Positions 1-64,000 of a stretch of DNA of 64,000 bases are shown in pieces. The notes beneath the pieces were generated by a model that was not told where the DNA came from, did no database searches, and worked only from the letters and a program-made list of their open reading frames with translations. The stretch is from an uncultured Gammaproteobacteria bacterium. GTDB lineage: Bacteria; Pseudomonadota; Gammaproteobacteria; Pseudomonadales; Halieaceae. Location of the stretch: NCBI GenBank assembly GCA_963762235.1, contig CAVXKH010000006.1, positions 17,699 to 81,698 of the forward strand. Reading direction: 5' to 3'. Position numbers and translations under genes: made by a program. Position 1 is the stretch's first letter. Every line of letters begins with the position of its first letter.

Positions 1-333
1 GCCTACAAACTCCTCGCTGACATGGGCCCGCTCTGCAGGCCAGATATGTTGTTCCAGCCACGGCATAAGGGGTTGATCGTCCGCGAAACCGCGCAACAGG
101 CTCATGGCGGCGTGCCCGTGACAATTGACCAGCCCGGGCAACAGCACCTGACCGGGCAGCTCCAGTATGTGCCGCGCCTCAATGGACGCCGTCTCCGCGC
201 GCGGTAGCAGCGCGACAATGCGATCCCGATGCAGTGCAATACTGTAGTTTTCCAGCACCACACCCTGCGGTAGCACGGGTACAATCCAGCCGGGATGGAT
301 CAGGGTGTCTACCGTCGTTGGTTGCGGTTTCAT
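1..333 (-). CDS. mtaD: TRZ/ATZ-family amidohydrolase, MtaD-like (5'-methylthioadenosine/S-adenosylhomocysteine deaminase). N-terminal 111 codons; the gene continues past the window start.
   Basis: Not in the ORF track because there is no stop in the window. Reverse translation from ATG (333-331) reads MKPQPTTVDTLIHPGWIVPVLPQGVV...LPGLVNCHGHAAMSLLRGFADDQPLMPWLEQHIWPAE. This is the HxH metal-binding N-terminus typical of this amidohydrolase group. It is divergent from gyrA, as in Pseudomonas-type genomes. Confidence 0.6.
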   Translation of the reverse strand, partial: MKPQPTTVDTLIHPGWIVPVLPQGVVLENYSIALHRDRIVALLPRAETASIEARHILELPGQVLLPGLVNCHGHAAMSLLRGFADDQPLMPWLEQHIWPAERAHVSEEFVG

Positions 334-629
334 CGCTCTTTTTTCCTGTTTCCCGGAACGTCTGCGTGCATTCGAAATCGGCCCCTTGGCCCCTTGTTCA
401 GGTCGATCAGGGGCCCCCGCGCGAAAGTATAACCATAAATAGGGCGATGCTGCCCCAATAGCCTTGATTTTCTTCAAAAACATGGCGAGAAGGGTGTAAG
501 TTCCCGTATAATCTGCGGCTTGTTTTCGGGGCTGCGCAGTGTCGAATCTGGCGCTGCAAAGAGTCCTTGCAAGAGACTCAATCGCCGTCCGGAAAGTGCG
601 CTCGCAGCTGTTCAAGGAAGTCGTAGTAC

Positions 630-3206
630 ATGGGTGAAATAGCCAAAGAAATCGTTCCCGTCAATATCGAAGACGAGATGAAGAAATCCTACCTGGATTA
701 TGCCATGAGCGTGATCGTGGGTCGCGCCTTGCCGGATGTGCGAGACGGATTGAAGCCGGTACACCGGCGTGTGCTGTTCGCCATGAACGAACTGAGCAAC
801 GACTGGAACAAGGCCTACAAAAAGTCTGCCCGTGTGGTGGGCGATGTAATCGGTAAGTATCACCCCCATGGCGATTCCGCAGTCTATGACACCATCGTGC
901 GCATGGCCCAGCCCTTTTCCCTGCGCTATATGCTGGTGGACGGCCAGGGTAACTTCGGCTCCGTTGACGGCGACTCCGCTGCCGCCATGCGTTATACCGA
1001 GATTCGCATGCGCAAGATCGCACACGCCATATTGGCGGATCTCGATAAGGAAACTGTCGACTTTGTCGACAATTACGACGGTACCGAGCGTATCCCTGCG
1101 GTCATGCCCACCCGGGTGCCCAACCTGCTGATCAACGGCTCCTCGGGTATCGCCGTGGGCATGGCCACCAATATCCCGCCGCACAACCTGACCGAGGTGG
1201 TCAGTGGTTGCCTGGCGCTGATCCGCAACCCCGACATCACCGTTGATGAGTTGATGGAACACATTCCTGGTCCCGACTTTCCCACCGCCGGGATTATCAA
1301 TGGCCGGGCCGGCATCATTCAGGCCTATCGCACCGGCCGCGGACGTATTTATGTGCGGGCGCGTGCAGAAGTGGTTCAGGACGAAAAGCGCAGCAAGGAT
1401 ATTATCCTGATCCACGAGTTGCCCTACCAGTTGAACAAGGCGCGCCTGATTGAGCGCATCGCAGAACTGGTCAAGGAGAAAAAGATAGAGGGCATCACCG
1501 AGCTGCGTGACGAATCCGACAAGGATGGTATGCGCGTGGTGATCGAGTTGCGCCGCGGCGAGCTTGGCGATGTGGTGCTCAACAATTTGTACGCACAGAC
1601 CGGGATGCAGTCCGTGTTCGGTATCAATATGGTGGCCCTTGTCGATGGCCAGCCGAAAATACTGAATCTCAAGGAGATTCTCGAGGCTTTCATCCGCCAT
1701 CGTCGGGAAGTGGTGACGCGGCGCACTGTCTATCTGCTGCGCAAGGCTCGCGAACGCGGCCATATTCTGGAAGGCCTGGCCATTGCCCTGAGCAATATCG
1801 ATCCGATCATTGCGCTGATCAAGGCCTCACCGAGTTCCACGGAAGCCAGGGAAAAACTTCTGGCGCAAGCCTGGGAGCCGGGTGATGTCACCGGGATGCT
1901 GGAGCGCGCCGGAAGCGATGCCTGTCGCCCGGATGAACTGGAGCCGCAGTACGGCATGCACAACGGCAAATACCACCTGTCGCCGGTCCAGGCCCAGGCT
2001 ATCCTGGAGTTACGCCTGCACCGCCTGACCGGACTGGAGCATGAGAAACTGCTGAACGAATATCAGGAAAGGTTGCGCGAAATTGCCGATTTTCTCGATA
2101 TCCTGAGCGATCCCGAGCGCCTCAAGCTGGTTATCCGCGAGGAGCTGGAAGAGATTGTCACCGAGTACGGCGATGAGCGTCGCACGGAAATCACCGCTTC
2201 CCAGCATGACCTGACCGTGGAAGACCTGATTACCGAAGAGGACCGGGTGGTCACTATCTCCCACGGCGGTTACGCCAAGACCCAGCCGCTGAGTGACTAC
2301 CAGGCCCAGCGCCGCGGTGGTATGGGCAAGTCCGCCACTGCGGTCAAGGACGAGGACTTTGTCGAGCACCTGCTGATCGCCAGTACCCACGCCACCATTT
2401 TGTGCTTTTCCAATCTGGGCAAAGTGTACTGGCTGAAGGTGTACCAGATACCGCTGGCGGGTCGTAATTCCAGGGGTCGTCCCATGGTGAACCTGCTGCC
2501 GCTGGAGGAGGGCGAGCGGGTAACGTCTATTCTGCCGGTGGAGGGGTACGCCGAGGGCCACTTTATTTTCATGGCAACCGCCAACGGGACTGTAAAGAAA
2601 ACCGCCCTGATGGATTTTGCCCGCCAGCGCAGCGTGGGCTTGCGCGCCCTGCATCTGGATGAGGGCGATGTACTGGTTGGCACGGCAGTTACCACAGGCG
2701 ATTGCGATGTCATGCTGTTCAGCAGCGAGGGCAAGGCAGTGCGGTTCCGGGAGACCGATGTGCGGGCTATGGGTCGGTCAGCCCGCGGCATACGCGGGAT
2801 TCGCCTGGGGCAGGGACACAGCATGATTTCCCTTATTATCCCGCAGGCCCGGGGTATGGTCCTGACGGTGAGCGAAAACGGCTATGGCAAGCGCACCCTG
2901 CTTGATGAGTTTCCCACCAAGGGGCGCGGCGGCAAGGGTATGATTGCCATGTCGACCAGTGCGCGCAATGGCAGAATGGTCGGTGCCGTGCAGGTCTTCG
3001 AGGGAGATGAATTGATGCTCATCTCCAATCAGGGCACCCTTGTCAGAACCCGCACTGATGAAGTGTCCATCCTCGGTCGCAATACGCAGGGTGTGCGCGT
3101 GATTCGCACCAAGGACGGCGAGAGCCTGGTGGGTGTGCAGCGCATCGATGAACCCGCTCCGGAGTCAATAGCAGATAACGAAACTGAAGAGGGCGCCGCT
3201 GACTAA
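630..3206 (+). CDS. gyrA: DNA gyrase subunit A
   Basis: Intact 858-aa ORF. N-terminus is [49 protein letters not shown]. The active-site region AAMRYTE and C-terminal beta-pinwheel repeats are present. Confidence 0.98.
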
Positions 3207-3242
3207 GGCGCCCTTCCCCCAAATCCTGAGGAAGCAAGTAAA

Positions 3243-4323
3243 ATGACCCGTTGTTACAACTTTTGCGCCGGGCCGGCATCGCTGCCGGAATCGGTGCTGG
3301 AAATTGCCCGCGACGACATGCTGGACTGGCATGGTACGGGAATGTCCCTGATGGAAATGAGCCACCGCAGTCCCGAAGTGGTGGGTGTGGCACAGCATGC
3401 CGAGCAGACCCTGCGCAGCTTGCTGGGTATCCCGGACGACTATGCCGTGTTGTTCCTGCAGGGCGGTGCCAGCACGCAGTTTTCCGCTGTGCCGCTCAAT
3501 CTGCTCGGCGACCGACGCAGTGCGGATTATGTTAATACCGGAGAATGGTCCAAAAAGGCGATCGAGGAAGGGCGACGCTACTGTGAGGTCAACGTGGTGG
3601 CCAGTTCCAGGGACACCAACTTCACCACCATTCCGCCGCAGCGGGAGTGGCAGTTGGGCTCCGGATGCGGCCTACCTGCACTACACGCCTAACGAAACCA
3701 TTGGTGGTGTAGAGTATTTCTGGACACCGCAGGTGGGTGTTCCGCTGGTGGCGGATATGTCCTCCACGATACTTTCACGTCCGATACAGGTGAACGATTT
3801 CGGGGCTATCTACGCTGGCGCCCAGAAAAATATCGGACCCGCCGGCCTCACCCTGGTGATTGTGCGTCGTGACCTGTTGGGTCGGGCCCATGCCATGTGC
3901 CCCGCCATGCTGAATTGGCAGATCGCTGCGGACAATGACTCCATGTACAACACACCACCGACCTTCGCTCTGTACCTGGCGGCCCTGGTTTTTGATTGGT
4001 TGGTGGAGCAGGGCGGCCTGAACGCCATGGAGTTGCTGAATCGCCGCAAGGCGCAGAAGCTCTATGCGGCAATTGATAATAGCGATTTCTATGCCAATCC
4101 GGTGGAACTTCCCAGCCGCTCCCTCATGAACGTGCCATTCACGCTGGCGGATGCCGGTCTGGATAAACAGTTTCTCAAGGAATCCGAGGCGGCGGGCCTG
4201 CTGAATCTCAAGGGTCATCGCTCTGTGGGTGGGATGCGCGCCAGTCTCTACAATGCAGTGAGTGAGGCGGCGGTGGATGCGCTGATCGCCTTTATGCAGG
4301 ATTTCGAACAACGCAACGGTTAA
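3243..4323 (+). CDS. serC: Phosphoserine aminotransferase, with one +1 frame break near 3655-3657
   Basis: ORF 3243-3692 gives [19 protein letters not shown]...REWQL. The tail of ORF 3385-4323 gives [19 protein letters not shown]...[10 protein letters not shown]. Together they rebuild a full SerC. Removing one G from ttGGGct restores [14 protein letters not shown] (E. coli has REWQLSDNAAYMHY). Confidence 0.9.
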
Positions 4324-4332
4324 GTTCCGCTT

Positions 4333-5453
4333 ATGGCAGACACCAGGGATCTAGAGCAGGTCAGGGCAGACATTGACGCTATTGACCGCGACATCCAGGC
4401 GCTGATCAATCAGAGGGCGCAGTGTGCGCAGCGTGTCGCCGCGATAAAGCTGGCCGAGGTGGTGGCTGCACGCGAGCGTGGCGAGACCAGTGCCGAGGTG
4501 GTGTTCTATCGCCCGGAACGCGAAGCGCAGGTACTGGAGCGCATTATCAGTCGCAATTCCGGCCCGTCTGGACGGCGCCAGCATGGCGTATATTTTTCGC
4601 GAAATCATGTCGGCCTGTCTCGCCCTTGAAAAGCCGTTGCAGGTTGCCTATCTGGGACCTGAAGGTACTTTTACCCAGGGGGCGACTATCAAGCATTTCG
4701 GGCACGCTGCTATCTGTGTGCCGCAAGCCACCATCGACGCCGTGTTTTCCCAGGTGGAGTCCGGGGAGTGCAATTACGGTGTGGTGCCGGTGGAGAATTC
4801 AACCGAGGGCATGGTCAGCCACACGCTCGACAACTTCATGGACTCATCCCTGAAGATTTCGGGCGAGGTGGAGATGCGTATAGGCCACCATTTTCTGGTG
4901 GCACCCAACACTACAGAAGGCGAGTATTACCCGTATTTGCGCGCACCAGCAGGCGCTCGCCCAGTGCCGCAACTGGCTGGATAAACATTGGCCCCACATT
5001 GAGCGTGAGGCGGTTAGTAGCAATGGGGAAGCGGCCCGCATGGCGTCACAGTTGCCGGGTGTGGCGGCAGTCGCCGGTGATATGGCAGCGGAACTGTACC
5101 AACTGGAGAAGTTGGCGACTCACATTGAAGACTATGCGGATAACACTACCCGTTTTCTGGTTATCGGTCGCGAGGAAGTGCCGCCCAGCGGTCGCGACAA
5201 GACCTCGATTATCGTGTCCAGCCGCAATAAGCCAGGCGCGCTGTTCACCTTGCTGGAGCCGTTTCGGCGGGGCAATGTCAGCCTGACGCGCATTGATACC
5301 CGACCCTCGCGCACCGAGAAATGGGCCTATGTGTTTTTTATCGAGTTTGAAGGCCATTTACAGGATGAAAAGATTGCCGCGATCATGGCGGAGCTGGAAG
5401 AGCAGTCCATAATGCTGAAGCCCCTGGGATCCTACCCCCAGGCGGTGCTATAG
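4333..5453 (+). CDS. pheA: Bifunctional chorismate mutase / prephenate dehydratase (P-protein), with two +1 frame breaks (~4566 and ~4925)
   Basis: Three ORF pieces in frames 1->2->0. The CM domain is MADTRDLEQVRADIDAIDRDIQALINQRAQ...RNSGP. The PDT domain is LDGASMAYIFREIMSACLALEKPLQVAYLGPEGTFT...VPVENSTEG. Next come ITRICAHQQALAQCRNWLDKHWPHIEREAVSSNGEAA and the ACT domain TSIIVSSRNKPGALFTLLEPF. Confidence 0.9.
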
Positions 5454-5460
5454 CTTTCCT

Positions 5461-6369
5461 GTGACTTACGCCGCTGACACTGTGGTTATTGTCGGTCTGG
5501 GCCTCATTGGTGGGTCTCTGGCCAGGGCACTGCGCGCGAGTGGATTCAGCCAGCGGTTCATTGGCTATGGTCATCGCGAGCCGTCCCTGCAGCGTGGTGT
5601 GGAGTTGGGCGTCATAGACGAATTTACGCTCGATCTGGATGTGGCGATCGAGCGCGCGGATATGCTGGTGATCTGCACGCCCACCCTGACCGCAGCGCGG
5701 ATGCTGGAACAAATTCTGCCCCGGTTGTGCGGGCGCTCTGGTGGACCGGTTGTGACCGATGTAGCCAGCGTCAAGGGCTACCTGCGCGATGCGGCCACAG
5801 CCGTGGCCGGCGCAATGCCGCCACAATTCGTGTTGGGCCATCCCATCGCCGGGTCCGAACACAGTGGCGTGGATGCTTCCAGCGCTGACCTGTTCGTTAA
5901 CCACCGGGTGATCCTCACGCCGGTTGCGGGTAATGACCCGACAGCGGTGGAGTTGGTGCGCTCCATGTGGCTAAGCACTGGTGCCCATGTGGTCGATATG
6001 ACGGTGGAACAGCACGATGCCGTGCTCGCGGCGACCAGCCACCTGCCTCATGTGCTGGCCTATACACTGGTGGATGCACTGGCTTCATCGGATGCCAGCG
6101 ATGATATATTTCGCTGTGCTGCCGGGGGCTTCAGGGATTTTACCCGTATTGCATCCAGCGATCCGGTTATGTGGCGCGATATCGCCATTGCCAACAAGAC
6201 CGCGCTGCTGGAGTCCATCGACTTGTTCAGTGAGCACCTCGCCCGTATGCGCAGCGCGGTGCAGGATGAGAACGCGAAAGAGTTGCTCAACACCTTCGAG
6301 CGGGCCAAGCGGGCCCGTGATGAATTCGCTGTTCTGTTGGCCCAGCGCAGCGCACTGAAAATGCCCTGA
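5461..6369 (+). CDS. tyrA: Prephenate dehydrogenase (stand-alone, not fused to AroA)
   Basis: 302-aa ORF with a GTG start. Rossmann motif VVIVGLGLIGGSLARAL and HPIAGSE / AATSHLPH motifs of TyrA-type dehydrogenases. Sits between pheA and aroA. Confidence 0.85.
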   Translation: MTYAADTVVIVGLGLIGGSLARALRASGFSQRFIGYGHREPSLQRGVELGVIDEFTLDLDVAIERADMLVICTPTLTAARMLEQILPRLCGRSGGPVVTDVASVKGYLRDAATAVAGAMPPQFVLGHPIAGSEHSGVDASSADLFVNHRVILTPVAGNDPTAVELVRSMWLSTGAHVVDMTVEQHDAVLAATSHLPHVLAYTLVDALASSDASDDIFRCAAGGFRDFTRIASSDPVMWRDIAIANKTALLESIDLFSEHLARMRSAVQDENAKELLNTFERAKRARDEFAVLLAQRSALKMP

Positions 6370-6381
6370 GGCTCATACAAT

Positions 6382-7686
6382 ATGCAATTCCAGCTACTGC
6401 CCGGCGGTGCCATGAAGGGCGAGGCCAGAGTCCCGGGGGATAAATCCATTTCCCATCGTGCCATCATGCTCGGGGCCCTGGCCCAGGGCACCACGCGCGT
6501 CAACGGGTTCCTCGAGGGCGAAGACGCTCTGGCTACGCTGGCAGCGTTTCGTGCCATGGGGGTCGAGATTCAGGGACCGCACAAGGGTAGTGTTACGATT
6601 CACGGAGTTGGATTGCACGGCCTGACAGCCCCCGCGGAGCCGCTTGATCTGGGCAATGCAGGCACTGGTATGCGCCTGATGTGTGGCCTGCTGGCCGGTC
6701 AGGCCTTTGATTCCGAACTCACCGGGGATGCTTCACTGCGCAGTCGTCCCATGGGTAGGGTAATCGACCCCTTGACCAGGATGGGCGCCAATATCCAGTC
6801 TGCCGAGGGCGGCAGACCACCCCTGTTGATTCGTGGCGGGCAGCGGCTGCAGGGAATTCATTACGACCTGCCCATGGCGAGTGCCCAGGTCAAGTCCTGT
6901 GTATTGCTGGCGGGTTTGTACAGCGATGGCCGCACCTCGGTTACCGAGCCTGCCCCCACCCGCGACCATACGGAGCGAATGCTGCGGGGCTTTGGTTACC
7001 CGGTGCAGTGCGAAAGGGGCGTGATTTCGCTGTGCGGGGGTGACAGCCTCAAGGCTTGTGATATCGATATCCCCGCAGATATATCCTCTGCGGCATTTTT
7101 TCTGGTCGCGGCGAGTATTGCACCCGGCTCAGACCTTCTGCTAACCCATGTGGGCATCAATCCCACGCGTATCGGCGTAATCAATATCTTGCAGTTGATG
7201 GGGGCAAATATCACCCTGCACAACCTGCGTGAAGTGGGAGGAGAGCCTGTCGCGGATATCCGCGTGCAGTACGCACCGCTGCGGGGTATCGAGATCCCCG
7301 TCGATCAGGTACCACTGGCGATCGACGAGTTTCCTGCGCTGTTTATCGCCGCTGCGTGTGCTGACGGGCGTACGGTATTGCGCGGTGCCGAGGAACTGCG
7401 CGTCAAGGAAAGCGATCGCATTGCCGCTATGGCAGAAGGACTGAATACACTGGGCGTACACAATGAAGTGCTGGATGACGGCATCATCATCGAGGGTGGC
7501 GATCTCGGCGGCGGCGTCATCCATACCTATCACGACCACCGCATCGCCATGTCGTTCGCCATCGCAGCCCTGCGTGCCGCGGATGAAATCATTGTGCTGG
7601 ACTGCGACCATGTGGCCACTTCGTTCCCGGGCTTTGACACACTGGCGCGCGGTCTCGGGCTGCACATCAGTGCGCAGGCGGGTTAG
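6382..7686 (+). CDS. aroA: 3-phosphoshikimate 1-carboxyvinyltransferase (EPSP synthase)
   Basis: 434-aa ORF with PGDKSISHRAIMLGALA, LDLGNAGTGMRLM, ELRVKESDRIAAM and DHRIAMSFAIAAL motifs. Confidence 0.95.
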   Translation: MQFQLLPGGAMKGEARVPGDKSISHRAIMLGALAQGTTRVNGFLEGEDALATLAAFRAMGVEIQGPHKGSVTIHGVGLHGLTAPAEPLDLGNAGTGMRLMCGLLAGQAFDSELTGDASLRSRPMGRVIDPLTRMGANIQSAEGGRPPLLIRGGQRLQGIHYDLPMASAQVKSCVLLAGLYSDGRTSVTEPAPTRDHTERMLRGFGYPVQCERGVISLCGGDSLKACDIDIPADISSAAFFLVAASIAPGSDLLLTHVGINPTRIGVINILQLMGANITLHNLREVGGEPVADIRVQYAPLRGIEIPVDQVPLAIDEFPALFIAAACADGRTVLRGAEELRVKESDRIAAMAEGLNTLGVHNEVLDDGIIIEGGDLGGGVIHTYHDHRIAMSFAIAALRAADEIIVLDCDHVATSFPGFDTLARGLGLHISAQAG

Positions 7687-7692
7687 GTACAG

Positions 7693-8373
7693 GTGGTGAG
7701 TGTGCCGGTGATCACTGTCGATGGCCCCTCCGGTGCAGGCAAGGGGACTATCAGTTATATGCTCGCAAAGCGCCTCGGCTGGCACTTGCTGGACAGTGGT
7801 GCCCTGTATCGCGTGACTGCCCAGGCCTGTGTGATTGAGGGTATCAGTTGGGACGACCACCCGGCTGTCACCGAGGTGGCCAGGCATCTGGACGTGACTT
7901 TCTCCCTCGCCGCCAATGGTGAAATGCTGGTGGCCTACAAAGGGGTGGATGTGAGCGCGGATATTCGCACCGAAGAAGGCGGTCGCGGCGCTTCCACCGT
8001 GGCCGCTATACCCGCCGTGCGCGAGGCCCTGCTGCAGCGGCAGCGGGAGTTCATGCAGCCACCCGGACTGGTGGCCGATGGTCGCGATATGGGCACCGTG
8101 GTCTTTAGCGATGCCCCCCTCAAATTCTTCCTGACGGCGAGCGCCTCCGAGCGTGCGGAGCGGCGCTATAAGCAGTTGATTGCAAAGGGGGAAAGTGTTA
8201 GTCTCGCCCGCCTTCTTGAGGATATCAGGGAGCGAGATGACCGCGACAGAAGCCGCCAGGTCTCTCCCCTGGTCCCCGCGGAAGACGCCATCGTCATCGA
8301 CAGCAGCGCCACTCCCATCACCGATGTGTTTGCGCGGGTGATGCACGAAGTGAAGAAAAAAGGTCTTGTCTAG
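7693..8373 (+). CDS. cmk: Cytidylate kinase
   Basis: 226-aa ORF with a GTG start. P-loop [13 protein letters not shown] and DSGALYR are present. Conserved position upstream of rpsA. Confidence 0.95.
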
Positions 8374-8534
8374 CTGCCCTTGGCGCTTAACTCCTTTTTA
8401 ATGGCTTTTAACGCTGTTTTTCCCACCGAATCCAGTCAGGGTGGGGAAGGCAGTTTATTCTGGATGACCCGGGCCGGCTGGAGGCGCGGTGGAGACAGGT
8501 AACTGTCTCGATCAATTTATACAGGTACTGTGCA

Positions 8535-10211
8535 ATGAGCGAATCCTTCGCCGAACTATTTGAAGAGAGTCTGAAAACCGTCGATATGCAGCCCGGTGCG
8601 ATTGTCACTGGGGTCATCATAGACATCGATAACGAGTGGATCACCGTCCACGCGGGACTGAAATCGGAAGGGGTAATCCCCCGTGAACAGTTTCTTGATG
8701 CCAATGGCAAATGCACACTGAGCATCGGCGATGAAGTGCAGGTTGCACTGGAAGCCGTGGAAGACGGTTTTGGTGAAACCAAGCTGTCTCGCGAAAAGGC
8801 GAAGCGGTCCGAGTCCTGGAAAGAACTGGAAGCGGCACACGAGGCCAACGCAGTGGTGATCGGTGTTATCAACGGCAAGGTCAAGGGTGGTTTTACCGTG
8901 GATATCAATACCATTCGCGCATTCCTCCCGGGTTCTCTGGTGGATGTTCGTCCGGTGCGTGAAACCGTACACCTGGAAGGCAAGGAACTGGAATTCAAGG
9001 TCATCAAGCTGGACCAGAAGCGCAATAACGTGGTGGTTTCGCGCCGCGCTGTCATGGAAGCGGCCAACAGTGTCGAGCGCGATGCCCTGCTGGAATCGCT
9101 GCAGGAAGGTATGTCTGTCAAGGGTATTGTGAAGAACCTGACTGACTACGGCGCGTTTGTGGACCTCGGCGGTGTTGACGGCCTGTTGCATATTACCGAC
9201 ATGGCATGGAAGCGCATCAAGCACCCCTCTGAAATTGTGGAAGTGGGCCAGGAGATTGACGTCAAGATTCTCAAATTTGACCGCGAGCGCAACCGCGTGT
9301 CACTGGGGCTGAAGCAACTCGGCGAAGATCCCTGGCTGGAAATTACCGGCCGCTACCCCGAAGGCAGTCGCGTCAAGGCGAAAATTACCAATCTCACCGA
9401 CTACGGCTGCTTTGCTGAGTTGGAAGAAGGCGTTGAAGGTCTGGTGCATGTGTCGGAGATGGATTGGACCAACAAGAATGTTCACCCCTCCAAGATCGTC
9501 AGCCTTGGCGATGAGTTAGAGGTGATGGTGCTTGATATTGATGAGGAGCGTCGTCGTATCTCCCTGGGCATCAAACAGTGCCAGCAAAATCCCTGGGACG
9601 CTTTTGCTTCACAGTACAGCAAGGGCACCAAAATTTCCGGTAACATCAAGTCCATCACTGACTTTGGTATTTTTATCGGGCTGGAAGGCAATATCGACGG
9701 TCTGGTGCATCTGTCCGACATCAGCTGGAATGAGGCCGGCGAGGAGGCCGTTCGCAACTACAAGAAGGGCGACGAGATCGAGACGGTTATCCTGTCCATC
9801 GATCCTGAGCGCGAACGGATTTCCCTGGGCATCAAGCAACTGGAAGACGACCCTTTTGGTAACTACGTTGCCGAAAATGATCGTGGCGCGATCGTCACTG
9901 GAGAAGTCGTGGCAGTGGATGCGAAGTCTGTGACTGTAAAGTTGGCGGAGGAGGTTGAGGGTATTTTGAAGGCCTCCGACATCAGCCGTGAAAAGGTTGA
10001 GGACGCCCGCAATTCCTTCAAGGTCGGCGACACTGTTGAAGCCAAGATCATCTCGGTTGATCGCAAGACTCGCGGTGTGGCCCTGTCCATCAAGGCCAAG
10101 GACTTTGACGATGAGAAGGAAGCGGTGAAGTCCCTGAAAGATGCCGAGTACGAGACGGCTTCACCGGGTACAATCGGCGACCTGATCAAGGCGCAGATGG
10201 GCGAACAATAG
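8535..10211 (+). CDS. rpsA: 30S ribosomal protein S1
   Basis: 558-aa [16 protein letters not shown]..., with six S1 repeats (e.g. [29 protein letters not shown]). Confidence 0.98.
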
Positions 10212-10239
10212 TTCCCTGGATGAGTTGCGGTTCGCTGAA

Positions 10240-10266
10240 GGGCTCACCTGTGGTGGGCCCTTTTTT
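10240..10266 (+). terminator. Rho-independent terminator after rpsA
   Basis: GGGCTCACC-tgt-GGTGGGCCC hairpin (9 bp, one G-U pair) followed by TTTTTT. Confidence 0.7.
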
Positions 10267-10410
10267 GTTTCCGCTCATCCATTAGGGCGGACGGCGTCGA
10301 TATGAACCCCACTTTTCCGTTATAAAATAACGACTTGCGAAAATTATCGGTAGAGTACACAATACCGCTTGCTTGATCGCGATCATAAAAACACCTCGGC
10401 AGGGGGCTAC

Positions 10411-10707
10411 ATGACCAAAAGTGAACTGATCGAGACCATCTTGTCCCGACAGAGCCAGTTGTCTTCGAAGGATGTGGAACTGGCTGTAAAGACCATACTC
10501 GAACATATGTCGCAGGCGCTGTCCAATGGCGAACGGATAGAGATTCGCGGTTTCGGCAGTTTCTCACTGCACTTTCGGGAGCCCCGGCGTGGCCGCAACC
10601 CCAAAACCGGCGATTCTGTTGAACTCAAAGGCAAGAACGTGCCCCATTTCAAGCCCGGTAAGGAGCTGCGTGAACGGGTAAATATTGGGCTGCAATCGGA
10701 GCTTTAG
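10411..10707 (+). CDS. ihfB: Integration host factor subunit beta
   Basis: [33 protein letters not shown]...[43 protein letters not shown] take the internal ATG at 10411 rather than the ORF-track start at 10369. Confidence 0.95.
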
Positions 10708-10728
10708 ACTTGTTCTGCGACACCCAGA

Positions 10729-10761
10729 CGGTATGATCGAAAGGTTATACCGTTTTTTTTA
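10729..10761 (+). terminator. Rho-independent terminator after ihfB
   Basis: ACGGTAT ... ATACCGT stem followed by a run of eight T. Confidence 0.65.
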
Positions 10762-10789
10762 ACCTTCTTTTAGTGACCTGGATGATCCG

Positions 10790-11098
10790 ATGAAGCTTCT
10801 GCGCAAACTACTCACAGTTTTTGTAGTGCTGGCCACGCTGGTGACGGGCGTGTTGTTTGCCCTGCAAAATAAAACACCGGTGCCGCTGGATCTCCTTGTC
10901 TACACCTTCGAGCCTCAGAGCATTGCATTGTGGATTCTCCTTGCATTCGCGCTCGGGGGACTGCTCGGGATGATTGTCTCCGCCGTCATTCTGGTGCGCA
11001 CTCGCGCGTCTCTGCGTTCGTGCAGGCGGCAGCTGGACCGCTCTCTGGCGGAGCGCAGTAAAGTGCCCGGCGATAGCCCTGTAGTGGCCGCCTCGTGA
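10790..11098 (+). CDS. lapA: LapA-family (DUF1049) inner-membrane protein
   Basis: 102 aa with two TM helices ([21 protein letters not shown]; [25 protein letters not shown]) and a basic tail. Position immediately upstream of pyrF, as for yciS/lapA. Confidence 0.7.
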
Positions 11099-11793
11099 TG
11101 ACCCCCGTCATTGTCGCTCTCGATTACCCGCTGGCGGCAGCGGCGCTGGAGCTGGCGCAGCGACTCTCTCCTGGTTTGTGTCGGTTGAAAGTGGGTAACG
11201 AGCTGTTTACCCGCAGTGGCCCTGCACTGGTAGAAAAATTGCAGCAGCTGGGCTTTGAGGTATTTCTGGATCTGAAATTCCACGATATCCCCAACACGGT
11301 TGCGGGCGCGGTTCGCGCCGCCGCAGAACTCGGTGTCTGGATGGTGAATGTACACGCCTGTGGCGGGCACAGGATGATGGCGGCAGCAGCGGAGGCTATA
11401 GCAGGATTTTCGCAAAGACCGTTGTTGATCGGAGTCACTGTGCTCACCAGCATGTCGGATGATGACTTACTGGAGCTCGGTTACAGCGAATCATCACAGG
11501 AGCAAGTTATGCGCCTGGCGGGTCTGGCATCGGACAGTGGACTGGACGGTGTGGTGTGCTCAGGACTGGAGGCGATAGCATTGCGCCGGGTCATGGGTCG
11601 TGATTTCTGCCTGGTCACTCCGGGCATCCGTCTGGTCGGTGACGACGCTGCAGATCAGCGCCGTGTTGTTACTCCGGCAGATGCGTTGGCTATGGGGTCT
11701 GATTACCTGGTCATAGGCCGCTCAATCACGGCGGCAGTCGATCCACTGGCAGCACTGCAACGTGTGCACCAGGAACTGAAGTTGGCACCGTAA
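11095..11793 (+). CDS. pyrF: Orotidine 5'-phosphate decarboxylase
   Basis: VIVALDYP..., LKVGNELF and [13 protein letters not shown] motifs. The start is GTG 11095 or ATG 11098, which overlaps the lapA stop (TGATG). Confidence 0.93.
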
Positions 11794-11897
11794 CATCAAA
11801 TGCGGCCGCATTAACATCCCGACCCCAAATCACTGCTACACTTTTTACCGGTACGGATGCCTGCAAGGATGCAGTTAACTAATATGGAGATTACATT

Positions 11898-12341
11898 ATG
11901 AACTATTCTCACCTGACACAAACCAAATCCCGCACTGCCATGGCGGCACGGGACATTCTCTCGATAAAACGTCAAGGCGCGGTGGCGGCCTTGATCCTGG
12001 TACTGGCGCTAGGGGCGAGTGTGCTGGCGGGCAGTCCGTCCGCGTATGCACAAGGGCAAAAGCCTGCCTCGACGCCCGCAGACGTGCCCGTAGCAAAGTC
12101 GGCTGCAAAGCCGGCAGAAAAGCCTGCGGCAACGCCTGAAGTTACCCGGGTGAATATCAACACAGCCGATGCTCACACCCTGGCAGCCAATCTCAAGGGA
12201 GTGGGCGAAGCCCGGGCGATGGAGATCGTGCGCTATCGCGAGGCCTATGGCCCCTTTGCCTCTGCGGAAGAGCTCACAGAGGTGAAGGGAATCGGAAAAT
12301 CCACGCTACAGATGAACCTCGATGTAATAACACTGGAATAA
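11898..12341 (+). CDS. comEA: ComEA-family helix-hairpin-helix DNA-binding protein (secreted or periplasmic)
   Basis: Signal-like N-terminus and an Ala/Pro/Lys-rich linker. The C-terminal HhH is VNINTADAHTLAANLKGVGEARAMEIVRYREAYGPFASAEELTEVKGIGKSTL. Confidence 0.8.
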   Translation: MNYSHLTQTKSRTAMAARDILSIKRQGAVAALILVLALGASVLAGSPSAYAQGQKPASTPADVPVAKSAAKPAEKPAATPEVTRVNINTADAHTLAANLKGVGEARAMEIVRYREAYGPFASAEELTEVKGIGKSTLQMNLDVITLE

Positions 12342-12362
12342 GCCAAGCGCATCCGTATTATT

Positions 12363-12385
12363 AGGGGGCCATTGCCCCCTTTTTC
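12363..12385 (+). terminator. Rho-independent terminator after comEA
   Basis: AGGGGGC-catt-GCCCCCT hairpin followed by TTTT. Confidence 0.65.
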
Positions 12386-12404
12386 ACAATAGTGATTCAG
12401 TTTC

Positions 12405-13349
12405 GTGAAATGTTTAGTCAGCGGTGCTACCGGATTCCTCGGTCGCCAGCTATGCCAGCAACTTTTAGCTCGCGGTGACACGGTCATTGCACTGAGCAAA
12501 AACGGCGCGCCACTGGTCAGTGGGGAGCCAACGGTGGCAATGGATCTGGCTGTAAATGATCCCGCTGGCGAGTTATTGCAGGGAGTGGATGTGTTTTTTC
12601 ACCTGGCCGGTATCGCGCACCGACAGGAGCGGGAGTTGGCTTACGAAGAGTTGAATTATCGGGCGACGTTGCGTCTTGCGCGGCTGGCATCGGCCGCCGG
12701 AATCGGTTGTTTCATTTTTCTTAGCAGTGTAAAGGCCATGGGCCCACCCACTTCCGCTGCTGTGCGTTCAGAAAGCGCGGGTGCGCGGCCCCTCGATGCT
12801 TACGGCTTGTCCAAGTGGCAGGCAGAAAGAGCACTGCAGGAGCAGTTTTGTGACGACCCGATGTCAGTCGTGATTGTGCGCCCCGCGCTGGTTTACGGGG
12901 CGAATGTTAAAGGTAATCTGCAGAGACTGGCTAGCGCTGTGCGCCTGGGCTTGCCCAGGCCACCGGAGGGCGGCAGTCGTTCCATGATTGCGCTTGAGGA
13001 TCTGGTCGAACTGCTGTGTGTCATAGCGCGGCGCCGGCCGCCGCCGGGTGTGCATACCTGGATAGCCTGTGGCAGCGAGCGTTATAGCACGCAAGCTATT
13101 TACGACCTGTTGCGCGAGGCCAGTGGCAAGGGCAGGGGGGTTGGCTGGCTGCCGCGTTGGGTTTGGCGAGCGGGGGTCCACCTTCTGGATATGGCCTCCG
13201 GTCGCCGTGACGAGTCTACCTACGACAAGTTGTTTGGTACTGAGCTTTACAGCAATGCGGCGGTATTGCGGGACATGGATTGGCGGCCCCGCATCAGGTT
13301 GGAAGATGTGATCGGAAAAATTGCCGGGGTTGGGAGCACTGATTCGTGA
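12405..13349 (+). CDS. NAD-dependent sugar epimerase/dehydratase (extended SDR)
   Basis: GTG start. N-terminal VSGATGFLGRQL Rossmann motif and catalytic YGLSKWQAE (YxxxK). Overlaps the next gene by 4 nt. Confidence 0.75.
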   Translation: MKCLVSGATGFLGRQLCQQLLARGDTVIALSKNGAPLVSGEPTVAMDLAVNDPAGELLQGVDVFFHLAGIAHRQERELAYEELNYRATLRLARLASAAGIGCFIFLSSVKAMGPPTSAAVRSESAGARPLDAYGLSKWQAERALQEQFCDDPMSVVIVRPALVYGANVKGNLQRLASAVRLGLPRPPEGGSRSMIALEDLVELLCVIARRRPPPGVHTWIACGSERYSTQAIYDLLREASGKGRGVGWLPRWVWRAGVHLLDMASGRRDESTYDKLFGTELYSNAAVLRDMDWRPRIRLEDVIGKIAGVGSTDS

Positions 13350-14332
13350 CGGCAGTGCTGGCCACCCTCGTACTTTCGGTACTAATGTGCGGTCTCTATC
13401 TGCGGTTTGCCCGGGCCCGGCGCTATCTCGATTTGCCCAACGAGCGCAGTTCGCACGCGCAACCGACTCCCACTGGCGGAGGGTTTGCACTGATCTCGGC
13501 ATTGCTGTTGGGCCTGCTGGTGTCAGCATGGCTTTATGGTGCGTGGGATGCATCATTCCTTACGCTGGCTGTTGCTGCCCTGATTCTGATGGTAGTGGGC
13601 GTGATCGATGATCTGCAGGGTTTGTCGGTGCAACTGCGCATGGTGCTGTACAGCGTGGTTTGCCTGCTGGCTGCTACCGCGCTATTGCACGCTGTGGATG
13701 CAGAAAATTTCTTGTCTGGCGGGGCACTGGTACTGCTCGCGGCGCTTGGCCTGCTGTGGACTCTTAATCTGTATAACTTTATGGATGGTATTGACGGCAT
13801 CGCCGCGCTGCAGACGGTGCTCGTATGCAGCGGCGCGGCGTTGCTGTCCTGGGCAACCGGGCACGGTGCTCACTATGCGCTCTTCTGCCTGCTGCTCGCG
13901 GCCGCGCACGGCGGCTTTCTGGTGTGGAATTATCCACCTGCGCGATTATTTATGGGCGATGCCGGCAGCGTCCCCACTGGTTTTTTACTGGCTGCACTGG
14001 CGCTTGTCGGGGCGTTGCAGGGGCTACTCAACCCCCTCAGCTGGTTTGTGTTATTGGCCGTTTTTATCACTGACTCGACCTGGACGTTGCTGTGGCGAAT
14101 GGGCTCAGGGCAGGCCTTTGCACAGCCCCACCGGCTGCATGCCTACCAACGTTTGAGCCGACATTGGGGCTCGCACTTAAAGATGGATATAGCGTTAGTG
14201 GTCATAAACACACTGTGGCTGTTTCCACTTGCCTCGGCGGTGCAAATATGGCCCGAGCACAGCCTATTTCTGGTAATTTTGGCATACCTTCCCCTGTTAT
14301 ACACAATGGCGAAAATTGGTAGATTGGCGTAG
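13346..14332 (+). CDS. Polyprenyl-phosphate N-acetylhexosamine-1-phosphate transferase (MraY/WecA/WbpL family, initiating glycosyltransferase)
   Basis: 328-aa polytopic membrane protein with NLYNFMDGIDGIA and FMGDAGS motifs of the MraY/WecA/WbpL family. Confidence 0.8.
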   Translation: MTAVLATLVLSVLMCGLYLRFARARRYLDLPNERSSHAQPTPTGGGFALISALLLGLLVSAWLYGAWDASFLTLAVAALILMVVGVIDDLQGLSVQLRMVLYSVVCLLAATALLHAVDAENFLSGGALVLLAALGLLWTLNLYNFMDGIDGIAALQTVLVCSGAALLSWATGHGAHYALFCLLLAAAHGGFLVWNYPPARLFMGDAGSVPTGFLLAALALVGALQGLLNPLSWFVLLAVFITDSTWTLLWRMGSGQAFAQPHRLHAYQRLSRHWGSHLKMDIALVVINTLWLFPLASAVQIWPEHSLFLVILAYLPLLYTMAKIGRLA

Positions 14333-14428
14333 ACTTCGGACAGCTTGGGTGCGCTTGAACCGCCATGTTTTGTGCCCGTCATAGCGTTGAGAACAGGAGG
14401 GGACTTGTTGAATCGCCCGGGCAACTTC

Positions 14429-16420
14429 ATGACGCGTTCAGTTGTCGGCTTCTTCGGGAGCTTTCGGGATATCCTCCAAAAAGTGGTAGAACTCCCTCGC
14501 AATATCAAGCAGGCCTGCCTGCTATCGCTTGATATGGTGTATGTTGCTGCCGCCATGTGGTCCGCGGTGGCCCTACGCTATGGACATTTCAATTTCTATC
14601 TGGGCCCCGTGGAGTTCGCCTGTGGCGCGGTGACCATTTTCGTCAGCGCGGTAGTGTTCCTGCGTCTGGGATTATATCGGGCGGTTATCCGGTTCATGGG
14701 GCAGCAGGCTATCTGGGCCATCATAAAGGCTGCTGGTTACTCTACGCTTATCCTTGGGGCCACGGTCTTTCTGGCCCGCGCGGAAGTGCCGCGATCTACA
14801 CCTTTCATCTACTGGGTGTTACTCCTCGTGGGTATCGGGGGCACGAGACTGGTAGTGCGAGCATACTACCAGTCCAAGTTACGTGCCCAGTCCGAGAACG
14901 TGATTATCTACGGTGCGGGACAGTCAGGCCGGCAACTGCTGCACGCCCTGCACCACGTGGAGCAGTATCATCCGGTGGTGTTTGTCGATGATGATCGCTA
15001 CCTGCAGCGCTCGGTGATCAATGGTCTGCAGGTCGCGCGACCGGAAGACATAGAGCAGTTGATCGTCCAGCATGATATCACTCAAGTGTTGCTGGCTATC
15101 CCCTCGGCCTCACCAGAGCGCCGCAAGGAAATCATCAATTCCCTCGTCGGTCTGCCCGTCTATGTGCGAACAGTACCTACGATCAATGAATTGCTGGCCG
15201 GGAAGGCCAGTGTCAACCAGATACGGGATATTGATCTGGACGAGCTGCTCGGCAGGGAGCCCGTGCCGCCGCACCCCGAGTTGATCGAGCGCTGTATCAC
15301 GGACAAGGTCGTGATGGTGACCGGTGCCGGAGGATCCATCGGCGCAGAATTGTGTCGTCAGATTATACGTTCGGGTCCGCAGGAATTGATCTTATTGGAT
15401 AATTCCGAGTATGCCCTGTACAGCATCGAGCGAGAGTTGCGCGAAACCATGGATAGCCTTGGTCTACAGGTGGAACTGATAGCCCTGCTGGGCTCGGTAC
15501 AGGATCAGCATCGTCTGGAGAGTATTTACCGCACCTTCGAAGTGCGTACAGTCTATCATGCTGCGGCTTATAAGCATGTGCCGCTGGTGGAGTACAACAT
15601 TGCCGAGGGTGTCGCCAATAATGTCTTTGGCACTTGGTATGCGGCAGAGGCGGCGCGCAAAGCGGGGGTTGAGACCTTTGTGCTGGTGTCTACCGACAAG
15701 GCGGTGCGTCCCACCAATATCATGGGAGCCTCCAAGCGCCTGGCGGAAATGATATTGCAAGGCCTGGCTCAGCAGAATACATCCACTCGATTTTGCATGG
15801 TGCGATTTGGTAATGTTCTTGGTTCTTCCGGATCGGTGGTGCCACTGTTTCGGCAACAGATCAAGGACGGTGGCCCCGTGACGGTGACACACCCGGATGT
15901 GTCGCGGTATTTCATGAGCATCCCTGAGGCAGCGCAATTGGTACTGCAGGCGGGGGCGATGGGTACTGGTGGGGATGTATTCGTACTGGACATGGGTGAG
16001 CCGGTGCGCATTGTGGATCTGGCGAAGCGCATGATCAGACTCAGTGGTTACGAAATGAGTCATGACACCCACGTGGGTGAGCACATTGATATCGAGTTTA
16101 TCGGACTGCGCCCCGGAGAAAAGCTGCACGAGGAGTTGCTGCTCGGAACCAGGGTGGCCGGGACGGGGCACCCCATGATCATGCGTGCCGAAGAGGAGAG
16201 TTTACCCTTTATCCAGATACAGCGACTGCTTGCAAAATTGAGACGCTACTGCGACACGCTCGACTGCGTTGGTATCAGTGCAGTATTGAGTTCCGCCGTG
16301 AGCGGTTTCAGTGACCATCAGGTCCGCTACGACCACCTGTGGAAAAGGCAGGGCAAAGCTATTGCCTTAGAAGCCACTGCAGTTTCTAACGTGAAGGAAT
16401 TGTTCCCCGATAATTCGTGA
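14429..16420 (+). CDS. wbpM: Membrane-anchored nucleotide-sugar 4,6-dehydratase (WbpM/CapD/PglF type)
   Basis: Four N-terminal TM helices. Two Rossmann motifs are present (IIYGAGQSGRQL; VMVTGAGGSIGAEL) plus YHAAAYKHVPLVE. The ATG at 14429 gives ~663 aa; the ORF track starts at TTG 14345. Confidence 0.85.
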   Translation: MTRSVVGFFGSFRDILQKVVELPRNIKQACLLSLDMVYVAAAMWSAVALRYGHFNFYLGPVEFACGAVTIFVSAVVFLRLGLYRAVIRFMGQQAIWAIIKAAGYSTLILGATVFLARAEVPRSTPFIYWVLLLVGIGGTRLVVRAYYQSKLRAQSENVIIYGAGQSGRQLLHALHHVEQYHPVVFVDDDRYLQRSVINGLQVARPEDIEQLIVQHDITQVLLAIPSASPERRKEIINSLVGLPVYVRTVPTINELLAGKASVNQIRDIDLDELLGREPVPPHPELIERCITDKVVMVTGAGGSIGAELCRQIIRSGPQELILLDNSEYALYSIERELRETMDSLGLQVELIALLGSVQDQHRLESIYRTFEVRTVYHAAAYKHVPLVEYNIAEGVANNVFGTWYAAEAARKAGVETFVLVSTDKAVRPTNIMGASKRLAEMILQGLAQQNTSTRFCMVRFGNVLGSSGSVVPLFRQQIKDGGPVTVTHPDVSRYFMSIPEAAQLVLQAGAMGTGGDVFVLDMGEPVRIVDLAKRMIRLSGYEMSHDTHVGEHIDIEFIGLRPGEKLHEELLLGTRVAGTGHPMIMRAEEESLPFIQIQRLLAKLRRYCDTLDCVGISAVLSSAVSGFSDHQVRYDHLWKRQGKAIALEATAVSNVKELFPDNS

Positions 16421-16469
16421 TCTTTTTTTCGATGAATTGCCAAGGGATGACCCTGCGCGCAGCACAACC

Positions 16470-16887
16470 TCAGTTGTCGTGATCATCCACATCGACTTGT
16501 CCCGTCAGGCGGCGCCTGATATGGGACCACGACATTCCAGAGGCAAGAATCAGCGATAGCACCAGGAGGATGATCCAGGTCAGTTCACTCGGTGAATCCA
16601 GGCTGAGGACTTTGATGTCAATCAACCACCAGATCAGGCAGGCAAAGAGAGCGCCTCCGAGTACAATGCCCAGCAGGCCCAGCGACTCCAGGGTGGCCCT
16701 GAGAAAGACAATCCAGGCGATTAGCAGCGCTATACCGGCCATAGCCATAACCGGGCCGAACTCGCCCTGTTCTAGCCATAACCCAGTTAAAGTAAGAAAA
16801 ATCTGATGGATTGTAGGTTCCGAAAACCAGCACGGCAGCGAAAAGCCACCGCGCGAAGAAGCTGCCTGCCGTAAATTCTGAAGTCAT
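16470..16887 (-). CDS. Small 4-TM membrane protein (DUF6524-like, from memory), with one frame break at ~16760-16800
   Basis: ATG 16887 has a GGGAGA SD and reads MTSEFTAGSFFARWLFAAVLVFGTYNPSDFSYFNWV. The reading then continues only in another frame as ...LEQGEFGPVMAMAGIALLIAWIVFLRATLESLG...RRRLTGQVDVDDHDN. That frame has no ATG upstream of MAMAG. Confidence 0.45.
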
Positions 16888-16939
16888 AACTACCTGTCTC
16901 CCGTTGGTGTTGAGAATATGATAAGCGCAGAGGTTGTTG

Positions 16940-19222
16940 TCAGGATACCCTGGTTGGCGACCTGTTCGGTTGGTGGCCATTTTCCCGCATCCACATTCTC
17001 ACGCTGGCCAGTGATTTGAGTTTGCCCTTCCTGATCGCCCGATCAACATTTTCGTTCACGAATCTAGTGATGGCTGCAGTAATTTGGCGGGCCATATCAT
17101 TGGCCTCATTAGAGGTTGCCATGATCATCAGGTGTGGATTAAGGGGGTCCAGCGGCAATTCTTCCTGTCTTCGCTTCAGCTTGATATAGCGAACCGTGGT
17201 CTGCAGGTCTCCTTCCCCGGACACTCCTTCCTTCTTCTTTCTATGCGCAAGCAGGTAGTCATATTCCTCCTCGTGTCGCCTCGCCGACACGAGGAAATCA
17301 TCCTCATGGACAATGCTCAAAAACGGAATGTCGTATGCCACAATGATATCCAGCGCTTTGAGGTGGCGCCGCTGGTATTCAATAGGATTGTGCATGGCCG
17401 CATTGATTTCCTTGCACATGCCGTAAAAGGAGGCCGTCTTGAGCAAGCGGTTGCCGACCAGGCGCAGAACGTAGGGGCTATTGGTATTTAACATCTTCTG
17501 TTGCACGGTTTTATTGTTCAGCAGCGAGCGAATCAGAAGATTCATGCTGCCAACCAGGGGCTCTGCAAGGCGTGTATCGAGAAAACGGTCCAGTAAGGAC
17601 AGGCTGTCTCGCTCGCTGACAGTCGCGGGTTCTGTAGTAATCAGGTGATCATCCTGTTGCTGGTAGACCCGCTCAAAACCGGAGTAATCCAGTTCTGTTT
17701 TTGAACGATAGTGGGAGATCACGGCCTTGATGTTCTCCCTCGTATGCAGGCCGTCCGCAGGGGCCCAGGCGGCAAGGTGGATCATGCCGCTGGCGCGCAG
17801 GGCGTCAACCAGCTTGCGATCCTTCCCCTGCAGTTTGGCATAGGGCGTGATGGGAGCTTCATAGTTCTGCAGAAGGGACAATAGCAGGTGGTCTGATATC
17901 ACGCCGGCGATGGAGTGTCCCGCGATAGGAGTGGGGCGGCCCTGATCCCATATCTCCAGAATCACCTGCCGCAACACCCGGGCATAGTGAGGAAATATTT
18001 CATCGTTCTCCAGAGTTTTTGCGTGGCTGCCGCGGTGCAGCGCGGACACGGTCCACGCGCTGGGCAAGCGCACCAGAAAATTGGTGAAACTGAAAAGGCC
18101 CATAAATCCATGAAGTAGCAGGATGTGGGGACCCTTGGATTCCTCTCCTGCACGCGTTTCCGCCTTGTTGTAAAGAGTCTTCCCGTGTTCCACGTATTTG
18201 AACTGTGTCTCCTCGAAATGCAGGGATTGTTCGTCTGCGAAGAGGTAGACCTTCTGTGCGATTTCGTAGCTTTCGCGCAACATACGCAGCGGAGTTTCCA
18301 TCACGGTTTGTTCAAAATCGAGCGACTCCTGCATCTCGAAGCGACCCAGCGCACGCAGTTTCAGGTTGCCAGATACGAGTAGCGACACACAGTGGGCGTT
18401 GGTCAATACCCCGCGGTTGAGGGCTACACGCAAGGCCTTCGGCCCGCGCTTGAGAACTATGACTCCGGGTTCCTTGATCAGCAGCTCACGCATATAGGGC
18501 GCGAAGGCTCCCAGAGTGCCATTCTTGCCGATACCGCTGACAATATAGTGAAACTCCATGCTGGCACCCAGTTTGTTGCGGATGTCCTTTTCATAGCGTT
18601 TCGCTTCTGTGTTCGCACGCTTCAGGGCCAGTGGGCGATTGTTGGCATCCAGCGCCTGTTTCACCTGCGCCAGGTTGATAGGATTCACCACAGTAGTAAT
18701 CATCCTGTCGATGATATCGTTCTCGTCCGCGTGGCTTCCGAGCTGCAGCTTTTCCGCAATAGCCCGTGATCCCCGGGCCTTGATCAGCTTGCGCGTCAGC
18801 GGCAGGATGAAATTCGTGATCAGGGATTGTTCGGGGCTTTCCCAGCCAGCTTCACCTGAGGATTCTTCGAGAAAGAAGAAACGCACATGACTAACCCAGT
18901 CAATATTGGCGTACAGATCCTCCACCATCGCCTGATACTGGGCCTTCACTGTGTTTCCCCCGCCCACAGCTACAGTAAAGTATTCGCGCTTGTAGTGTCC
19001 CCACGCAGAGAAGCGATCCTGTTCCCTCCAGTTCCGGTATTTATCTTCCATGATACTGGCGGCATGGCGCGCGGCTGCTGGCAGGTCGGCGGAGATGCCG
19101 ACGTGGATGCCGGCTTCCTCCTGTATCAGTACTGAAGGCCTGGCCTTTGGTTCAAGCCCAAGCCCGCGGCGCGCCTTTCTTGTCGCAGACTGAATCTGGT
19201 GCTTGAAATCCAATCGCTCCAT
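16940..19222 (-). CDS. Fusion protein: N-terminal 6-phosphogluconolactonase/NagB-fold domain (catalytic residues replaced) plus C-terminal alpha/beta-hydrolase domain
   Basis: Intact 760-aa ORF. N-terminal half: FTVAVGGGNT, DWVSHVRFFFLEESSG, HYIVSGIGKNGTLGAFAP, SLLVSGNLKLRAL (6PGL/NagB order). C-terminal half: HILLLHGFMG (oxyanion HG), IAGHSIAG (GxSxG), VHEDDF and NPHLMIM (candidate Asp and His). Confidence 0.6.
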   Translation of the reverse strand: MERLDFKHQIQSATRKARRGLGLEPKARPSVLIQEEAGIHVGISADLPAAARHAASIMEDKYRNWREQDRFSAWGHYKREYFTVAVGGGNTVKAQYQAMVEDLYANIDWVSHVRFFFLEESSGEAGWESPEQSLITNFILPLTRKLIKARGSRAIAEKLQLGSHADENDIIDRMITTVVNPINLAQVKQALDANNRPLALKRANTEAKRYEKDIRNKLGASMEFHYIVSGIGKNGTLGAFAPYMRELLIKEPGVIVLKRGPKALRVALNRGVLTNAHCVSLLVSGNLKLRALGRFEMQESLDFEQTVMETPLRMLRESYEIAQKVYLFADEQSLHFEETQFKYVEHGKTLYNKAETRAGEESKGPHILLLHGFMGLFSFTNFLVRLPSAWTVSALHRGSHAKTLENDEIFPHYARVLRQVILEIWDQGRPTPIAGHSIAGVISDHLLLSLLQNYEAPITPYAKLQGKDRKLVDALRASGMIHLAAWAPADGLHTRENIKAVISHYRSKTELDYSGFERVYQQQDDHLITTEPATVSERDSLSLLDRFLDTRLAEPLVGSMNLLIRSLLNNKTVQQKMLNTNSPYVLRLVGNRLLKTASFYGMCKEINAAMHNPIEYQRRHLKALDIIVAYDIPFLSIVHEDDFLVSARRHEEEYDYLLAHRKKKEGVSGEGDLQTTVRYIKLKRRQEELPLDPLNPHLMIMATSNEANDMARQITAAITRFVNENVDRAIRKGKLKSLASVRMWMRENGHQPNRSPTRVS

Positions 19223-19431
19223 TGTGTGCCCTTTATTTTGAATACCCCGGCCAGGTTGCCGCTATCATGTTGCGGATTGCTGCACCCGCAAAGATAACAC
19301 CGATCTCCACCCAGGTAGATTAAACCAGAATCCGTATACTGATGTCGAAAGTAAAGCAGGGATTGCAGGGTATGTGTGACGAAGGTCCGGGCAGCGCAGT
19401 TTGTCCTGCGCTTCACGCGGGCAAGGGTAGC

Positions 19432-19473
19432 AAAAAGGGGTGGCGAGAAACCCGGCGGGAATCTCGCTACCCC
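19432..19473 (-). terminator. Rho-independent terminator after the diheme cytochrome gene
   Basis: On the minus strand, GGGGTAGCGAGA-(loop)-TCTCGCCACCCC (one mismatch) followed by TTTTT. Confidence 0.6.
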
Positions 19474-19484
19474 TGTGTCAGTGC

Positions 19485-20700
19485 TTAAGGTCCTGAGCAG
19501 ACCACAGGGTCCATCGCATTGATCCAGTCGCGAATCAACTGGACGCCCTCGGTGTGGATTACACTGCGACCGATCTCGGGCATACGCACCTGGGTCTCTT
19601 TTGAGTCCATACGGAAGTCCATGATAGATGCCGCCGCATCTCCGGGCACGATATCGTAGTCAAGATCACCTGCGCCAGGTCCGGCAGCGACAGGTGGTTT
19701 ACATTTGCCCACTTCGGTACTGAACTCGCGCCAATACTCCAGGTACAAGCCTGAGGTATTAGCGGCGCCAGTGACAGGTTGGTGGCAGTGGGCACAGTTG
19801 ACGTCCAGGTACCCCCTGGCGCGTTTGTCCAGATCGGCACTGGTGTCTCCCCATTGGGGAATGGTGTCGATGGAGTCAGTGTCACTCGGCGCGCCAGCGA
19901 GTATGCCTAGCTCGGTCCAGTGATCGAGCTGATTGGCGGTGCCGCTTTCGTAGTCATAGTCCTTATTGAGCGAGCGCGCCTTGGGTCCTATGGGGATCAG
20001 TTCGTCCTCGCCGTGGCAATTGGCGCAGTTGTTTGTATTGGGAATCACGTAATCTGTGGACTGTGAGACACCATTGCATCAACCCAGCTCACATTTTGAG
20101 TGCCACCGGCTACAGTCAGGACAGCTTCGGATTTGTCGGCATTCCAGATATAGGGTAGGGCTTTCCAGCCTTCCTTGCGATGGATCAACACGCGCGTCTC
20201 AATGATCTCCTCGGCGCTGTCAGCCAGGCGCTGATCGGCCTGTATGGCGAAGGTCTTGGCGATGATGGTGCCCACCGGGAAATCGAACACGTCCCGCTCA
20301 CGATACGCGGCTTTCGTCCCTGCAGGGACGAACACGAAGCGATACTTGTTAGCATAGTCGGTGAACAGCGGTGTGTTGAGGTCGTAAATAACGCCACCAC
20401 TGTTAGGCTTGGTGCGCGGATCAGCGGGATCGGCAAACAGGCGGTAGTTCGATAGATTGGGGCAGTCAGCCACATACGCTGCTGTATTAACGCCGGTTCC
20501 CGCAGCATCACACAGAGCTTGCTGTATCGATGGGTGGATTATCGGGGTTATTCGGGTCTACCGGAGGTTCCAGCACAATTGGCGGGAGCGAGGCGTGGCG
20601 GCAGTTAAAGTACTGCGGATCGGTGGAAATTTCAGGATCGTAGGGTCAGACCGCCCAGAATGACCGAGATGTTGAATCGGCCGAGACTGGTTTCAGCGCC
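19485..20700 (-). pseudogene. Diheme c-type cytochrome of the 'SO_2930 family' type (partner of the upstream beta-helix protein), broken by at least 3 frame changes (~20060, ~20525, ~20640)
   Basis: The C-terminal piece (19485-20048) has two CxxCH motifs (CANCHGE, CAHCHQ). The middle piece (20045-20473) reads ...ADCPNLSNYRLFADPADPRTKPNSGGVIYDLNTPLFTDYANKYRFVFVP.... Further upstream, DPQYFNCRHASLPPIVLEPPVDPNNP reads only in other frames. The exact N-terminus is unresolved. Confidence 0.6.
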
Positions 20701-20701
20701 A

Positions 20702-21898
20702 TTATCCACGACGCAAATTGCCTGGCTTGTCACTTAAGCCATCGGGAAATTCGACAAGCAATCCAGCATCCGTGCCGACACCGGAGCTATCATAGAAGAT
20801 GTCGGAGTTCTCGCCCACAATCGCTCCGATGAGCTTGGCATCGCCCTTTGGATCCAGGGCATTGTCTACAAGGATATTGTCGTGAACGTAGATTTTCTCG
20901 GGTACCGGATCGTAGGTGGGTTTGCTGATATCCAGGTCGACGAAGTAGTAGGCAACGATTAGAACTCCCAGAGAGATATTACCCTTGATATTGTTGCCAA
21001 ATGCCTCGATATCATCGTTGGCCATAATCATGAGGCCGGTACCCGTTGGTACCTGGCCGACAATATTACCTTTCGGTGCAAAGTTTGGCTCGTTGTTCTC
21101 GACAATCATATTGTTGAATACGCGTGTTGCCTCGCCGCCCTGCACGGGGGGGCCGGGCAAATCAAATACCAGGATGCCACCGGTATTGCCGGTAGTATTG
21201 TTTTCGTATACATCGGCAAATTTGGAATTTTCAATTTCGATACCGGCGACATTCTCGTGAACATAGTTGCGGCGCACGATGATGTTCTGGGATTGGCCAA
21301 CGTAAACGCCGGCATCGCTGGCGCCCCGCACCTCGCTGTCTTCAATGAGCACATTTCGCGTTCCCACCGGGTACAATCCGTAGGACCCATTGTTTTCATC
21401 CGGGCCGTTGGTCCACTCCACGCGTACACGGCGAATGGTAACGCCGTTTGAGTCCTTTATCTTTATCGCATCGCCGGGCGAGTTTTCCACCGCGAGGTCT
21501 TCCACCACAAAGTTGTTACCGGTTGCCAGAATACTCTGGCTGCCCGTGGTCTGGTTGCCGAAGCGCAATACCGTGCCGGCTTCTGCATCCATACCCTGGC
21601 CACGCAATACGATGTTATCGACACTGACGCTCAATTCGCCGGCAAAGTCATAAGTACCAGCCGGTAATTCGATAATGGTCTTGGGCTTGGCGTTAATCAG
21701 GGCCTCCTGAGTCCTGGTCTCCAGATTGTCCCCGGTTTCGAGAGTAATGACGGTATAGCCGGGATATTCAGGGTCTGCCAGGTCGTCGGCGATGCTTAAA
21801 TTGTTGTTGCTGCCACCGGAGCAGGCCCACAGAAGGGAGAGGCCAAACACGAGTGTCAGGAGCTTTAGCCAGGTATTATTAGAGTAGGTGTTGGGCAT
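20702..21898 (-). CDS. Parallel beta-helix repeat lipoprotein
   Basis: ATG 21898 with a GGAGA SD. Lipobox LSLLWAC|SGG. Repeated right-handed beta-helix turns (NIVLRGQG, VVEDLAVENSPGDAIKI, VTIRRVRV, VLIEDSEVRGASDAGVYVG, IIVRRNYVHENVAGIEIENS...). Confidence 0.7.
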   Translation of the reverse strand: MPNTYSNNTWLKLLTLVFGLSLLWACSGGSNNNLSIADDLADPEYPGYTVITLETGDNLETRTQEALINAKPKTIIELPAGTYDFAGELSVSVDNIVLRGQGMDAEAGTVLRFGNQTTGSQSILATGNNFVVEDLAVENSPGDAIKIKDSNGVTIRRVRVEWTNGPDENNGSYGLYPVGTRNVLIEDSEVRGASDAGVYVGQSQNIIVRRNYVHENVAGIEIENSKFADVYENNTTGNTGGILVFDLPGPPVQGGEATRVFNNMIVENNEPNFAPKGNIVGQVPTGTGLMIMANDDIEAFGNNIKGNISLGVLIVAYYFVDLDISKPTYDPVPEKIYVHDNILVDNALDPKGDAKLIGAIVGENSDIFYDSSGVGTDAGLLVEFPDGLSDKPGNLRRG

Positions 21899-22067
21899 GA
21901 TTTCTCCGGACAAGGACGATCATATAAGTACAAAAAGCGGAGTATAGCAATTTCATTGGCGCGGGCCAGCATATTTCCCTTGGAGCGCCGGCTCAGCTTA
22001 TCCATGGTTTGGACCTGCGACCCCTGTAGGGGTTCTGCCATAATTACGGTTCAGAGCTCCACAGTTA

Positions 22068-25000
22068 CTATTTGCCCGCGTGCGCTGACAGGAGTCGACA
22101 TCGTGCCCGGAAGTTTTCCAGCAAACTGTCAATTCGGCCGAGCGAGCCCAGACGCTCAAGCAGTATGGCCTCAGCGTCCTCGTACAATTTCATGTCCCAA
22201 TGATTTTTTTCACGAAACTCTACGGTCAGGTCCGGTCCGAGTTCAGCAAACACGGCCTCTACGCGCTGCTCCAGGCTTCCCTCCCGGCCGGGAGTTTCGT
22301 TCTGGCGAATATATGACAGATCGATATTGGGAAAATATTGCCGAAGATAATGCTCCATGAGAAGCATGCTCTCGTCGTAGCGCTCCACGATAATGAGCAG
22401 CGGTATTCTGGTCAGCAGTGCGACACTCTCCAAATACTGCTGTTCGCCGATCGCGCTGTCAAAATTGCTGGTGCAAAAGCTGCAGTGGAAGTTGCGAATG
22501 GTGGGACCCACTTCTGGCTGCATGCGCCATCGGACATAGTCGGCAAACGACAGTCTTTTCGCCTGGATGGCCCCGGGTGTATCGGCCTCCTGGCGATGCT
22601 CAAAATCATAGACGGATCGCGCCCTGTCGATTGGATGCCGCAGCGCGATAATCGGCAAGAGTTGAAAATTCTCAGAGACTGGAAGCGGGAACCGCACATG
22701 ATGACTGGAGATAGCTGCTAGCCTTGCGTGATTTTCGATATACGGCCCCAGGAATGGCGCGCCCAGGCGCATGCTGTCATCATCGCGGTGATCGATGAAG
22801 CCATCGCCAAACTGCCGACTCAGGCTCCAGTCCAGGGTGCTGCCGGCATTTTTGAACAGATGGCAATGCACGATAACCGGTCTGGACCCGCTATCCCGTG
22901 AACGCCTTTGGGAAGGATTTTCCCCAAGTACTTTCTCGAGTGCAGCGCGAATCGTAGCGGTGCTGAATTGCTCCCTGATCACCTGTCGGCTGTTGGTGGA
23001 TAGTTTCTGCCACAGGAATTTATCCGTATATAATTCGATGACCTTGCCCGCAAATTCCGTCTCACTGTCAGAAATCAGCGCATTGTGCCCATCTGTCAGT
23101 TGCATGCCCTCCGCGCCGATGCTGCTAGTCACCACCGGTAAGCCGTAGGAGAAGCTCTGCCCGATCTTTCCCTTGATGCCTGCGCCATGTAGCAGGGGGG
23201 AGACAAAAACCCTGCTGTCGTTGAAATAGCCGGATACATCCTCCACGTACCCGGTCACGGTAATGGATGCAGATTCCATCGCTTTGATGCGTTCAGTCGG
23301 ATCACTGCCTACTATCGTCAGGTGGATGTCCGGAATCTTCCTGCGAATAAGGGGAAGAATGAACTCTATGAACCAGATAATACCCTCTTCATTGGGTGGG
23401 TGGGCGAAGCCGCCGATGAACATCAGGCCATGTCTGTCCTCAAAGCCCTTAACGCACGGCTCCAGGGAATGGATATTGGAAACCACAGCAACCTTGTCGG
23501 CAAATTTCTCGGTGGCGAGAATTTCCTTCTCGGCGGGGCTGACAACAAAAGTGGTATCCGTTTCCTCGGCCAGGAAAAACTCGAGATTCTTCCACTGTTG
23601 CACCTCAAGCTCCAGGCGACGCTGTTCACGGACAAAATGCAGATCCACAGTGTCAAAAATGGTATGGGCGTTGGAGTACTTTTTCACCAGGTGTAGATAT
23701 TTCTTGGCTGTAGCCGGCCGGGACATAAGAATAACGTCGAGATCATTGCCGCGCTCAATGATAAAGTCCTCGAAATTTATCTCTCCATAATAGGTTTCAA
23801 TACCAAGGTCCTGTAGTGTCTTCGTGTATCTGGGATCATAGGTGAGATCATCCGGCCAGAATGAGACTTTGTATTTCATGTCCTGCAATATCTGCAGCAT
23901 ATTAAGCATACGCAACGAGCCGGAATCGCGGTCAAACGTTGGAACATAGTGATCTATGATAAGAATATGTTTGTCGCCATTTCTCTCCCTGGCCCTGACA
24001 AGGCCGTCCGAGCTTGGTACATGGTTTTGCGCGAGCACCTCCTGCCACTTTTCGACAAATTTGTGGCGATTGACTTCCTGATAGCGCTTGAAGCCGGAGC
24101 TGGTGTCCTTGCCCGCTGAAGCGCCGCCGTAGTGAATAACTCGCGCGGCGGGCTGGAACACAACCTTATAGTTTTTTGCACGAACAGCAAAGCACAGGTC
24201 GGTGTCCTCGTAATAGGCGGGTGCGTAGCGCTGATCAAAGCCTCCGACATCGTCCCACAGTTTGCGCGTAAGCATCAGGCAGGCGCCGGAGCAATAGTCG
24301 ACCGCTCTTTGATAGGAATATTGTGGCAGATCGGGATTGTCACCGTGGCCGTAATTACAGCCGGTTCCGTCACGCCAGATGATGCCCCCGGCTTCCTGTA
24401 GAGATCCGTCCGGATAAATCAGTTTGGCGCCGACGATGCCAGTGCTGGCGTCGGCGAACGGCGCCAACATGGCGTCAAGCCAGCCCGGCGTTACTTCTGT
24501 ATCGTTGTTCAAAAAAAGCAGGTAGCTACCTTTAGCATTTACTGCAGCTTGATTGCACGCGTTGACGAAAACTTCGTTGGTATCATTGGTGATTACGCAA
24601 ATACCCTGCATGGATTCCAGCAGCCGGGGCGTCAGGTCGGTTGAATGATTGTCGACTACTATGATCTCGTAGCTGGCCTGGGTGTGCGCATAAACCGACT
24701 GCAGGCACTTAAGGGTAAACTGCCAGTTGTTAAAAACCGGAATAATAATACTGACAACGGGATGTTCCGGCTGCGGGAAGGATAGGGGTTCCCAGGGCCA
24801 CGCATTTTGTGGGTGGTCCGATGCCTGCATCGAGGTCTGGTCAATCGATGTCTCGACTGCGGTGCCAGAGTGTTCAATTGGTTCAATTGGTTCAATGACT
24901 TCTGCTACCTGATGCTTCGGTGTGCCAACGTCGGCCCCCAGCATGGCGTACACCTGGCGTTTGCATTGCTGGAGCAGCGCTCGCCGCCGGGTACCTTCTG

Positions 25001-26279
25001 GCAGTAATTTTTCGATGGTCTCCTGGTACTTCTTGTAGACTCTCCATGGCGGACTCCCGACAAATTGCGCGAAATCATCATCGAGTTGTTTGATTCTGGC
25101 GTCCCTCAGACCGATTTGAGTTTCCCTGAGACTGATTTGTGATTCCAGTTCCGTGATATGAAAATCCAGCTCCTCAATGCGAAATTCCCGCTCCCTGATG
25201 CGCGCTTGCAGTAAGGGAACCTCCTTGGTGCGCACGCTGTAGAGATATTCCGTATTGGCAATATACCGATATTCCCTGAAAATATTGTCGGTCTCAAACT
25301 GCCTCTGAATTCGCTTTAGCTCGGTTGTATACCAGGAAGGTTTGCTCCGATTTTCACTCAGTGCCCTGGATATGCGTACATCCCGGTTATAGAAAAGCGT
25401 CTGACCTTCCTCGAACTCGCGGTATAGCTTGTCCATGGATTCCACATCTTCCGGGGTCGCAATATCCTGCTCAGAGACCTTGCACAGCAGTCGATAGTAG
25501 TCCGCAATAACTTTGGCGCATTGCCTATCAATTTCCTGGTCTGAAATCTCGTGATGGCGCATATTTCGATCGAGAAACTGCGACAACTCCTCGGCCCGTT
25601 CGTCTGAGAAAATCGGCAGATCCAGCCCTGCGCTGCGAAATACCCGCTCCATGCTCTGTTCTGGATTGCGCAGGAGGGATTCAAATTTCACGAAGCCTCG
25701 CGGCAGATGTCTGGTATTGCGTTCCGCATCCAACATGTGTTGCATCCACAAGAGAAGCGACTTCTCGATTGCAAAGCCATTCCGGCGTGCGAGAGAATGC
25801 GCGATTTCCAGTGGATTACGAATGACCAGAGCAAAGTGCGGGGTGATATGTTCAGCAGAAAATAGTGGCAGCCACAACGGTAGCAGCTTGGCAAGTCTGG
25901 GGTCCTTCAGCGCAGATAGCTGATTTTCAGCAATATCGGTGCGCAGGAAGTGACGGATATCCTCGAGAAGCTGACTCTCTGCAAACCTGTCCAACCAGTT
26001 CTCCGGCAGTGGAAAGGTATCGTCCCAGGATGTATTTAGTGTTTCGAGAATGCAGTCGTTGGCCAGCACGACATACTTGTTTTCAAAAAATCCCTTGGGG
26101 TTGTCAGGTTGGGTCTCGAGCATCCTTGTGCCGAGGTTTACACCTAGAAGGTCGAGAATGCCGGTAAAAGCGGACGTGCCGCTGCGATGCATTCCCAAAA
26201 CGACAAGACAATTCTTCATAGATTCAGTGTGAGGAGTTTCAGGTACTTTTTTAATGTGTAATGCCCCGTCACAACCCAA
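22068..26279 (-). CDS. 1403-aa multidomain protein: sulfotransferase / coiled coil / GT2 glycosyltransferase / GT4 (GT-B) glycosyltransferase / second sulfotransferase
   Basis: Intact ORF. ST1: VVLGMHRSGTSAF (5'-PSB) and VIRNPLEIAHSL (3'-PB). Coiled coil: ~LLQARIREREFRIEELDFHITELESQISLRETQIGLRDARIKQLDDD. GT2: VSIIIPVFNN...IIVVDNHSTD...LFLNNDTEV...YYEDTDLCF. GT4: LMFIGGFAHPPNEEG...GAGIKGKIGQSFSYGLPVVTSSIGAEGM. ST2: VIVHCHLFKNAGSTLD and ALRHPIDRARSVY. The start is TTG 26279 or ATG 26219. Confidence 0.7.
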   Translation of the reverse strand: MGCDGALHIKKVPETPHTESMKNCLVVLGMHRSGTSAFTGILDLLGVNLGTRMLETQPDNPKGFFENKYVVLANDCILETLNTSWDDTFPLPENWLDRFAESQLLEDIRHFLRTDIAENQLSALKDPRLAKLLPLWLPLFSAEHITPHFALVIRNPLEIAHSLARRNGFAIEKSLLLWMQHMLDAERNTRHLPRGFVKFESLLRNPEQSMERVFRSAGLDLPIFSDERAEELSQFLDRNMRHHEISDQEIDRQCAKVIADYYRLLCKVSEQDIATPEDVESMDKLYREFEEGQTLFYNRDVRISRALSENRSKPSWYTTELKRIQRQFETDNIFREYRYIANTEYLYSVRTKEVPLLQARIREREFRIEELDFHITELESQISLRETQIGLRDARIKQLDDDFAQFVGSPPWRVYKKYQETIEKLLPEGTRRRALLQQCKRQVYAMLGADVGTPKHQVAEVIEPIEPIEHSGTAVETSIDQTSMQASDHPQNAWPWEPLSFPQPEHPVVSIIIPVFNNWQFTLKCLQSVYAHTQASYEIIVVDNHSTDLTPRLLESMQGICVITNDTNEVFVNACNQAAVNAKGSYLLFLNNDTEVTPGWLDAMLAPFADASTGIVGAKLIYPDGSLQEAGGIIWRDGTGCNYGHGDNPDLPQYSYQRAVDYCSGACLMLTRKLWDDVGGFDQRYAPAYYEDTDLCFAVRAKNYKVVFQPAARVIHYGGASAGKDTSSGFKRYQEVNRHKFVEKWQEVLAQNHVPSSDGLVRARERNGDKHILIIDHYVPTFDRDSGSLRMLNMLQILQDMKYKVSFWPDDLTYDPRYTKTLQDLGIETYYGEINFEDFIIERGNDLDVILMSRPATAKKYLHLVKKYSNAHTIFDTVDLHFVREQRRLELEVQQWKNLEFFLAEETDTTFVVSPAEKEILATEKFADKVAVVSNIHSLEPCVKGFEDRHGLMFIGGFAHPPNEEGIIWFIEFILPLIRRKIPDIHLTIVGSDPTERIKAMESASITVTGYVEDVSGYFNDSRVFVSPLLHGAGIKGKIGQSFSYGLPVVTSSIGAEGMQLTDGHNALISDSETEFAGKVIELYTDKFLWQKLSTNSRQVIREQFSTATIRAALEKVLGENPSQRRSRDSGSRPVIVHCHLFKNAGSTLDWSLSRQFGDGFIDHRDDDSMRLGAPFLGPYIENHARLAAISSHHVRFPLPVSENFQLLPIIALRHPIDRARSVYDFEHRQEADTPGAIQAKRLSFADYVRWRMQPEVGPTIRNFHCSFCTSNFDSAIGEQQYLESVALLTRIPLLIIVERYDESMLLMEHYLRQYFPNIDLSYIRQNETPGREGSLEQRVEAVFAELGPDLTVEFREKNHWDMKLYEDAEAILLERLGSLGRIDSLLENFRARCRLLSAHAGK
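24873..24897. repeat. In-frame 9-bp tandem repeat (TTCAATTGG x ~2.8) inside the megaprotein linker
   Basis: ttcaattgg ttcaattgg ttcaatg on the plus strand. It encodes IEPIEPIEH between the coiled coil and the GT2 domain. Confidence 0.8.
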
Positions 26280-26525
26280 TAGGGGAGGACGCGAAAAATA
26301 TTACAACAAAAACATCACTGCGAGGCGTATTGAGCGCGATATTTTCGGATAATTTGCCGATTTAGGTGAAAAACAGTCTGGAATGGTCGGTTGATGAGCC
26401 AAATTGACGCCTGTGCGCAAAATATGGCCAGCCCACTAATGGATAGATGAAGTTAGAGAGAGTGAGTGCGCCGAGTTTGCGGTCAGGCGCTGGTAGTGGC
26501 GATGCTGTGGGTTGAGCCAGGTGCC

Positions 26526-26723
26526 CTATCCAGATATCCCGGCAGCAGCCAGTACCCGGCTGACGGCGGCGAGCGTTTCTACCGCTTGCTGTTGGGTAAG
26601 GGATGTGGCGGTGCTTCCGACTGTTTCGTTCGCCGTGTCTTCATCCCAGGGACGATAGACAGAATTTTGTTTGTAAGCATCGTCGGTGATTTCCATAACT
26701 ACGGGTACTCTTTTTATCGTCAT
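26526..26723 (-). CDS. Hypothetical 65-aa acidic protein
   Basis: ATG 26723 is preceded by GGAGG at ~8 nt. Sequence is MTIKRVPVVMEITDDAYKQNSVYRPWDEDTANETVGSTATSLTQQQAVETLAAVSRVLAAAGISG. I recognised no family. Confidence 0.3.
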   Translation of the reverse strand: MTIKRVPVVMEITDDAYKQNSVYRPWDEDTANETVGSTATSLTQQQAVETLAAVSRVLAAAGISG

Positions 26724-26887
26724 TACGCCAGCCTCCAACTTGCCATGCTCGGGTAAGTGTCCAGAGGGCAAACCGCGTCGGTCATACTCGGTTGTCTATG
26801 GGTCCCCTGAGCAGCAAGGATAGGCTTTTTGGAGAAGGCGTGAACAGAGTGATGGTACCCAATTGAGGTAGTCAGTCCAGCAGACTA

Positions 26888-29238
26888 TTATGCTTCAGAG
26901 GACGATGTCAATTCGGCCATCAGCGCCATTCGTTGCAGTTGGGTCATGAAATGCCAGGGTACCACCAGCAGCTCTTGCAATTCTGCGGCAGGCAGCGGTT
27001 TACTGAACAGATAACCGCGCATGATAGTTAACGCCATTGGCGGCCAGAAATCGGTACTGTCCTGCTGTTTCCACACCCTCTGCCACGATATGTAGATTCA
27101 GGCTTTTGGCCATAGCGATGATCGCTTTCAGCAGCCTGGCGGCATCTTTGCGCGTGTCGCAGTCAAGCACAAAGCTGCGATCGATTTTAATTTCATCCAG
27201 GGGGTGGCGACCCAGGTAGCTGATGGGTGCATGATTCGTCCCGAAATTCTCCAGAGACAGGTAGACGCCAGTTTCCTTGAGTTCCTGCAGGAATTTGAGG
27301 ATGTCGCTATCGTTATCCATCAGTATTACCTCTGACAAGCCCAGTTCCAGCATCGACGGCGACAGGTTGGCAGCGAGTAATACCTCTCTTAGGCGGGTTA
27401 CGAACGCGGGTTTGAATTGCTGGGGTGAAATATTTATGGCTATTCTGGGCAGTTCCAGGCCTTGATCTCTAAACGCTTTCATTTGGCGACAGACTTCGAC
27501 CAATACCCAGTCGCCGAGCTCCCATATCAGCCCTATTTTTTCTGCCAGAGGAATGAATCGGGCAGGCGATACTCGACCGAATGTGGGGTTTTCCCACCGC
27601 AGTAGTGCTTCAGCGCAAATAATAGAGCCGTTGGTGGTGTCAACCTGGGGTTGGTAGTGCAAAGTGAGTTCATTTCGATCAATGGCCCTGCGTAGTTCCG
27701 ACTCGATTTTGAGGTCATCCTGGTCTGCGGCCTGCATATCCTCTCTATAGAAAAGAAAATTACTGTCGCCGGTCGATTTGGCTTCATGCATTGCTGTGCT
27801 GGCCGATCTGAGCAGTCCCTCCGCATCCATACCATTGCGAGGTGCAATTGCTATACCAATACTCGAATTCACCACTAACTCATGGCCATTAATGGTCACG
27901 GGCTCAACGAGCCTGTCAATTATGCGCTGGGCAACCAGTCCGGCAGCGTCGATGCTATCAAGCTGGCCGAGAACCACGGCGAATTCATCGCCTCCAAACC
28001 GGGCGACATTCAATTCCTCATTTGCATTCCGGTAATGCGCCAGTATGTCACTGCTACGCAGGCAACTTACCAGACGTTTACCCACTTCCTGTAGGAGCGA
28101 GTCGCCGGCACTGCGCCCCAGCGACTCGTTGATACGACTAAAATTGTCCAGATTGAGGAACAGCACTGCCAGCGGCTTTGCGTTACGAGCGCACACGCGC
28201 AGCAGTAGCTCGAGTTGTTCTATAAACAGCTGACGATTGGGTAGTGATGTCAGTAGGTCGTAGTTGGCCAGGCGATGCAGTGCTTCCCTGGTTGCGCTGA
28301 TCTCTTCGGTCGCTTTGCTTAGCTGCTGTTCTCGAATGGACAGCTGGGCTGCTCTTTCATCTGCCCTGAGTGTAAGCAGTTTGTGATCCAGTCCAGCTTC
28401 GTACTTTTTGTTGGCCGAACCGTCTATCATGGCATTGAATACACCTGGCAATAGCCTCAAACTCGTCTTCTTTCCTGAGCCGTAGCTTCCCTGGATTTTC
28501 TCCGGACAAGATTTCGTTGGCCAGTTGCTTTAGTTGTGTGAGCGAAGCTGTTGCGTGTCTGGTGATCAGATAGACTGGGATAGCGCTTAGTACGAGAAGT
28601 ATCAGGCTGCAAAAAAACCACCGGCTGGCTATGGGGCGCACATCCTGCAACAAAATGCCGCGGTCAATTGCCAGGTTTATGTAGCCTATGACCAGGAGGC
28701 TGCTATTTTTTGCGTCGGGTTCAATCAATGCTGGAACGAAATCCGATAACTCCAGGTCTTTGGCATTGGGATTGACCGGGGAAAAAACCGGCGTCGTCAG
28801 GAGTATTGTGGGATTGCTCGCTTTGAGCGATGACCAAAAGCCGGTGCCGGTCTTGTTGTGGGCACCGTCGAATGCGGTCAAACCGGTTTCTGTGACTGCA
28901 AACTCGGCCCTTGTGACCTCCAGTGACGGGATGTTCCGAGGGATTACACTGCTGAGGTCTGTCCTCGCTATTACGTCGCCAAGGCTGTTGTAGGCAACCG
29001 CGACCGAGACCGCACCGGATTCCAGAAAGTTACCCAGAAATTGGTGCAGGCGGGATTCATCATGACGATAGAAGTAAAGCTGTAAATCCGGACGGTTCGG
29101 CACTCGTGCCAGAGCCGTATCAACCACTTTGTCCAGAGCGACCTGATACTCTCGCTGGGCTATATATCCTGTAGCAATACAGCTGAGAAGGAGGCCCAGG
29201 AAAATGAAGACAGCTGTAACCTTTGTGGCGATAGTCAT
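26888..29238 (-). CDS. Membrane sensor with GGDEF (diguanylate cyclase) and EAL (phosphodiesterase) domains, with two +1 frame breaks (~28440 and ~27022)
   Basis: N-terminus is TM - ~170-aa periplasmic domain - TM - linker (ORF 28357-29238). GGDEF region: RFGGDEFAVVLG. EAL region: CAEALLRWENP...DEIKIDRSF (ORF 27000-28460). The C-terminal MRGYLFSKPLPAAEL reads in ORF 26888-27076. Confidence 0.85.
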
Positions 29239-29521
29239 CCGAATAGTTCCTCATCCATTGAGGGGCAGATGTTACCCCCACCGACACCGGGGCCGCACGC
29301 CTCATCCGCCGCCATGGCAATCTACATCACCGATTTCTGCACGAATTCCAGAGTGTGACTATAAGGTATCCGACTAATTTAGTCATCACTTGAGTAATAG
29401 CACGGGACTGGCTAATCAGAGTTATTGCTTTGCTGTGTCGCTATGAAATTTGCTCTCACTATGCACAGCCCCTAAACTGGTGGTCTTGAGTAAAAGGGTA
29501 TTTGGGAAGCGGGTGTCCAGG

Positions 29522-32232
29522 ATGAAGATTCACCAACTCACAGTCCCCGATGCACTGGCAAGCTTGAAGAGTGGCATCGAGGGGCTGAGCGAGGCGGAGG
29601 CGGCGCGGCGACTTGTGGAGTACGGCACCAATGAAGTCGAGGAGGTCGCGAAACAGTCGTTGCTGCTGACTTTTGCGCGGGAGTTTGTGCATTTCTTTGC
29701 GATAATATTGTGGATCGCGGCGGGCTGGCGTTTTTTGCCGAGTGGCGTGAGCCTGGACAACGTATGGCGACGCTCGGGATCGCGATAGTCGGCGTTAATC
29801 TGATCAATGGTGTGTTTTCTTTCTGGCAGACCTATCGTGCGGAACGCGCGCTGGCAGCGCTCAGGAAGCTGCTGCCGAATGCGACGAAGGTACTGCGCTC
29901 AGGCACGGTGCGGCAGGTGCCGGCAGCCCAGCTTGTGCCGGGCGATGTGATTCTGCTCGAAGCAGGAGACATACTGCCGGCAGATTGTCGGCTGGTGGAG
30001 TCTTTCAGTGTGCGGGTAAATAATGCGACCGTCACCGGAGAGTCCTTGCCGATCTCGCGTGACGCGGATCCGTGTGACGCATCCGACCCCATGCATAGCC
30101 GCAACACTCTCCTCGCCGGCACTTCGCTCGTTTCCGGGGAGGGCAAGGCACTCGTCTTCGCAACCGGTTCGCACTCCGCGTTTGGCAGGATTGCGCAGCT
30201 CACGCAGGCGACTGACGACACCATTTCGCCTCTCCAGATGGAGATTATTCGCGTAAGCCGCATCGTCGCCGGGCTCGCACTCACGCTCGGTGTGATCTTT
30301 TTTTTGATCGGTCAAGCGATCGGGCTGTCGTTTTGGGCGAACTTCATTTTTGCCATCGGCATCATCGTCGCACACGTGCCGGAGGGGCTGCTGCCCGACG
30401 GTGACTCTCGCGCTGAGCATGGGTTCGCAACGCATGGCAAAACGCAACGCGCTGATCCGCCATCTGCCCGCCGTCGAAGCGCTCGGCTGCACCACAGTCA
30501 TTTGCACCGACAAGACCGGCACGCTCACGCAGAACTGCATGTCGGCGAAGAAGCTCTTCATTGCCGGTAAAATGGTTGAAACGATTCCGGAGCAACTCGC
30601 GCCGCTTATCGAACCGCACCGCCGCTTTTTTGAGGTGGCGGCGTGTTGCCACGATTTGAAAGACGCCCGGGGCGGCTCTGGCCAGGATTGGCTCGGCGAT
30701 CCGATGGAGGTGGCGATCGTCGAGCTTGCTGCCAAGGCGCTGCACCGGCTGCCGAACAGCACGCGCGAGAACGAGATACCGTTTGACACGCTACGCAAGC
30801 GGCTCTCGACGGTGCATAGCACGCCGGAGGGCCAGCTGCTCTATTGCAAGGGTGCGCCCGAGGTGGTGCTCCCACTTTGTACGCGCGCGATGATGGATGG
30901 CGGCAGCGTGCCTCTCTCGGACGAGTTGGTCGCCACATTTCGCAGCGCGGCGGAGGGCATGGCTGAGAAAGGGCTGCGCGTTCTCGCCTTCGCTTGGCGC
31001 GAGCTGCCGGAGAGTTTTGAACTGGCGAATGCGGAAGCGGAGATGACCCTCGCCGGACTCATCGGTCTCGAGGATCCTCCCCGTCCGGAAGTCGCCGACG
31101 CACTTCAGAAATGCCGGGAGGCTGGCATCAAGGTAATTATGGTCACCGGCGATCATCCGCACACAGCGACGGCGATCGCCCGGGAAATCGGATTGGTGCG
31201 CTCTGCCGCGCCTGTCGTGATCACCGGCGAGCAACTCGGCCGTATTTCCGACATCCAACTTCAACTCGCACTCGATGCGCCGGAGATTGTATTTGCCCGA
31301 GTGCTCGCGGAGCAAAAGATGCGCATTGTCGTCGCGCTAAAAAATAAGCGCGAGATCGTGGCCGTGACCGGCGATGGCGTGAACGACGCCCCGGCGTTGC
31401 GCAAAGCGGATATTGGCATCGCCATGGGCCGAAGCGGCACCGACGTGGCGCGCGAGGCCGCCGATATGGTGCTGCTCGACGACAATTTTGCGCAGCATCG
31501 TCGCCGCGATCGAGGAAGGTCGCGCCGTCTTTGCGAACATCCGCAAGTTTCCTTACTTACATCCTCACCTCGAATATTGCCGGAGCTCATTCCGTATCTT
31601 GCGTTTGTGGTCTTGCGCATTCCGTTGCCGCTCACAATCATTCAAATCCTTGCCGTCGATCTCGGCACCGACATGCTGCCCGCGCTTGGCCTTGGCGCGG
31701 AAAAGCCGGCTCCGGACATCATGAAGGCTCCGCCGCGCGCGCGCACCGATCGGCTGCTGAACTGGCCGCTCCTCGCCCGCGCCTATCTCTTCCTCGGGCT
31801 GATGCAGGCTACGGCTGCAATGAGCGCGTATTGGTTCGTCGCTGCGCTCCGGCGGCTGGCACTTCGGCGAGATCCTGGCCGCACACGATCCGCTCTATCT
31901 GCAAGCCACGACCGCTTGCCTCAGCGCCATTGTCGTCATGCAGATCGTGAATGTCTTTCTCTGCCGCAGCGACCGCCGGTCGGTCTTCGCGACAGGATTT
32001 TTCGGTAACAATCTTATTTTCGCTGGCATTATTACGGAGTTAGTACTGATCCTCTTGATAGTGTATACGCCATGGGGCAATGCCATTTTTGGAACAGCGC
32101 CCGATTCCAGTGACTATCTGGCTGTTTATTCTACCCTTCGCACTCGCCATGCTGGTGCTTGAAGAATTGCGAAAATGGTTTGTGCGCGCCCGGTCCAATG
32201 GCGTGGCAAAGGCGCTCTCCGCAAACCTGTAG
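29522..32232 (+). pseudogene. P-type (type II, Ca2+/cation-like) ATPase broken by 7 single-base indels
   Basis: Reassembled across three frames: [115 protein letters not shown]. Breaks are at ~29725 (-1) and at ~30393, ~31488, ~31548, ~31578, ~31838 and ~32103 (all +1). The restored stop is TAG 32230-32232. Confidence 0.85.
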
Positions 32233-32579
32233 GAAGTATTTTGGCGGGTCGCTGCCTTGTCCTAAGCATGCCAGGAGCGTACCTCGATCATGGTTTTGAG
32301 GACGCAGCGGTCTATGGCGATGGGTTGAATTAGCTGAAACGGGGGTTTATGCTTCCCATGCTTAGATGCAGGTACGGGTGAGCGGGGACGCTGGAGCATT
32401 CGCTGTAGTTGGTAGAATGCTTCTATAGTGACCTACGGCCTGTTTTCCGGAAGAAAATGAATAAAAACATGTTGCAAAGACAGGGCAACCGAGGGGAGAT
32501 AATTTGAAAGTCAGGAGCGGCCCGCAACTACAGCACAAATGCCGGCACGCCTTCCCCGAGCGAAAATGTTACCTATTCC

Positions 32580-35500
32580 ATGACAAGTTCTGACGAAGAA
32601 TGGAACCCCTTTCCCTCGCCTAGCAAAGGATATTTATTTCTGCCATTGAGTGCGGGGAGCGAGCTCCAGACGGTGGATCCTAAGCAGGCGGCACTGGGCT
32701 GGCTAATGGCTTTCTGGCTGGCAGCAACCTCGGTGTGGGTTGCTGCTGTGCATGACGCGCCATTTTTCCTGGCTGGCGCGCTGCTACTGAATCTGGCAGC
32801 CTTTGCGCTGCTACACTGGATGCTGCTGCGTACGCTGCCATCGCTGGCAGATGCTTTTCACCTGTCGTTTATATTCCTGTTTTTAAACCTGCGAGTCGAT
32901 GCGACGCTGCCGATCTGGAGTGCTCCGCTCGATCTGCAGGGCGTATTCACGTTCAGTCGTGTTGGGGCCACGTTACTGTTGCTTCTCTTCTTTGGTGTGC
33001 ACATCGGCTCCTTGGCGGTACGCGGGCGTGGACTCCATACACGCGAAGTAGTCGCACTGGTATTGGCCCCCTGCCTGTTCAATTGGCTCCTGCTGCTGGT
33101 GTCACCGGTATTGCCGGCGCAGTCACTACTGTTGCGCGTATTGGTGGTACTGATATTTAACATGACAGTCGTGCAGCTACTGGCATCCCTTACAAGGCAG
33201 GCGTTCGCCCTGCATTTGTCCATGCTGCTCATGTTGGCGGGTGTATCGGCACTGGTGGCATTGAGCCCTGCGCTGGCTAATATTCCCTGGCGATTAAGCG
33301 CAGCACTGTCTACGCCGTTGCTGCATGTTGCAGCTGTAATTGTGACATCGGTATTATCACAGGCGGCGCTATGGGCGCAAACCTATCTGGTCACTGGCTT
33401 CTTGATGGATGCACTGGAGGGACGCCCGCCCACTCTGGAGCGGGCGAAGGGCCACTGGCAGCAGGGTGCTTATAAGGGCGCTATTTATGGCGGCGTGTTT
33501 ATGTCGCTTATACATACCCTGGCCGGCGCTTATCACCATCTCGCCGGGTTGATAGTGGCCTATCCTTACGTCGGTGGCGCCCTGTCAGGTGCAGTGCTGT
33601 TTCCACTGGTCAAAACCATTGTAGAAAGTTTTGACGGCAGCGCACCATTCGTGACACGACTGTTGGGCAGTTTGCGCGATCCGGTCAATTATTTCCGGGG
33701 AGTGGTAGTGGGAGTCGGTGTCGTACTGGCGCTGCGATTGGGCTTGCCGGGACAGGACTCTTGGCAGAGGTCCGCGTTTGGCTTTGCACTGGGTGCTCTG
33801 GTTTATGCGGGAGTGTACCTGATACGCGACTGGTGGCGCATTGGATGGCGACGGAGGCAGTATCTGCAGAGCTGGAAAGTTTACCTCGTGCAGTTGCTGT
33901 TGGGAGGTGTCACCGGCGCCGCCCTTACCTGGTACGGAGAGTCCAGTCAGTTGCAGGTGATTCTGCAGAAATTCGCGCGCTACTCGACGCTTGCTGTGGA
34001 GACGCCGGAACCCCACATCATTTTTCCGCTGTTCAGTAAGTGGGGTATGCTCAATCTTGGCCTGGAGACCAGCGGTGGGCGCCTGCTTTTCAATGAGTCA
34101 CTATCCGGCGTGATTGGCTGGTCGCTGGCCGCACCCCTGTTCAGTCTCAACATGGTGTTCCTGACAGCGCTGCTCAAACGCAGTACGCGCCCGATAAGCG
34201 AGTTCGCCACCACCGACGGATTAAAGAAAGTCATCGTCCAGGCGCTATTTGTTGAGCGATGGGGCTTGTGGATGGCACCGGTTATTTATTCATTCCTGCG
34301 CATGGCTCCCGACCCGCACTGGTACAACCAGGATGGGGCTATACGCACTGTGGTAGCCACGGGAATGTCACTGGCGCTGGATGACGGCGTGTTTCGAGCC
34401 TGGAGCATCAATTTCTTTGTCAGTCTGCTGGCATTCGATTGGCTGCGTATCCTGATCTGGTTTGACCATATGGGACTGCGTGTTGCTACGCTGGTTAATT
34501 TATCTTTCATCGGCGGCGACATGCTCGATGAAAAAGTCGCACGCGCTGTCGGTTATCCTGCGACCGCTCGCTACATTCCGGAGGGGCTGCGTCGTTTTGG
34601 TACTTGGATGCCACTGCTTTTACCCTTTTACATTCCGCGAGGGCAGGATTGGGTTATCGCCTGGAACACGGCGGAACAGATTTCGCAACAGGCGCAGGCG
34701 CAATCGGCCAGTACGCTGATATGCGCAGGTTTTGCAATGGTCGGCCTACTGCTGGCCGTGTGGCGGTTGCGTAGGGGCAGCGCGACCATCGGCGGTGCCA
34801 ATGGCTGGACTACCGAGGTCTTCCGCCTGGGAAACGACCGCTATGTTTTGGCACTGGACAAGCAGGGACGCGGTTTCAGCGAGGCGCGGCGCGATGACGG
34901 CAAGGGAGGGTTCGTAGATCTGACGCAACGTCCGGTCGCGCCGCATTCCCCGATAGGCAAGACTTTCTACCTGTTGGACAGCGGCCCGGGCGACCCACCG
35001 CAGGTCTGGTCGCTCCATGCCTCACCAAGACCAGCACCGAATGCGCTCTATGCAGCACAGATGTCACCTGAGGGCCGGTTGAGCTACTCCTGCCACTATG
35101 CGGATTTGCACGCTGAGGCGTCGGTCAGCGTGGACCACAGCGATCCACTGGAGCGCTGGGATATTACCCTGTCTAATAGTGGCGACGAGGAGCGGCTGGT
35201 GCAGCTAGTCAGCTTCCGCGACCTGGTGCTTAACGGCGCAGGCATGGCAACACGTCAGCCGAGCTATAACGATCTGCATATCAGTTCCGGGTTTGTGCCG
35301 GCGTTGCAGGCGCTGTTTGCCATAAATGGACTGCTTGGCGTTTCCGATTCGGTATCAGCGGGCGAGGTGTATTTTCATGCGCTTGCGACACTGCCCGCAG
35401 GTGCTCGATTGCTCGGCTTCCAGGACAGCCGCGCCGCTATCGTTGGCGCGGGCTCAAGGCAGCACCCGTCCGGCCTGTTCCGGAATCAGCCGTTGCTGCA

Positions 35501-38060
35501 GGAGGAGGGTGAAGTGCACCGCTTTGATCCTTGCGCCAGTCTGGGTGTTGAAGTGCGACTGGCGCCCGGTGCCAGAATTTCTGTGACCTTTGTGGAGGGC
35601 TGGGCAGCCAGCCATGCAGCGGCCATGCAGCTGTTGCATCGCCACCTGGAGACACCGTTGCTGACATTGCAACAACTGCAGCAGTCGCTGGGGCAGTTAC
35701 GACGCTCGCGGCCTGAATTGCCAGATCCGGATGACCACCGCATGCCCTGGCATTTCAGTGCCGAAGAGCCGTGTGTGCAGATGAACACCAACACCCCCCG
35801 TCCCTGGTTCCATGCGCTGGCGAATGCGCGGGGTTACGGCGCGTTCGCCAGCAACCAGGGCGCCGTTTACTCTTTCTGCGGTAACTCCCAGCAGAACGCC
35901 ATTACCCCATTCAGCCCGGCTCTTGACTCCGCCACCCAGCCCGGGCAGGCGTGGTATTTCTGGGATATGGATAGCGACGAGCCTTTGCTGCGCTTGCCAT
36001 TGACTCTGGGTGATAGCGTTGTCCCCGACGGCGATGGGGAGCTCGAGTCTGAATTTCGTCCAGGCAGCGTGCGATATAGCGCCAGGCGCGCCGCTTTCGC
36101 GTTGGAAATGGATGTATTCACTTTGCCTGACCAGCCTGCTGAGGGCCGCTTGCTTACCCTGCGTAACGAAGGTAAACAGACGCTGCGGCTGCGGGTGAGC
36201 GCGTGTCTGCTACTGGTGCTGGCGGAGCTTCCCGAGGACAGTCGCGGCAGTCTCGAGGTGCATTGGGATGCTGCACAGAACGCGTTTTTCGCTGAAAACC
36301 CGTCCCAACAGTTCTGTCGTGGTCCGGCCTTTATTGCTACTACCTTCCAGCCGGAAGCAGTGGAAACCTTGTATAGCCACTTCATTGGCGAGGGCGGCAG
36401 CATTGAGATACCCGATATGGCTCGCAGCGGTATGCCTGATGCTGCTGCTCCAGATACGGGCTATCGGGTGGCGGCATTCACTCAGGTGGTGATGATTCCG
36501 CCCGGGCAATCCGTGCAACTGGGATTGGTTCTGGGGCAGGCGCCATCAATGCAGGACGCCACAACGATCATTCGTCAGTTGCGCAGTCCTGCTGCGCTGC
36601 ACCGGGCCTTGCTGGATAGTGCTGCATGGTGGCAGCAATTTCTGTCGGATCTGCGGGTGAAAACCGCCGACGCCGACTTTGATCGTCTGGTGAATGACTG
36701 GCTTCCGTATCAATTGGTAACAGCGCGACTGTGGGGTCGCGGCGGCCCGTTCCAGCGCGGTGGCGCTTACGGTTACCGCGACCACCTGCAGGATGTGATG
36801 CCGCTGGCTGCGACCCATCCTGATATCTGTCGCCAGCAAATCCTGCTGCATGGCGCGCAACAGTTCCTGGAGGGAGATGTGCTGCAGTGGTGGCACCCGA
36901 CCTGGAATGGCGAGACTGGAATTGGCGCGCGCAACCAGACATCCGACATCATGCTGTGGTTGCCCTACCTGACATTGCACTACTGCAAGGTGAGCGGTGA
37001 CGACACTATCTGGAACGAAATTCTGCATTTCCTTGAAGGCAGGCCAATTCCCGCGGGAATGGAGGGTATTGTTGCTGTCCCGCTGCGATCTCGCGAAAAG
37101 GCTTCCTTGTATGCGCATTGTCGTCTGGCTATTGACCGCGTGCTCTCACACTTTGGGAAACATGGACTGCCGCTTATCGGCTCGGGAGACTGGAATGACG
37201 CACTGGATGCGATGGGCCGCAAGGGCAGGGGCGAGAGCGTGTGGTTGGGCTTTTTCCTGTATGGGGTGCTGCGGGATTTTGTACCGGTGGTTACAGCAAG
37301 GGAAGGTCCTGAGGCCGGGACTGTGCTGCTTGATCGAGCGCAGCAACTCAAAACAGCACTGGACCAACAATGGCGTGAACAGCGTTACGTGCGCGCCATT
37401 ACCGATAGCGGTGAGGAACTGGTATTTGATGATGCGTTGATGTCATCCTGGCCAATTCTGAGTGGAGTCGCGGATGCCGTCCACGGAGAGGAAGCCCTCA
37501 GGCATGGCCTGAGCGCACTGGAGCGTGACGCCATGATCCTGTTGTTAACTCCGGCGTTTGACAGGTTTTCCAGGCCCTATCCCGGTCGTATCGCGCAGTA
37601 CCCACCCGGTGTACGGGAGAACGGAGCCCAGTATTCCCATGGCAGCTCCTGGCTGGTGGACGCCGCCCTGCAGCTGGCTGGAATACTGCAAGAACAGGGC
37701 GATAGCAGCGCCGCAAAAGAATGGCGCGACCGTGCCGGAGTGATCTGGCACAAGATTTCGCCCCTCACTCACACAGCGCCACAGCGATGGCTCAACTATG
37801 GGTTAGAGCCACACCAGCAAGCGGCAGATGTATATTCCGGCCACGGTTATGAAGGTCGTGGCGGCTGGAGCTGGTACACCGGTTCAGCGGCCCGCATGCT
37901 GACGGCTGCGCGGGGTTTGCTGGGGCTGGAATTTCGCGACGGTCAGTTGCACATCGCTGAATGGGCAAAAAATGGCGATGTATGGCCGCATCTGCAGACA
38001 GTGGCATGGCGTGGCGAGTTGATCAAAATCACTGCGCCGGCAAAAACTCAAAGCGAGTGA
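32580..38060 (+). CDS. 1826-aa inner-membrane protein: ~740-aa polytopic domain of unknown family fused to a GH94-type glycan phosphorylase (Cgs/NdvB C-terminal-like or beta-1,2-oligoglucan-phosphorylase-like)
   Basis: Intact ORF. Residues ~35-735 are almost all hydrophobic helices (about 16-18 candidates). The C-terminal ~1080 aa carry GGAYGYRDHLQDVMPL, GSGDWNDALD and GAQYSHGSSWLVDA in GH94 order. Confidence 0.7.
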   Translation: MTSSDEEWNPFPSPSKGYLFLPLSAGSELQTVDPKQAALGWLMAFWLAATSVWVAAVHDAPFFLAGALLLNLAAFALLHWMLLRTLPSLADAFHLSFIFLFLNLRVDATLPIWSAPLDLQGVFTFSRVGATLLLLLFFGVHIGSLAVRGRGLHTREVVALVLAPCLFNWLLLLVSPVLPAQSLLLRVLVVLIFNMTVVQLLASLTRQAFALHLSMLLMLAGVSALVALSPALANIPWRLSAALSTPLLHVAAVIVTSVLSQAALWAQTYLVTGFLMDALEGRPPTLERAKGHWQQGAYKGAIYGGVFMSLIHTLAGAYHHLAGLIVAYPYVGGALSGAVLFPLVKTIVESFDGSAPFVTRLLGSLRDPVNYFRGVVVGVGVVLALRLGLPGQDSWQRSAFGFALGALVYAGVYLIRDWWRIGWRRRQYLQSWKVYLVQLLLGGVTGAALTWYGESSQLQVILQKFARYSTLAVETPEPHIIFPLFSKWGMLNLGLETSGGRLLFNESLSGVIGWSLAAPLFSLNMVFLTALLKRSTRPISEFATTDGLKKVIVQALFVERWGLWMAPVIYSFLRMAPDPHWYNQDGAIRTVVATGMSLALDDGVFRAWSINFFVSLLAFDWLRILIWFDHMGLRVATLVNLSFIGGDMLDEKVARAVGYPATARYIPEGLRRFGTWMPLLLPFYIPRGQDWVIAWNTAEQISQQAQAQSASTLICAGFAMVGLLLAVWRLRRGSATIGGANGWTTEVFRLGNDRYVLALDKQGRGFSEARRDDGKGGFVDLTQRPVAPHSPIGKTFYLLDSGPGDPPQVWSLHASPRPAPNALYAAQMSPEGRLSYSCHYADLHAEASVSVDHSDPLERWDITLSNSGDEERLVQLVSFRDLVLNGAGMATRQPSYNDLHISSGFVPALQALFAINGLLGVSDSVSAGEVYFHALATLPAGARLLGFQDSRAAIVGAGSRQHPSGLFRNQPLLQEEGEVHRFDPCASLGVEVRLAPGARISVTFVEGWAASHAAAMQLLHRHLETPLLTLQQLQQSLGQLRRSRPELPDPDDHRMPWHFSAEEPCVQMNTNTPRPWFHALANARGYGAFASNQGAVYSFCGNSQQNAITPFSPALDSATQPGQAWYFWDMDSDEPLLRLPLTLGDSVVPDGDGELESEFRPGSVRYSARRAAFALEMDVFTLPDQPAEGRLLTLRNEGKQTLRLRVSACLLLVLAELPEDSRGSLEVHWDAAQNAFFAENPSQQFCRGPAFIATTFQPEAVETLYSHFIGEGGSIEIPDMARSGMPDAAAPDTGYRVAAFTQVVMIPPGQSVQLGLVLGQAPSMQDATTIIRQLRSPAALHRALLDSAAWWQQFLSDLRVKTADADFDRLVNDWLPYQLVTARLWGRGGPFQRGGAYGYRDHLQDVMPLAATHPDICRQQILLHGAQQFLEGDVLQWWHPTWNGETGIGARNQTSDIMLWLPYLTLHYCKVSGDDTIWNEILHFLEGRPIPAGMEGIVAVPLRSREKASLYAHCRLAIDRVLSHFGKHGLPLIGSGDWNDALDAMGRKGRGESVWLGFFLYGVLRDFVPVVTAREGPEAGTVLLDRAQQLKTALDQQWREQRYVRAITDSGEELVFDDALMSSWPILSGVADAVHGEEALRHGLSALERDAMILLLTPAFDRFSRPYPGRIAQYPPGVRENGAQYSHGSSWLVDAALQLAGILQEQGDSSAAKEWRDRAGVIWHKISPLTHTAPQRWLNYGLEPHQQAADVYSGHGYEGRGGWSWYTGSAARMLTAARGLLGLEFRDGQLHIAEWAKNGDVWPHLQTVAWRGELIKITAPAKTQSE

Positions 38061-40085
38061 TGGTGAGATCCACTGGCAGCGGGACACGTTCGTCCCCGAA
38101 ACGAATGACCAGTTCCTTGACCCGATTCAGTCCCGGCGTTTCAGGCATTGGAATGCGGATATCCTTTTCAGTTTCTGCGACGCCAAATCGGGTAAAAATC
38201 TGGTTTTGAAATACGCCCTCGCCGTCAGCCAGAGTCATCACGGCATCAAGGGGTTTGGCTGCCCTGTAGTGGATCACCAGCGCACCGTTCGATAAATCAA
38301 CGCCCCCTTCCAGTGGCAATTTTACGGTAATCGCGCCGTTGCGCACCGCGTTGGCGCTGATTCGTATGCCATGTTCCCCGCGCAACACATCCAGTGGATC
38401 GCTGGTTGGGCTCCATGGAATCCACTGTACGCTGTCGTCCAGGAAATCAAATGCCGCGACCTTGTCGCCGCGACCGCCGGATGGCGAACTGATTTCCTTC
38501 CATGCAAGGTAGCGCTGCATATTTTGCTCGGCGGAGCCGATGCCACCTAGAATCAGCGCCAGTGTGTGCGCCGTGGTCTGAAACTCTATCGCCTTGTCCT
38601 GGGTTGTGTTGTAGCCCTCCCATGGGCCGTGATCGGTGAACAGTCCCTCAATCTGTTTTTGGTTTTCCCCAAGAAACGTTTCAATACTTTCTGGCGCTAT
38701 CGAATAGGCTGTCCCCAGCATATAGAGTGACGGTGCATCGGTGATGCGTGGCTTATTGACCACGGCGACCTCCGGAATTCCGATCTCACCGGTGTATTGA
38801 ACGCCGTTGCCGCTGTACGCCTCGCTCAGGAAGCCGGGCAGTTTGTGCCGGGTTGAATAATCGAGTTCGATATCGACCGAGTTCTCCAGATTCTCACGCC
38901 AGCCCGGCGCGGCCAGTTCCTCGCATAAAAAGTGAAAGACCCAGCGACTCAAAGGCCGAGCCATTCCACGTCGCCAGTGTATAAACATCGCGACCGTCTG
39001 CCATGCGGTACGGCTTGATCTTGAAACCACTGTTTCTGATGGCATCCGTCGGCAGGCCGAAACGCTGCACGACAAACATCAGCGGGACCGCGGAACTCGT
39101 TCACAAAATAGTCCATGTGTCCGACGATCCATTTGCCTTTACTGTCTTCCCATCCGGTGAAGCGGTCATGCGTGGCATTCCAGCCAAAGAAAAACAAGCC
39201 TGATTCTTTATCGTAGAGTTTGCGGTAGCCCTCTTCTTGCCTGGCAATAAACTGCTCCAGCTTGTCGCGCAGGCTTACAGTCGCTGGATCATCCGCAATT
39301 GAAGGGTGTAGTAGTGCACCGATTGCCTTGGCTGCGGATGCTGTCAGATTGGCGTTGTCGCCGAAAATAATCTGCACAACTCGCGTGTCCAGTACAGCCA
39401 TGATTTTCGTGCGGGTGTTGCTCTCGGCAAACGGCGCCAGTTCTGCGGTGAAAAAACCGTCGCCATACTCGCCCTTGCGCGGAATCTTGGCAAAAGAACC
39501 ATCCTGTAGCGGAATGATCCACCCGCGGGCAGTGAGCGCAGTCCAAATTTGATTTGCCTGCTGTTCGCCGAATACATCGACGAACTTTTTCTTCTGTACT
39601 TCCTCGCTCAGTGGCCCGACGCGTCCAGTGGCATCAAAGCCGAGAAAATTTCCGAGGAGACCGCTGGCGCCCAATTTCGGATCGTTTTGGTCAGCGAGCA
39701 GACTCGACAGCATCAGCTCGAGCTGGCCCAGCGCCTGAGCACGTGAAATATAGGGATTCTGCGCATACCCTGCAGCGATATTGGCCAGAAGTTCAAGGCG
39801 CTCGCCGATGGCGGTGAGTTGCGTGAAGGAGCGCAGATAGAGTCCACGCTGCGGCTCCTGATTCCAGCCTTCGACCGGGTAACCGGAAACCGGATCGACC
39901 AGAGCCTGCTCCGGTTTTAGATAGCCCATCGCATTGATCAGCAAGCGTTGCATATTTTCGTGGTGGGGATTAACCAGCGGAAAATTGAATCCGGCAGAAG
40001 ACACATGCACCTCGGGGGGCAGGGCTTGAACACTTCCTGCGACAAATAGAATCGTGAGTGCCAGGGCTGAAAATGTTTTTCTCAT
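38029..40085 (-). CDS. Secreted six-hairpin (alpha/alpha)6 glucanase-like protein (PF10091/DUF3131-like, from memory) with a C-terminal beta-sandwich domain; two +1 frame breaks (~39075 and ~38920)
   Basis: Signal peptide MRKTFSALALTILFVAGSVQA from ATG 40085. Three frame pieces join as ...GHMDYFVNEFRGP|LMFVVQRFGLPTD...TWNGSAFESLGLSLFM|EELAAPGWRENLE...GFLSEAYSGNG.... The 3' end overlaps the convergent GH94 gene by 32 bp. Confidence 0.5.
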
Positions 40086-40250
40086 CGCATATCGCTCAAC
40101 TATGGCCATGGCAGAGCACTGATGAGTTAACCGAACATTGACTGAATAGTCTGAATGTAGCTTACTTTTCGTGCTCCCAGTTTGCCATAGAATGCGACCG
40201 ATGCGTCAATTTGGTGCTTATTCGGCGCCATCGAGTGCCGCCAGAACAAA

Positions 40251-40280
40251 TAAAAAAGGGCTGCATCACTGCAACCCTTT
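40251..40280 (-). terminator. Rho-independent terminator after tRNA-Asn
   Basis: On the minus strand, GGGTTGCA-gtga-TGCAGCCC followed by TTTTTTATTT. Confidence 0.7.
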
Positions 40281-40291
40281 AATATGCTATA

Positions 40292-40367
40292 TGGCTCCGC
40301 CTGCTGGGCTCGAACCAGCGACCCATTGATTAACAGTCAATTGCTCTACCAACTGAGCTAAGGCGGA
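40292..40367 (-). tRNA. tRNA-Asn (anticodon GUU)
   Basis: The reverse complement TCCGCCTTAGCTCAGTTGGTAGAGCAATTGACTGTTAATCAATGGGTCGCTGGTTCGAGCCCAGCAGGCGGAGCCA folds as a cloverleaf. Anticodon loop is CTGTTAA, and the CCA end is encoded. Confidence 0.95.
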
Positions 40368-40390
40368 ATGGCGTTAACCAGAGGTCGCGT

Positions 40391-40419
40391 ATATTAATGA
40401 TGGACAGGGCCTTGGTCAA
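40391..40419 (-). promoter_or_regulatory. Putative sigma70 promoter of tRNA-Asn
   Basis: On the minus strand, TTGACC - 17 nt - TAATAT, followed by a GC-rich discriminator (acgcgacc), about 25 nt upstream of the tRNA 5' end. Confidence 0.5.
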
Positions 40420-40523
40420 CCGCTAATTGGGGATTCTATCAGTGTGTTGATTACGTGCTGCATTTCAGTGCTATGTAGATGATAATAAAAGGCTATTTTC
40501 GCCTCGTCCAGGTAGGGAAATTC

Positions 40524-42544
40524 GTGTCCAAGCGTTTCAAGGTTGAATCCCACTTCCAGCCCGCCGGCGACCAGCCGGAGGCCATCCGCCAGCTGGTGGA
40601 AGGAGCGCGGGCCGGTCTTGCTGCGCAGACCTTATTGGGGGTTACGGGATCAGGGAAAACGTTCACCATGGCACATGTGGTGGAGCAACTGCAGCGACCG
40701 ACCATCGTGATGGCGCACAACAAGACGCTGGCAGCGCAACTGTACGGTGAGTTCAAGGAGTTTTTCCCCAATAACGCTATCGAGTATTTCGTCTCCTACT
40801 ACGACTATTACCAGCCTGAGGCCTATGTTCCGTCCTCGGATACGTTTATCGAGAAGGACGCCTCTGTGAATGAGCACATCGAGCAGATGCGGCTCTCGGC
40901 CACCAAGGCCTTACTGGAGCGTAGCGATTGTCTCGTAGTGGCCACGGTCTCCGCCATTTACGGTCTGGGCGATCCCAAGTCGTATTTCAAAATGCTGATT
41001 CACCTGTCTCGTGGCGAGATTGTTGACCAGCGGGACATTCTGCGCCAGCTGGCGGAGCTGCAGTATACGCGCAACGACGTGGATTTTCGGCGCGGCACCT
41101 ACCGGGTACGCGGCGATGTGATCGATGTATTTCCCGCGGATTCAGAGCGCGATGCGGTGCGGATTGAATTGTATGATGAGGAAGTAGAGCAAATAAGCTG
41201 GTTCGATCCACTGACTGGCGCCGTCCAGAGCAAGGTGCCCCGGGTGACCATCTTCCCCAAGAGCCACTATGTGACGCCCCGGGAGGTCATGCTCGATGCA
41301 GTGGTACATATCGAGAAGGAACTGGGCGAACGACTCAAGCAGCTCCGGGAGAACGACAAGCTGGTGGAGGCGCAGCGTCTAGAGCAGCGTACCCGCTACG
41401 ATATGGAGATGATCCGTGAACTGGGTTACTGCACCGGTATTGAAAACTACTCGCGTTATCTGTCCGGTCGGGCGCCGGGAGAGCCGCCCCCTACGTTATT
41501 CGAATACCTGCCGGAGAATGCACTGGTGATTGTGGATGAGTCCCACGCCAGTATTCCCCAGATTGGCGCCATGTATAAGGGCGACCGCTCGCGCAAGGAG
41601 ACGCTGGTTGAATACGGCTTTCGCCTGCCTTCTGCCCTGGATAACCGCCCCCTGCGCTTTGAGGAGTGGGAGCAGCTGGTGCCACAGCTGGTTTTTGTCT
41701 CGGCCACGCCCGGACCCTATGAAGCGCAAAAGGCCGGACGCACGGTGGAGCAGGTGGTGCGTCCCACCGGTCTGGTGGATCCTGTGGTGGAGGTGCGACC
41801 GGCTACGAGCTCAGGTGGACGACCTGTTGGGCGAGATACGCATCGTGGTTGAACGCGGCGAGCGCGTGCTCGTCACCACCCTGACCAAACGCATGTCAGA
41901 AGATCTTACAGAATATCTGGGCGAGCACGGCGTGCGCGTGCGCTACCTGCACTCGGATATAGAGACTGTGGAACGGGTGGAGATTATTCGCGATCTGCGC
42001 CTGGGCGTGTTCGACGTCCTGGTGGGTATCAACCTGTTGCGCGAGGGACTGGATATGCCCGAGGTGTCGCTGGTTGCGATCCTGGATGCTGACAAGGAGG
42101 GATTTCTGCGCTCCGAACGTTCCCTGATCCAGACCATGGGCCGCGCGGCCCGTCACCTGCATGGCAGGGCGATCCTCTATGCGGACAGGGTGACCGGCTC
42201 CATGGAGCGCGCCATGGCGGAAACCGACCGCCGTCGGGACAGGCAGATTGCCCATAATACACTCCACAACATTACACCCGTCGGCGTCGAAAAATCGGTG
42301 CAGGACATCATGGAAGGTGCCCGGCGCATGCCGACCAGAGGCAAGGACAAGGCCAGAAAGGTGGCGGAATCGCAGGGCCGCATACAGTGCCGAAGTTGCC
42401 AACCTGGCACCCGCTGCGCTGTCGCGCAAACTCAAGCAACTGGAAGCGCAGATGCATGAGCATGCAAAAAACCTCGAATTTGAACAAGCGGCAGCCCTGC
42501 GAGATCAACTGGCGGAAATCAGGCAACTGGCCTTTCTCAGCTAG
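40524..42544 (+). CDS. uvrB: Excinuclease ABC subunit B, with two +1 frame breaks (~41811 and ~42375)
   Basis: [23 protein letters not shown], Walker [13 protein letters not shown], ...VEVRPAT|[28 protein letters not shown], and the C-terminal UVR motif [19 protein letters not shown] in a third frame. GTG 40524 is the preferred start. Confidence 0.93.
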
Positions 42545-42753
42545 CGGGCTGGCCCGGACACAGTGAGCCGCCTGGCCGCTATAGCAATCTGTCGCCCAAT
42601 CGGGCATTATCTCGGCCCCGATTTGGGGCGCCTCCCGCTGTGATCAAGGTTGTCATCACTACCGCGGACTGCATGGCGATGGCTAAAAAATCAAACTGTT
42701 AAGTACAATCAAGTGACCTTTCGTAGGGGCCACCACTGATACAAGGAACGCGC

Positions 42754-44686
42754 ATGCCTGTTATTACATTGCCTGATGGTAGCCAACGCACTTTTGCTCA
42801 GCCGGTATCGGTGCACGAGATCGCCGCCAATATCGGTGCCGGTCTGGCCAAGGCTGCGCTGGGCGCAGTGGTAGACGGCCGGGAGGTGGATACCTCCCAT
42901 CTGGTAGAGCACGATGCCACGATTGCGATCATTACAGATCAGGATGATGCCGGGCTTGAGATCATTCGTCATTCCACCGCCCATCTGTTGGCAATGGCGA
43001 CTCAGGAGTTGTTCCCCGGGGTACAGGTCACCATCGGTCCGGTAATCCAGGATGGTTTTTACTACGATTTTGCCACCGGACACAATTTCACACCTCTGGA
43101 TCTGGAGAAGATTGAACAGCGGATGGAAGAGCTCGCGATGCTGGATATACCCGTCGAACGAGTGGTGATGAGCCGGGATAGCGCTATAGAAAAATTTCGC
43201 AACATGGGCGAAAACTACAAGGTACAAATTATCGAAGGTCTACCAGCAGGTGAAGAAATTTCGCTGTACACCCAGGGTGCCTGGGGTGATTTATGCCGCG
43301 GACCACACGTGCCCAGCACGGGTAAACTGAAGGCGTTCAAGCTGACCAAAGTGGCGGGTGCTTACTGGCGCGGCGATTCAAACAACGAAATGTTGCAGCG
43401 CATTTACGGCACGGCGTGGGCCAGCAAAAAGCAGCTCAAGCAGTACCTGACTCGTATAGAGGAAGCGGAGAAGCGCGATCACCGCAAGATCGGCAAGAAA
43501 CTGGATCTGTTCCACACTCAGGAAGAAGCTCCCGGTATGGTGTTCTGGCATCCGGCCGGATGGAGCATCTACCAGACCATTGAGCAGTACATGCGCAAGG
43601 CCCAGCAAGACAACGGTTATCTGGAGATCAGGACGCCCCAGTTGGTGGACCTCTCCCTGTGGAAAAAATCCGGCCATGCGGAAAAGTTCGGCGACGATAT
43701 GTTTATGCTCCGCGTCCGAGGATCGGGACTTTGCGGTAAAGCCCATGAACTGCCCCTGTCATGTGCAGGTCTTCAATCAGGGCCTGAAGTCCTATCGCGA
43801 TCTGCCCCTGCGCCTGGCGGAATTCGGCTCCTGCCACCGCAATGAGCCATCCGGCTCGCTACACGGTATTATGCGGGTGCGTGGTTTTGTGCAGGATGAC
43901 GCCCACATCTTCTGCACTGAAGCGCAGATTCAGCCCGAGGTTTCGGCCTTTATTGATTTCCTGCACGCCGTTTACAAGGACTTCGGCTTCAGCGAGGTCA
44001 TTTACAGGTTGTCTACCCGACCCGAGCAGCGGGTCGGTACAGATGCGGACTGGGATCGCGCGGAGAAGGCTCTGGCCGAAGCGTTGGATACGCATAACCT
44101 ACCATGGAAGGAACTGCCAGGGGAGGGCGCATTTTATGGACCGAAGATCGAGTTTTCACTCAAGGACTGTATAGGCCGCGTCTGGCAATTAGGTACTATC
44201 CAGGTTGATTTTTCCATGCCAGGTCGTCTCGACGCCCAGTATGTCGCCGAGGATGGCAGCCGACAGGTGCCTGTCATGTTGCACCGCGCGGTACTGGGTT
44301 CCTTTGAGCGATTTATTGGAATATTAATTGAGCATTACGAGGGAGTTTTCCCCACTTGGCTGGCCCCCAGGCAGGTCGTTGTGCTCAATATTACGGACAA
44401 GCAGTCCGAATATGCCCAAAAAGTGGAAGATTCCTTGAAAAACAACGGCTTTCGGGTCACTTCGGACTTGAGAAATGAGAAAATCGGCTTTAAAATCCGC
44501 GAGCACACAATTCAGAAGGTCCCCTACCTGTTAGTGGTGGGGGATAAAGAAGTGGAATCACAGACCGTGGCCGTGCGTGCCCGTCGTGGTGAGGATCTGG
44601 GATCCATGGGTCTCGATGCGTTTATAGCGCGCCTCACGGACGATGTTGCATGTCGCGGTCGTATCGTATTGGAGAATCAGTATTAA
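42754..44686 (+). CDS. thrS: Threonine--tRNA ligase, with one +1 frame break at ~43706-43712
   Basis: TGS domain [14 protein letters not shown]. The junction reads ...[15 protein letters not shown]|[68 protein letters not shown], which closely parallels E. coli ThrS. Confidence 0.95.
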
Positions 44687-45218
44687 GAAAGATAGCGGCA
44701 AGGGAGCCAGTAAAAAGGCGATCATCAATGAGCAGATCACGGCGGACCCGGTTCGCCTGGTTGGAGCAGAAGGCGAGCAGGTAGGAATCGTGTCTCTCAA
44801 AGAGGCACTTGCAGCGGCCGAAGCGGCGACCATGGATCTGGTGCTTATCGCCGATTCCGACCCCGTAGTTTGTAAATTGATGGACTACGGCAAATTTGTG
44901 TTTGAAATCAAGAAGCAGAAAGCCGCCCAGAGAAAGAAGCAGAAGCGGACTCAGATTAAAGAAATGAAGTTTCGTCCAGGGACGGAGGAAGGAGATTACC
45001 AGGTAAAACTACGCAACCTGGTACGTTTTCTGGAAAATGGCGATAAGGCCAAAGTCACGCTGCGCTATCGCGGACGTGAAATGGCTCACCAGGAAATTGG
45101 CATGGAGCTACTCAAGCGAGTAGAAGCTGATCTGGTCGAATTGGGAACTGTCGAGCAATTTCCGAAGATGGAAGGCCGGCAACTCACCATGGTTATCGCT
45201 CCCAAGAGGAAGAACTAG
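44682..45218 (+). CDS. infC: Translation initiation factor IF-3, probably starting at AUU
   Basis: ATT at 44682-44684 overlaps the thrS stop (ATTAA). It is followed by [37 protein letters not shown]...[13 protein letters not shown] initiation of infC is the classical autoregulatory arrangement. The upstream in-frame ATG 44643 would give an atypical extension. Confidence 0.88.
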
Positions 45219-45277
45219 CGGCCTGTGAATGCCCTGGTTTCTTTAAATATGAACTTTCAAATGCGGAGTATTTGATT

Positions 45278-45472
45278 ATGCCTAAAGCAAAAATTCACAG
45301 TGGGGCTGCCAAGCGTTTTAAAAAAACCGCCGGCGGATACAAGCGCAAGAGCGCCAACAAGAGTCATATCCTGACCAAGATGACAACCAAGCGTAAGCGC
45401 CAGTTACGTGGAACTTCAATGATCCATGCAAACGACAAGGTGCTGATCGACCGCATGTTGCGGGCGCGCTAA
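45278..45472 (+). CDS. rpmI: 50S ribosomal protein L35
   Basis: [45 protein letters not shown]. Confidence 0.95.
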
Positions 45473-45503
45473 TTGGTTATCCATTAGAAATTAGGAGAAG
45501 ACT

Positions 45504-45860
45504 ATGCCTCACGTAAAACGTGGTGTGGTGGCACATCGCCGCCACAAGAAAATATTGAAGCAAGCCAAGGGTTACTACGGAGCGCGCAGCCGCATTTTTC
45601 GGGTTGCCAAGCAGGCTGTTACAAAAGCGGGCCAGTATGCCTACCGTGACCGTCGTCAGCGCAAACGTCAGTTCCGCGCGTTGTGGATCACGCGTATCAA
45701 CGCCCAGTCGCGTGCTAATGGCTTGAGCTATAGCCGTTTGATCAATGGCCTTAAAAAGGCAGAGATCGGCCTTGATCGTCGAGTGTTGGCAGACCTGGCG
45801 GTACATGACAAGCCGGGTTTTGCTGCGATCGTGGAGCAAGCGAAGGCCGCATTGGCCTAA
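45504..45860 (+). CDS. rplT: 50S ribosomal protein L20
   Basis: [58 protein letters not shown]. Confidence 0.97.
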
Positions 45861-45904
45861 GTCCAACCCCACCGCTTCGGCGGTTCGCAGGCTACATGTA
45901 ATCC

Positions 45905-45943
45905 AAAAAGGGAAAGGGCTGTGCTCTTTCCCTTTTTGTTTTT
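45905..45943 (+). terminator. Rho-independent terminator between rplT and pheS
   Basis: AAAGGGAAAG-(loop ggctgtgct)-CTTTCCCTTT followed by TTGTTTTT. Confidence 0.7.
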
Positions 45944-45997
45944 GGGAGCATGGTGAGGCAAGTGATGTATACAAGAACGAGACCAGAGATAGACTAA

Positions 45998-47011
<1,014 letters not shown>

Positions 47012-47026
47012 GGGGAGAGATAGAGA

Positions 47027-49403
47027 GTGAAATTCAGCGAACAATGGTTGCGCGAGTGGGTCTCCCCCGCATTGAGTACCGAACAACTTGCACATCAGAT
47101 AACCATGGCCGGGCTGGAGGTTGATGCGATTGACCCGGTGGCCCAGGTATTTCAGTGGTGTGGTCGTCGCGCAAATCCTCAGTGTGGAGCAGCATCCGGA
47201 TGCTGACAAATTGCGCATCTGTCTGGTTAGCAATGGCAGCGATACCGTTCAGGTTGTGTGCGGTGCGCCCAATGCGCGGGTCGGCCTGAAGGTGCCCCTG
47301 GCGCAGGTCGGCGCCGAACTGCCGGGTAACCTCAAGATTACCCGCGCCCAGCTGCGTGGTGTGGAGTCGCACGGCATGCTCTGTGCAGAGCGGGAACTCG
47401 GACTGTCAGAGGGCTCCAGTGGCCTTATGGAGCTTGCGCCTGACGCGCCGCTTGGTGCCGATCTGCGACACTATTTGGGCCTTGATGACAATGTGATTGA
47501 AATCAGCGTCACGCCCAATCGCGCGGATTGCCTGGGCATAGCCGGGATCGCTCGCGAAGTGGGATTGCTCAACAATCTGCCGGTCATTGCACCGGCCTTT
47601 GACAGCGTGCCAGAGTCCACGCCTGACACTTTTCCGATAGAGGTGCGCGCTGGCGATTGTTGTCCGCGTTATGTCGGGCGTGTCATCAGGGGCGTCGATG
47701 TTTCGCGTCCCAGTCCCGTATGGCTGCAGGAGAAGCTGCGCCGCTGTGGTATTCGCTCTATTGATGCAGTAGTGGATGTCACTAATTACCTGCTGTTGGA
47801 ACTTGGCCAACCCATGCACGCTTTTGACCTTGGCAAACTGCAGGGGAGAATTGAGGTGCGTATGGCCGCATCGGGCGAATCTATCGAACTGCTGGATGGG
47901 CAGACCATTGAATTGCGCCCCGATACGTTGGTAATTGCAGATCGTGAGGGGCCGCTCGCCATGGCCGGCATTATGGGCGGGAAGCAGTCTGCGGTGAGTG
48001 CTGCATCCAGGGATATTTTCCTGGAGGCGGCGTTTTTTTCGCCCAACGCGCTGGCGGGGAAGGCGCGATCATATGGCCTGCACACAGACTCCAGCCATCG
48101 CTTTGAACGTGGCGTTGATTTCCAACTGCAAGTGGCGGCGATGGAGCGCGCCACCCGATTGCTGGTGGATATCGTGGGCGGTGAGGTGGGACCGATTCAG
48201 GAGGTTGCCTCAACGCATGATCTACCTGGCCGGCCTGATGTCATTTTGCGAGCAAACCGTATCGAGAGAGTGCTGGGCTTCGGATTGCCTGCCAGTGAAG
48301 TCGAGCGCATCCTGTCAGGTCTCGGCCTGGGTGTGACAGCCACTGCGGATGGCTGGACTTGTTCGATTCCCAGCTGGCGTTTCGATATCGCCATTGAGGC
48401 GGACCTGTTGGAGGAACTGGCTCGTGTGTACGGTTACAATCGACTGCCGGTGAAGCATATCCGCGCCGATCTGGTTATGCAGGCCAGGCCGGAAACAGCG
48501 TTGTCTCTCCGTTATCTGCGCCGCCATCTGAGCGCGAGAGGTTACCGTGAGGCGATCACCTACAGCTTTGTGGACCCTGAGTTACAGCGGGTGTTTGATC
48601 CGGAACAAGAGCCTGTAGCATTGAGCAATCCAATGTCTGCAGAGATGGCAGTAATGCGCACCAGTCTGCTGCCGGCTTTGGTTGGCGCTGTGCTGCACAA
48701 TACCAATCGCCAACAGTCCCGGGTGCGCCTGTTCGAGACCGGTCTGCGATTTCTCCCCGGGAGCTCCGGATTGCGTCAGGTTCCGACACTGGCCATGGTG
48801 TGTACGGGGCAACGTTTTGCCGAGTCCTGGGCAGTGCCGGGCGATGTAACCGATTTTTTTGATCTCAAGGGCGATCTGGAGAGCCTGCTGGCATTGACCA
48901 GTCAGCCCCGGGACTATGCGTTTGAGCCGGCCTCACGTCCGGCGCTTCAGCCGGGGCAGAGCGCCTGGCTGACCCGAAAGGGGCAGGTGGCAGGCGTTAT
49001 CGGCGCGCTGCACCCTACGGTGGGAGCCCGCTTGGGACTTAGTGCACCTCTTTATCTCTGTGAGATTGACCTTGCTGTCCTGCTGGAGGGGGCAATTCCC
49101 GAGTTCAGGGAATTGTCCAAATTCCCCGAAATTCGCCGCGATATAGCAGTAGTAGTCGACAAATCAGTGCCAGCTGCCGGCCTGATGGATGCGGTGAGGA
49201 TCGCCGCAGGGACTTATCTCACAGACTTAAGGCTTTTTGATGTCTATACAGGCAAAGGCATTGATCCTAAACGAAAAAGTATCGCGCTGGGTTTGACATT
49301 CCGCGATCAATCGCGCACTCTAGGCGAGGAAGATGTAAATCTGGCCGTCGATCAAGTCATTGATCTGTTGAAAAAAAACTATAACGCTGAGCTCAGAAAC
49401 TAG
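47027..49403 (+). CDS. pheT: Phenylalanine--tRNA ligase beta subunit, with one +1 frame break at ~47135-47150
   Basis: GTG 47027 (SD aaggggaga) reads [39 protein letters not shown]. The reading then shifts into ORF 47121-49403 (...[26 protein letters not shown]..., B3/4, B5 and anticodon-binding-like domains). Confidence 0.93.
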
Positions 49404-49415
49404 GTAAACGGGAAA

Positions 49416-49724
49416 ATGGTTGCTCTGACAAAATCCGAAATGGCAGAACGCCTGTTTGAAGAGCTGGGGCTCAACAAACGGGAAGCCAAAGAGATTGTCG
49501 AGTTGTTCTTCGAGGAAATTCGTGGTTGCCTCGAAAATAACGAACAGGTGAAGTTGTCCGGTTTTGGCAACTTCGATTTGCGCGATAAAAGCCAGCGTCC
49601 TGGTCGCAACCCCAAAACCGGTGAGGAAATCCCCATCTCTGCCCGAAGGGTCGTCACCTTCAGGCCTGGTCAAAAGCTCAAAGCCCGAGTAGAAGAATAT
49701 GCTGGAACCCACCCACAACAATGA
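49416..49724 (+). CDS. ihfA: Integration host factor subunit alpha
   Basis: [33 protein letters not shown]...[42 protein letters not shown]. Confidence 0.95.
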
Positions 49725-50064
49725 ATTGCCTACGATCCCTGGTAAGCGCTATTTCACTATTGGTGAAGTAAGCGAGCTCTGCGCGGTTAAGCCCCACGTT
49801 CTGCGCTATTGGGAGCAGGAGTTTCCGCAGTTAAAACCCGTCAAGCGCCGTGGCAATCGCCGCTATTACCAGCGTGATGATGTACTCACAATTCGCCAGA
49901 TCCGTGGCCTGTTGTACGAGCAGGGCTATACCATTGGTGGCGCCAGGCAGCGGATGACCGATGAAAACAGGAAAAGTCCTCTTTCGGCCGAGCTGCGGGC
50001 GGTGATCAAGGAAACCATTGAGGAACTGGAAGATGTCCTGAAGGTTCTTGCGCCCTCCAAATAG
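49699..50064 (+). CDS. MerR-family transcriptional regulator (the conserved small MerR gene downstream of ihfA)
   Basis: [52 protein letters not shown] is a MerR-type wHTH. Overlaps the ihfA 3' end. Confidence 0.8.
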
Positions 50065-50067
50065 CCT

Positions 50068-50095
50068 TTGTATCAAACGCGGTATTGAGTATAAT
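50068..50095 (+). promoter_or_regulatory. Putative sigma70 promoter of tRNA-Pro
   Basis: TTGTAT (50068-50073) - 16 nt - TATAAT (50090-50095), followed by the GC-rich discriminator gccgccctcgc. Lies ~25 nt upstream of the tRNA. Confidence 0.5.
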
Positions 50096-50119
50096 GCCGC
50101 CCTCGCAAATCATGCGAAC

Positions 50120-50197
<78 letters not shown>

Positions 50198-50437
50198 AAT
50201 ACCTGTCCGACATCACCCCCTTAACGTCCCGAAAAGCCCTGTAGATCAGGGCTTTTTTGTATATATTGTGTCCACGGTCATCCGGCAGTATTCCACGCCA
50301 TGCATATTTCCAGGGCCGACTTCAGACGCATTTCATACTGTAAAAGGCTTTTGCTACTGGAAAGAACATATATGGTGATAGACTAATAGCGCCAGCGCGC
50401 TCCTAACCCTGATTCCGGTATCTCTCCAATCCTGTTT

Positions 50438-51772
50438 ATGAACAAAATTCAAAAAATTGCTCTTTTATACGTGCTTGTCGTGATAGTGCTGGTATACGGA
50501 TATTCAGTAGGTCGTTTTGAAGTGTTTCCCTACAGTTATGTTGAAAAGTATGTGCAAGACTACCAGAAGTTCGCGGCAGGCGATGTGCTGGAGAAAAAAT
50601 CATCTACTCTCAGTAAGCTGAAAAACGATTTTGGCTTTTCTTTTCGTCGCTGGGACTACAGTTATCCAAAGCATGCAATTGACGGTGCCGTAGAGATTGA
50701 GCATCCCTCTTTCAGTAAGCGCAAGGAGCTGCCGCGGCTATACGTCGACGAAAATCATCGTGACGGTTACCGAGTCATATTCGGTGCGTTCGATTTGCAA
50801 AAGTCTTTCTGGGGCGGAATCTTGATAGATTCTGAGGGTAAAATCGTGCACGTTTGGAATCCGTCGACTAAACATTTACCTTCCGAGGTCAAGGAGGACC
50901 AGCTAAAAAATCTCTATGGATTGCACGTATTTCCCGACGGATCCATTATTTACAATATGCAGGAGCACAGTGGCGGCCTCGTTAAAATCGACGCATGTAG
51001 TAATGTCGTTTGGAATCTTGAAGGCAAGTTTCATCACACCGTATCTGCGGATGACATGGGCTACTTCTGGAGCTTCAGGGGTGAGTCCAAGGCATATGAT
51101 CAGGATATGGTCAAAATCTCTGTAGAGACGGGTAAGATTGTCGATGAAATACACATGGCTGAGGTGCGTAGTGCAAATCCAGATTTGCACCTGTGGAACT
51201 TGTCTTTGTTTGGGAATACTGAAACCGGCCATATGACTCACGGCAACGATATTGAGCCGCTAACTCCATCTATGGCAGCCAGCTTTCCCGGCTTCGAAGT
51301 TGGTGATCTCCTGATCAGCTACGCATCAACGAACCTGATATTTATTCTGGATCCGGACACGCTGAAGGTGAAATGGTGGCGAGTAGGGATTAGTGATTTC
51401 CAGCACGATCCGGACTGGGAGGCAGACGGTAAAATAGCAATATTCAGCAACAACCAGCGCTCTGACAAGAAATTTTCCGACATAGTAACAGTAGACCCTC
51501 AGACCATGGAGCACCATATTGTCGTCGATGGCTCCAAATTGGATTTCTATAGTCCCGCTAATGGACGTCACCAGTTGACTGAATTTGGTACGCGTTATGT
51601 TACAAGCGCGCAGCAGGGGTGGGCCTTCGAGGTTGATGGTACAGGTAGGGTGGTTTCTTCTTTTGTGAATGTTATCGATGCGGCCGAGGGGCGGGCGCTG
51701 CACCTTTCCGAGGCTCTGCGTTTTAAAAAGGATTATTTTGAAACAGAATTCTGGAAAAAATGTAGCAACTAG
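50438..51772 (+). CDS. Membrane-anchored arylsulfotransferase (ASST)-family beta-propeller protein
   Basis: N-terminal TM anchor IALLYVLVVIVLVYGY. ASST-like pattern: FHHTVSADD..., HMTHGNDIEPL...GDLLISYASTNLIFILDPDTLKVKWWRVG...FQHDPDWEADGKIAIFSNN. Confidence 0.55.
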   Translation: MNKIQKIALLYVLVVIVLVYGYSVGRFEVFPYSYVEKYVQDYQKFAAGDVLEKKSSTLSKLKNDFGFSFRRWDYSYPKHAIDGAVEIEHPSFSKRKELPRLYVDENHRDGYRVIFGAFDLQKSFWGGILIDSEGKIVHVWNPSTKHLPSEVKEDQLKNLYGLHVFPDGSIIYNMQEHSGGLVKIDACSNVVWNLEGKFHHTVSADDMGYFWSFRGESKAYDQDMVKISVETGKIVDEIHMAEVRSANPDLHLWNLSLFGNTETGHMTHGNDIEPLTPSMAASFPGFEVGDLLISYASTNLIFILDPDTLKVKWWRVGISDFQHDPDWEADGKIAIFSNNQRSDKKFSDIVTVDPQTMEHHIVVDGSKLDFYSPANGRHQLTEFGTRYVTSAQQGWAFEVDGTGRVVSSFVNVIDAAEGRALHLSEALRFKKDYFETEFWKKCSN

Positions 51773-51815
51773 CTTATGTTGTCCCTTGAGGGTAATTCGT
51801 TCACTGGATTTGGCC

Positions 51816-52097
51816 ATGCACTTGATTAGGCAATTTGTCTTACTGGAGATTTTCTGCCTGGTGCTGTTGCCGTGCCAGGCTTTCGCTTATGTAGGCCCAG
51901 GCTTGGGGGCGGGTACCCTGGGTGTGGTATTCGGGCTTCTGGGCTCTATATTTCTCGCCCTGTTTGCGTTTATTTGGTATCCCATAAAGCGTATGATTTT
52001 TCGTAAGGGCGGCGAAGCCCAGGACGAGATTGAGGAAGGCGATTCTTCCGCAGTTGAGACCAAACCCAAGCTTGCAGAGAAATCAAAGAATCCATGA
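51816..52097 (+). CDS. Small membrane protein (93 aa) with an N-terminal AYVGPGLGAG motif and an acidic/lysine-rich tail
   Basis: ATG 51816. Sequence is MHLIRQFVLLEIFCLVLLPCQAFAYVGPGLGAGTLGVVFGLLGSIFLALFAFIWYPIKR.... No family assigned. Confidence 0.4.
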   Translation: MHLIRQFVLLEIFCLVLLPCQAFAYVGPGLGAGTLGVVFGLLGSIFLALFAFIWYPIKRMIFRKGGEAQDEIEEGDSSAVETKPKLAEKSKNP

Positions 52098-52474
52098 CTT
52101 ATCTGGCCCTGTGCCTACTGTGTATTTTGACCGTCGAACTCTTTTTGTTGTTTCCCATCCTGAAGCCGATTATCAGGCTGGCAGAGGTTAGCCAGAAATC
52201 GCTCAGAGTATTGTCTTCCAAACGAATTTCTGACCACTGGAAAGAAAAGGCGTTGAAGTACTATGCCCGGGATATGGCGCGGTATTCGCTTGCCAGCGCA
52301 TTTTGGCTCGTGCTCCTGTTCGTTCTTGTTGCAGTCAGTGCTTATCTCCTGGATATGCTGATGGGTAAAAGTACTTCCGTTATTGAATACGCCATGAGCC
52401 TTGAGGGAATGTTTTTGGCGACTTTCATTGCGCTGATATATGTCTACATACGGAAGCGAATTGTCTCGGCCTGA
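52094..52474 (+). CDS. Small membrane protein (126 aa, about 3 TM helices)
   Basis: Overlaps the previous stop (ATGA). Helices include MTYLALCLLCILTVELFLLFPIL..., SAFWLVLLFVLVAVSAYLL and MFLATFIALIYVYI. A CLLC motif lies in helix 1. No family assigned. Confidence 0.4.
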   Translation: MTYLALCLLCILTVELFLLFPILKPIIRLAEVSQKSLRVLSSKRISDHWKEKALKYYARDMARYSLASAFWLVLLFVLVAVSAYLLDMLMGKSTSVIEYAMSLEGMFLATFIALIYVYIRKRIVSA

Positions 52475-53531
52475 CTACAATTTTCTCTCGCGAACATTGC
52501 ATCGGTTTGCGTTGGGGACGCGGGTTATAGGGCAGGCATCCCTGGATCTGGAAGAATTGCTTGCGGTGGGAGGACCCGCACCTGAAATCGTTAAACCTGT
52601 ATTTATTTCTGGTCTGGCCCGTTCAGGCAGTTCCATACTTCTTGGTTCTTTGTACCAGACTCGACAGTTTCGTTCATTGACCTACAGAGACATGCCTTTC
52701 GTATTGATGAGCGGAGTATGGCGAAAGCTGTCTTATGCTTTTAGAACACAACGCGAGGCATCGGAGCGTGCTCATGCCGACCGTTTGATGGTTGATTACG
52801 ACAGTCCTGAGGCCTTTGAGGAAATTTTCTGGCAGACATTTTGTGGTGAACGATACATATTGAAAGATCGACTTGTTCCTCACGGAACCAGCAAGTCCGA
52901 CCGCGGCAATTTCAAAAAATTTGTAGGCCATGTAATCAATAGCCGGGAAAACGAGAGTTGCTCACGCTATTTGTCAAAGAACAACAACAACCTGCTGCGA
53001 CTGCCCACTATAAAAAAGGTTTTTCCCGATGCAATAATTCTTATTCCCTTCCGCGAACCTCTACAACACGCCCTCTCTCTGATGCGCCAACACGCACTGT
53101 TTTTACAGCTCCACGGTGAAGACAAGTTCTCACTCGACTATATGAATTGGCTTGGGCACTATGAATTTGGATTGGGCCATAAGCACTATGTTTACAGTGA
53201 GGAGAGTCAGTTAGCTGCGATGGATAGCAGTCATATTGACTACTGGCTGCGGTGTTGGCTTGAGACCTATGAATTCGCCCTGAAATCGTCGCCTGCGGAT
53301 ACTATCTTTCTGGGCTACGAGCAATTGTGTGAGGGCGCGGACGAAGAGTTCGCTAAACTTTTTGGCGTATTGGACCTTACTTCCGACTCATCTGTAGCCG
53401 CTTCGTATTACGAAATTGCTGAAGCGCGTCCCGTCGAGGGCTACAACGTTGATTTATACGATGCATGTAAACAGTTACACTCAGCGTTGAAGGAGAAGCA
53501 CGGCAAGGTGCTGATCAGCGACCTTGCCTGA
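52440..53531 (+). CDS. PAPS-type sulfotransferase-family protein (cytoplasmic)
   Basis: 5'-PSB-like VFISGLARSGSSIL and 3'-PB-like IPFREPLQHALSL motifs. No TM helix or signal peptide. Confidence 0.65.
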   Translation: MSTYGSELSRPDYNFLSRTLHRFALGTRVIGQASLDLEELLAVGGPAPEIVKPVFISGLARSGSSILLGSLYQTRQFRSLTYRDMPFVLMSGVWRKLSYAFRTQREASERAHADRLMVDYDSPEAFEEIFWQTFCGERYILKDRLVPHGTSKSDRGNFKKFVGHVINSRENESCSRYLSKNNNNLLRLPTIKKVFPDAIILIPFREPLQHALSLMRQHALFLQLHGEDKFSLDYMNWLGHYEFGLGHKHYVYSEESQLAAMDSSHIDYWLRCWLETYEFALKSSPADTIFLGYEQLCEGADEEFAKLFGVLDLTSDSSVAASYYEIAEARPVEGYNVDLYDACKQLHSALKEKHGKVLISDLA

Positions 53532-53571
53532 CCACACGCAGCCCCATGCGACGCGCCTCGCTTCCCCTGGG

Positions 53572-54723
53572 TCAGTTGCGGGGGTAAATCAGCGGGCTCT
53601 GTGCGATCTCTTCAGGCGCGACCACAACACGATGGTTATTCTGCCACTGTAATACATAATTGTGTCGGTCCTTTTGGCGGCCAGTCTGATCGACCTGATA
53701 GGCGCCCACCAGTGCACGGAAGTACATTGTTTTGAGTTGCTCACGCACAGCGTCATGGTCTGTGGTGCCCGCGAGGCGCACAGCCGCTTCCAGAATCTCC
53801 CCTGCGCTATAGCCCATAACCGCGTAAACGCCCGGACTGTAACCGTAGAGCTGGTTAAACCGGTAAGCAAAATCCTGCGCGCCGGGCTGACGTGAGCCGC
53901 GCAACCACTGGACTACGCCGACCACGCCTTCCGCATCGCTGCCAAGTTGATCGCCGAATTCGCGCTGGCCCGGTCCCACGGTGAAACCCAGCATCTTGGG
54001 CTTTACTCCCTCTTCCTTCAGGGCGCGCACCAGCGCTACGGAATCGTCCAGGTAGGAGATGCCGAATACCACATCAGCGTTTACCTTGCCAAGGCGCTTG
54101 GCCAGCGCGGTAAAGTTGCGCTGTTCCGGCGCATAGCCCTCGTCCAGCACTATATGCAAACCACGACTCTCCATCGACTTGCGTGAACTTGCCGCTAACT
54201 CCTCGCCGAACTCGGTGCGCGCATAAATCAGGGCAATGGTTTTGGCGCCCGCATCTGCAGCGACGCGAAGGCCACCCAGATAGTCATCAACCGGAGTGTC
54301 GGCACCGAAAATATTTTTCAGGCCCCGACTCCAGATTTCTTCGGCGGAGGCGGCGGTGGACACCATGGGGGTGTTGTATTTCTCTGCGACCAGGCTGGCC
54401 TTGAGGGTGAGCGATGAAGAGTAGGGTCCGACCAGAAAATCCACCTGGTCTTTCGTCATCAACTTTTCAAAGCCCGCCACAGTGCCAGCATCCCGGGAGC
54501 CATCATCGTAGTGCACTATTTGGACGGGTCGGCCCAGCAGTGCTCCCCGTGCATTCACATCCGCCGCCCACATCTGCAAGCCACGCAATTGCTCGATACC
54601 GAACTCACTGTAGTGCCCGGTCAGTGACTGGGTCGTGCCGATCTTGATGGCCTCAGCCGATTGCGCCGCGCCAGAAAGTGCAAGGGCGAAGGCAAAACAG
54701 GTTAGGAATAAATGTCGAATCAC
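53572..54723 (-). CDS. Periplasmic substrate-binding protein, LivJ/branched-chain-amino-acid ABC type (orphan: no permease or ATPase adjacent)
   Basis: Signal peptide ...ALALSGAAQSAEA, then IKIGTTQSLTGHYSEFG...LLGRPVQIVHYDDGS...FLVGPYSS, typical of the Peripla_BP_6 family. Confidence 0.8.
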   Translation of the reverse strand: MIRHLFLTCFAFALALSGAAQSAEAIKIGTTQSLTGHYSEFGIEQLRGLQMWAADVNARGALLGRPVQIVHYDDGSRDAGTVAGFEKLMTKDQVDFLVGPYSSSLTLKASLVAEKYNTPMVSTAASAEEIWSRGLKNIFGADTPVDDYLGGLRVAADAGAKTIALIYARTEFGEELAASSRKSMESRGLHIVLDEGYAPEQRNFTALAKRLGKVNADVVFGISYLDDSVALVRALKEEGVKPKMLGFTVGPGQREFGDQLGSDAEGVVGVVQWLRGSRQPGAQDFAYRFNQLYGYSPGVYAVMGYSAGEILEAAVRLAGTTDHDAVREQLKTMYFRALVGAYQVDQTGRQKDRHNYVLQWQNNHRVVVAPEEIAQSPLIYPRN

Positions 54724-54737
54724 TTTGGTCCCCGCTA

Positions 54738-55499
54738 TTATTGGAGTACGTCCACTTCACGCTTGGTGGAGAAAAGCCATCGCACCATTTCATACTCGAA
54801 GGCGGAACCGTTTTCATAGTAATAAAAGGCGGTGTTGGCCCGGGTGTCAATTGGGTAGAGTATCGTCGCCCCGAGATTAACAGGATCGGACAAAACCTCG
54901 TCCTTGACGGCGCTTTGGAGATAGAAGTCAGGTATCTTGCCCACGCCATCGCGAAGGTTCGAAGGGCCCAGAAAGGGAATAACCAGGTAGGGCCCCTGGC
55001 CCGCGCCCCAGTAGCCCAGTGTTTGGCCAAAATCCTCCTCCGGTCGAGGAATCTCCATTGCGCTGGCGACGTCCACCAGTCCAAATAATCCCACCGTGCT
55101 GTTGACGACCACGCGCCCGGTACTCTGCAAAAACTTATTCGGGCTGAGTTGCAGGACGGAATTGAACATTGTGGACACATCTTCAAAGTTATTGAAGAAA
55201 TTGTGTACACCGGTGCGCGCAACGCCCGGTACCACAGCCTCATAGCCGCGCACCACGGGCAGGAAGATGATCTGATCGAAATGGTAGTTGAAAATGTAGA
55301 TACGTCTGTTCATTCCCTCCCAGGGATCGTACACCGCCGTGATATCGGCGTGATCTGGTGGCAGTATTCGCTTGGCGATGAATACCGGTTCCGGATAATC
55401 GGCTGCCTGCGGCTGCGGCTGTGGGGCCGCTGCTGCAGGCGCCGAGTAACATCGCCAGACTACCAGCATCGAGATGCGTAGAAGGAACTGTGACATCAC
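54738..55499 (-). CDS. mlaA: MlaA/VacJ-family outer-membrane lipoprotein
   Basis: DPWEGMNRRIYIFNYHFDQIIFLPVVRGYEAVVPGVARTGVHNFFNNFEDVSTMFNSVLQ is the VacJ signature region. The start is GTG 55499 or ATG 55496, which overlaps the upstream stop (TGATG). Confidence 0.85.
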   Translation of the reverse strand: MMSQFLLRISMLVVWRCYSAPAAAAPQPQPQAADYPEPVFIAKRILPPDHADITAVYDPWEGMNRRIYIFNYHFDQIIFLPVVRGYEAVVPGVARTGVHNFFNNFEDVSTMFNSVLQLSPNKFLQSTGRVVVNSTVGLFGLVDVASAMEIPRPEEDFGQTLGYWGAGQGPYLVIPFLGPSNLRDGVGKIPDFYLQSAVKDEVLSDPVNLGATILYPIDTRANTAFYYYENGSAFEYEMVRWLFSTKREVDVLQ

Positions 55500-56836
55500 T
55501 GGTTCCCTCCGTCGGTAAATGCGGCAACCATGTGGGCAACGTTATCGCGGTAATTCATGTTGCCGCAGTGGCCACCGTGAGGATAAATCGTGGCCCTGTC
55601 GCCAAACACGTCGCGGAAAAAGTCGATTTGCCCGGGTTCGAGGATAATGTCGTCAGCATTGTGCATTACCGTGATCTTTTTTGTACTGCGCAGGTAGTCG
55701 GCGATGCTCTTGAGGCTAATTGCGGCGATCATTTCGTCCCGGTCTTCGCCTGGATAATCCGCCTCATAATAAGGGTAGAAAAACTCGTGGTAGTAGTCGG
55801 TAAAGCCCAGTCGCACAGCGACGTTCTTGTAGACAGAAAGATCGCTGTAGCGGTCCAGTGGCAGCCCCTTGGGTTTGATATAGCCGTAATCTGCCATGAC
55901 ATCGGACGTAAATACCAGGGAAGACGACGAGATACGAAATGATGTGCCAATCAGGGCGGCAAGTTGTTCGTTTTTCAGGTCCAGCGCTTTATAGGCTTTA
56001 TAAAGAAAATCGTCACCGGCTGCGTCGGTGGATTCCTTGTACACGCTGGTATAGGCGTGAATAAGGTCGTCAGCGAACTTGTCAAAATTGTCGACGCCAC
56101 CAGGGATGTTCTGGATCATGCGATCCAGAAGCGAAATGGAGCTGTAAATGGATACGGGCGGATTGATCAGCAGCACGTGTTTAAAATTGAATGACTTGCG
56201 CTCTTCATCCAGCTTCGATACATAAGCGGCGTTGAAGCCACCCAGGCTGTACCCCGTAAGGTTGAACGACGTCGCAGTGATGTCCGGCTTGAGTTCGGCC
56301 CAGATCATTTCCATCACGCGATAGAGGTCTTCCGCATCCTTTTCGGCGTGGCCTACCACGCCCGTTTTGGAGGCGGCGGTCACAAAATTGTTAAAGGTTG
56401 GAGAGGAAATCGAGACGACATGAAAGCCGGCCTGGTAAAACGCCCTGGCCATATTGCGGTTCTTGCTGCCATTGTGTGCGGCGCCGGTGCCGGCAATGAG
56501 AAATATCAATGGAGCATCGTGGTTCTGCAGCGCCACGGAGTAGAGTAATTCACTCCCGTAAAAAAATACGTCTGGCGTTACGCGATCAGGGAATATCGTA
56601 ATACGTCTTTCCTTGAAGGGAATGCTCTTTGGCAACTCGGCTTCGAAAGCGGTCGGCGTGCCTACGACAGTGGCCTCGAATCGATCGGTAATCGGGTAGC
56701 CGTAGTTTTCTACGTTGGCGACCGATGGCAGCAAGCGAGAGAGGCGAAACAGGACTGCGCAAAAGGCGGTAAAAATAGCCTGCGTGGATTTTGTTATGGT
56801 CACATGATCCCCGGATCGTTCCCTGAGCGAGCGCAT
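55496..56836 (-). CDS. Alpha/beta-hydrolase (lipase/esterase-like), translationally coupled to mlaA
   Basis: PLIFLIAGTGAAHN, nucleophile elbow NLTGYSLGG, and late MHNADDIIL / YPHGGHCG (candidate Asp and His). ATG 56836 is preferred, because the longer ORF-track start would run into the divergent enoyl-CoA hydratase gene. Confidence 0.6.
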   Translation of the reverse strand: MRSLRERSGDHVTITKSTQAIFTAFCAVLFRLSRLLPSVANVENYGYPITDRFEATVVGTPTAFEAELPKSIPFKERRITIFPDRVTPDVFFYGSELLYSVALQNHDAPLIFLIAGTGAAHNGSKNRNMARAFYQAGFHVVSISSPTFNNFVTAASKTGVVGHAEKDAEDLYRVMEMIWAELKPDITATSFNLTGYSLGGFNAAYVSKLDEERKSFNFKHVLLINPPVSIYSSISLLDRMIQNIPGGVDNFDKFADDLIHAYTSVYKESTDAAGDDFLYKAYKALDLKNEQLAALIGTSFRISSSSLVFTSDVMADYGYIKPKGLPLDRYSDLSVYKNVAVRLGFTDYYHEFFYPYYEADYPGEDRDEMIAAISLKSIADYLRSTKKITVMHNADDIILEPGQIDFFRDVFGDRATIYPHGGHCGNMNYRDNVAHMVAAFTDGGNQ

Positions 56837-56966
56837 GATGGTGGCATGAAAACAGGATTGTGTCACTATGTCCCCGCTGAGAAAAAGGCTCCAGGCGGTG
56901 TCGCCCAAGAGTTGTTTTTGGCACCGCGCTTTTAAAGAGAATACTGACTCCGAACGAGGTTTCCCA

Positions 56967-57768
56967 TTGGCTACAGAACAGGTGCTGTTAACAGAACAAC
57001 GCGGCTCGGCGGAGTGGGTCACCTTGAACCGACCGGATGCCGGCAATGCGCTCAATGCCGAACTGGTCGGCGCGCTGGCGGGCTATTTCGAAGGCCTGCG
57101 GGATCGCGAGGATATACGCGTCGTGGTGCTGAGGGCACGCGGTAAGCATTTTTGTGTCGGTCTGGATCTCTCTGGCGCTGCGTTTGCTGAAGAACAAGCG
57201 CAGCCCACATAACGTCTGGGCACTGCAGCGCCGCATCGCCCGCATCTACGTGGCCATGCGCAAGTGTCCCCAGCCGATTATCTCCCTGGTGCAGGGCGCA
57301 GCCTGCGGTGGTGGCTTCAGTCTTGCGCTGGCCTCGGATATTCGCATAGCCGGGGAGAGTGCAAAAATGAACGCTGCCTATATCAAGATCGGCCTGACCG
57401 GTTGTGACATGGGCAGCAGTTACTTTCTGCCGCGGCTGGTCGGCACCTCGGTGGCATCCGAGCTGTTGCTGACCGGCCGTTTTATTCATGCGCCAAGGGC
57501 GTTGGCCGTGAATCTGGTATCGGAGGTCGTGCCCGATGGCGAACTGGAGCACGCGGCCCAGTCTTACATTGATGACATGATGCTTACCTCGCCCATGGGC
57601 TTGCGCCTTACCAAGGATGCCCTGAACTTCAGCGTGGATGCCTCCAGCCTGGAGGCGGCAATGGCCCTGGAGGACCGCCACCAGTCCCTGCTTTCGCTTA
57701 CCGATGACGCGGTGGAGGCAGGGCTGGCCTTTTTCGACAAGCGCAAACCGGAGTATCGGGACGCGTAG
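56967..57768 (+). CDS. Enoyl-CoA hydratase/isomerase (crotonase) family protein, with one +1 frame break at ~57205
   Basis: ...VTLNRPDAGNALNAELVGAL...VVVLRARGKHFCVGLDL | ...PIISLVQGAACGGGFSLALASDIRIA...FFDKRKPEY. The start (TTG 56967 or GTG 56982) is uncertain. Confidence 0.8.
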
Positions 57769-57879
57769 ACTGCGCCTGCATTGTCTCAGGAATCCACGTG
57801 CACAAGCAGTTTTTCAACCCGCTCAGGCGGATATTGTGTATAATGGCCGGTTCCCCCCTTTGATAAAGGTCAAAACACT

Positions 57880-58080
57880 ATGGCACGCAAACCCACGAGA
57901 GCGCCCGCCAAGAGAAAGCAACCGGCGGCAGTGGAAACTTCACAGTCTATCGAAGAGCAAACCAGGGAGTTCTTGAAGTCTGGCAATAAAATCGATGTCA
58001 TCCAGTCGGGCATCAGTGGCCAGCCCACCATGGCGGTCAACCGGCACATCAAATTGGGAAACAAGACAGCGGCTTCGTGA
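57880..58080 (+). CDS. Hypothetical small basic protein (66 aa)
   Basis: MARKPTRAPAKRKQPAAVETSQSIEEQTREFLKSGNKIDVIQSGISG.... There is only a faint, unverified resemblance to the FL..GG.V..I tail I recall for SutA-like proteins. Confidence 0.3.
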   Translation: MARKPTRAPAKRKQPAAVETSQSIEEQTREFLKSGNKIDVIQSGISGQPTMAVNRHIKLGNKTAAS

Positions 58081-58168
58081 TTGCCAACAGTGCATCAGGC
58101 GGGGTGGTTCGGTGGTATTTACCAGATAGCGCCTTAGCATGCGCCCTGAATAGCCCCGAATATTCCGA

Positions 58169-58196
58169 TTGACATACTCGCAGAGGGCTATATACT
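58169..58196 (+). promoter_or_regulatory. Putative sigma70 promoter of the cold-shock gene
   Basis: TTGACA (58169-58174) - 16 nt - TATACT (58191-58196). It predicts a ~150-nt 5' UTR before ATG 58355. Confidence 0.5.
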
Positions 58197-58354
58197 GCCG
58201 ATTGCTTGTAAGTAGAAAGTTCTTATGTATACCATCTCGAAGTCTCACAGTACGTACCTCGCCCTGTTTTTCATAAGTCATTGCAATCCCACTTCAAGCA
58301 CAACCTGCCTTTAACAAAAGGCGTCAATTATTTTTGAAAGAATAGGAAGTATGT

Positions 58355-58561
58355 ATGGCAACTGTTACCGGAACTGTTAAGTGGTTCAACGAAACCAAGG
58401 GCTTTGGCTTTATCGAGCAAGAATCAGGACCTGATGTATTTGCGCATTTCAGCGCTATCTCAGGCTCAGGCTTCAAGACGCTGGCCGAAGGCCAGAAAGT
58501 CCAGTTCACCGTCACCCAGGGACAAAAAGGTCCCCAGGCTGAAAATATCGTAGCGGTGTAA
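58355..58561 (+). CDS. cspA: Cold-shock protein, CspA family
   Basis: [35 protein letters not shown]... with RNP1 (KGFGFI) and RNP2 (VFAHF) motifs. Confidence 0.95.
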
Positions 58562-58575
58562 AACCCGCCCCGTAT

Positions 58576-58611
58576 AAAAAGCCCGCTCTGTAACCAGAGC
58601 GGGCTTTTTTA
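58576..58611. terminator. Bidirectional rho-independent terminator between cspA and the convergent Rieske gene
   Basis: AAAAA-GCCCGCTCTG-taac-CAGAGCGGGC-TTTTTT. The T-run contains the stop codon of the minus-strand gene. Confidence 0.75.
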
Positions 58612-59660
58612 TTGCCCGGTGTTTTCCAGCGGCAGGTAAAATTGTTCATACCAGCGTCGCAGCTTGTTAATCGGGCCGTCCCCGTCGCAGAGAATAGGGT
58701 CCTCCCGATAAACCTTGTCTTTCCAGATCTCCACGTCCTGACCAAAGGCGACATGCGCCATTTGCGGGTATAACTGCGCGAAATCCCGCGTCAGCGGTTC
58801 GTCCGTCAAACTGCTGATGATCACGGCTGAACACAGATCGACTTCATGCTCGTTTACCGGCGTGTGGCAGTTCACCCACCAGCTCCTGAAGCTCACTTCT
58901 GGACTCTTCGATTCGGTGTAGTAGTACATGATGGAGGGGCCGTGGTAGGTTGCATCGCCCCAGGCATCGGCTTCTACGCCGGCTTCGCTGCGCGCCGCCT
59001 CGACATCAAATACCACCCCCGGTGGGATAATCATCCGCGCATCCGGATCGCGCCTGTACGGTCGATAACTGGGTGACGCTGCGCTCCCCGAAGCGGTTTT
59101 CCCAGGACTGTACAGCGCCGCCGTGAACGTGGGGAAAGTGTGCGATATCGACGATATTTTCGATGACGTCACAGGGCTTGGCGCGGATCCGCGAGCGGTA
59201 AAACACCCAGTCGCCCCAGCCTTGCGGGCCCCACTGCGGTATATCCGGCAGATAGTTCTCCGGTTCCTCGCCCCCTCGTTCATACCATAGCGCGATAAAG
59301 CCGTTTTTCTCCAGCACCGGCCAGCCCTTCAGGGCATGGACGGCTTTCTCCGGTATGGTCTTTGCGTAGGGGATGTCCACACACTGCCCCTGCGCGTTAA
59401 ACGTCCACCCGTGAAAAGGGCAGGCGATGTTGTCGCCCCGCACGCGGCCCTCGCCACTGCCCAGGTTGGCACCCAGATGAGGGCAGTGGGCATCCAGTAT
59501 GGCAACCTGGCCGGACTCGCCGCGATAGGCGACCAGGTCCTGTTCAAAGTAGTGCAACTGCCTGACCTCGCCTACCTGTAATTCCTGGGAAAAGAGCACG
59601 ATGTGCCAGCCCCTGGCATAGCGGCTCGGTTCGAGGATAGGCGTACTTCGGCTTACTCAT
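58609..59660 (-). CDS. Rieske [2Fe-2S] non-heme-iron oxygenase, KshA-like (3-ketosteroid 9-alpha-hydroxylase type), with two frame breaks (~59615 and ~59080)
   Basis: [12 protein letters not shown]|[15 protein letters not shown].... Rieske motifs: CPHLGANLG...CPFHGWTF. Iron-site region: [10 protein letters not shown]. The C-terminal part reads in another frame ([16 protein letters not shown]...). Confidence 0.75.
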
Positions 59661-61369
59661 GCTGGTTTCTCTCCTGGGTGCTCTGCCAAACGCGTGCTGT
59701 GCGGCGATGTAGGCAAACGTCATGGCGGAACCGATGGTCGCGCCTGCGCCAGGATACGTATTGCCCACGGCGGCGGCGCTGGCGTTGCCTGCGGCATACA
59801 AGCCTGCAATGACGGCGCCATTGGTATGCAGTACACGGGCGTGTTCGTCGCACAATAGCCCACCCTTGGTATCCAGGTCGCCCGGGTCGCAGCGCAGTGC
59901 ATAGTAGGGTGCTGTCTCCAGCGGGCCGAGGGACGGGTTGGGGCTGACAGTTTTGTCTGCGTAATAGCGATCATGTTGCGTTGCCCGCGACCAAATTCGG
60001 GATCCTCGCCAAGGCGTGCATGGCGGTTGAAGTTGGTGACGGTTTTTAGCAGCGCCGTTCGGTCAATCTGTAGTTTATCCGCGAGTTCTTCCAGGCTGTC
60101 TGCCCGGGTCAGGAGTCCGGATTCGAAATTCGCTGCGGCAAGCCGTCCGTCGTGTTCCACTTTGCCCGGCTTGATATGGCCGACGGCGTATTTACCGCGA
60201 TAGGTAGCGTCGAACACGAGGTAGCACGGAATGGCACCCTCGCCCCTGGCCTCGCTGGCATACTGCGCCTTGATCAGGTCCTCGTAGGGTTGTGCTTCAT
60301 TGGCAAAGCGTTTGCCCTGGCGGTTGACCATGATCGAGCCGGGGTTGGATTTGCCCGCGATCAGGGCCAGCACGCGCCCGTCGGGAATCGTATAGGTGGG
60401 GGACCACCAGGCGCATTCCATAAAGCCCAGCGCGGCGCCCAACTGCTCGCCCATGATCACGGCATCACCGGTTGCGCCCGGCGCAGCGGCGGTCCAGTCA
60501 CTGCCGATAGGTGATTGCTGGTATTGCCGGCGCATTGCGGCGTTGTGGGAGAAACCGCCGGTCGCCAGCAATACGCCGCGCCGGGCGTGTATGCGTTGTA
60601 TCCTACCCTCGTGTTTGACCAGGGCACCACAGACCCGACCATTGTCCTGCAGCAACTCCTGCACCGGTGAATCCAGCCACAGGGGGATATTGCGATCCTG
60701 CAGTGAGAGGCGCAGCCTGGCTACCAGCGCCGGCCCGAGGGTAAGGCGATTGTCGCGCTGGCGTCTTATGCGGCCTGGAATATCCAGCAGATAGCGCAGC
60801 AGCATGCGCAAGACCAGAAAATACGCCCCGGCATCCATCGCCTGCATGCGCTGGCCCTCCTCCACGGTGACGTTGAAGGGCAGCAGTCCATCGTAGTGGC
60901 CCAGTCGGATGGTCTTCGCATCCGGACCCAGCTTGCGCAGGTCAATCGGGGTGTTGTCCATGGAGCGCCCCCCGGACTTGTACCCGGGAAGATGCTCGTA
61001 GTAATCCATGTAGTGGGGCAGGGCGGAATACTCAACATGACTGTGCTGCATCATGAACTGCAGCATTTCCCGCCCGCGCTGTGCATAGGCTCGGATGCGC
61101 GCATCGCTGACGCTGTCACCGATCAAACCCTTGAGGTAGGCGTAGCCTTCCTCCGCGCTGTCGCGCACCTGTACTTCGGCCTGCCGGTGATTGCCGGGAA
61201 TCCAGGCCACGCCGCCGGATTTGGCCGTGGTGCCGCCGTAGACGGGCTCTTTCTCCACTACCAGCACGGAGCCACCCAGCTGGTGGGCCACCACGGCGCC
61301 GGTCATACCCGCGGCACCGGCGCCTGCCACCAGCCAGTCGACTTCCAGGTCTGGATTATCTACGGACAT
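59661..61369 (-). CDS. FAD-dependent 3-oxosteroid 1-dehydrogenase (KstD)-like / fumarate-reductase-type flavoprotein, with one frame break at ~59975; the 3' end is unresolved
   Basis: ATG 61369. [18 protein letters not shown]...[16 protein letters not shown]. After the break: [50 protein letters not shown]...GLYAAGN. That frame has no stop before the Rieske ATG at 59660. A TGA at 59659-59657 is available in another frame. Confidence 0.7.
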
Positions 61370-61546
61370 GCAGCCGCGCCCCCAAGTGTGTGGCGCACAG
61401 TGTGGCAGCGGCTGCCTGGCTGAACCAGCATTCACGATAAATGCCACAGTGCGGTTCAATATTCCGGCCGCAGTGGTTGACCCGCAGCAGGCCCGGACCT
61501 ATGGTCAGCAGGGCATCCGTTAACTCCCTTGCACAGAGATACGACC

Positions 61547-62566
61547 ATGACAACAATTCCACTGGCGCGCATCCATGGCATCAATGACCTGCGCCTGGAT
61601 AGCGCGGCACCGCCCGTATGCGGCCCCGATGATGTGGTGGTGCAGGTGCGCGAGTGCGGCATCTGCGGCTCTGACCTGGGCTACCTGGCGATGGGCGGTT
61701 TGACGGGCCCTGGCAAGCCTATGCCGCTGGGTCACGAATTGTGGGGCGTGGTCAGTGAGGCCGGTGCCAATGTGACGCATGTGGAAGTGGGCGATCGGGT
61801 CGTCGTGCAGCCCATGAGCAATGGCAACAACATCGGTAATGGTGGCACCGAGGGCGGCTTTTCTCCCTTGCTGCTGGTGCGCAACGCCGCGCTTGATCCG
61901 GGCAGCACCGTGCGGCTGCCGCCAGAGTTGCCGCAAGCCTACGGCGCACTGGTGGAGCCGCTGTCGGTGGCGCAGCACGGCGCCAACCGGGTGGCGGCAA
62001 GCGCCGCAGACAAAGCGGTGATTTTTGGCGCCGGCCCCATCGGCCTGTCCATGCTGCAGGTGCTCAATTACCGCGGCCTCAGAACTATCGTGGTGGTGGA
62101 CCTGTCGGAGCGGCGGCTGGACGCAGCGCGCGTGTTGGGCGCCATCGCGCTGCGCGCCGATGACCCGCAACTGCCGCAAAAACTGATCGAACACCACGGC
62201 AGCAAAAACTTCTTTGGTATGCCGATGCCGGGCAGTACGCTATTTTTCGAAGCGACCGGCGTGCGGGCGGTGTTTGAAAAAATTGTCGCTATGGCCGGGC
62301 CGGGCAGTCGTATCTGCCTGACCGGTGTGCACAAGGAAGCGGCGACGGTCGACCTTGTCATGCTGCTGGCCAAGGAGGTCGATATCATTCCCGCCATGGG
62401 CTACGACAAGGAGTTCGATGAGGTCATCGCGATGCTGCAATCCGGCCAACTTGATCCGACCGTCATGGTCACGCATCATTTCCCGCTGTCGGAAATAGGC
62501 GCCGCTTTTGCGCTGGCGCGCAATCCACACAACGCGATCAAAGTCATGATCGACTGCCAGGCCTGA
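61547..62566 (+). CDS. Zinc-dependent medium-chain alcohol/polyol dehydrogenase
   Basis: VRECGICGSDLGY, GHELWGVV, and NAD motif VIFGAGPIGLS. ATG 61547 is preferred over the ORF-track start at 61529. Confidence 0.8.
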   Translation: MTTIPLARIHGINDLRLDSAAPPVCGPDDVVVQVRECGICGSDLGYLAMGGLTGPGKPMPLGHELWGVVSEAGANVTHVEVGDRVVVQPMSNGNNIGNGGTEGGFSPLLLVRNAALDPGSTVRLPPELPQAYGALVEPLSVAQHGANRVAASAADKAVIFGAGPIGLSMLQVLNYRGLRTIVVVDLSERRLDAARVLGAIALRADDPQLPQKLIEHHGSKNFFGMPMPGSTLFFEATGVRAVFEKIVAMAGPGSRICLTGVHKEAATVDLVMLLAKEVDIIPAMGYDKEFDEVIAMLQSGQLDPTVMVTHHFPLSEIGAAFALARNPHNAIKVMIDCQA

Positions 62567-62607
62567 ACCGGCGGACGACACTCAACGAGTAAACAGAGAG
62601 ATAACTT

Positions 62608-63529
62608 ATGCAGGATCTGGCAGGCAAGGTGGCAGTGGTGACGGGCGCGGGCTCGGGCATTGGCGAGGGCATCGCGCGCGCTGCGGCACGCGCTGGCATG
62701 AAAGTCGTGGTCGCTGATATCGATGTGGAAAAAGCCCGGGCGGTCGCCGCCGATATCGGCGAGCAGGCCATGGCCTGCGCCGTGGATGTGTCCAGCCTCG
62801 CCTCGGTGGAAGCACTGCGCGATGCGGCGCTGGCAACGCTTCGGCGGTGTGCATTTGCTGTGCAACAACGCCGGTGTGTGGATCGGCGCACTGATGCACG
62901 ACGCGGATATCAAGGACTGGCAATACCTGATCAACGTCAACCTGTACGGGGTGATTCATGGCGTGAAAGCGTTCCTGCCCCTGTTCGTAAAGCAGGGCGA
63001 GGGACACATCGTCAACACCGCGTCCATGGGCGGCCTGATCTCCGGTCCACCCGAGGGGCTCTACACCACCACCAAGTTCGCCGTGGTGGGTTTGTCGGAG
63101 GCGCTGATCATGGAAGTGGCCGACAAGGGCGTGGGCGTCTCCGTGCTGTGCCCGGGCCTGGTGAATACCAACCTGATCACGCAGTCTTTCGCCGTGCGGC
63201 CCGCGGCACTTGATTCCGGCATCGATCACCAGCAGCCGGCGCCGGATGTGGCCAGCGGGATTTCCCCGCTGGTGGTGGGAGAGCAGGTGATCGACGCGGT
63301 GCGCGAAGGCGGTTTTTACATCATCACCCACGACGATTACCGGGATGTCATCGCCATGCGCCACGACGGTATTCTCGCGGCGCTCGATGCCCATGCCAGA
63401 ACGTTACGGCTCCACCTCGGGCAGGGTGATGTGAGACCAGCGCGCGGGCAGCGTGGCAGAAGCTTGCTGCGCCTTATGCGCGTGGCTCTGCCTGCTGCTC
63501 GCGTCCGCCATTTCCAGCGCTGCGATTGA
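62608..63529 (+). CDS. Short-chain dehydrogenase/reductase (SDR), with one +1 frame break at ~62836; the C-terminal end is uncertain
   Basis: KVAVVTGAGSGIGEGIA..., then in the next frame FGGVHLLCNNAG, NTASMGG and YTTTKFAVVGLSE (YxxxK). The last ~40 codons overlap the next gene and may be out of frame. Confidence 0.75.
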
Positions 63530-64000
63530 GTACACGGAGCAGCGCCAGCCCTGCACTTCCCATGAACCGCTGATGCAGCCCTTCTTCGGCGATTTGCACG
63601 TGCACACGCGCTACTCGCTCGATGCCAGCACCCAGGGTACCCGCACCACGCCGGAGCAGGCCTACCGGTTTGCCCGGGGCGAGAGAATCGACATACAGCC
63701 CTGGACCAGCAACGGCAAGAGTGTGCGCTCCATGCAACTGCGCCGGCCGCTGGATTTCGCCATGGTGTCGGACCATGCGGAACTGTTTGGCGAGGTGCAT
63801 ATGTGCAATACGCCGGAGGTTGAGGGCTACCAGTCGTGGCAGTGCATGGTGTATCGGCAACTGGTCCTGGGGCGCGTATTACCTGTTCAACTATATGTCC
63901 TCGATGCAAGCGGCTCACCTTGGGCTGTGCGGTGAAGACGACAGTTTGTGCAAGCAGGCTGCCGCGTCCCCGTGGGCGGATATGCAGCAGGCCGCCGAGC
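63453..64000 (+). CDS. DUF3604-like secreted metal-hydrolase-fold protein (from memory), 5' part; one +1 frame break at ~63858; continues past the window end
   Basis: Signal-like CALCAWLCLLLASAISSAA, then PFFGDLHVHTRYSLDAS...FAMVSDHAELFGE. After the break: NWSWGAYYLFNYMSSMQAAHLGLCGEDDSLC.... Confidence 0.5.

Follow-up and report, generated by a model that had tools for sequence, protein, structure and literature searches.

One uninterrupted ORF in the 64,000-nucleotide stretch of DNA analyzed here (the window) joins two different predicted sulfotransferases (ST_N and ST_C), a helical spacer and two glycosyltransferase modules in a single polypeptide, and this full five-module order is kept in about 64 homologues from Halieaceae, Desulfosediminicola and others. 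Judged from its sequence, from structural models and by analogy, the gene is somewhat more readily understood as encoding a soluble cytoplasmic "polymerase plus terminator/modifier" for ABC-transporter-dependent assembly of a surface glycan, the product of which would be sulfated, than in any other way. To our knowledge, sulfate chemistry has not been demonstrated for O-antigen proteins of the "polymerase plus terminator" kind, and we know of no sulfated glycan, nor of any glycan structure, from the source organism.

An earlier note on this DNA had proposed an intact 1403-aa ORF carrying the five modules in this order. The ORF is indeed intact, all the modules and every motif quoted in that note were located in it (Table 1). 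Motifs, profiles and AlphaFold models support both sulfotransferases, and Pfam supports both glycosyltransferases. ST_N has a 5′-PSB (GMHRSGTS), a KDPR motif and a 3′-PB (RNPLEIAHS), which are invariant or nearly so among 35 homologues. NodH-like PF13469 enzymes have a PSB of the R-x-G type, and that of ST_N is of the same type (PMC11625862). With ST_N scanned alone, PF13469 reaches 29.3 bits (cut-off 27), and in the full-length scan it scores 23.1 bits, under the cut-off; Pfam support for ST_N is marginal. The core of the ST_N AF2 model has pLDDT values above 90, and its best Foldseek matches are all PAPS sulfotransferases (OLS/CurM ST, TPST2, Stf0 and StaL). ST_N is thereby predicted to be a PAPS-dependent sulfotransferase, as the earlier note had claimed.

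Table 1. Features of the five-module gene and its neighbors in the window. Residues follow the numbering of the ORF.
Feature	Residues (aa)	Position in window	Strand	Basis
Whole ORF, 1403 aa from TTG start		22068..26279	(-)	Uninterrupted reading frame
Stop codon of the ORF		22068-22070	(-)	
ST_N, predicted PAPS-type, Sulfotransfer_3 kind	21-300	25380..26219	(-)	Motifs, PF13469, AF2, Foldseek
GMHRSGTS	29-36			
IRNPLEIAHSL	153-163			
One long predicted helix, 93 residues, ~14 nm	315-407	25059..25337	(-)	AF2 secondary structure
Canonical heptad coiled coil, inside the helix	356-400	25080-25214	(-)	Heptad analysis
Heptad stretch quoted earlier	362-401			
Pro/Glu-rich linker, helical region to GT2	450-500	24780..24932	(-)	AF2 pLDDT <50
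GT2 (GT-A) module	506-745	24045..24764	(-)	PF00535, PF13641
IIIPVFNN	511-518			
VVDNHSTD	541-548			
NNDTEV	591-596			
YEDTDL	690-695			
GT-B/GT4-like module, GAGIKGKIGQS motif	770-1120	22920..23972	(-)	PF13692, PF00534
GGFAHPPNEEG	956-966			
GIKGKIGQSFSYGLPVV	1034-1050			
ST_C, predicted Sulfotransfer_2 (HS2ST/HS6ST-like), unrelated to ST_N	1127-1403	22071..22901	(-)	Profile, AF2, Foldseek
HCHLFKNAGST	1138-1148			
RHPIDRARSVY	1214-1224			
760-aa soluble conserved neighbor, partial Glucosamine_iso-like domain		16940..19222	(-)	Pfam
Epimerase/reductase, WbpL/WecA-type polyprenol-phosphate HexNAc-1-P transferase, WbpM-type dehydratase		12405..16420	(+)	Pfam Epimerase, Glycos_transf_4, Polysacc_synt_2

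The claim of a second, different sulfotransferase at the C-terminus also stands. ST_C itself has no direct Pfam match, and 28 of the 49 members of its family match PF03567 (Sulfotransfer_2). In the family profile, both motifs, the 5′-PSB HLFKNAGST (K1143) and the 3′-PB LRHPIDRARS (R1214 and S1222), align to the PAPS-binding motifs of HS6ST and HS2ST, and His1193 is the candidate catalytic residue. The AF2 model (pLDDT 95.3) finds its best Foldseek matches in HS 2-O- and 6-O-sulfotransferases (4ndz, 3f5f and 5t03). These results suggest that ST_C is a second PAPS-dependent sulfotransferase. The two glycosyltransferase modules both exceed their Pfam cut-offs, in agreement with the earlier assignment. 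PF00535 scores 93.4 bits on the GT2 module (cut-off 23.3, aa 510–667) and PF13641 scores 50.9 bits; the DXD-like NND (aa 591–593) and YEDTDL show almost no variation across the aligned family. PF13692 scores 86.6 bits on the GT4-like module (cut-off 27, aa 951–1086) and PF00534 scores 32.6 bits, with a partial TIGR03087 match at aa 890–1118 and a weak Glyco_transf_4 match in the N-terminal half.

The spacer had been described as a coiled coil of about 70 aa. A coiled coil is present, but its canonical heptads cover only about 45 aa within the 93-residue predicted helix. L, I, V or M occupies a fraction of 0.75–0.88 of the heptad a/d positions over aa 349–397, and the occupancy over the whole helix is 0.48, compared with 0.32 in shuffles (p ~0.0025). 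The Pro/Glu-rich stretch of about 50 aa between the helical region and GT2 is probably disordered (pLDDT <50 at residues 430–480 of the AF2 model). Spacer length varies between 134 and 776 aa across the family and correlates with heptad content (r = 0.88), the extra length being heptad-rich. A role as a rigid "ruler" is doubtful in the window protein and its clade, because the heptad part is short, a disordered linker follows it and many of the closest relatives are without any heptad segment.

Translation probably starts at Met21 (ATG at 26219), giving 1383 aa, since homologues begin there and align to the ORF from this residue onwards. No TM-like segment was found in the protein (peak 19-residue Kyte-Doolittle hydropathy of 1.23), and PAPS and NDP-sugars are both cytoplasmic; for these reasons, the protein is most likely a soluble, cytoplasmic multi-enzyme with no membrane-embedded synthase domain. 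The gene had also been thought compositionally foreign, a view that finds little in its favor. Its G+C content is 52.1% and that of equal-sized windows averages 55.7% (sd 2.7), a shift of 1.3 sd that is equaled or exceeded on the low side by 11.7% of such windows; its GC3 (60.3%) lies inside the range of the neighboring genes, and its locus is syntenic across Halieaceae genomes.

The five-module homologues share 41–81% identity in ST_N and 45–84% in ST_C, and a core of ST_N, spacer, GT2 and GT4 recurs in many phyla. Other genomes encode the modules separately, in genes that adjoin or overlap. In Granulosicoccaceae (L004) and in one Halieaceae genome (L035), ST_C has a downstream, overlapping gene of its own, and the gene order in Planctomycetota (L034 and L036) is GT2-GT4, ST_C, ST_N, wzm, wzt. 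ST_N is fused to ST_C in Acetobacteraceae (L039), and an ST_C-type domain takes the N-terminal position in Acidimicrobiales (L038). This fusion or neighborhood of the modules in other genomes is Rosetta-stone evidence that they work together. In almost every case ST_N forms the very N-terminus, ahead of the length-variable spacer, and by analogy it occupies the position of a terminator.

Genes for glycan export and sulfate activation are associated with the family. In 11 of the 44 related loci, from several phyla, wzm/wzt adjoin the family member, and PAPS-supply genes (cysD/NC/C/Q) stand beside it in four loci. The order is wzm, wzt (with Wzt_C), an RgpF-type GT, a 288-aa gene and the five-module homologue in Desulfosediminicola; rmlA, C, D, B, wzm, wzt, APS kinase and the family member in Cellvibrio; and wzm, wzt, cysD, cysNC, cysQ, the family member and two more sulfotransferases in GCA_036704275. 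The search for such partners proposed in the earlier note came out negative in the 64-kb window, which has no wzm/wzt, wzx/wzy, cysDNC or rml genes. Likewise, no wzm/wzt, cys or rml genes lie within 10 kb in the four related Halieaceae loci of this type, and the best 120 matches listed in a search for Wzt include none from a contig that also carries a window-type gene. In L001, L005, L006 and L007 the big gene is likewise flanked by the epimerase, WbpL-type and WbpM-type genes, and WbpL/WbpM-type genes, candidates for supplying its lipid-linked primer, adjoin the locus in all window-type genomes examined. In L001, L006 and L007, an orthologue of the 760-aa protein is encoded between wbpM and the big gene; this protein has no TM segment, no signal peptide and no sequence relative in the PDB.

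We infer the substrates, the capping or decorating role of each sulfotransferase, the control of chain length and the export route in the source organism as follows. The adjacent WbpL/WbpM-type genes would probably provide a lipid-linked primer at the cytoplasmic side of the inner membrane, and the GT2 and GT4-like modules would extend it by alternating transfers into a repeat-unit polymer. ST_C, beside the polymerase, would sulfate repeat units with PAPS. ST_N, set apart from the polymerase by the helical/coiled-coil spacer, would add sulfate to the non-reducing terminus. This cap would stop further growth of the chain and might serve as an export signal for a Wzm/Wzt transporter, the genes of which would lie elsewhere in the genome. 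The earlier idea of a self-contained polymerase-plus-modifier is thus partly retained: the module architecture and the wzm/wzt, PAPS-supply and rml neighbors in relatives speak for it, but the window has no transporter, cys or rml genes. The likeness to coiled-coil polymerase/terminator systems is similarly divided, with adjoining wzm/wzt and ST_N placed before a variable spacer on one side and the doubtful ruler on the other.

It is unlikely, though well within consideration, that both sulfotransferases decorate the product of the polymerase and neither caps it. Both would then sulfate internal positions of the repeat unit, yielding a heavily sulfated polymer such as a sulfated rhamnan-like O-antigen or EPS; oligomerization or scaffolding would be the sole task of the helix or coiled coil, and export coupling would set chain length, as in K. 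pneumoniae O2a. Such a reading is consistent with the adjacent Wzt proteins, most of which are short and without a cap-binding extension: three of 11 are long enough for a cap-binding module (L003 with Wzt_C, L043 with 413 aa and L035 with 388 aa) and the others have 224–283 aa. It also fits the frequent lack of a heptad segment in the closest relatives and the disordered linker after the helix, and the extra stand-alone sulfotransferases in some family loci suggest multi-site sulfation. However, an extreme N-terminal ST_N followed by a spacer that varies roughly six-fold via heptad-rich inserts is a pattern typical of terminators, and the Wzt_C domain of the Desulfosediminicola transporter also argues for a cap.

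A terminated surface glycan exported by Wzm/Wzt is likewise preferred to the same chemistry serving another product, such as a capsule-like polysaccharide or exopolysaccharide or a glycan on protein or another lipid, perhaps with non-Wzm/Wzt export, which we consider improbable. The WbpL/WbpM-type genes directly beside the locus are of the O-antigen initiation kind, and the protein has no membrane-embedded synthase domain. The missing transporter in the window and syntenic loci would suit another product, as would the presence of the family in genomes of Planctomycetota and of the Actinomycetota type, which are not expected to encode a classical LPS O-antigen. A GGDEF-EAL gene upstream in three window-type loci and a periplasmic beta-helix lipoprotein gene downstream in two loci point the same way, but the beta-helix and GH94 neighbors are not conserved. 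Finally, at least six other genes of the window (uvrB, thrS, pheA, P-type ATPase, GGDEF-EAL and beta-helix) are split by apparent frameshifts, so the window has indel errors or pseudogenes, and the long ORF might itself be a decaying pseudogene or owe its length to assembly or consensus errors that merged several genes. This is effectively refuted by the uninterrupted frame, by motifs intact at the sequence level in all four enzymatic modules and by colinearity over 98–99% of the ORF length with the ~64 independent homologues, which come from different assemblies and sources; because these keep the five-module order, the fusion is no consensus error.

The class to which we assign the window protein has its prototypes in WbbB of K. 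pneumoniae O12, ORF6 of K. pneumoniae O7 and WbdD/WbdA of E. coli O9a. Wherever such systems have been characterized, the terminator invariably occupies that end of the coiled coil which is farther from the polymerase (PMC11231755). K. pneumoniae O7 ORF6 (PMC11231755), compared with the window protein by description only, likewise combines an N-terminal non-glycosyl terminator, a coiled coil and two C-terminal polymerizing GTs in one polypeptide of similar size (1414 aa) in an ABC-transporter-dependent pathway. Its terminator, however, pairs a methyltransferase with a kinase to form a methyl-phosphate cap, where the window protein has a predicted sulfotransferase; both of its GTs are GT2 rather than GT2 plus a GT4-like GT-B, no extra modifying domain like ST_C follows them, and its gene is clustered with wzm/wzt, unlike that in the window. 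WbbB of K. pneumoniae O12/Raoultella terrigena (PMC11231755) shares the N-terminal terminator, coiled-coil ruler and two C-terminal polymerizing GTs. Its terminator is a Kdo transferase (GT99) that adds a sugar cap, for which the Wzt of the exporter carries a CBM, and its GTs belong to GT102 and GT103; its coiled coil is extended, with the ruler function shown experimentally, whereas that of the window protein is short. In WbdD/WbdA of E. coli O9a and K. pneumoniae O3, a coiled-coil protein also keeps a terminator that transfers a small group at a distance from the membrane-proximal polymerase, and chains cease to grow once their end has been modified (PMC3482155, PMC11231755). There, the two activities reside in different proteins, termination is by phosphorylation and methylation rather than by predicted sulfation, and WbdD has a C-terminal membrane-binding region, a counterpart of which was not identified in the window protein. 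Among sulfotransferases, ST_N has a fold in common with Stf0, StaL, TPST and CurM ST, and ST_C shares fold and PAPS-binding motifs with HS2ST and HS6ST, at 11–18% identity to known sulfotransferases in structural alignments. HS2ST/HS6ST and NodH/Stf0-type enzymes are stand-alone or Golgi membrane-anchored, whereas ST_N and ST_C are fused to predicted polymerizing GTs.

The large gene is an intact ORF on the minus strand, and its 1403 residues are counted from a TTG codon. In the homologue alignment, the N-termini consistently coincide with Met21 (ATG at 26219), which points to a probable real product of 1383 aa; residue numbers here follow the 1403-aa ORF. All the motifs quoted in the earlier note were found in the intact ORF and in the order it gave, and its single polypeptide of five modules was borne out, the two glycosyltransferase modules by profiles and the two sulfotransferase modules by profiles, motifs and fold matches. 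No 19-residue window of the protein reaches TM-like hydropathy (Kyte-Doolittle maximum 1.23), and the protein is thus soluble or peripheral. Overall, what had been noticed in the window is confirmed and its interpretation is largely supported.

The N-terminal sulfotransferase domain (ST_N, aa 21-300) scores 29.3 bits against Sulfotransfer_3 (PF13469) as an isolated domain, passing the cut-off of 27, and 23.1 bits in the full-length scan, which is under that cut-off. Its motifs GMHRSGTS, KDPR and R-x-P…S are invariant or nearly so across 35 aligned family proteins. The AlphaFold2 model of aa 21-500 shows a pLDDT above 90 in the catalytic core, and the best PDB folds for ST_N are all PAPS-dependent sulfotransferases (the olefin-synthase and CurM sulfotransferase domains, TPST2, Stf0 and StaL), the top Foldseek matches having a probability of 1.0. 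By its isolated-domain profile score, its 5′-PSB and 3′-PB motifs and its fold, ST_N is a Sulfotransfer_3 domain. The C-terminal domain (ST_C, aa 1127-1403) escaped direct Pfam detection, with no match in a direct scan even at E up to 10, and its identity was reached through its relatives, their profile and a search by fold. It has 249 relatives, mostly stand-alone proteins of about 275 aa, several of which carry the NCBI name “sulfotransferase family 2”, and 28 of the 49 aligned members match Sulfotransfer_2 (PF03567; best E-value 4.7e-08). Two conserved motifs in the family profile align with the 5′-PSB and 3′-PB of heparan sulfate 6-O-sulfotransferase, and K1143 (PSB), R1214 and S1222 (PB) and the candidate catalytic H1193 are invariant in 49 sequences. 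The top folds for the AlphaFold2 model of ST_C (pLDDT 95.3, pTM 0.91) are heparan sulfate 2-O- and 6-O-sulfotransferases (4ndz, 3f5f and 5t03; probability 1.0, TM ~0.5). ST_C is therefore of the Sulfotransfer_2 type in its PAPS motifs, its candidate histidine and its HS2ST/HS6ST-like fold, the direct profile being the one test that it failed. Profiles, motifs, models and fold matches together indicate that both modules are real and derive from different sulfotransferase families; domain searches, proposed as a check on the two assignments, upheld ST_N on PF13469 and ST_C by the indirect route.

The glycosyltransferase modules are a GT2 domain (Glycos_transf_2, PF00535; aa 510-667, 93.4 bits) and a GT4-like domain (Glyco_trans_1_4, PF13692; aa 951-1086, 86.6 bits), arranged in tandem within one protein, which at domain level would provide two polymerising glycosyltransferases. 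NND (aa 591-593) and ED.D (aa 691-694) are nearly invariant in the family alignment of the GT2 module, which is a GT2 (GT-A) enzyme by its Pfam match and DXD-type motif; the NXD variant of DXD is accepted in ORF6-O7 (PMC11231755). Database entries label family proteins “glycosyltransferase” or “GT2 family” only, apart from one “putative mycofactocin MftF”, and both sulfotransferase modules are without annotation in the current entries. Membership of MftF or of TIGR03087 (stp1, a PEP-CTERM/XrtA-system glycosyltransferase) was rejected, the scores being far under the cut-offs; for TIGR03087, the C-terminal half alone aligns, at 113 bits versus an NCBIfam cut-off of 316.65.

Between ST_N and the GT2 module, the AlphaFold2 model places an uninterrupted 93-residue helix (aa 315-407), two short helices and a low-confidence stretch (aa 450-500), and the helix of the window protein is followed by a predicted disordered linker. 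From about aa 349 to aa 397, L, I, V or M fill the heptad a/d positions at 0.75-0.88, and over the whole helix they do so at 0.48 versus 0.32 in shuffles (p ~0.0025). From this occupancy pattern the canonical coiled coil is short, about 45 residues; a heptad coiled coil is thus present as had been claimed, but its clear heptads extend over about 45 residues of the 93-residue helix and not over the proposed 70 or so. Across the family, ST_N and GT2 are separated by 134 to 776 aa (134 to 535 aa in the close five-module group alone), a distance that correlates with heptad-like content (r = 0.88), which varies among relatives from none to more than 250 heptad-like residues. Many close relatives are without a heptad segment; in the long Halioglobus forms (1527-1724 aa) it is extended. 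For the window protein itself, the modelled spacer makes a weak candidate for a ruler.

The module order is widely shared. Of 583 proteins recovered as homologues, the best 120 are all ordered ST_N, spacer, GT2, GT4, and 64 among these 120 also carry ST_C at the C-terminus, so the five-module order whose conservation was to be surveyed is kept in at least 64 homologues. The best homologue is 78% identical, the closest named sources among the matches listed are Halioglobus and Halieaceae MAGs, and a five-module protein of Desulfosediminicola ganghwensis is still 47% identical. An exhaustive search with ST_N alone gave 4,841 representative clusters (E≤1e-30) in which the domain is almost always N-terminal; it precedes the spacer in all of the best 120 homologues and in nearly all of 150 representatives. 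Proteins of at least 900 aa make up 33 of the best 150 of the 4,841 representatives, and hundreds of ST_N-type domains are fused to GT2-GT4.

We also scanned family loci in one genome per species, which yielded 37 loci from many phyla. In Granulosicoccaceae (L004) and one Halieaceae genome (L035), a separate ST_C gene overlaps the end of an ST_N-GT2-GT4 gene. Planctomycetota (L034 and L036) have GT2-GT4, ST_C, ST_N, wzm and wzt in order, an ST_N-ST_C fusion adjoins a GT2-GT4 protein in Acetobacteraceae (L039), and in Acidimicrobiales (L038) the N-terminal position is taken by an ST_C-type domain. These patterns of fusion and fission argue strongly for a single pathway in which all four activities take part. 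Another variant of the ST_N/GT theme is found in four Phenylobacterium loci (L011-L014; e.g., 9932-14224 in L013), where the gene immediately downstream of a stand-alone ST_N-type gene encodes a 1065-aa protein with a 460-aa N-terminal region without assignment, a GT2 domain and a WbsX-type domain in place of GT4; in L013, wzm/wzt follow 4 kb downstream. In two Nitrospirota-type MAGs (L015, 4585-10302; L017, 7180-12795), proteins of 1871-1905 aa with a GT4-like segment are encoded after ST_N-GT2 proteins that are shorter, at 841-953 aa; here the polymerase modules seem to have been redistributed over two giant genes.

Transporter and sulfate-activation genes accompany a number of family members. 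Desulfosediminicola (L003) has wzm, wzt with a Wzt_C carbohydrate-binding domain, an RgpF-type glycosyltransferase gene and a 288-aa gene before the five-module gene. The order in Cellvibrio sp. pealriver (L043) is rmlA, rmlC, rmlD, rmlB, wzm, wzt, APS kinase, family member and acyltransferase, and in GCA_036704275 wzm and wzt are interleaved with one GT4 and one GT2 gene; after them come a dehydratase gene and cysD, cysNC and cysQ, and then the family member with a further two sulfotransferases. In total, wzm/wzt are adjacent in at least 11 of the 44 related loci, PAPS-supply genes in at least 4 and rml genes in at least 3, counts that are minimum values because many loci lie on incomplete contigs. 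Two more loci encode an extended Wzt, of 413 aa in L043 and 388 aa in L035, neither with a Pfam Wzt_C match, and the other eight Wzt are short. This gene content links the family to a glycan that would be polymerised in the cytoplasm, sulfated from PAPS and exported by an ABC transporter, and that in at least some cases would contain rhamnose.

No wzm, wzt, cys or rml genes were found in the 64 kb of the window or within 10 kb of the gene in the syntenic Halieaceae loci (L001, L002, L005, L006 and L007, hereafter counted with the window as window-type loci), HMMs made from eight sequences each of Wzm and Wzt added no transporter in the window or in the loci, and none of the best 120 of 6,080 matches to the Halieaceae Wzt of L035 was assigned to a window-type contig. 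Of the partners suggested for a search of the rest of the genome, wzm/wzt and cysDNC were thus not found at this locus. The idea of a self-contained polymerase-plus-modifier for a sulfated glycan draws support from the module order and from the wzm/wzt and PAPS genes of relatives, but not from the 64-kb window.

The conserved order in Halieaceae is GH94, GGDEF-EAL, the large gene, an optional beta-helix lipoprotein gene and a gene for a 760-aa soluble protein, followed by wbpM-, wbpL- and epimerase-type genes and then pyrF, ihfB, rpsA, cmk and aroA. This position resembles that of the P. aeruginosa ihfB–wbpM O-antigen locus, and a lipid-linked primer could plausibly come from the WbpL-type transferase. 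Five window-type loci extend to the site between the large gene and wbpM; four of them (the window, L001, L006 and L007) have the 760-aa gene there, and L005 lacks it.

Features of the window, by position
Feature	Coordinates	Strand	Remarks
serC	3385-4323		C-terminal part only
pheA	4478-5286		split into two overlapping ORFs or partial
760-aa soluble protein	16940-19222	-	partial Glucosamine_iso/6-phosphogluconolactonase-like match, aa 197-298
Beta-helix (NosD-like) lipoprotein gene	19485-21913	-	downstream of the large gene; broken
Large five-module gene	22068-26279	-	intact
GGDEF-EAL gene	27000-29238	-	upstream of the large gene; split into 293-aa and 486-aa ORFs
P-type ATPase	29710-32008		split into two overlapping ORFs or partial
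GH94 protein, 1826 aa	32580-38060	+	supersandwich and catalytic domains in C-terminal 750 aa
uvrB	40479-42459		split into two overlapping ORFs or partial
thrS	42754-44686		split into two overlapping ORFs or partial
Low-GC island	50438-53531	+	46-48% G+C, GC3 ~51%; shortly downstream of pheT

In L006 the GGDEF-EAL orthologue is unsplit, with 824 aa and two TM-like segments at the N-terminal end. The beta-helix gene has an intact orthologue of 802 aa in L001; the 403-aa ORF matches its residues 28-391 and the 187-aa ORF its residues 617-802, with weak cytochrome-c-like CxxCH matches in the C-terminal piece. The beta-helix gene is absent from L006 and L007. About 1070 N-terminal residues of the GH94 protein are without a Pfam match, and it has an 81%-identical orthologue in L006. 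The split or partial housekeeping genes suggest frequent assembly indel errors, or else pseudogenes; the 4.2-kb large gene is intact despite them. No terminator-like site was found on the minus strand between the large gene and the beta-helix gene in a sequence scan, and the promoter/terminator scan gave counts not above those of shuffled sequence, so it carries no usable signal.

That the long ORF is an artefact, separate genes fused by error, is effectively ruled out by the order ST_N, spacer, GT2, GT4 that the homologues share. The gene had been called compositionally foreign, and its G+C content of 52.1% is indeed under the mean of 55.7% (sd 2.7) for windows of equal size, but 11.7% of those windows are as low or lower, GC3 (60.3%) falls within the values shown by native genes nearby, and other Halieaceae keep the synteny of the locus; the claim is weak, a recent foreign origin is not supported and horizontal transfer can be set aside. 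The clearly low-GC part of the window is at 50-53 kb, and this island makes a stronger case for foreign DNA than does the large gene. The island encodes a 444-aa Arylsulfotran_2 protein (ASST-type, PAPS-independent) and a separate 363-aa Sulfotransfer_3 protein. A functional link to the GH94, GGDEF-EAL or beta-helix lipoprotein neighbours was discarded because they are not conserved across window-type loci, as was the 760-aa neighbour as exporter, which has no TM segments, no signal peptide and no PDB sequence relative.

The class of coiled-coil polymerase/terminator proteins is defined by a terminator at the distal end of a coiled coil and polymerising glycosyltransferases in the same or partner proteins, and its Wzt carbohydrate-binding module admits capped chains only (Kelly et al. 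2024, PMC11231755). By analogy, ST_N, located at the coiled-coil end distal to the polymerase modules, has a predicted terminating role, and chain termination by sulfate is a candidate function. The complete scheme is more doubtful: possibly, at less than even likelihood, ST_N caps the non-reducing terminus by sulfation, the spacer (134-776 aa) sets chain length, and the HS2ST-like sulfotransferase, fused or alongside, sulfates the polymer body. If true, terminal sulfation would cap ABC-transporter-dependent bacterial glycans by a chemistry not characterised before, with sulfate joining the known O-antigen caps (methyl, methyl-phosphate and Kdo), and the widespread family would represent a one-protein bacterial machine for size-controlled sulfated polysaccharides, offering compact self-contained enzymes that could make defined sulfated glycans, whether in vitro or inside engineered hosts. 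Halieaceae are abundant coastal bacteria of the OM60/NOR5-type group, and sulfated surface glycans on them could affect phage recognition, grazing and marine pools of sulfated glycans. Characterised bacterial carbohydrate sulfotransferases are few, and how bacteria make sulfated polysaccharides is little understood (PMC11625862, PMC8205485). The large protein is worth experimental follow-up.

Full-text literature searches returned no account of a sulfotransferase terminator or of the fusion seen here, and an earlier in-silico prediction may exist; the census of terminator chemistries by Mann, Kimber and Whitfield in Glycobiology (29:822, 2019) may already list sulfotransferase-type candidates. 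In Aeromonas salmonicida, a stand-alone sulfotransferase-domain gene lies between wzt and wbbB, and the O-antigen is without known sulfate (PMC4483657). The closest architectural analogues of the window protein are ORF6 of K. pneumoniae O7 (methyltransferase-kinase, coiled coil and two GT2 modules) and WbbB of O12 (Kdo transferase, coiled coil and two glycosyltransferases), with which it shares its module order. Unlike in these proteins, the transporter is not in cis within the 64-kb window, the coiled coil is short and followed by a flexible linker, the N-terminal chemistry is that of a sulfotransferase, and a second sulfotransferase follows the glycosyltransferases.

Follow-up and report, generated by a model that had tools for sequence, protein, structure and literature searches.

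A widespread bacterial protein family that joins a large all-helical membrane domain to a Cgs-type GH94 phosphorylase module

Why should a glycan phosphorylase be joined to a giant membrane domain? The window analysed here is a stretch of 64,000 nt, in whose positions all coordinates are given, and the gene under study (32580..38060, plus strand) encodes such a protein. For it a preliminary description had offered two alternatives, namely the uptake of periplasmic glucan fragments coupled to phosphorolysis, or glucan synthesis and export driven by glucose-1-phosphate (Glc-1-P). Periplasmic beta-1,2-glucans, both osmoregulated and cyclic, matter for osmoadaptation, envelope signalling, symbiosis and virulence. 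To our knowledge, no route for their removal or recycling has been described, and the only synthases that we know of use UDP-glucose. In the literature we found no characterised precedent for either retrieval or synthesis by a fusion of this kind.

The gene is a single ATG-initiated reading frame of 1826 codons, whose parts are as follows.

32580..38060, plus strand: whole ORF, 1826 aa, in which a Cgs-type GH94 phosphorylase module follows a polytopic membrane domain; colinear with intact orthologues.
32580..32678, plus strand: N-terminal tail (residues 1-33), unconserved (conservation 0.16, poor orthologue match), pLDDT below 50, probably cytoplasmic.
32679..33278, plus strand: variable N-terminal bundle (residues 34-233) of seven strongly hydrophobic, poorly conserved membrane helices.
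33315..34694, plus strand: conserved membrane core (residues 246-705) of about 10 membrane helices and three conserved loops, delimited by alignments, AlphaFold2 pLDDT (mostly above 90) and per-helix conservation.
34707..34775, plus strand: last membrane helix (residues 710-732), followed by RLRR; on a positive-inside reading it would deliver the GH94 module to the cytoplasm.
34965..35612, plus strand: GP1, the first beta-supersandwich (residues ~796-1011), aligned to Cgs residues 1584-1791; second GH94_b-supersand stretch; subdomain scheme of PMC10901819.
35796..36536, plus strand: GP2, the GH94 beta-supersandwich (residues 1073-1319), Pfam PF06165 (GH94_b-supersand), E 9e-52, and alignment to Cgs.
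36627..37910, plus strand: GP3, the GH94 (alpha/alpha)6 catalytic domain (residues 1350-1777), Pfam PF17167 (Glyco_hydro_94), E 3e-67; Cgs, E 6e-90.
37188..37190, plus strand: codon of D1537, first Asp of GDWND and predicted general-acid catalyst.

As initially described, this frame is intact amid genes that carry indels: the upstream P-type ATPase gene (29710-30570 / 30350-32008), the convergent downstream gene (38029-39075 / 38949-40109) and uvrB (40479-41852 / 41530-42459) are all frameshift-split. The fragmentation of these neighbours, and of one orthologue (L001), raises the suspicion of a pseudogene or of two genes run together through an indel in the consensus of error-prone long reads. 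Comparative data refute such an artefact, to which we assign practically no probability. Of the 85 clustered loci, from several phyla and assemblers, 84 carry the fusion as one ORF (median 1826 aa), and the window protein is colinear end to end with intact orthologues (66-79% identity), with no out-of-frame stretch, no low-similarity stretch past residue 40 and its catalytic residues under conservation. In one MAG the fusion is called as two genes; the frameshift responsible (residues 606/613) lies within the membrane domain, away from the domain boundary.

Relatives are encoded by at least 571 GTDB species genomes, and the fusion is obligate within the family and conserved across phyla. The preliminary description had left conservation to a survey of homologues. 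The protein is no singleton: its family is large, and the members are already listed in public databases, misleadingly labelled as "cyclic beta-1,2-glucan synthetase" or "glycosyl transferase family 36". The term synthetase is unfounded, since the protein has no GT84/GT2 polymerase and no GH189 cyclase domain. Pfam gave no glycosyltransferase family at E ≤ 1, and NCBIfam no match of any kind; the cyclase region of Cgs (residues 979-1535) has no match in the fusion protein in single-sequence and profile comparisons with the PDB, nor in Pfam. In the same PDB comparisons, matches to Cgs are confined to its GH94 region (residues 1584-1791 and ~2034-2765). Recognising this corrects a systematic annotation error across hundreds of genomes. 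Most hosts are non-saccharolytic, many being sulfate reducers or methanotrophs, i.e., not sugar users, and at least two (Benzoatithermus flavus and Sinimarinibacterium sp. CAU 1509) are in culture, which makes experiments feasible.

Some family variants begin with a signal peptide, 1-4 beta-sandwich modules and exactly one extra membrane helix. The module is all-beta (AlphaFold2 pLDDT 94.9) with a beta-jelly-roll fold, whose best structural matches are CBM11, CBM22 and CBM27 (best Foldseek match 6r31/1v0a, E 4e-7, TM 0.64); searches for a sequence family gave no match. Given that they follow signal-peptide-like segments, these modules are probably extracytoplasmic and are candidate carbohydrate binders. 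The one extra helix offsets the periplasmic modules, so the GH94 module would stay cytoplasmic in the variants. The window protein itself has no CBM11-like module.

Residues 34-732 are entirely helical by hydropathy and AlphaFold2 secondary structure, with about 25 helices and a lone short beta-hairpin (478-495), in a model of good confidence (pLDDT 87). The earlier claim of some 16-18 transmembrane segments that leave no room for a GT-A domain is borne out, as there are about 18 membrane helices and no beta/alpha domain able to hold a GT-A fold. A count of 18 with both termini inside fits the positive-inside rule at every loop, and we infer an N-in/C-in topology. The three conserved loops of the core, namely the hairpin, PDPxWYNQDG (577-586) and IPEGLRRFGTWMPLLLPFYIPRG (666-688), would accordingly face the periplasm. 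Invariant core residues include R360, R373, R397, Y452, Q457, N524, R560, W561 and W564, as well as W581, Y582, Q584, D585, D629, H630, R634 and N640; the most conserved residues of the membrane domain are aromatic or polar and lie in the putative periplasmic loops and the last membrane helices.

A match of this region to a known glycosyltransferase or transporter family had been considered at the outset. Pfam, NCBIfam and the PDB (single-sequence phmmer and profile) returned none, and Foldseek of the model against the PDB, a method that is weak on all-helical bundles, reached a best E of 0.09 and TM ≤0.15. With hhalign we found no internal repeat, and the profile of the domain matched E. coli OpgH with a probability of 0.7%. 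Likewise, no profile or fold similarity to known transporter or GT-C superfamilies (MFS, ABC, MOP/Wzx, RND, GT-C and others) was found in Pfam, NCBIfam, the PDB or by Foldseek against the PDB. Conserved, some 700 residues long and lacking any relative that we could detect among solved structures, the membrane domain is an attractive target for structural biology.

Might the membrane domain nevertheless be a new all-helical glycosyltransferase, a polymerase that makes the protein a functional analogue of cyclic glucan synthase, with GH94 for length control? All-helical membrane glycosyltransferases do exist (GT-C), invariant Asp, His and Arg residues lie in membrane helices, and the databases name the family a cyclic beta-1,2-glucan synthetase. 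That name, however, derives from the GH94 half only, and no similarity to a glycosyltransferase family emerged from Pfam, PDB sequence and profile searches or Foldseek, though the PDB holds many GT-C structures. Moreover, GT-C enzymes take lipid-linked donors and work on the periplasmic side of the membrane, beyond the reach of a cytoplasmic GH94 module. We regard this explanation as highly improbable.

The second half of the protein (residues ~796-1793) is a complete Cgs-type GH94 module with intact catalytic residues, in which the Pfam search found GH94_b-supersand as two stretches, the best at 1073-1319. The three GH94 hallmarks reported for it are present in the expected order, and the RD, GDWND and ENG..YxH motifs align with Cgs, chitobiose phosphorylase and cellobiose phosphorylase. 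Besides D1537, R1400 and D1401 (in YGYRDHLQD) and H1687 (in QYSH) are predicted to complete the phosphate and sugar site; the phosphate and subsite -1 roles of the RDxxQD Arg-Asp pair and the ENGxxYxH His are known from GH94 structures. Of 92 full-length family members, 90 retain all four residues, so that a loss of the catalytic Asp or of the phosphate site, named earlier as fatal to the interpretation, is not seen. The catalytic Asp of RrCGS is D2528 (PMC11842490).

Among solved GH94 structures the GH94 part of Cgs is by far the closest (single sequence, E 1e-114 versus 2e-33 for the best of the others); with the family profile, E values are 2e-227 for Cgs, 2e-79 for cellobiose phosphorylase and 4e-4 for LpSOGP. 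In Cgs the order is GP1-RFL-GP2-GP3, the Rossmann-fold-like (RFL) insert occupying residues 1847-2012 (PMC10901819). The fusion protein has GP1, GP2 and GP3, but only ~50 residues separate its GP1 and GP2 matches, which leaves no room for the roughly 165-residue RFL; the insert is probably absent. Closeness to Cgs, taken together with the partner genes, points to beta-1,2 linkage specificity.

Two neighbouring genes bear on function.

27000..29238, minus strand: GGDEF-EAL gene (c-di-GMP turnover; Pfam), frameshift-split, upstream and divergent.
38032..40103, minus strand: secreted SGL-clan homologue, convergent, ~690 aa, overlapping the 3' end of the fusion ORF by ~30 bp (tblastn against an intact orthologue).

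The convergent gene, which 6 Halieaceae-clade genomes share, encodes a signal peptide, MRKTFSALALTILFVAGSVQA, and is broken in the assembly by two frameshifts, near 39060-39085 and 38921-38937. Its matches in the PDB are 8xuj (EeSGL1; E 1.7e-7) and 8wy1 (E 0.036), and judged by sequence it is a remote homologue of EeSGL1, an endo-beta-1,2-glucanase of SGL-clan Group 1. NE(S/F)R aligns with the general acid E221 of EeSGL1 and DN.NL with its base candidate D149 (numbering offset by one), and the window copy keeps both motifs (VNEFRG and GDNANL). The product also weakly resembles the GH189 cyclase and could thus be a transglycosylase.

In lineages other than that of the window (Desulfobacterota, Myxococcota, Gamma- and Alphaproteobacteria), opgG (GH186) adjoins the fusion gene in 22 of the 85 loci, immediately upstream in 15, immediately downstream in 5 and divergently in L042; the product of the adjacent opgG is 42% identical to E. 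coli OpgG. OpgG/OpgD and SGL Group 1 are beta-1,2-specific endo-glucanases (PMC10514313, PMC12102758). The partner position is therefore filled by two unrelated periplasmic beta-1,2-glucanase families, and three lines tie the fusion to periplasmic beta-1,2-glucan: the SGL-clan neighbour, opgG in those 22 loci and the periplasmic CBM11-like modules of relatives. The idea of a GH94 module served by a transmembrane conduit, put forward from the gene itself, is strengthened by these partners and modules. At one locus (L030) the fusion gene and a second opgG lie 3.6 kb away from a canonical opgG-opgH operon, so that here the fusion exists side by side with the known synthase and does not replace it.

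A GGDEF-family gene is found upstream of the fusion in the clade of the window and its sister clade (L001, L002, L005-L013), and diguanylate cyclase (GGDEF) genes adjoin it in 18 loci; this conserved position suggests a regulatory link. A Wzx-like gene adjoins one variant, and an exopolysaccharide-type cluster lies upstream in the window. Genes for a beta-glucosidase (including GH3), phosphoglucomutase, a sugar regulator or an outer-membrane receptor were not found nearby.

The reading that we prefer, at a probability of roughly 0.45, is that the membrane domain takes fragments of periplasmic beta-1,2-glucan back into the cell, where they undergo phosphorolysis to Glc-1-P. The membrane domain, with its 18 helices in a so far undescribed fold, would form the conduit, its last helix setting GP1-GP2-GP3 at the cytoplasmic face. 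A periplasmic endo-beta-1,2-glucanase (the convergent SGL-clan homologue here, OpgG in other lineages) would cut periplasmic or environmental beta-1,2-glucan to oligosaccharides, which, captured in some relatives by the CBM11-like modules, would enter the membrane domain and reach the GH94 active site non-reducing end first. There inorganic phosphate would shorten them to alpha-glucose-1-phosphate, coupling uptake directly to energy-conserving phosphorolysis. Such a system may salvage or turn over the osmoregulated or cyclic glucans of the periplasm, or it may serve foraging; in hosts that do not use sugars, such as sulfate reducers and methanotrophs, only the turnover of self-made glucan would make sense.

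GH94 enzymes act phosphorolytically in cells, and two reports describe beta-1,2-glucan utilisation loci that pair an importer with a GH94 phosphorylase (PMC3960220, PMC4757417). Of the two alternatives first offered, the partner enzymes and the coexistence with OpgH at one locus favour uptake over synthesis, although direction is not fixed by sequence. Several points weigh against uptake. None of the downstream or receptor genes listed above is at hand, many hosts do not use sugars, the membrane domain, at 700 residues, greatly exceeds known oligosaccharide permeases in size, the match of the neighbour to EeSGL1 is remote with a weak GH189 likeness, and diguanylate cyclase genes, a Wzx-like gene and an exopolysaccharide-type cluster are more typical of polysaccharide production.

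These last points bear on a phosphorylase-type synthase and exporter, in which GH94 would run in reverse and extend a beta-1,2 chain at its non-reducing end with glucose from Glc-1-P, the reducing end being threaded through the membrane domain to the periplasm for trimming, branching or cyclisation by OpgG or the SGL/cyclase-like neighbour. Such a protein would be an analogue of OpgH or BcsA that has no glycosyltransferase and makes periplasmic glucans independently of UDP-glucose. OpgG is required for OPG synthesis in E. coli (PMC10514313, PMC11842490), where its usual operon partner is the synthase OpgH; opgG holds beside the fusion the position that it holds in the opgGH operon, and its adjacency can thus argue equally for a synthase. 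The nearest GH94 relative belongs to a biosynthetic enzyme, Cgs, and the GGDEF genes in 18 loci, the Wzx-like gene beside one variant and the mostly non-saccharolytic hosts point the same way. The translocon of cellulose synthase, too, comes with carbohydrate-binding jelly-rolls in the periplasm (BcsB). In vitro, a beta-1,2-oligoglucan phosphorylase readily builds beta-1,2-glucan from Glc-1-P, according to one study (PMC3960220). On the other hand, a primer is required, the fusion coexists with a complete opgGH operon at L030, and the partner enzyme families are characterised as endo-hydrolases. Phosphate is far more abundant in cells than Glc-1-P, and net synthesis would thus depend on coupling to an energy source, which we know of for no phosphorylase. 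We consider synthesis, the main rival of uptake, unlikely.

Coexistence with opgGH also suits a membrane-tethered length controller or sensor, whose membrane domain would conduct no glucan but anchor and regulate GH94, for example by sensing osmolarity, membrane tension or c-di-GMP, while GH94 trims cytoplasmic chain ends beside a separate synthase such as OpgH, as within Cgs. The signalling genes nearby agree with this proposal, as does the finding that within Cgs the GH94 part contributes to length control and serves as a scaffold (PMC10901819). A mere anchor, however, needs no ~460 conserved residues with invariant polar and aromatic positions in putative periplasmic loops, and both the CBM-like modules of variants and the periplasmic glucanases that partner the gene indicate that the protein itself makes contact with periplasmic glycan. 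In addition, the nascent chain of an OpgH-type synthase has its non-reducing end held in the active site of the synthase and thus inaccessible. On balance we think a controller or sensor decidedly unlikely.

A further, tentative proposal, to which we give somewhat less than an even chance, might be named vectorial phosphorolysis. Here the novel-fold domain would thread beta-1,2-glucan across the inner membrane and GH94 would process it residue by residue at the cytoplasmic exit, so that movement of the chain is coupled to phosphorolysis or, in reverse, to Glc-1-P-driven polymerisation, with no nucleotide sugar, ABC transporter or PTS and possibly under c-di-GMP control. Gram-negative bacteria could then withdraw or make periplasmic glucans on demand, through an unrecognised class of carbohydrate translocator. 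Whichever direction applies, the protein probably carries beta-1,2-glucan across the inner membrane as it shortens or extends it, and the architecture is new: a widespread family in which a Cgs-type phosphorylase and a large membrane domain are partnered with periplasmic beta-1,2-glucanases. Turnover, if true, would supply a retrieval step for which we know of no described system; synthesis, if true, would constitute a glucan synthase/exporter with no nucleotide-sugar step.

Among known systems, Cgs likewise sits in the inner membrane and devotes its C-terminal half to a GH94 module of GP1, GP2 and GP3, with the GDWND Asp conserved and beta-1,2-glucan as the substrate (for the fusion, a putative one). 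Cgs, however, has a GT84/GT2 polymerase and a GH189 cyclase, both missing from the fusion protein, an RFL insert that the fusion protein probably lacks, and 6 membrane helices versus the ~18 of an unrelated domain. The OpgG-OpgH pair shares with our loci the adjacency of opgG (22 loci here, opgH in E. coli), and OpgH, as the fusion protein may be, is a polytopic inner-membrane protein that handles beta-1,2-glucan; yet OpgH is a GT2 enzyme using UDP-glucose, whereas the fusion has no GT2 match in Pfam and its catalytic module is a phosphorylase. From BcsA-BcsB the fusion differs in having neither GT2 nor PilZ and no sequence or fold similarity, in its phosphorolytic chemistry and, on our proposal, in a direction that may be inward. 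The convergent neighbour matches EeSGL1 (8XUJ) significantly over the catalytic core, with general-acid Glu and base-candidate Asp aligned, but is ~240 residues longer, with an extra C-terminal region and low identity; the SGL clan comprises GH144, GH162, GH189 and the new Groups 1-4, of which Group 1 is common in marine bacteria. Finally, the soluble 1,2-beta-oligoglucan phosphorylases (Listeria Lin1839 and LpSOGP, 5H3Z) are GH94 enzymes that carry an additional supersandwich at the N-terminus, as the fusion protein does, and lack the RFL insert, as it probably does too (GP1-3 comparison in PMC10901819), although LpSOGP is only remotely related to our module in sequence (profile E 4e-4). They are soluble and rely on separate genes for an ABC importer and a GH3 beta-glucosidase, whereas the fusion brings its own membrane part, with no GH3 gene nearby; the logic of their loci (PMC3960220, PMC4757417) is nonetheless the one proposed here, import of beta-1,2-oligosaccharides followed by cytoplasmic phosphorolysis.

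The fusion gene lies among genes that are broken in the assembly, and the features that frame it are as follows (window coordinates, strand):

27000-29238 (-), GGDEF-EAL gene, divergent from the fusion gene in the Halieaceae clade
29450-32230 (+), P-type cation ATPase, between the GGDEF-EAL gene and the fusion ORF, split by frameshift
32580-38060 (+), fusion ORF, one ATG-initiated reading frame of 1826 codons
38032-40103 (-), convergent neighbour, overlapping the 3' end of the fusion ORF, with two frameshifts

As the preliminary description had it, the ORF runs uninterrupted through a region of indel-bearing genes: the P-type ATPase, the downstream convergent gene, uvrB and the GGDEF-EAL gene are all split by frameshifts. 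Single frameshifts interrupt many genes of the window and are visible as overlapping ORF pairs in differing frames (e.g., at 28357-28460, 30350-30570, 38921-39085 and 41530-41852), a pattern typical of uncorrected long-read consensus errors. In L001, the locus of the nearest relative elsewhere, the fusion gene is itself in three pieces. The split genes of the window and of L001 are of the kind that indel-prone long-read assembly yields and, without read support, gene calls in either should not be read as pseudogenes. The same description had raised the concern that the ORF could be two genes joined by error. Alignment shows it to be colinear with intact orthologues at 66-79% identity, and after residue 40 the best-match identity is at least 50% in every 30-residue window. 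A Halioglobus MAG in which two genes are called carries a single frameshift at residues 606/613 (tblastn), which is within the membrane domain. Given this colinearity and the retention of the gene in 84 of the 85 clustered loci (median length 1826 aa), an artefactual fusion is, on sequence comparison, excluded.

Pfam annotation of the fusion protein returned only the GH94 beta-supersandwich (two stretches, the best at residues 1073-1319) and the GH94 catalytic domain (residues 1350-1777). No glycosyltransferase family was found by Pfam even at E<=1 and NCBIfam gave no match, in agreement with the initial reading that the protein has no glycosyltransferase domain. Among solved structures, the C-terminal 1086 residues matched the GH94 region of A. 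tumefaciens Cgs, the synthase of cyclic beta-1,2-glucan (8RF0/8RF9), with an E-value of 1e-114, against 2e-33 for the next best solved GH94, and a search of the PDB with the family profile gave 2e-227 for Cgs, 2e-79 for cellobiose phosphorylase and 4e-4 for LpSOGP. The Cgs stretches matched, 1584-1791 and about 2034-2765, are subdomains GP1 and GP2-GP3 in the cryo-EM description (PMC10901819). In the fusion protein the two matches lie no more than about 50 residues apart, and the Rossmann-fold-like insert that Cgs has at 1847-2012 is therefore missing. The GH94 hallmarks read initially from the sequence hold on alignment. More specifically, Cgs, chitobiose phosphorylase and cellobiose phosphorylase each have aligning equivalents of YGYRDHLQD, GDWND and ENGAQYSH, and in RrCGS the leading Asp of GDWND is the catalytic residue (D2528; PMC11842490). 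Because these motifs align and R1400, D1401, D1537 and H1687 are retained in 90 of the 92 full-length family members, the predicted phosphorylase has intact catalytic residues and is under selection, and this half of the protein is judged a clear GH94 member of the Cgs type. IMG lists the protein as "cyclic beta-1,2-glucan synthetase" and NCBI as "glycosyl transferase family 36", and both names stem from this half; the glycosyltransferase and cyclase domains that define a Cgs are missing.

The membrane domain is organised as follows (residues of the fusion protein):

34-233, helices, very hydrophobic and poorly conserved
246-705, conserved core of the alignment
710-732, a helix followed by RLRR

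Hydropathy and an AlphaFold2 model built with 50 homologues (mean pLDDT 87, pTM 0.86) indicate that residues 34-732 are all-helical apart from one short beta-hairpin (478-495). We infer 18 membrane helices over this range, at the upper end of the 16-18 first estimated, with the N- and C-termini inside, an arrangement that fits the positive-inside rule at every loop examined. Residues R360, R373, R397, Y452, Q457, N524, R560, W561, W564, W581, Y582, Q584, D585, D629, H630, R634 and N640 are invariant in the core, and the most conserved loops (the hairpin with PLFSKWG, PDPxWYNQDG and IPEGLRRFGTWMPLLLPFYIPRG) would lie on the periplasmic face. Searches of the PDB by sequence and by profile gave no match to this domain, Pfam and NCBIfam returned nothing, hhalign of its sub-regions detected no internal duplication, and no kinship was found with the membrane region of E. 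coli OpgH, the known synthase of osmoregulated periplasmic glucans. The structural comparison proposed earlier for the N-terminal domain, Foldseek against the PDB with the confident model, gave noise only (best E 0.09, TM at most 0.15); Foldseek is weak on helical bundles, and the result is to be read as no known fold detectable here. The membrane domain is outside every described family. A cryptic new glycosyltransferase is a very improbable reading.

The apparent rarity of the membrane domain in a word-indexed search (three proteins with a 740-aa query, four with a 13-sequence profile) is an artefact, because hydrophobic words filled the list of 8000 candidates. Exhaustive phmmer search recovered 390 cluster representatives, 145 of them at E<=1e-30 and most 1800-1870 aa long; word-indexed protein search is unreliable for such long hydrophobic queries (3-4 against 390 matches). 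With a 211-aa conserved segment it returned almost nothing but gene fragments and no alternative domain partner. Pfam scans of 11 longer variants placed GH94 C-terminal to the membrane domain in nine and found no other domain; the variants without a GH94 match, the homologous proteins P0045 (1236 aa) and P0031 (1078 aa), are too short for the GH94 part. As the survey of homologues proposed in the preliminary description now shows, the fusion is conserved and the protein is a family member, not a singleton, with a relative in at least 571 genomes when one genome per GTDB species was scanned. Hosts include Halieaceae (nearest to the window, up to 79% identity), Nevskia, Sinimarinibacterium, Immundisolibacter, Geminicoccaceae, Methylocystis, Roseiarcus, Lichenihabitans, Anaeromyxobacter, Verrucomicrobiales, Desulfobacterales, Desulfovibrionaceae and Desulfomicrobium.

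Among the 150 best representatives, at least 18 open with a signal-peptide-like segment, after which come between one and four tandem copies of a module of about 150 residues, and then one added membrane helix. Examples of the module are:

P0040, residues 24-178
P0041, four copies
P0158, three copies
L079 (a homologous locus), 9125-15070

Since searches of Pfam and of PDB sequences with this N-terminal module were empty, its identity comes from structure prediction, which gives a beta-sandwich (pLDDT 94.9) with CBM11 as the best PDB match (E 4e-7, TM 0.64), followed by CBM22, CBM27, CBM28 and CBM29. The motifs GVWTK, EIKG and W..IG...EVV are conserved, and the model suggests an undescribed periplasmic module of CBM11-like fold. 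One extra helix is precisely what would place the modules outside with GH94 still inside, which supports the inferred topology. At locus L088 (8424-27500), a 2499-aa variant carries three CBM-like modules; a Wzx-like Polysacc_synt gene is directly upstream and a giant gene, whose product has at least 6770 residues, directly downstream.

The convergent neighbour is intact in L006, L007, L012 and L013, begins with an N-terminal signal peptide and has no Pfam domain. Its PDB matches are 8XUJ (E 1.7e-7), which is EeSGL1, an SGL-clan Group 1 endo-beta-1,2-glucanase releasing sophoro-oligosaccharides Sop3-7, and 8WY1 (0.036), the GH189 cyclisation domain of a Cgs (PMC12102758). Searching with a profile of four neighbour sequences gave no gain over the single-sequence match. 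The general-acid Glu and base-candidate Asp of EeSGL1 align with the conserved VNEFRG and GDNANL of the neighbour, both of which are found in the window copy. These alignments point to a secreted, remote homologue of EeSGL1; relative to that enzyme it is extended at the C-terminus by about 240 residues, and it may represent a further unclassified SGL-clan branch. Conservation of this gene beside the fusion, which the preliminary description had wished to see checked, holds for each of the six genomes in the clade of the window. In other lineages opgG (PF04349; 42% identity to E. coli OpgG) adjoins the fusion gene. In neighbourhoods of +/-10 kb around each homologue, opgG takes this place in 22 of 85 loci from Desulfobacterota, Myxococcota, Gamma- and Alphaproteobacteria (directly upstream on the same strand in 15, directly downstream in 5, divergent in L042 and upstream in L073); the window itself has neither opgG nor opgH. 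OpgG and OpgD, both of family GH186, cleave beta-1,2-glucan in the periplasm (PMC10514313). The partner position thus seems to be held by two unrelated periplasmic families that cleave beta-1,2-glucan (the neighbour by remote homology), and this is the strongest evidence for a beta-1,2-glucan substrate and for contact with the periplasm. We consider it probable (roughly 0.7) that the protein crosses the membrane, faces glycan on either side of it and has a beta-1,2-glucan phosphorylase as its cytoplasmic end.

As to direction, we tentatively favour retrieval and phosphorolysis, in which products of periplasmic endo-hydrolases (Sop3 and longer) would be retrieved and then phosphorolysed at the cytoplasmic GH94 end. 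The enzymes of both partner families are endo-hydrolases, and what they release is a substrate for phosphorylases; at the ratio of phosphate to Glc-1-P found in cells, phosphorylases work in the phosphorolytic direction; and the scheme mirrors known utilisation loci for beta-1,2-glucan and cellodextrin. A further argument comes from L030 (uncultured Desulfobacterium sp. TRIP AH-1, LT984854.1; 284-15337), where 3.6 kb separate a full opgG-opgH operon from another opgG and the fusion gene, the two pairs being divergent within 15 kb with a sigma-54-dependent response regulator between them. Because the operon coexists with it, the fusion is no substitute for the known synthase, at least in this genome, and the arrangement may reflect synthesis and turnover under common control. 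In hosts not using sugars, retrieval would serve to turn over the periplasmic glucans that the cell itself makes. Genes for a GH3 beta-glucosidase, phosphoglucomutase, sugar regulator, outer-membrane receptor or ABC importer do not recur near the homologues, and none is present in the window.

A synthase coupled to export is a more doubtful reading, to which the genetic role of OpgG in synthesis, the Cgs-like GH94 module and the weak resemblance of the convergent neighbour to a cyclase lend some weight, as do c-di-GMP and polysaccharide-type contexts typical of production. GGDEF-family genes adjoin the fusion gene in 18 loci and in two arrangements: in the Halieaceae clade it is the divergent GGDEF-EAL gene, and in the sister clade (L005, L008-L011) PAS-GAF-GGDEF genes that directly precede the fusion gene on its own strand. 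Searches within and ahead of the fusion ORF gave neither a PilZ domain nor a c-di-GMP riboswitch, and the region of the gene start showed no Rfam element, sigma-70 promoter or terminator. That the protein serves as a tethered length controller or sensor is unlikely, less so than a cryptic glycosyltransferase. Neighbourhood clustering also brought up an ABC-F ATPase, an AMP-binding enzyme, an HDOD kinase and a HerA-like protein among other recurrent neighbours, which were judged lineage synteny and rejected as functional partners.

Elsewhere the window contains genes of housekeeping function and a cluster of exopolysaccharide or O-antigen type, with this entry:

22068-26279 (-), 20702-21913 (-) and 12405-16420 (+), listed with a sulfotransferase-like, GT2 and GT4 fusion of 1403 aa

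The 1403-aa protein adjoins a NosD/beta-helix protein and a WecA-like, CapD-like and epimerase set, and together they form this cluster, possibly for a sulfated glycan. It is conserved upstream in L001 and L002, and additional sulfotransferase genes are at 50438-53531. Across the window's clade the P-type ATPase gene seems either to decay or to vary in its presence; L001 keeps only a 185-aa C-terminal fragment and L002 only small ORFs.

In the literature searched we found no paper describing this fusion architecture, an absence that is no proof of novelty. Compared with known systems, the fusion protein lacks the glycosyltransferase and cyclase domains of a Cgs and is not one; it is likewise neither an OpgH nor a soluble SOGP. 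It belongs with the membrane-bound GH94 glucan machinery, and the chance that its mechanism is transport-coupled and of a categorically new kind is substantial.
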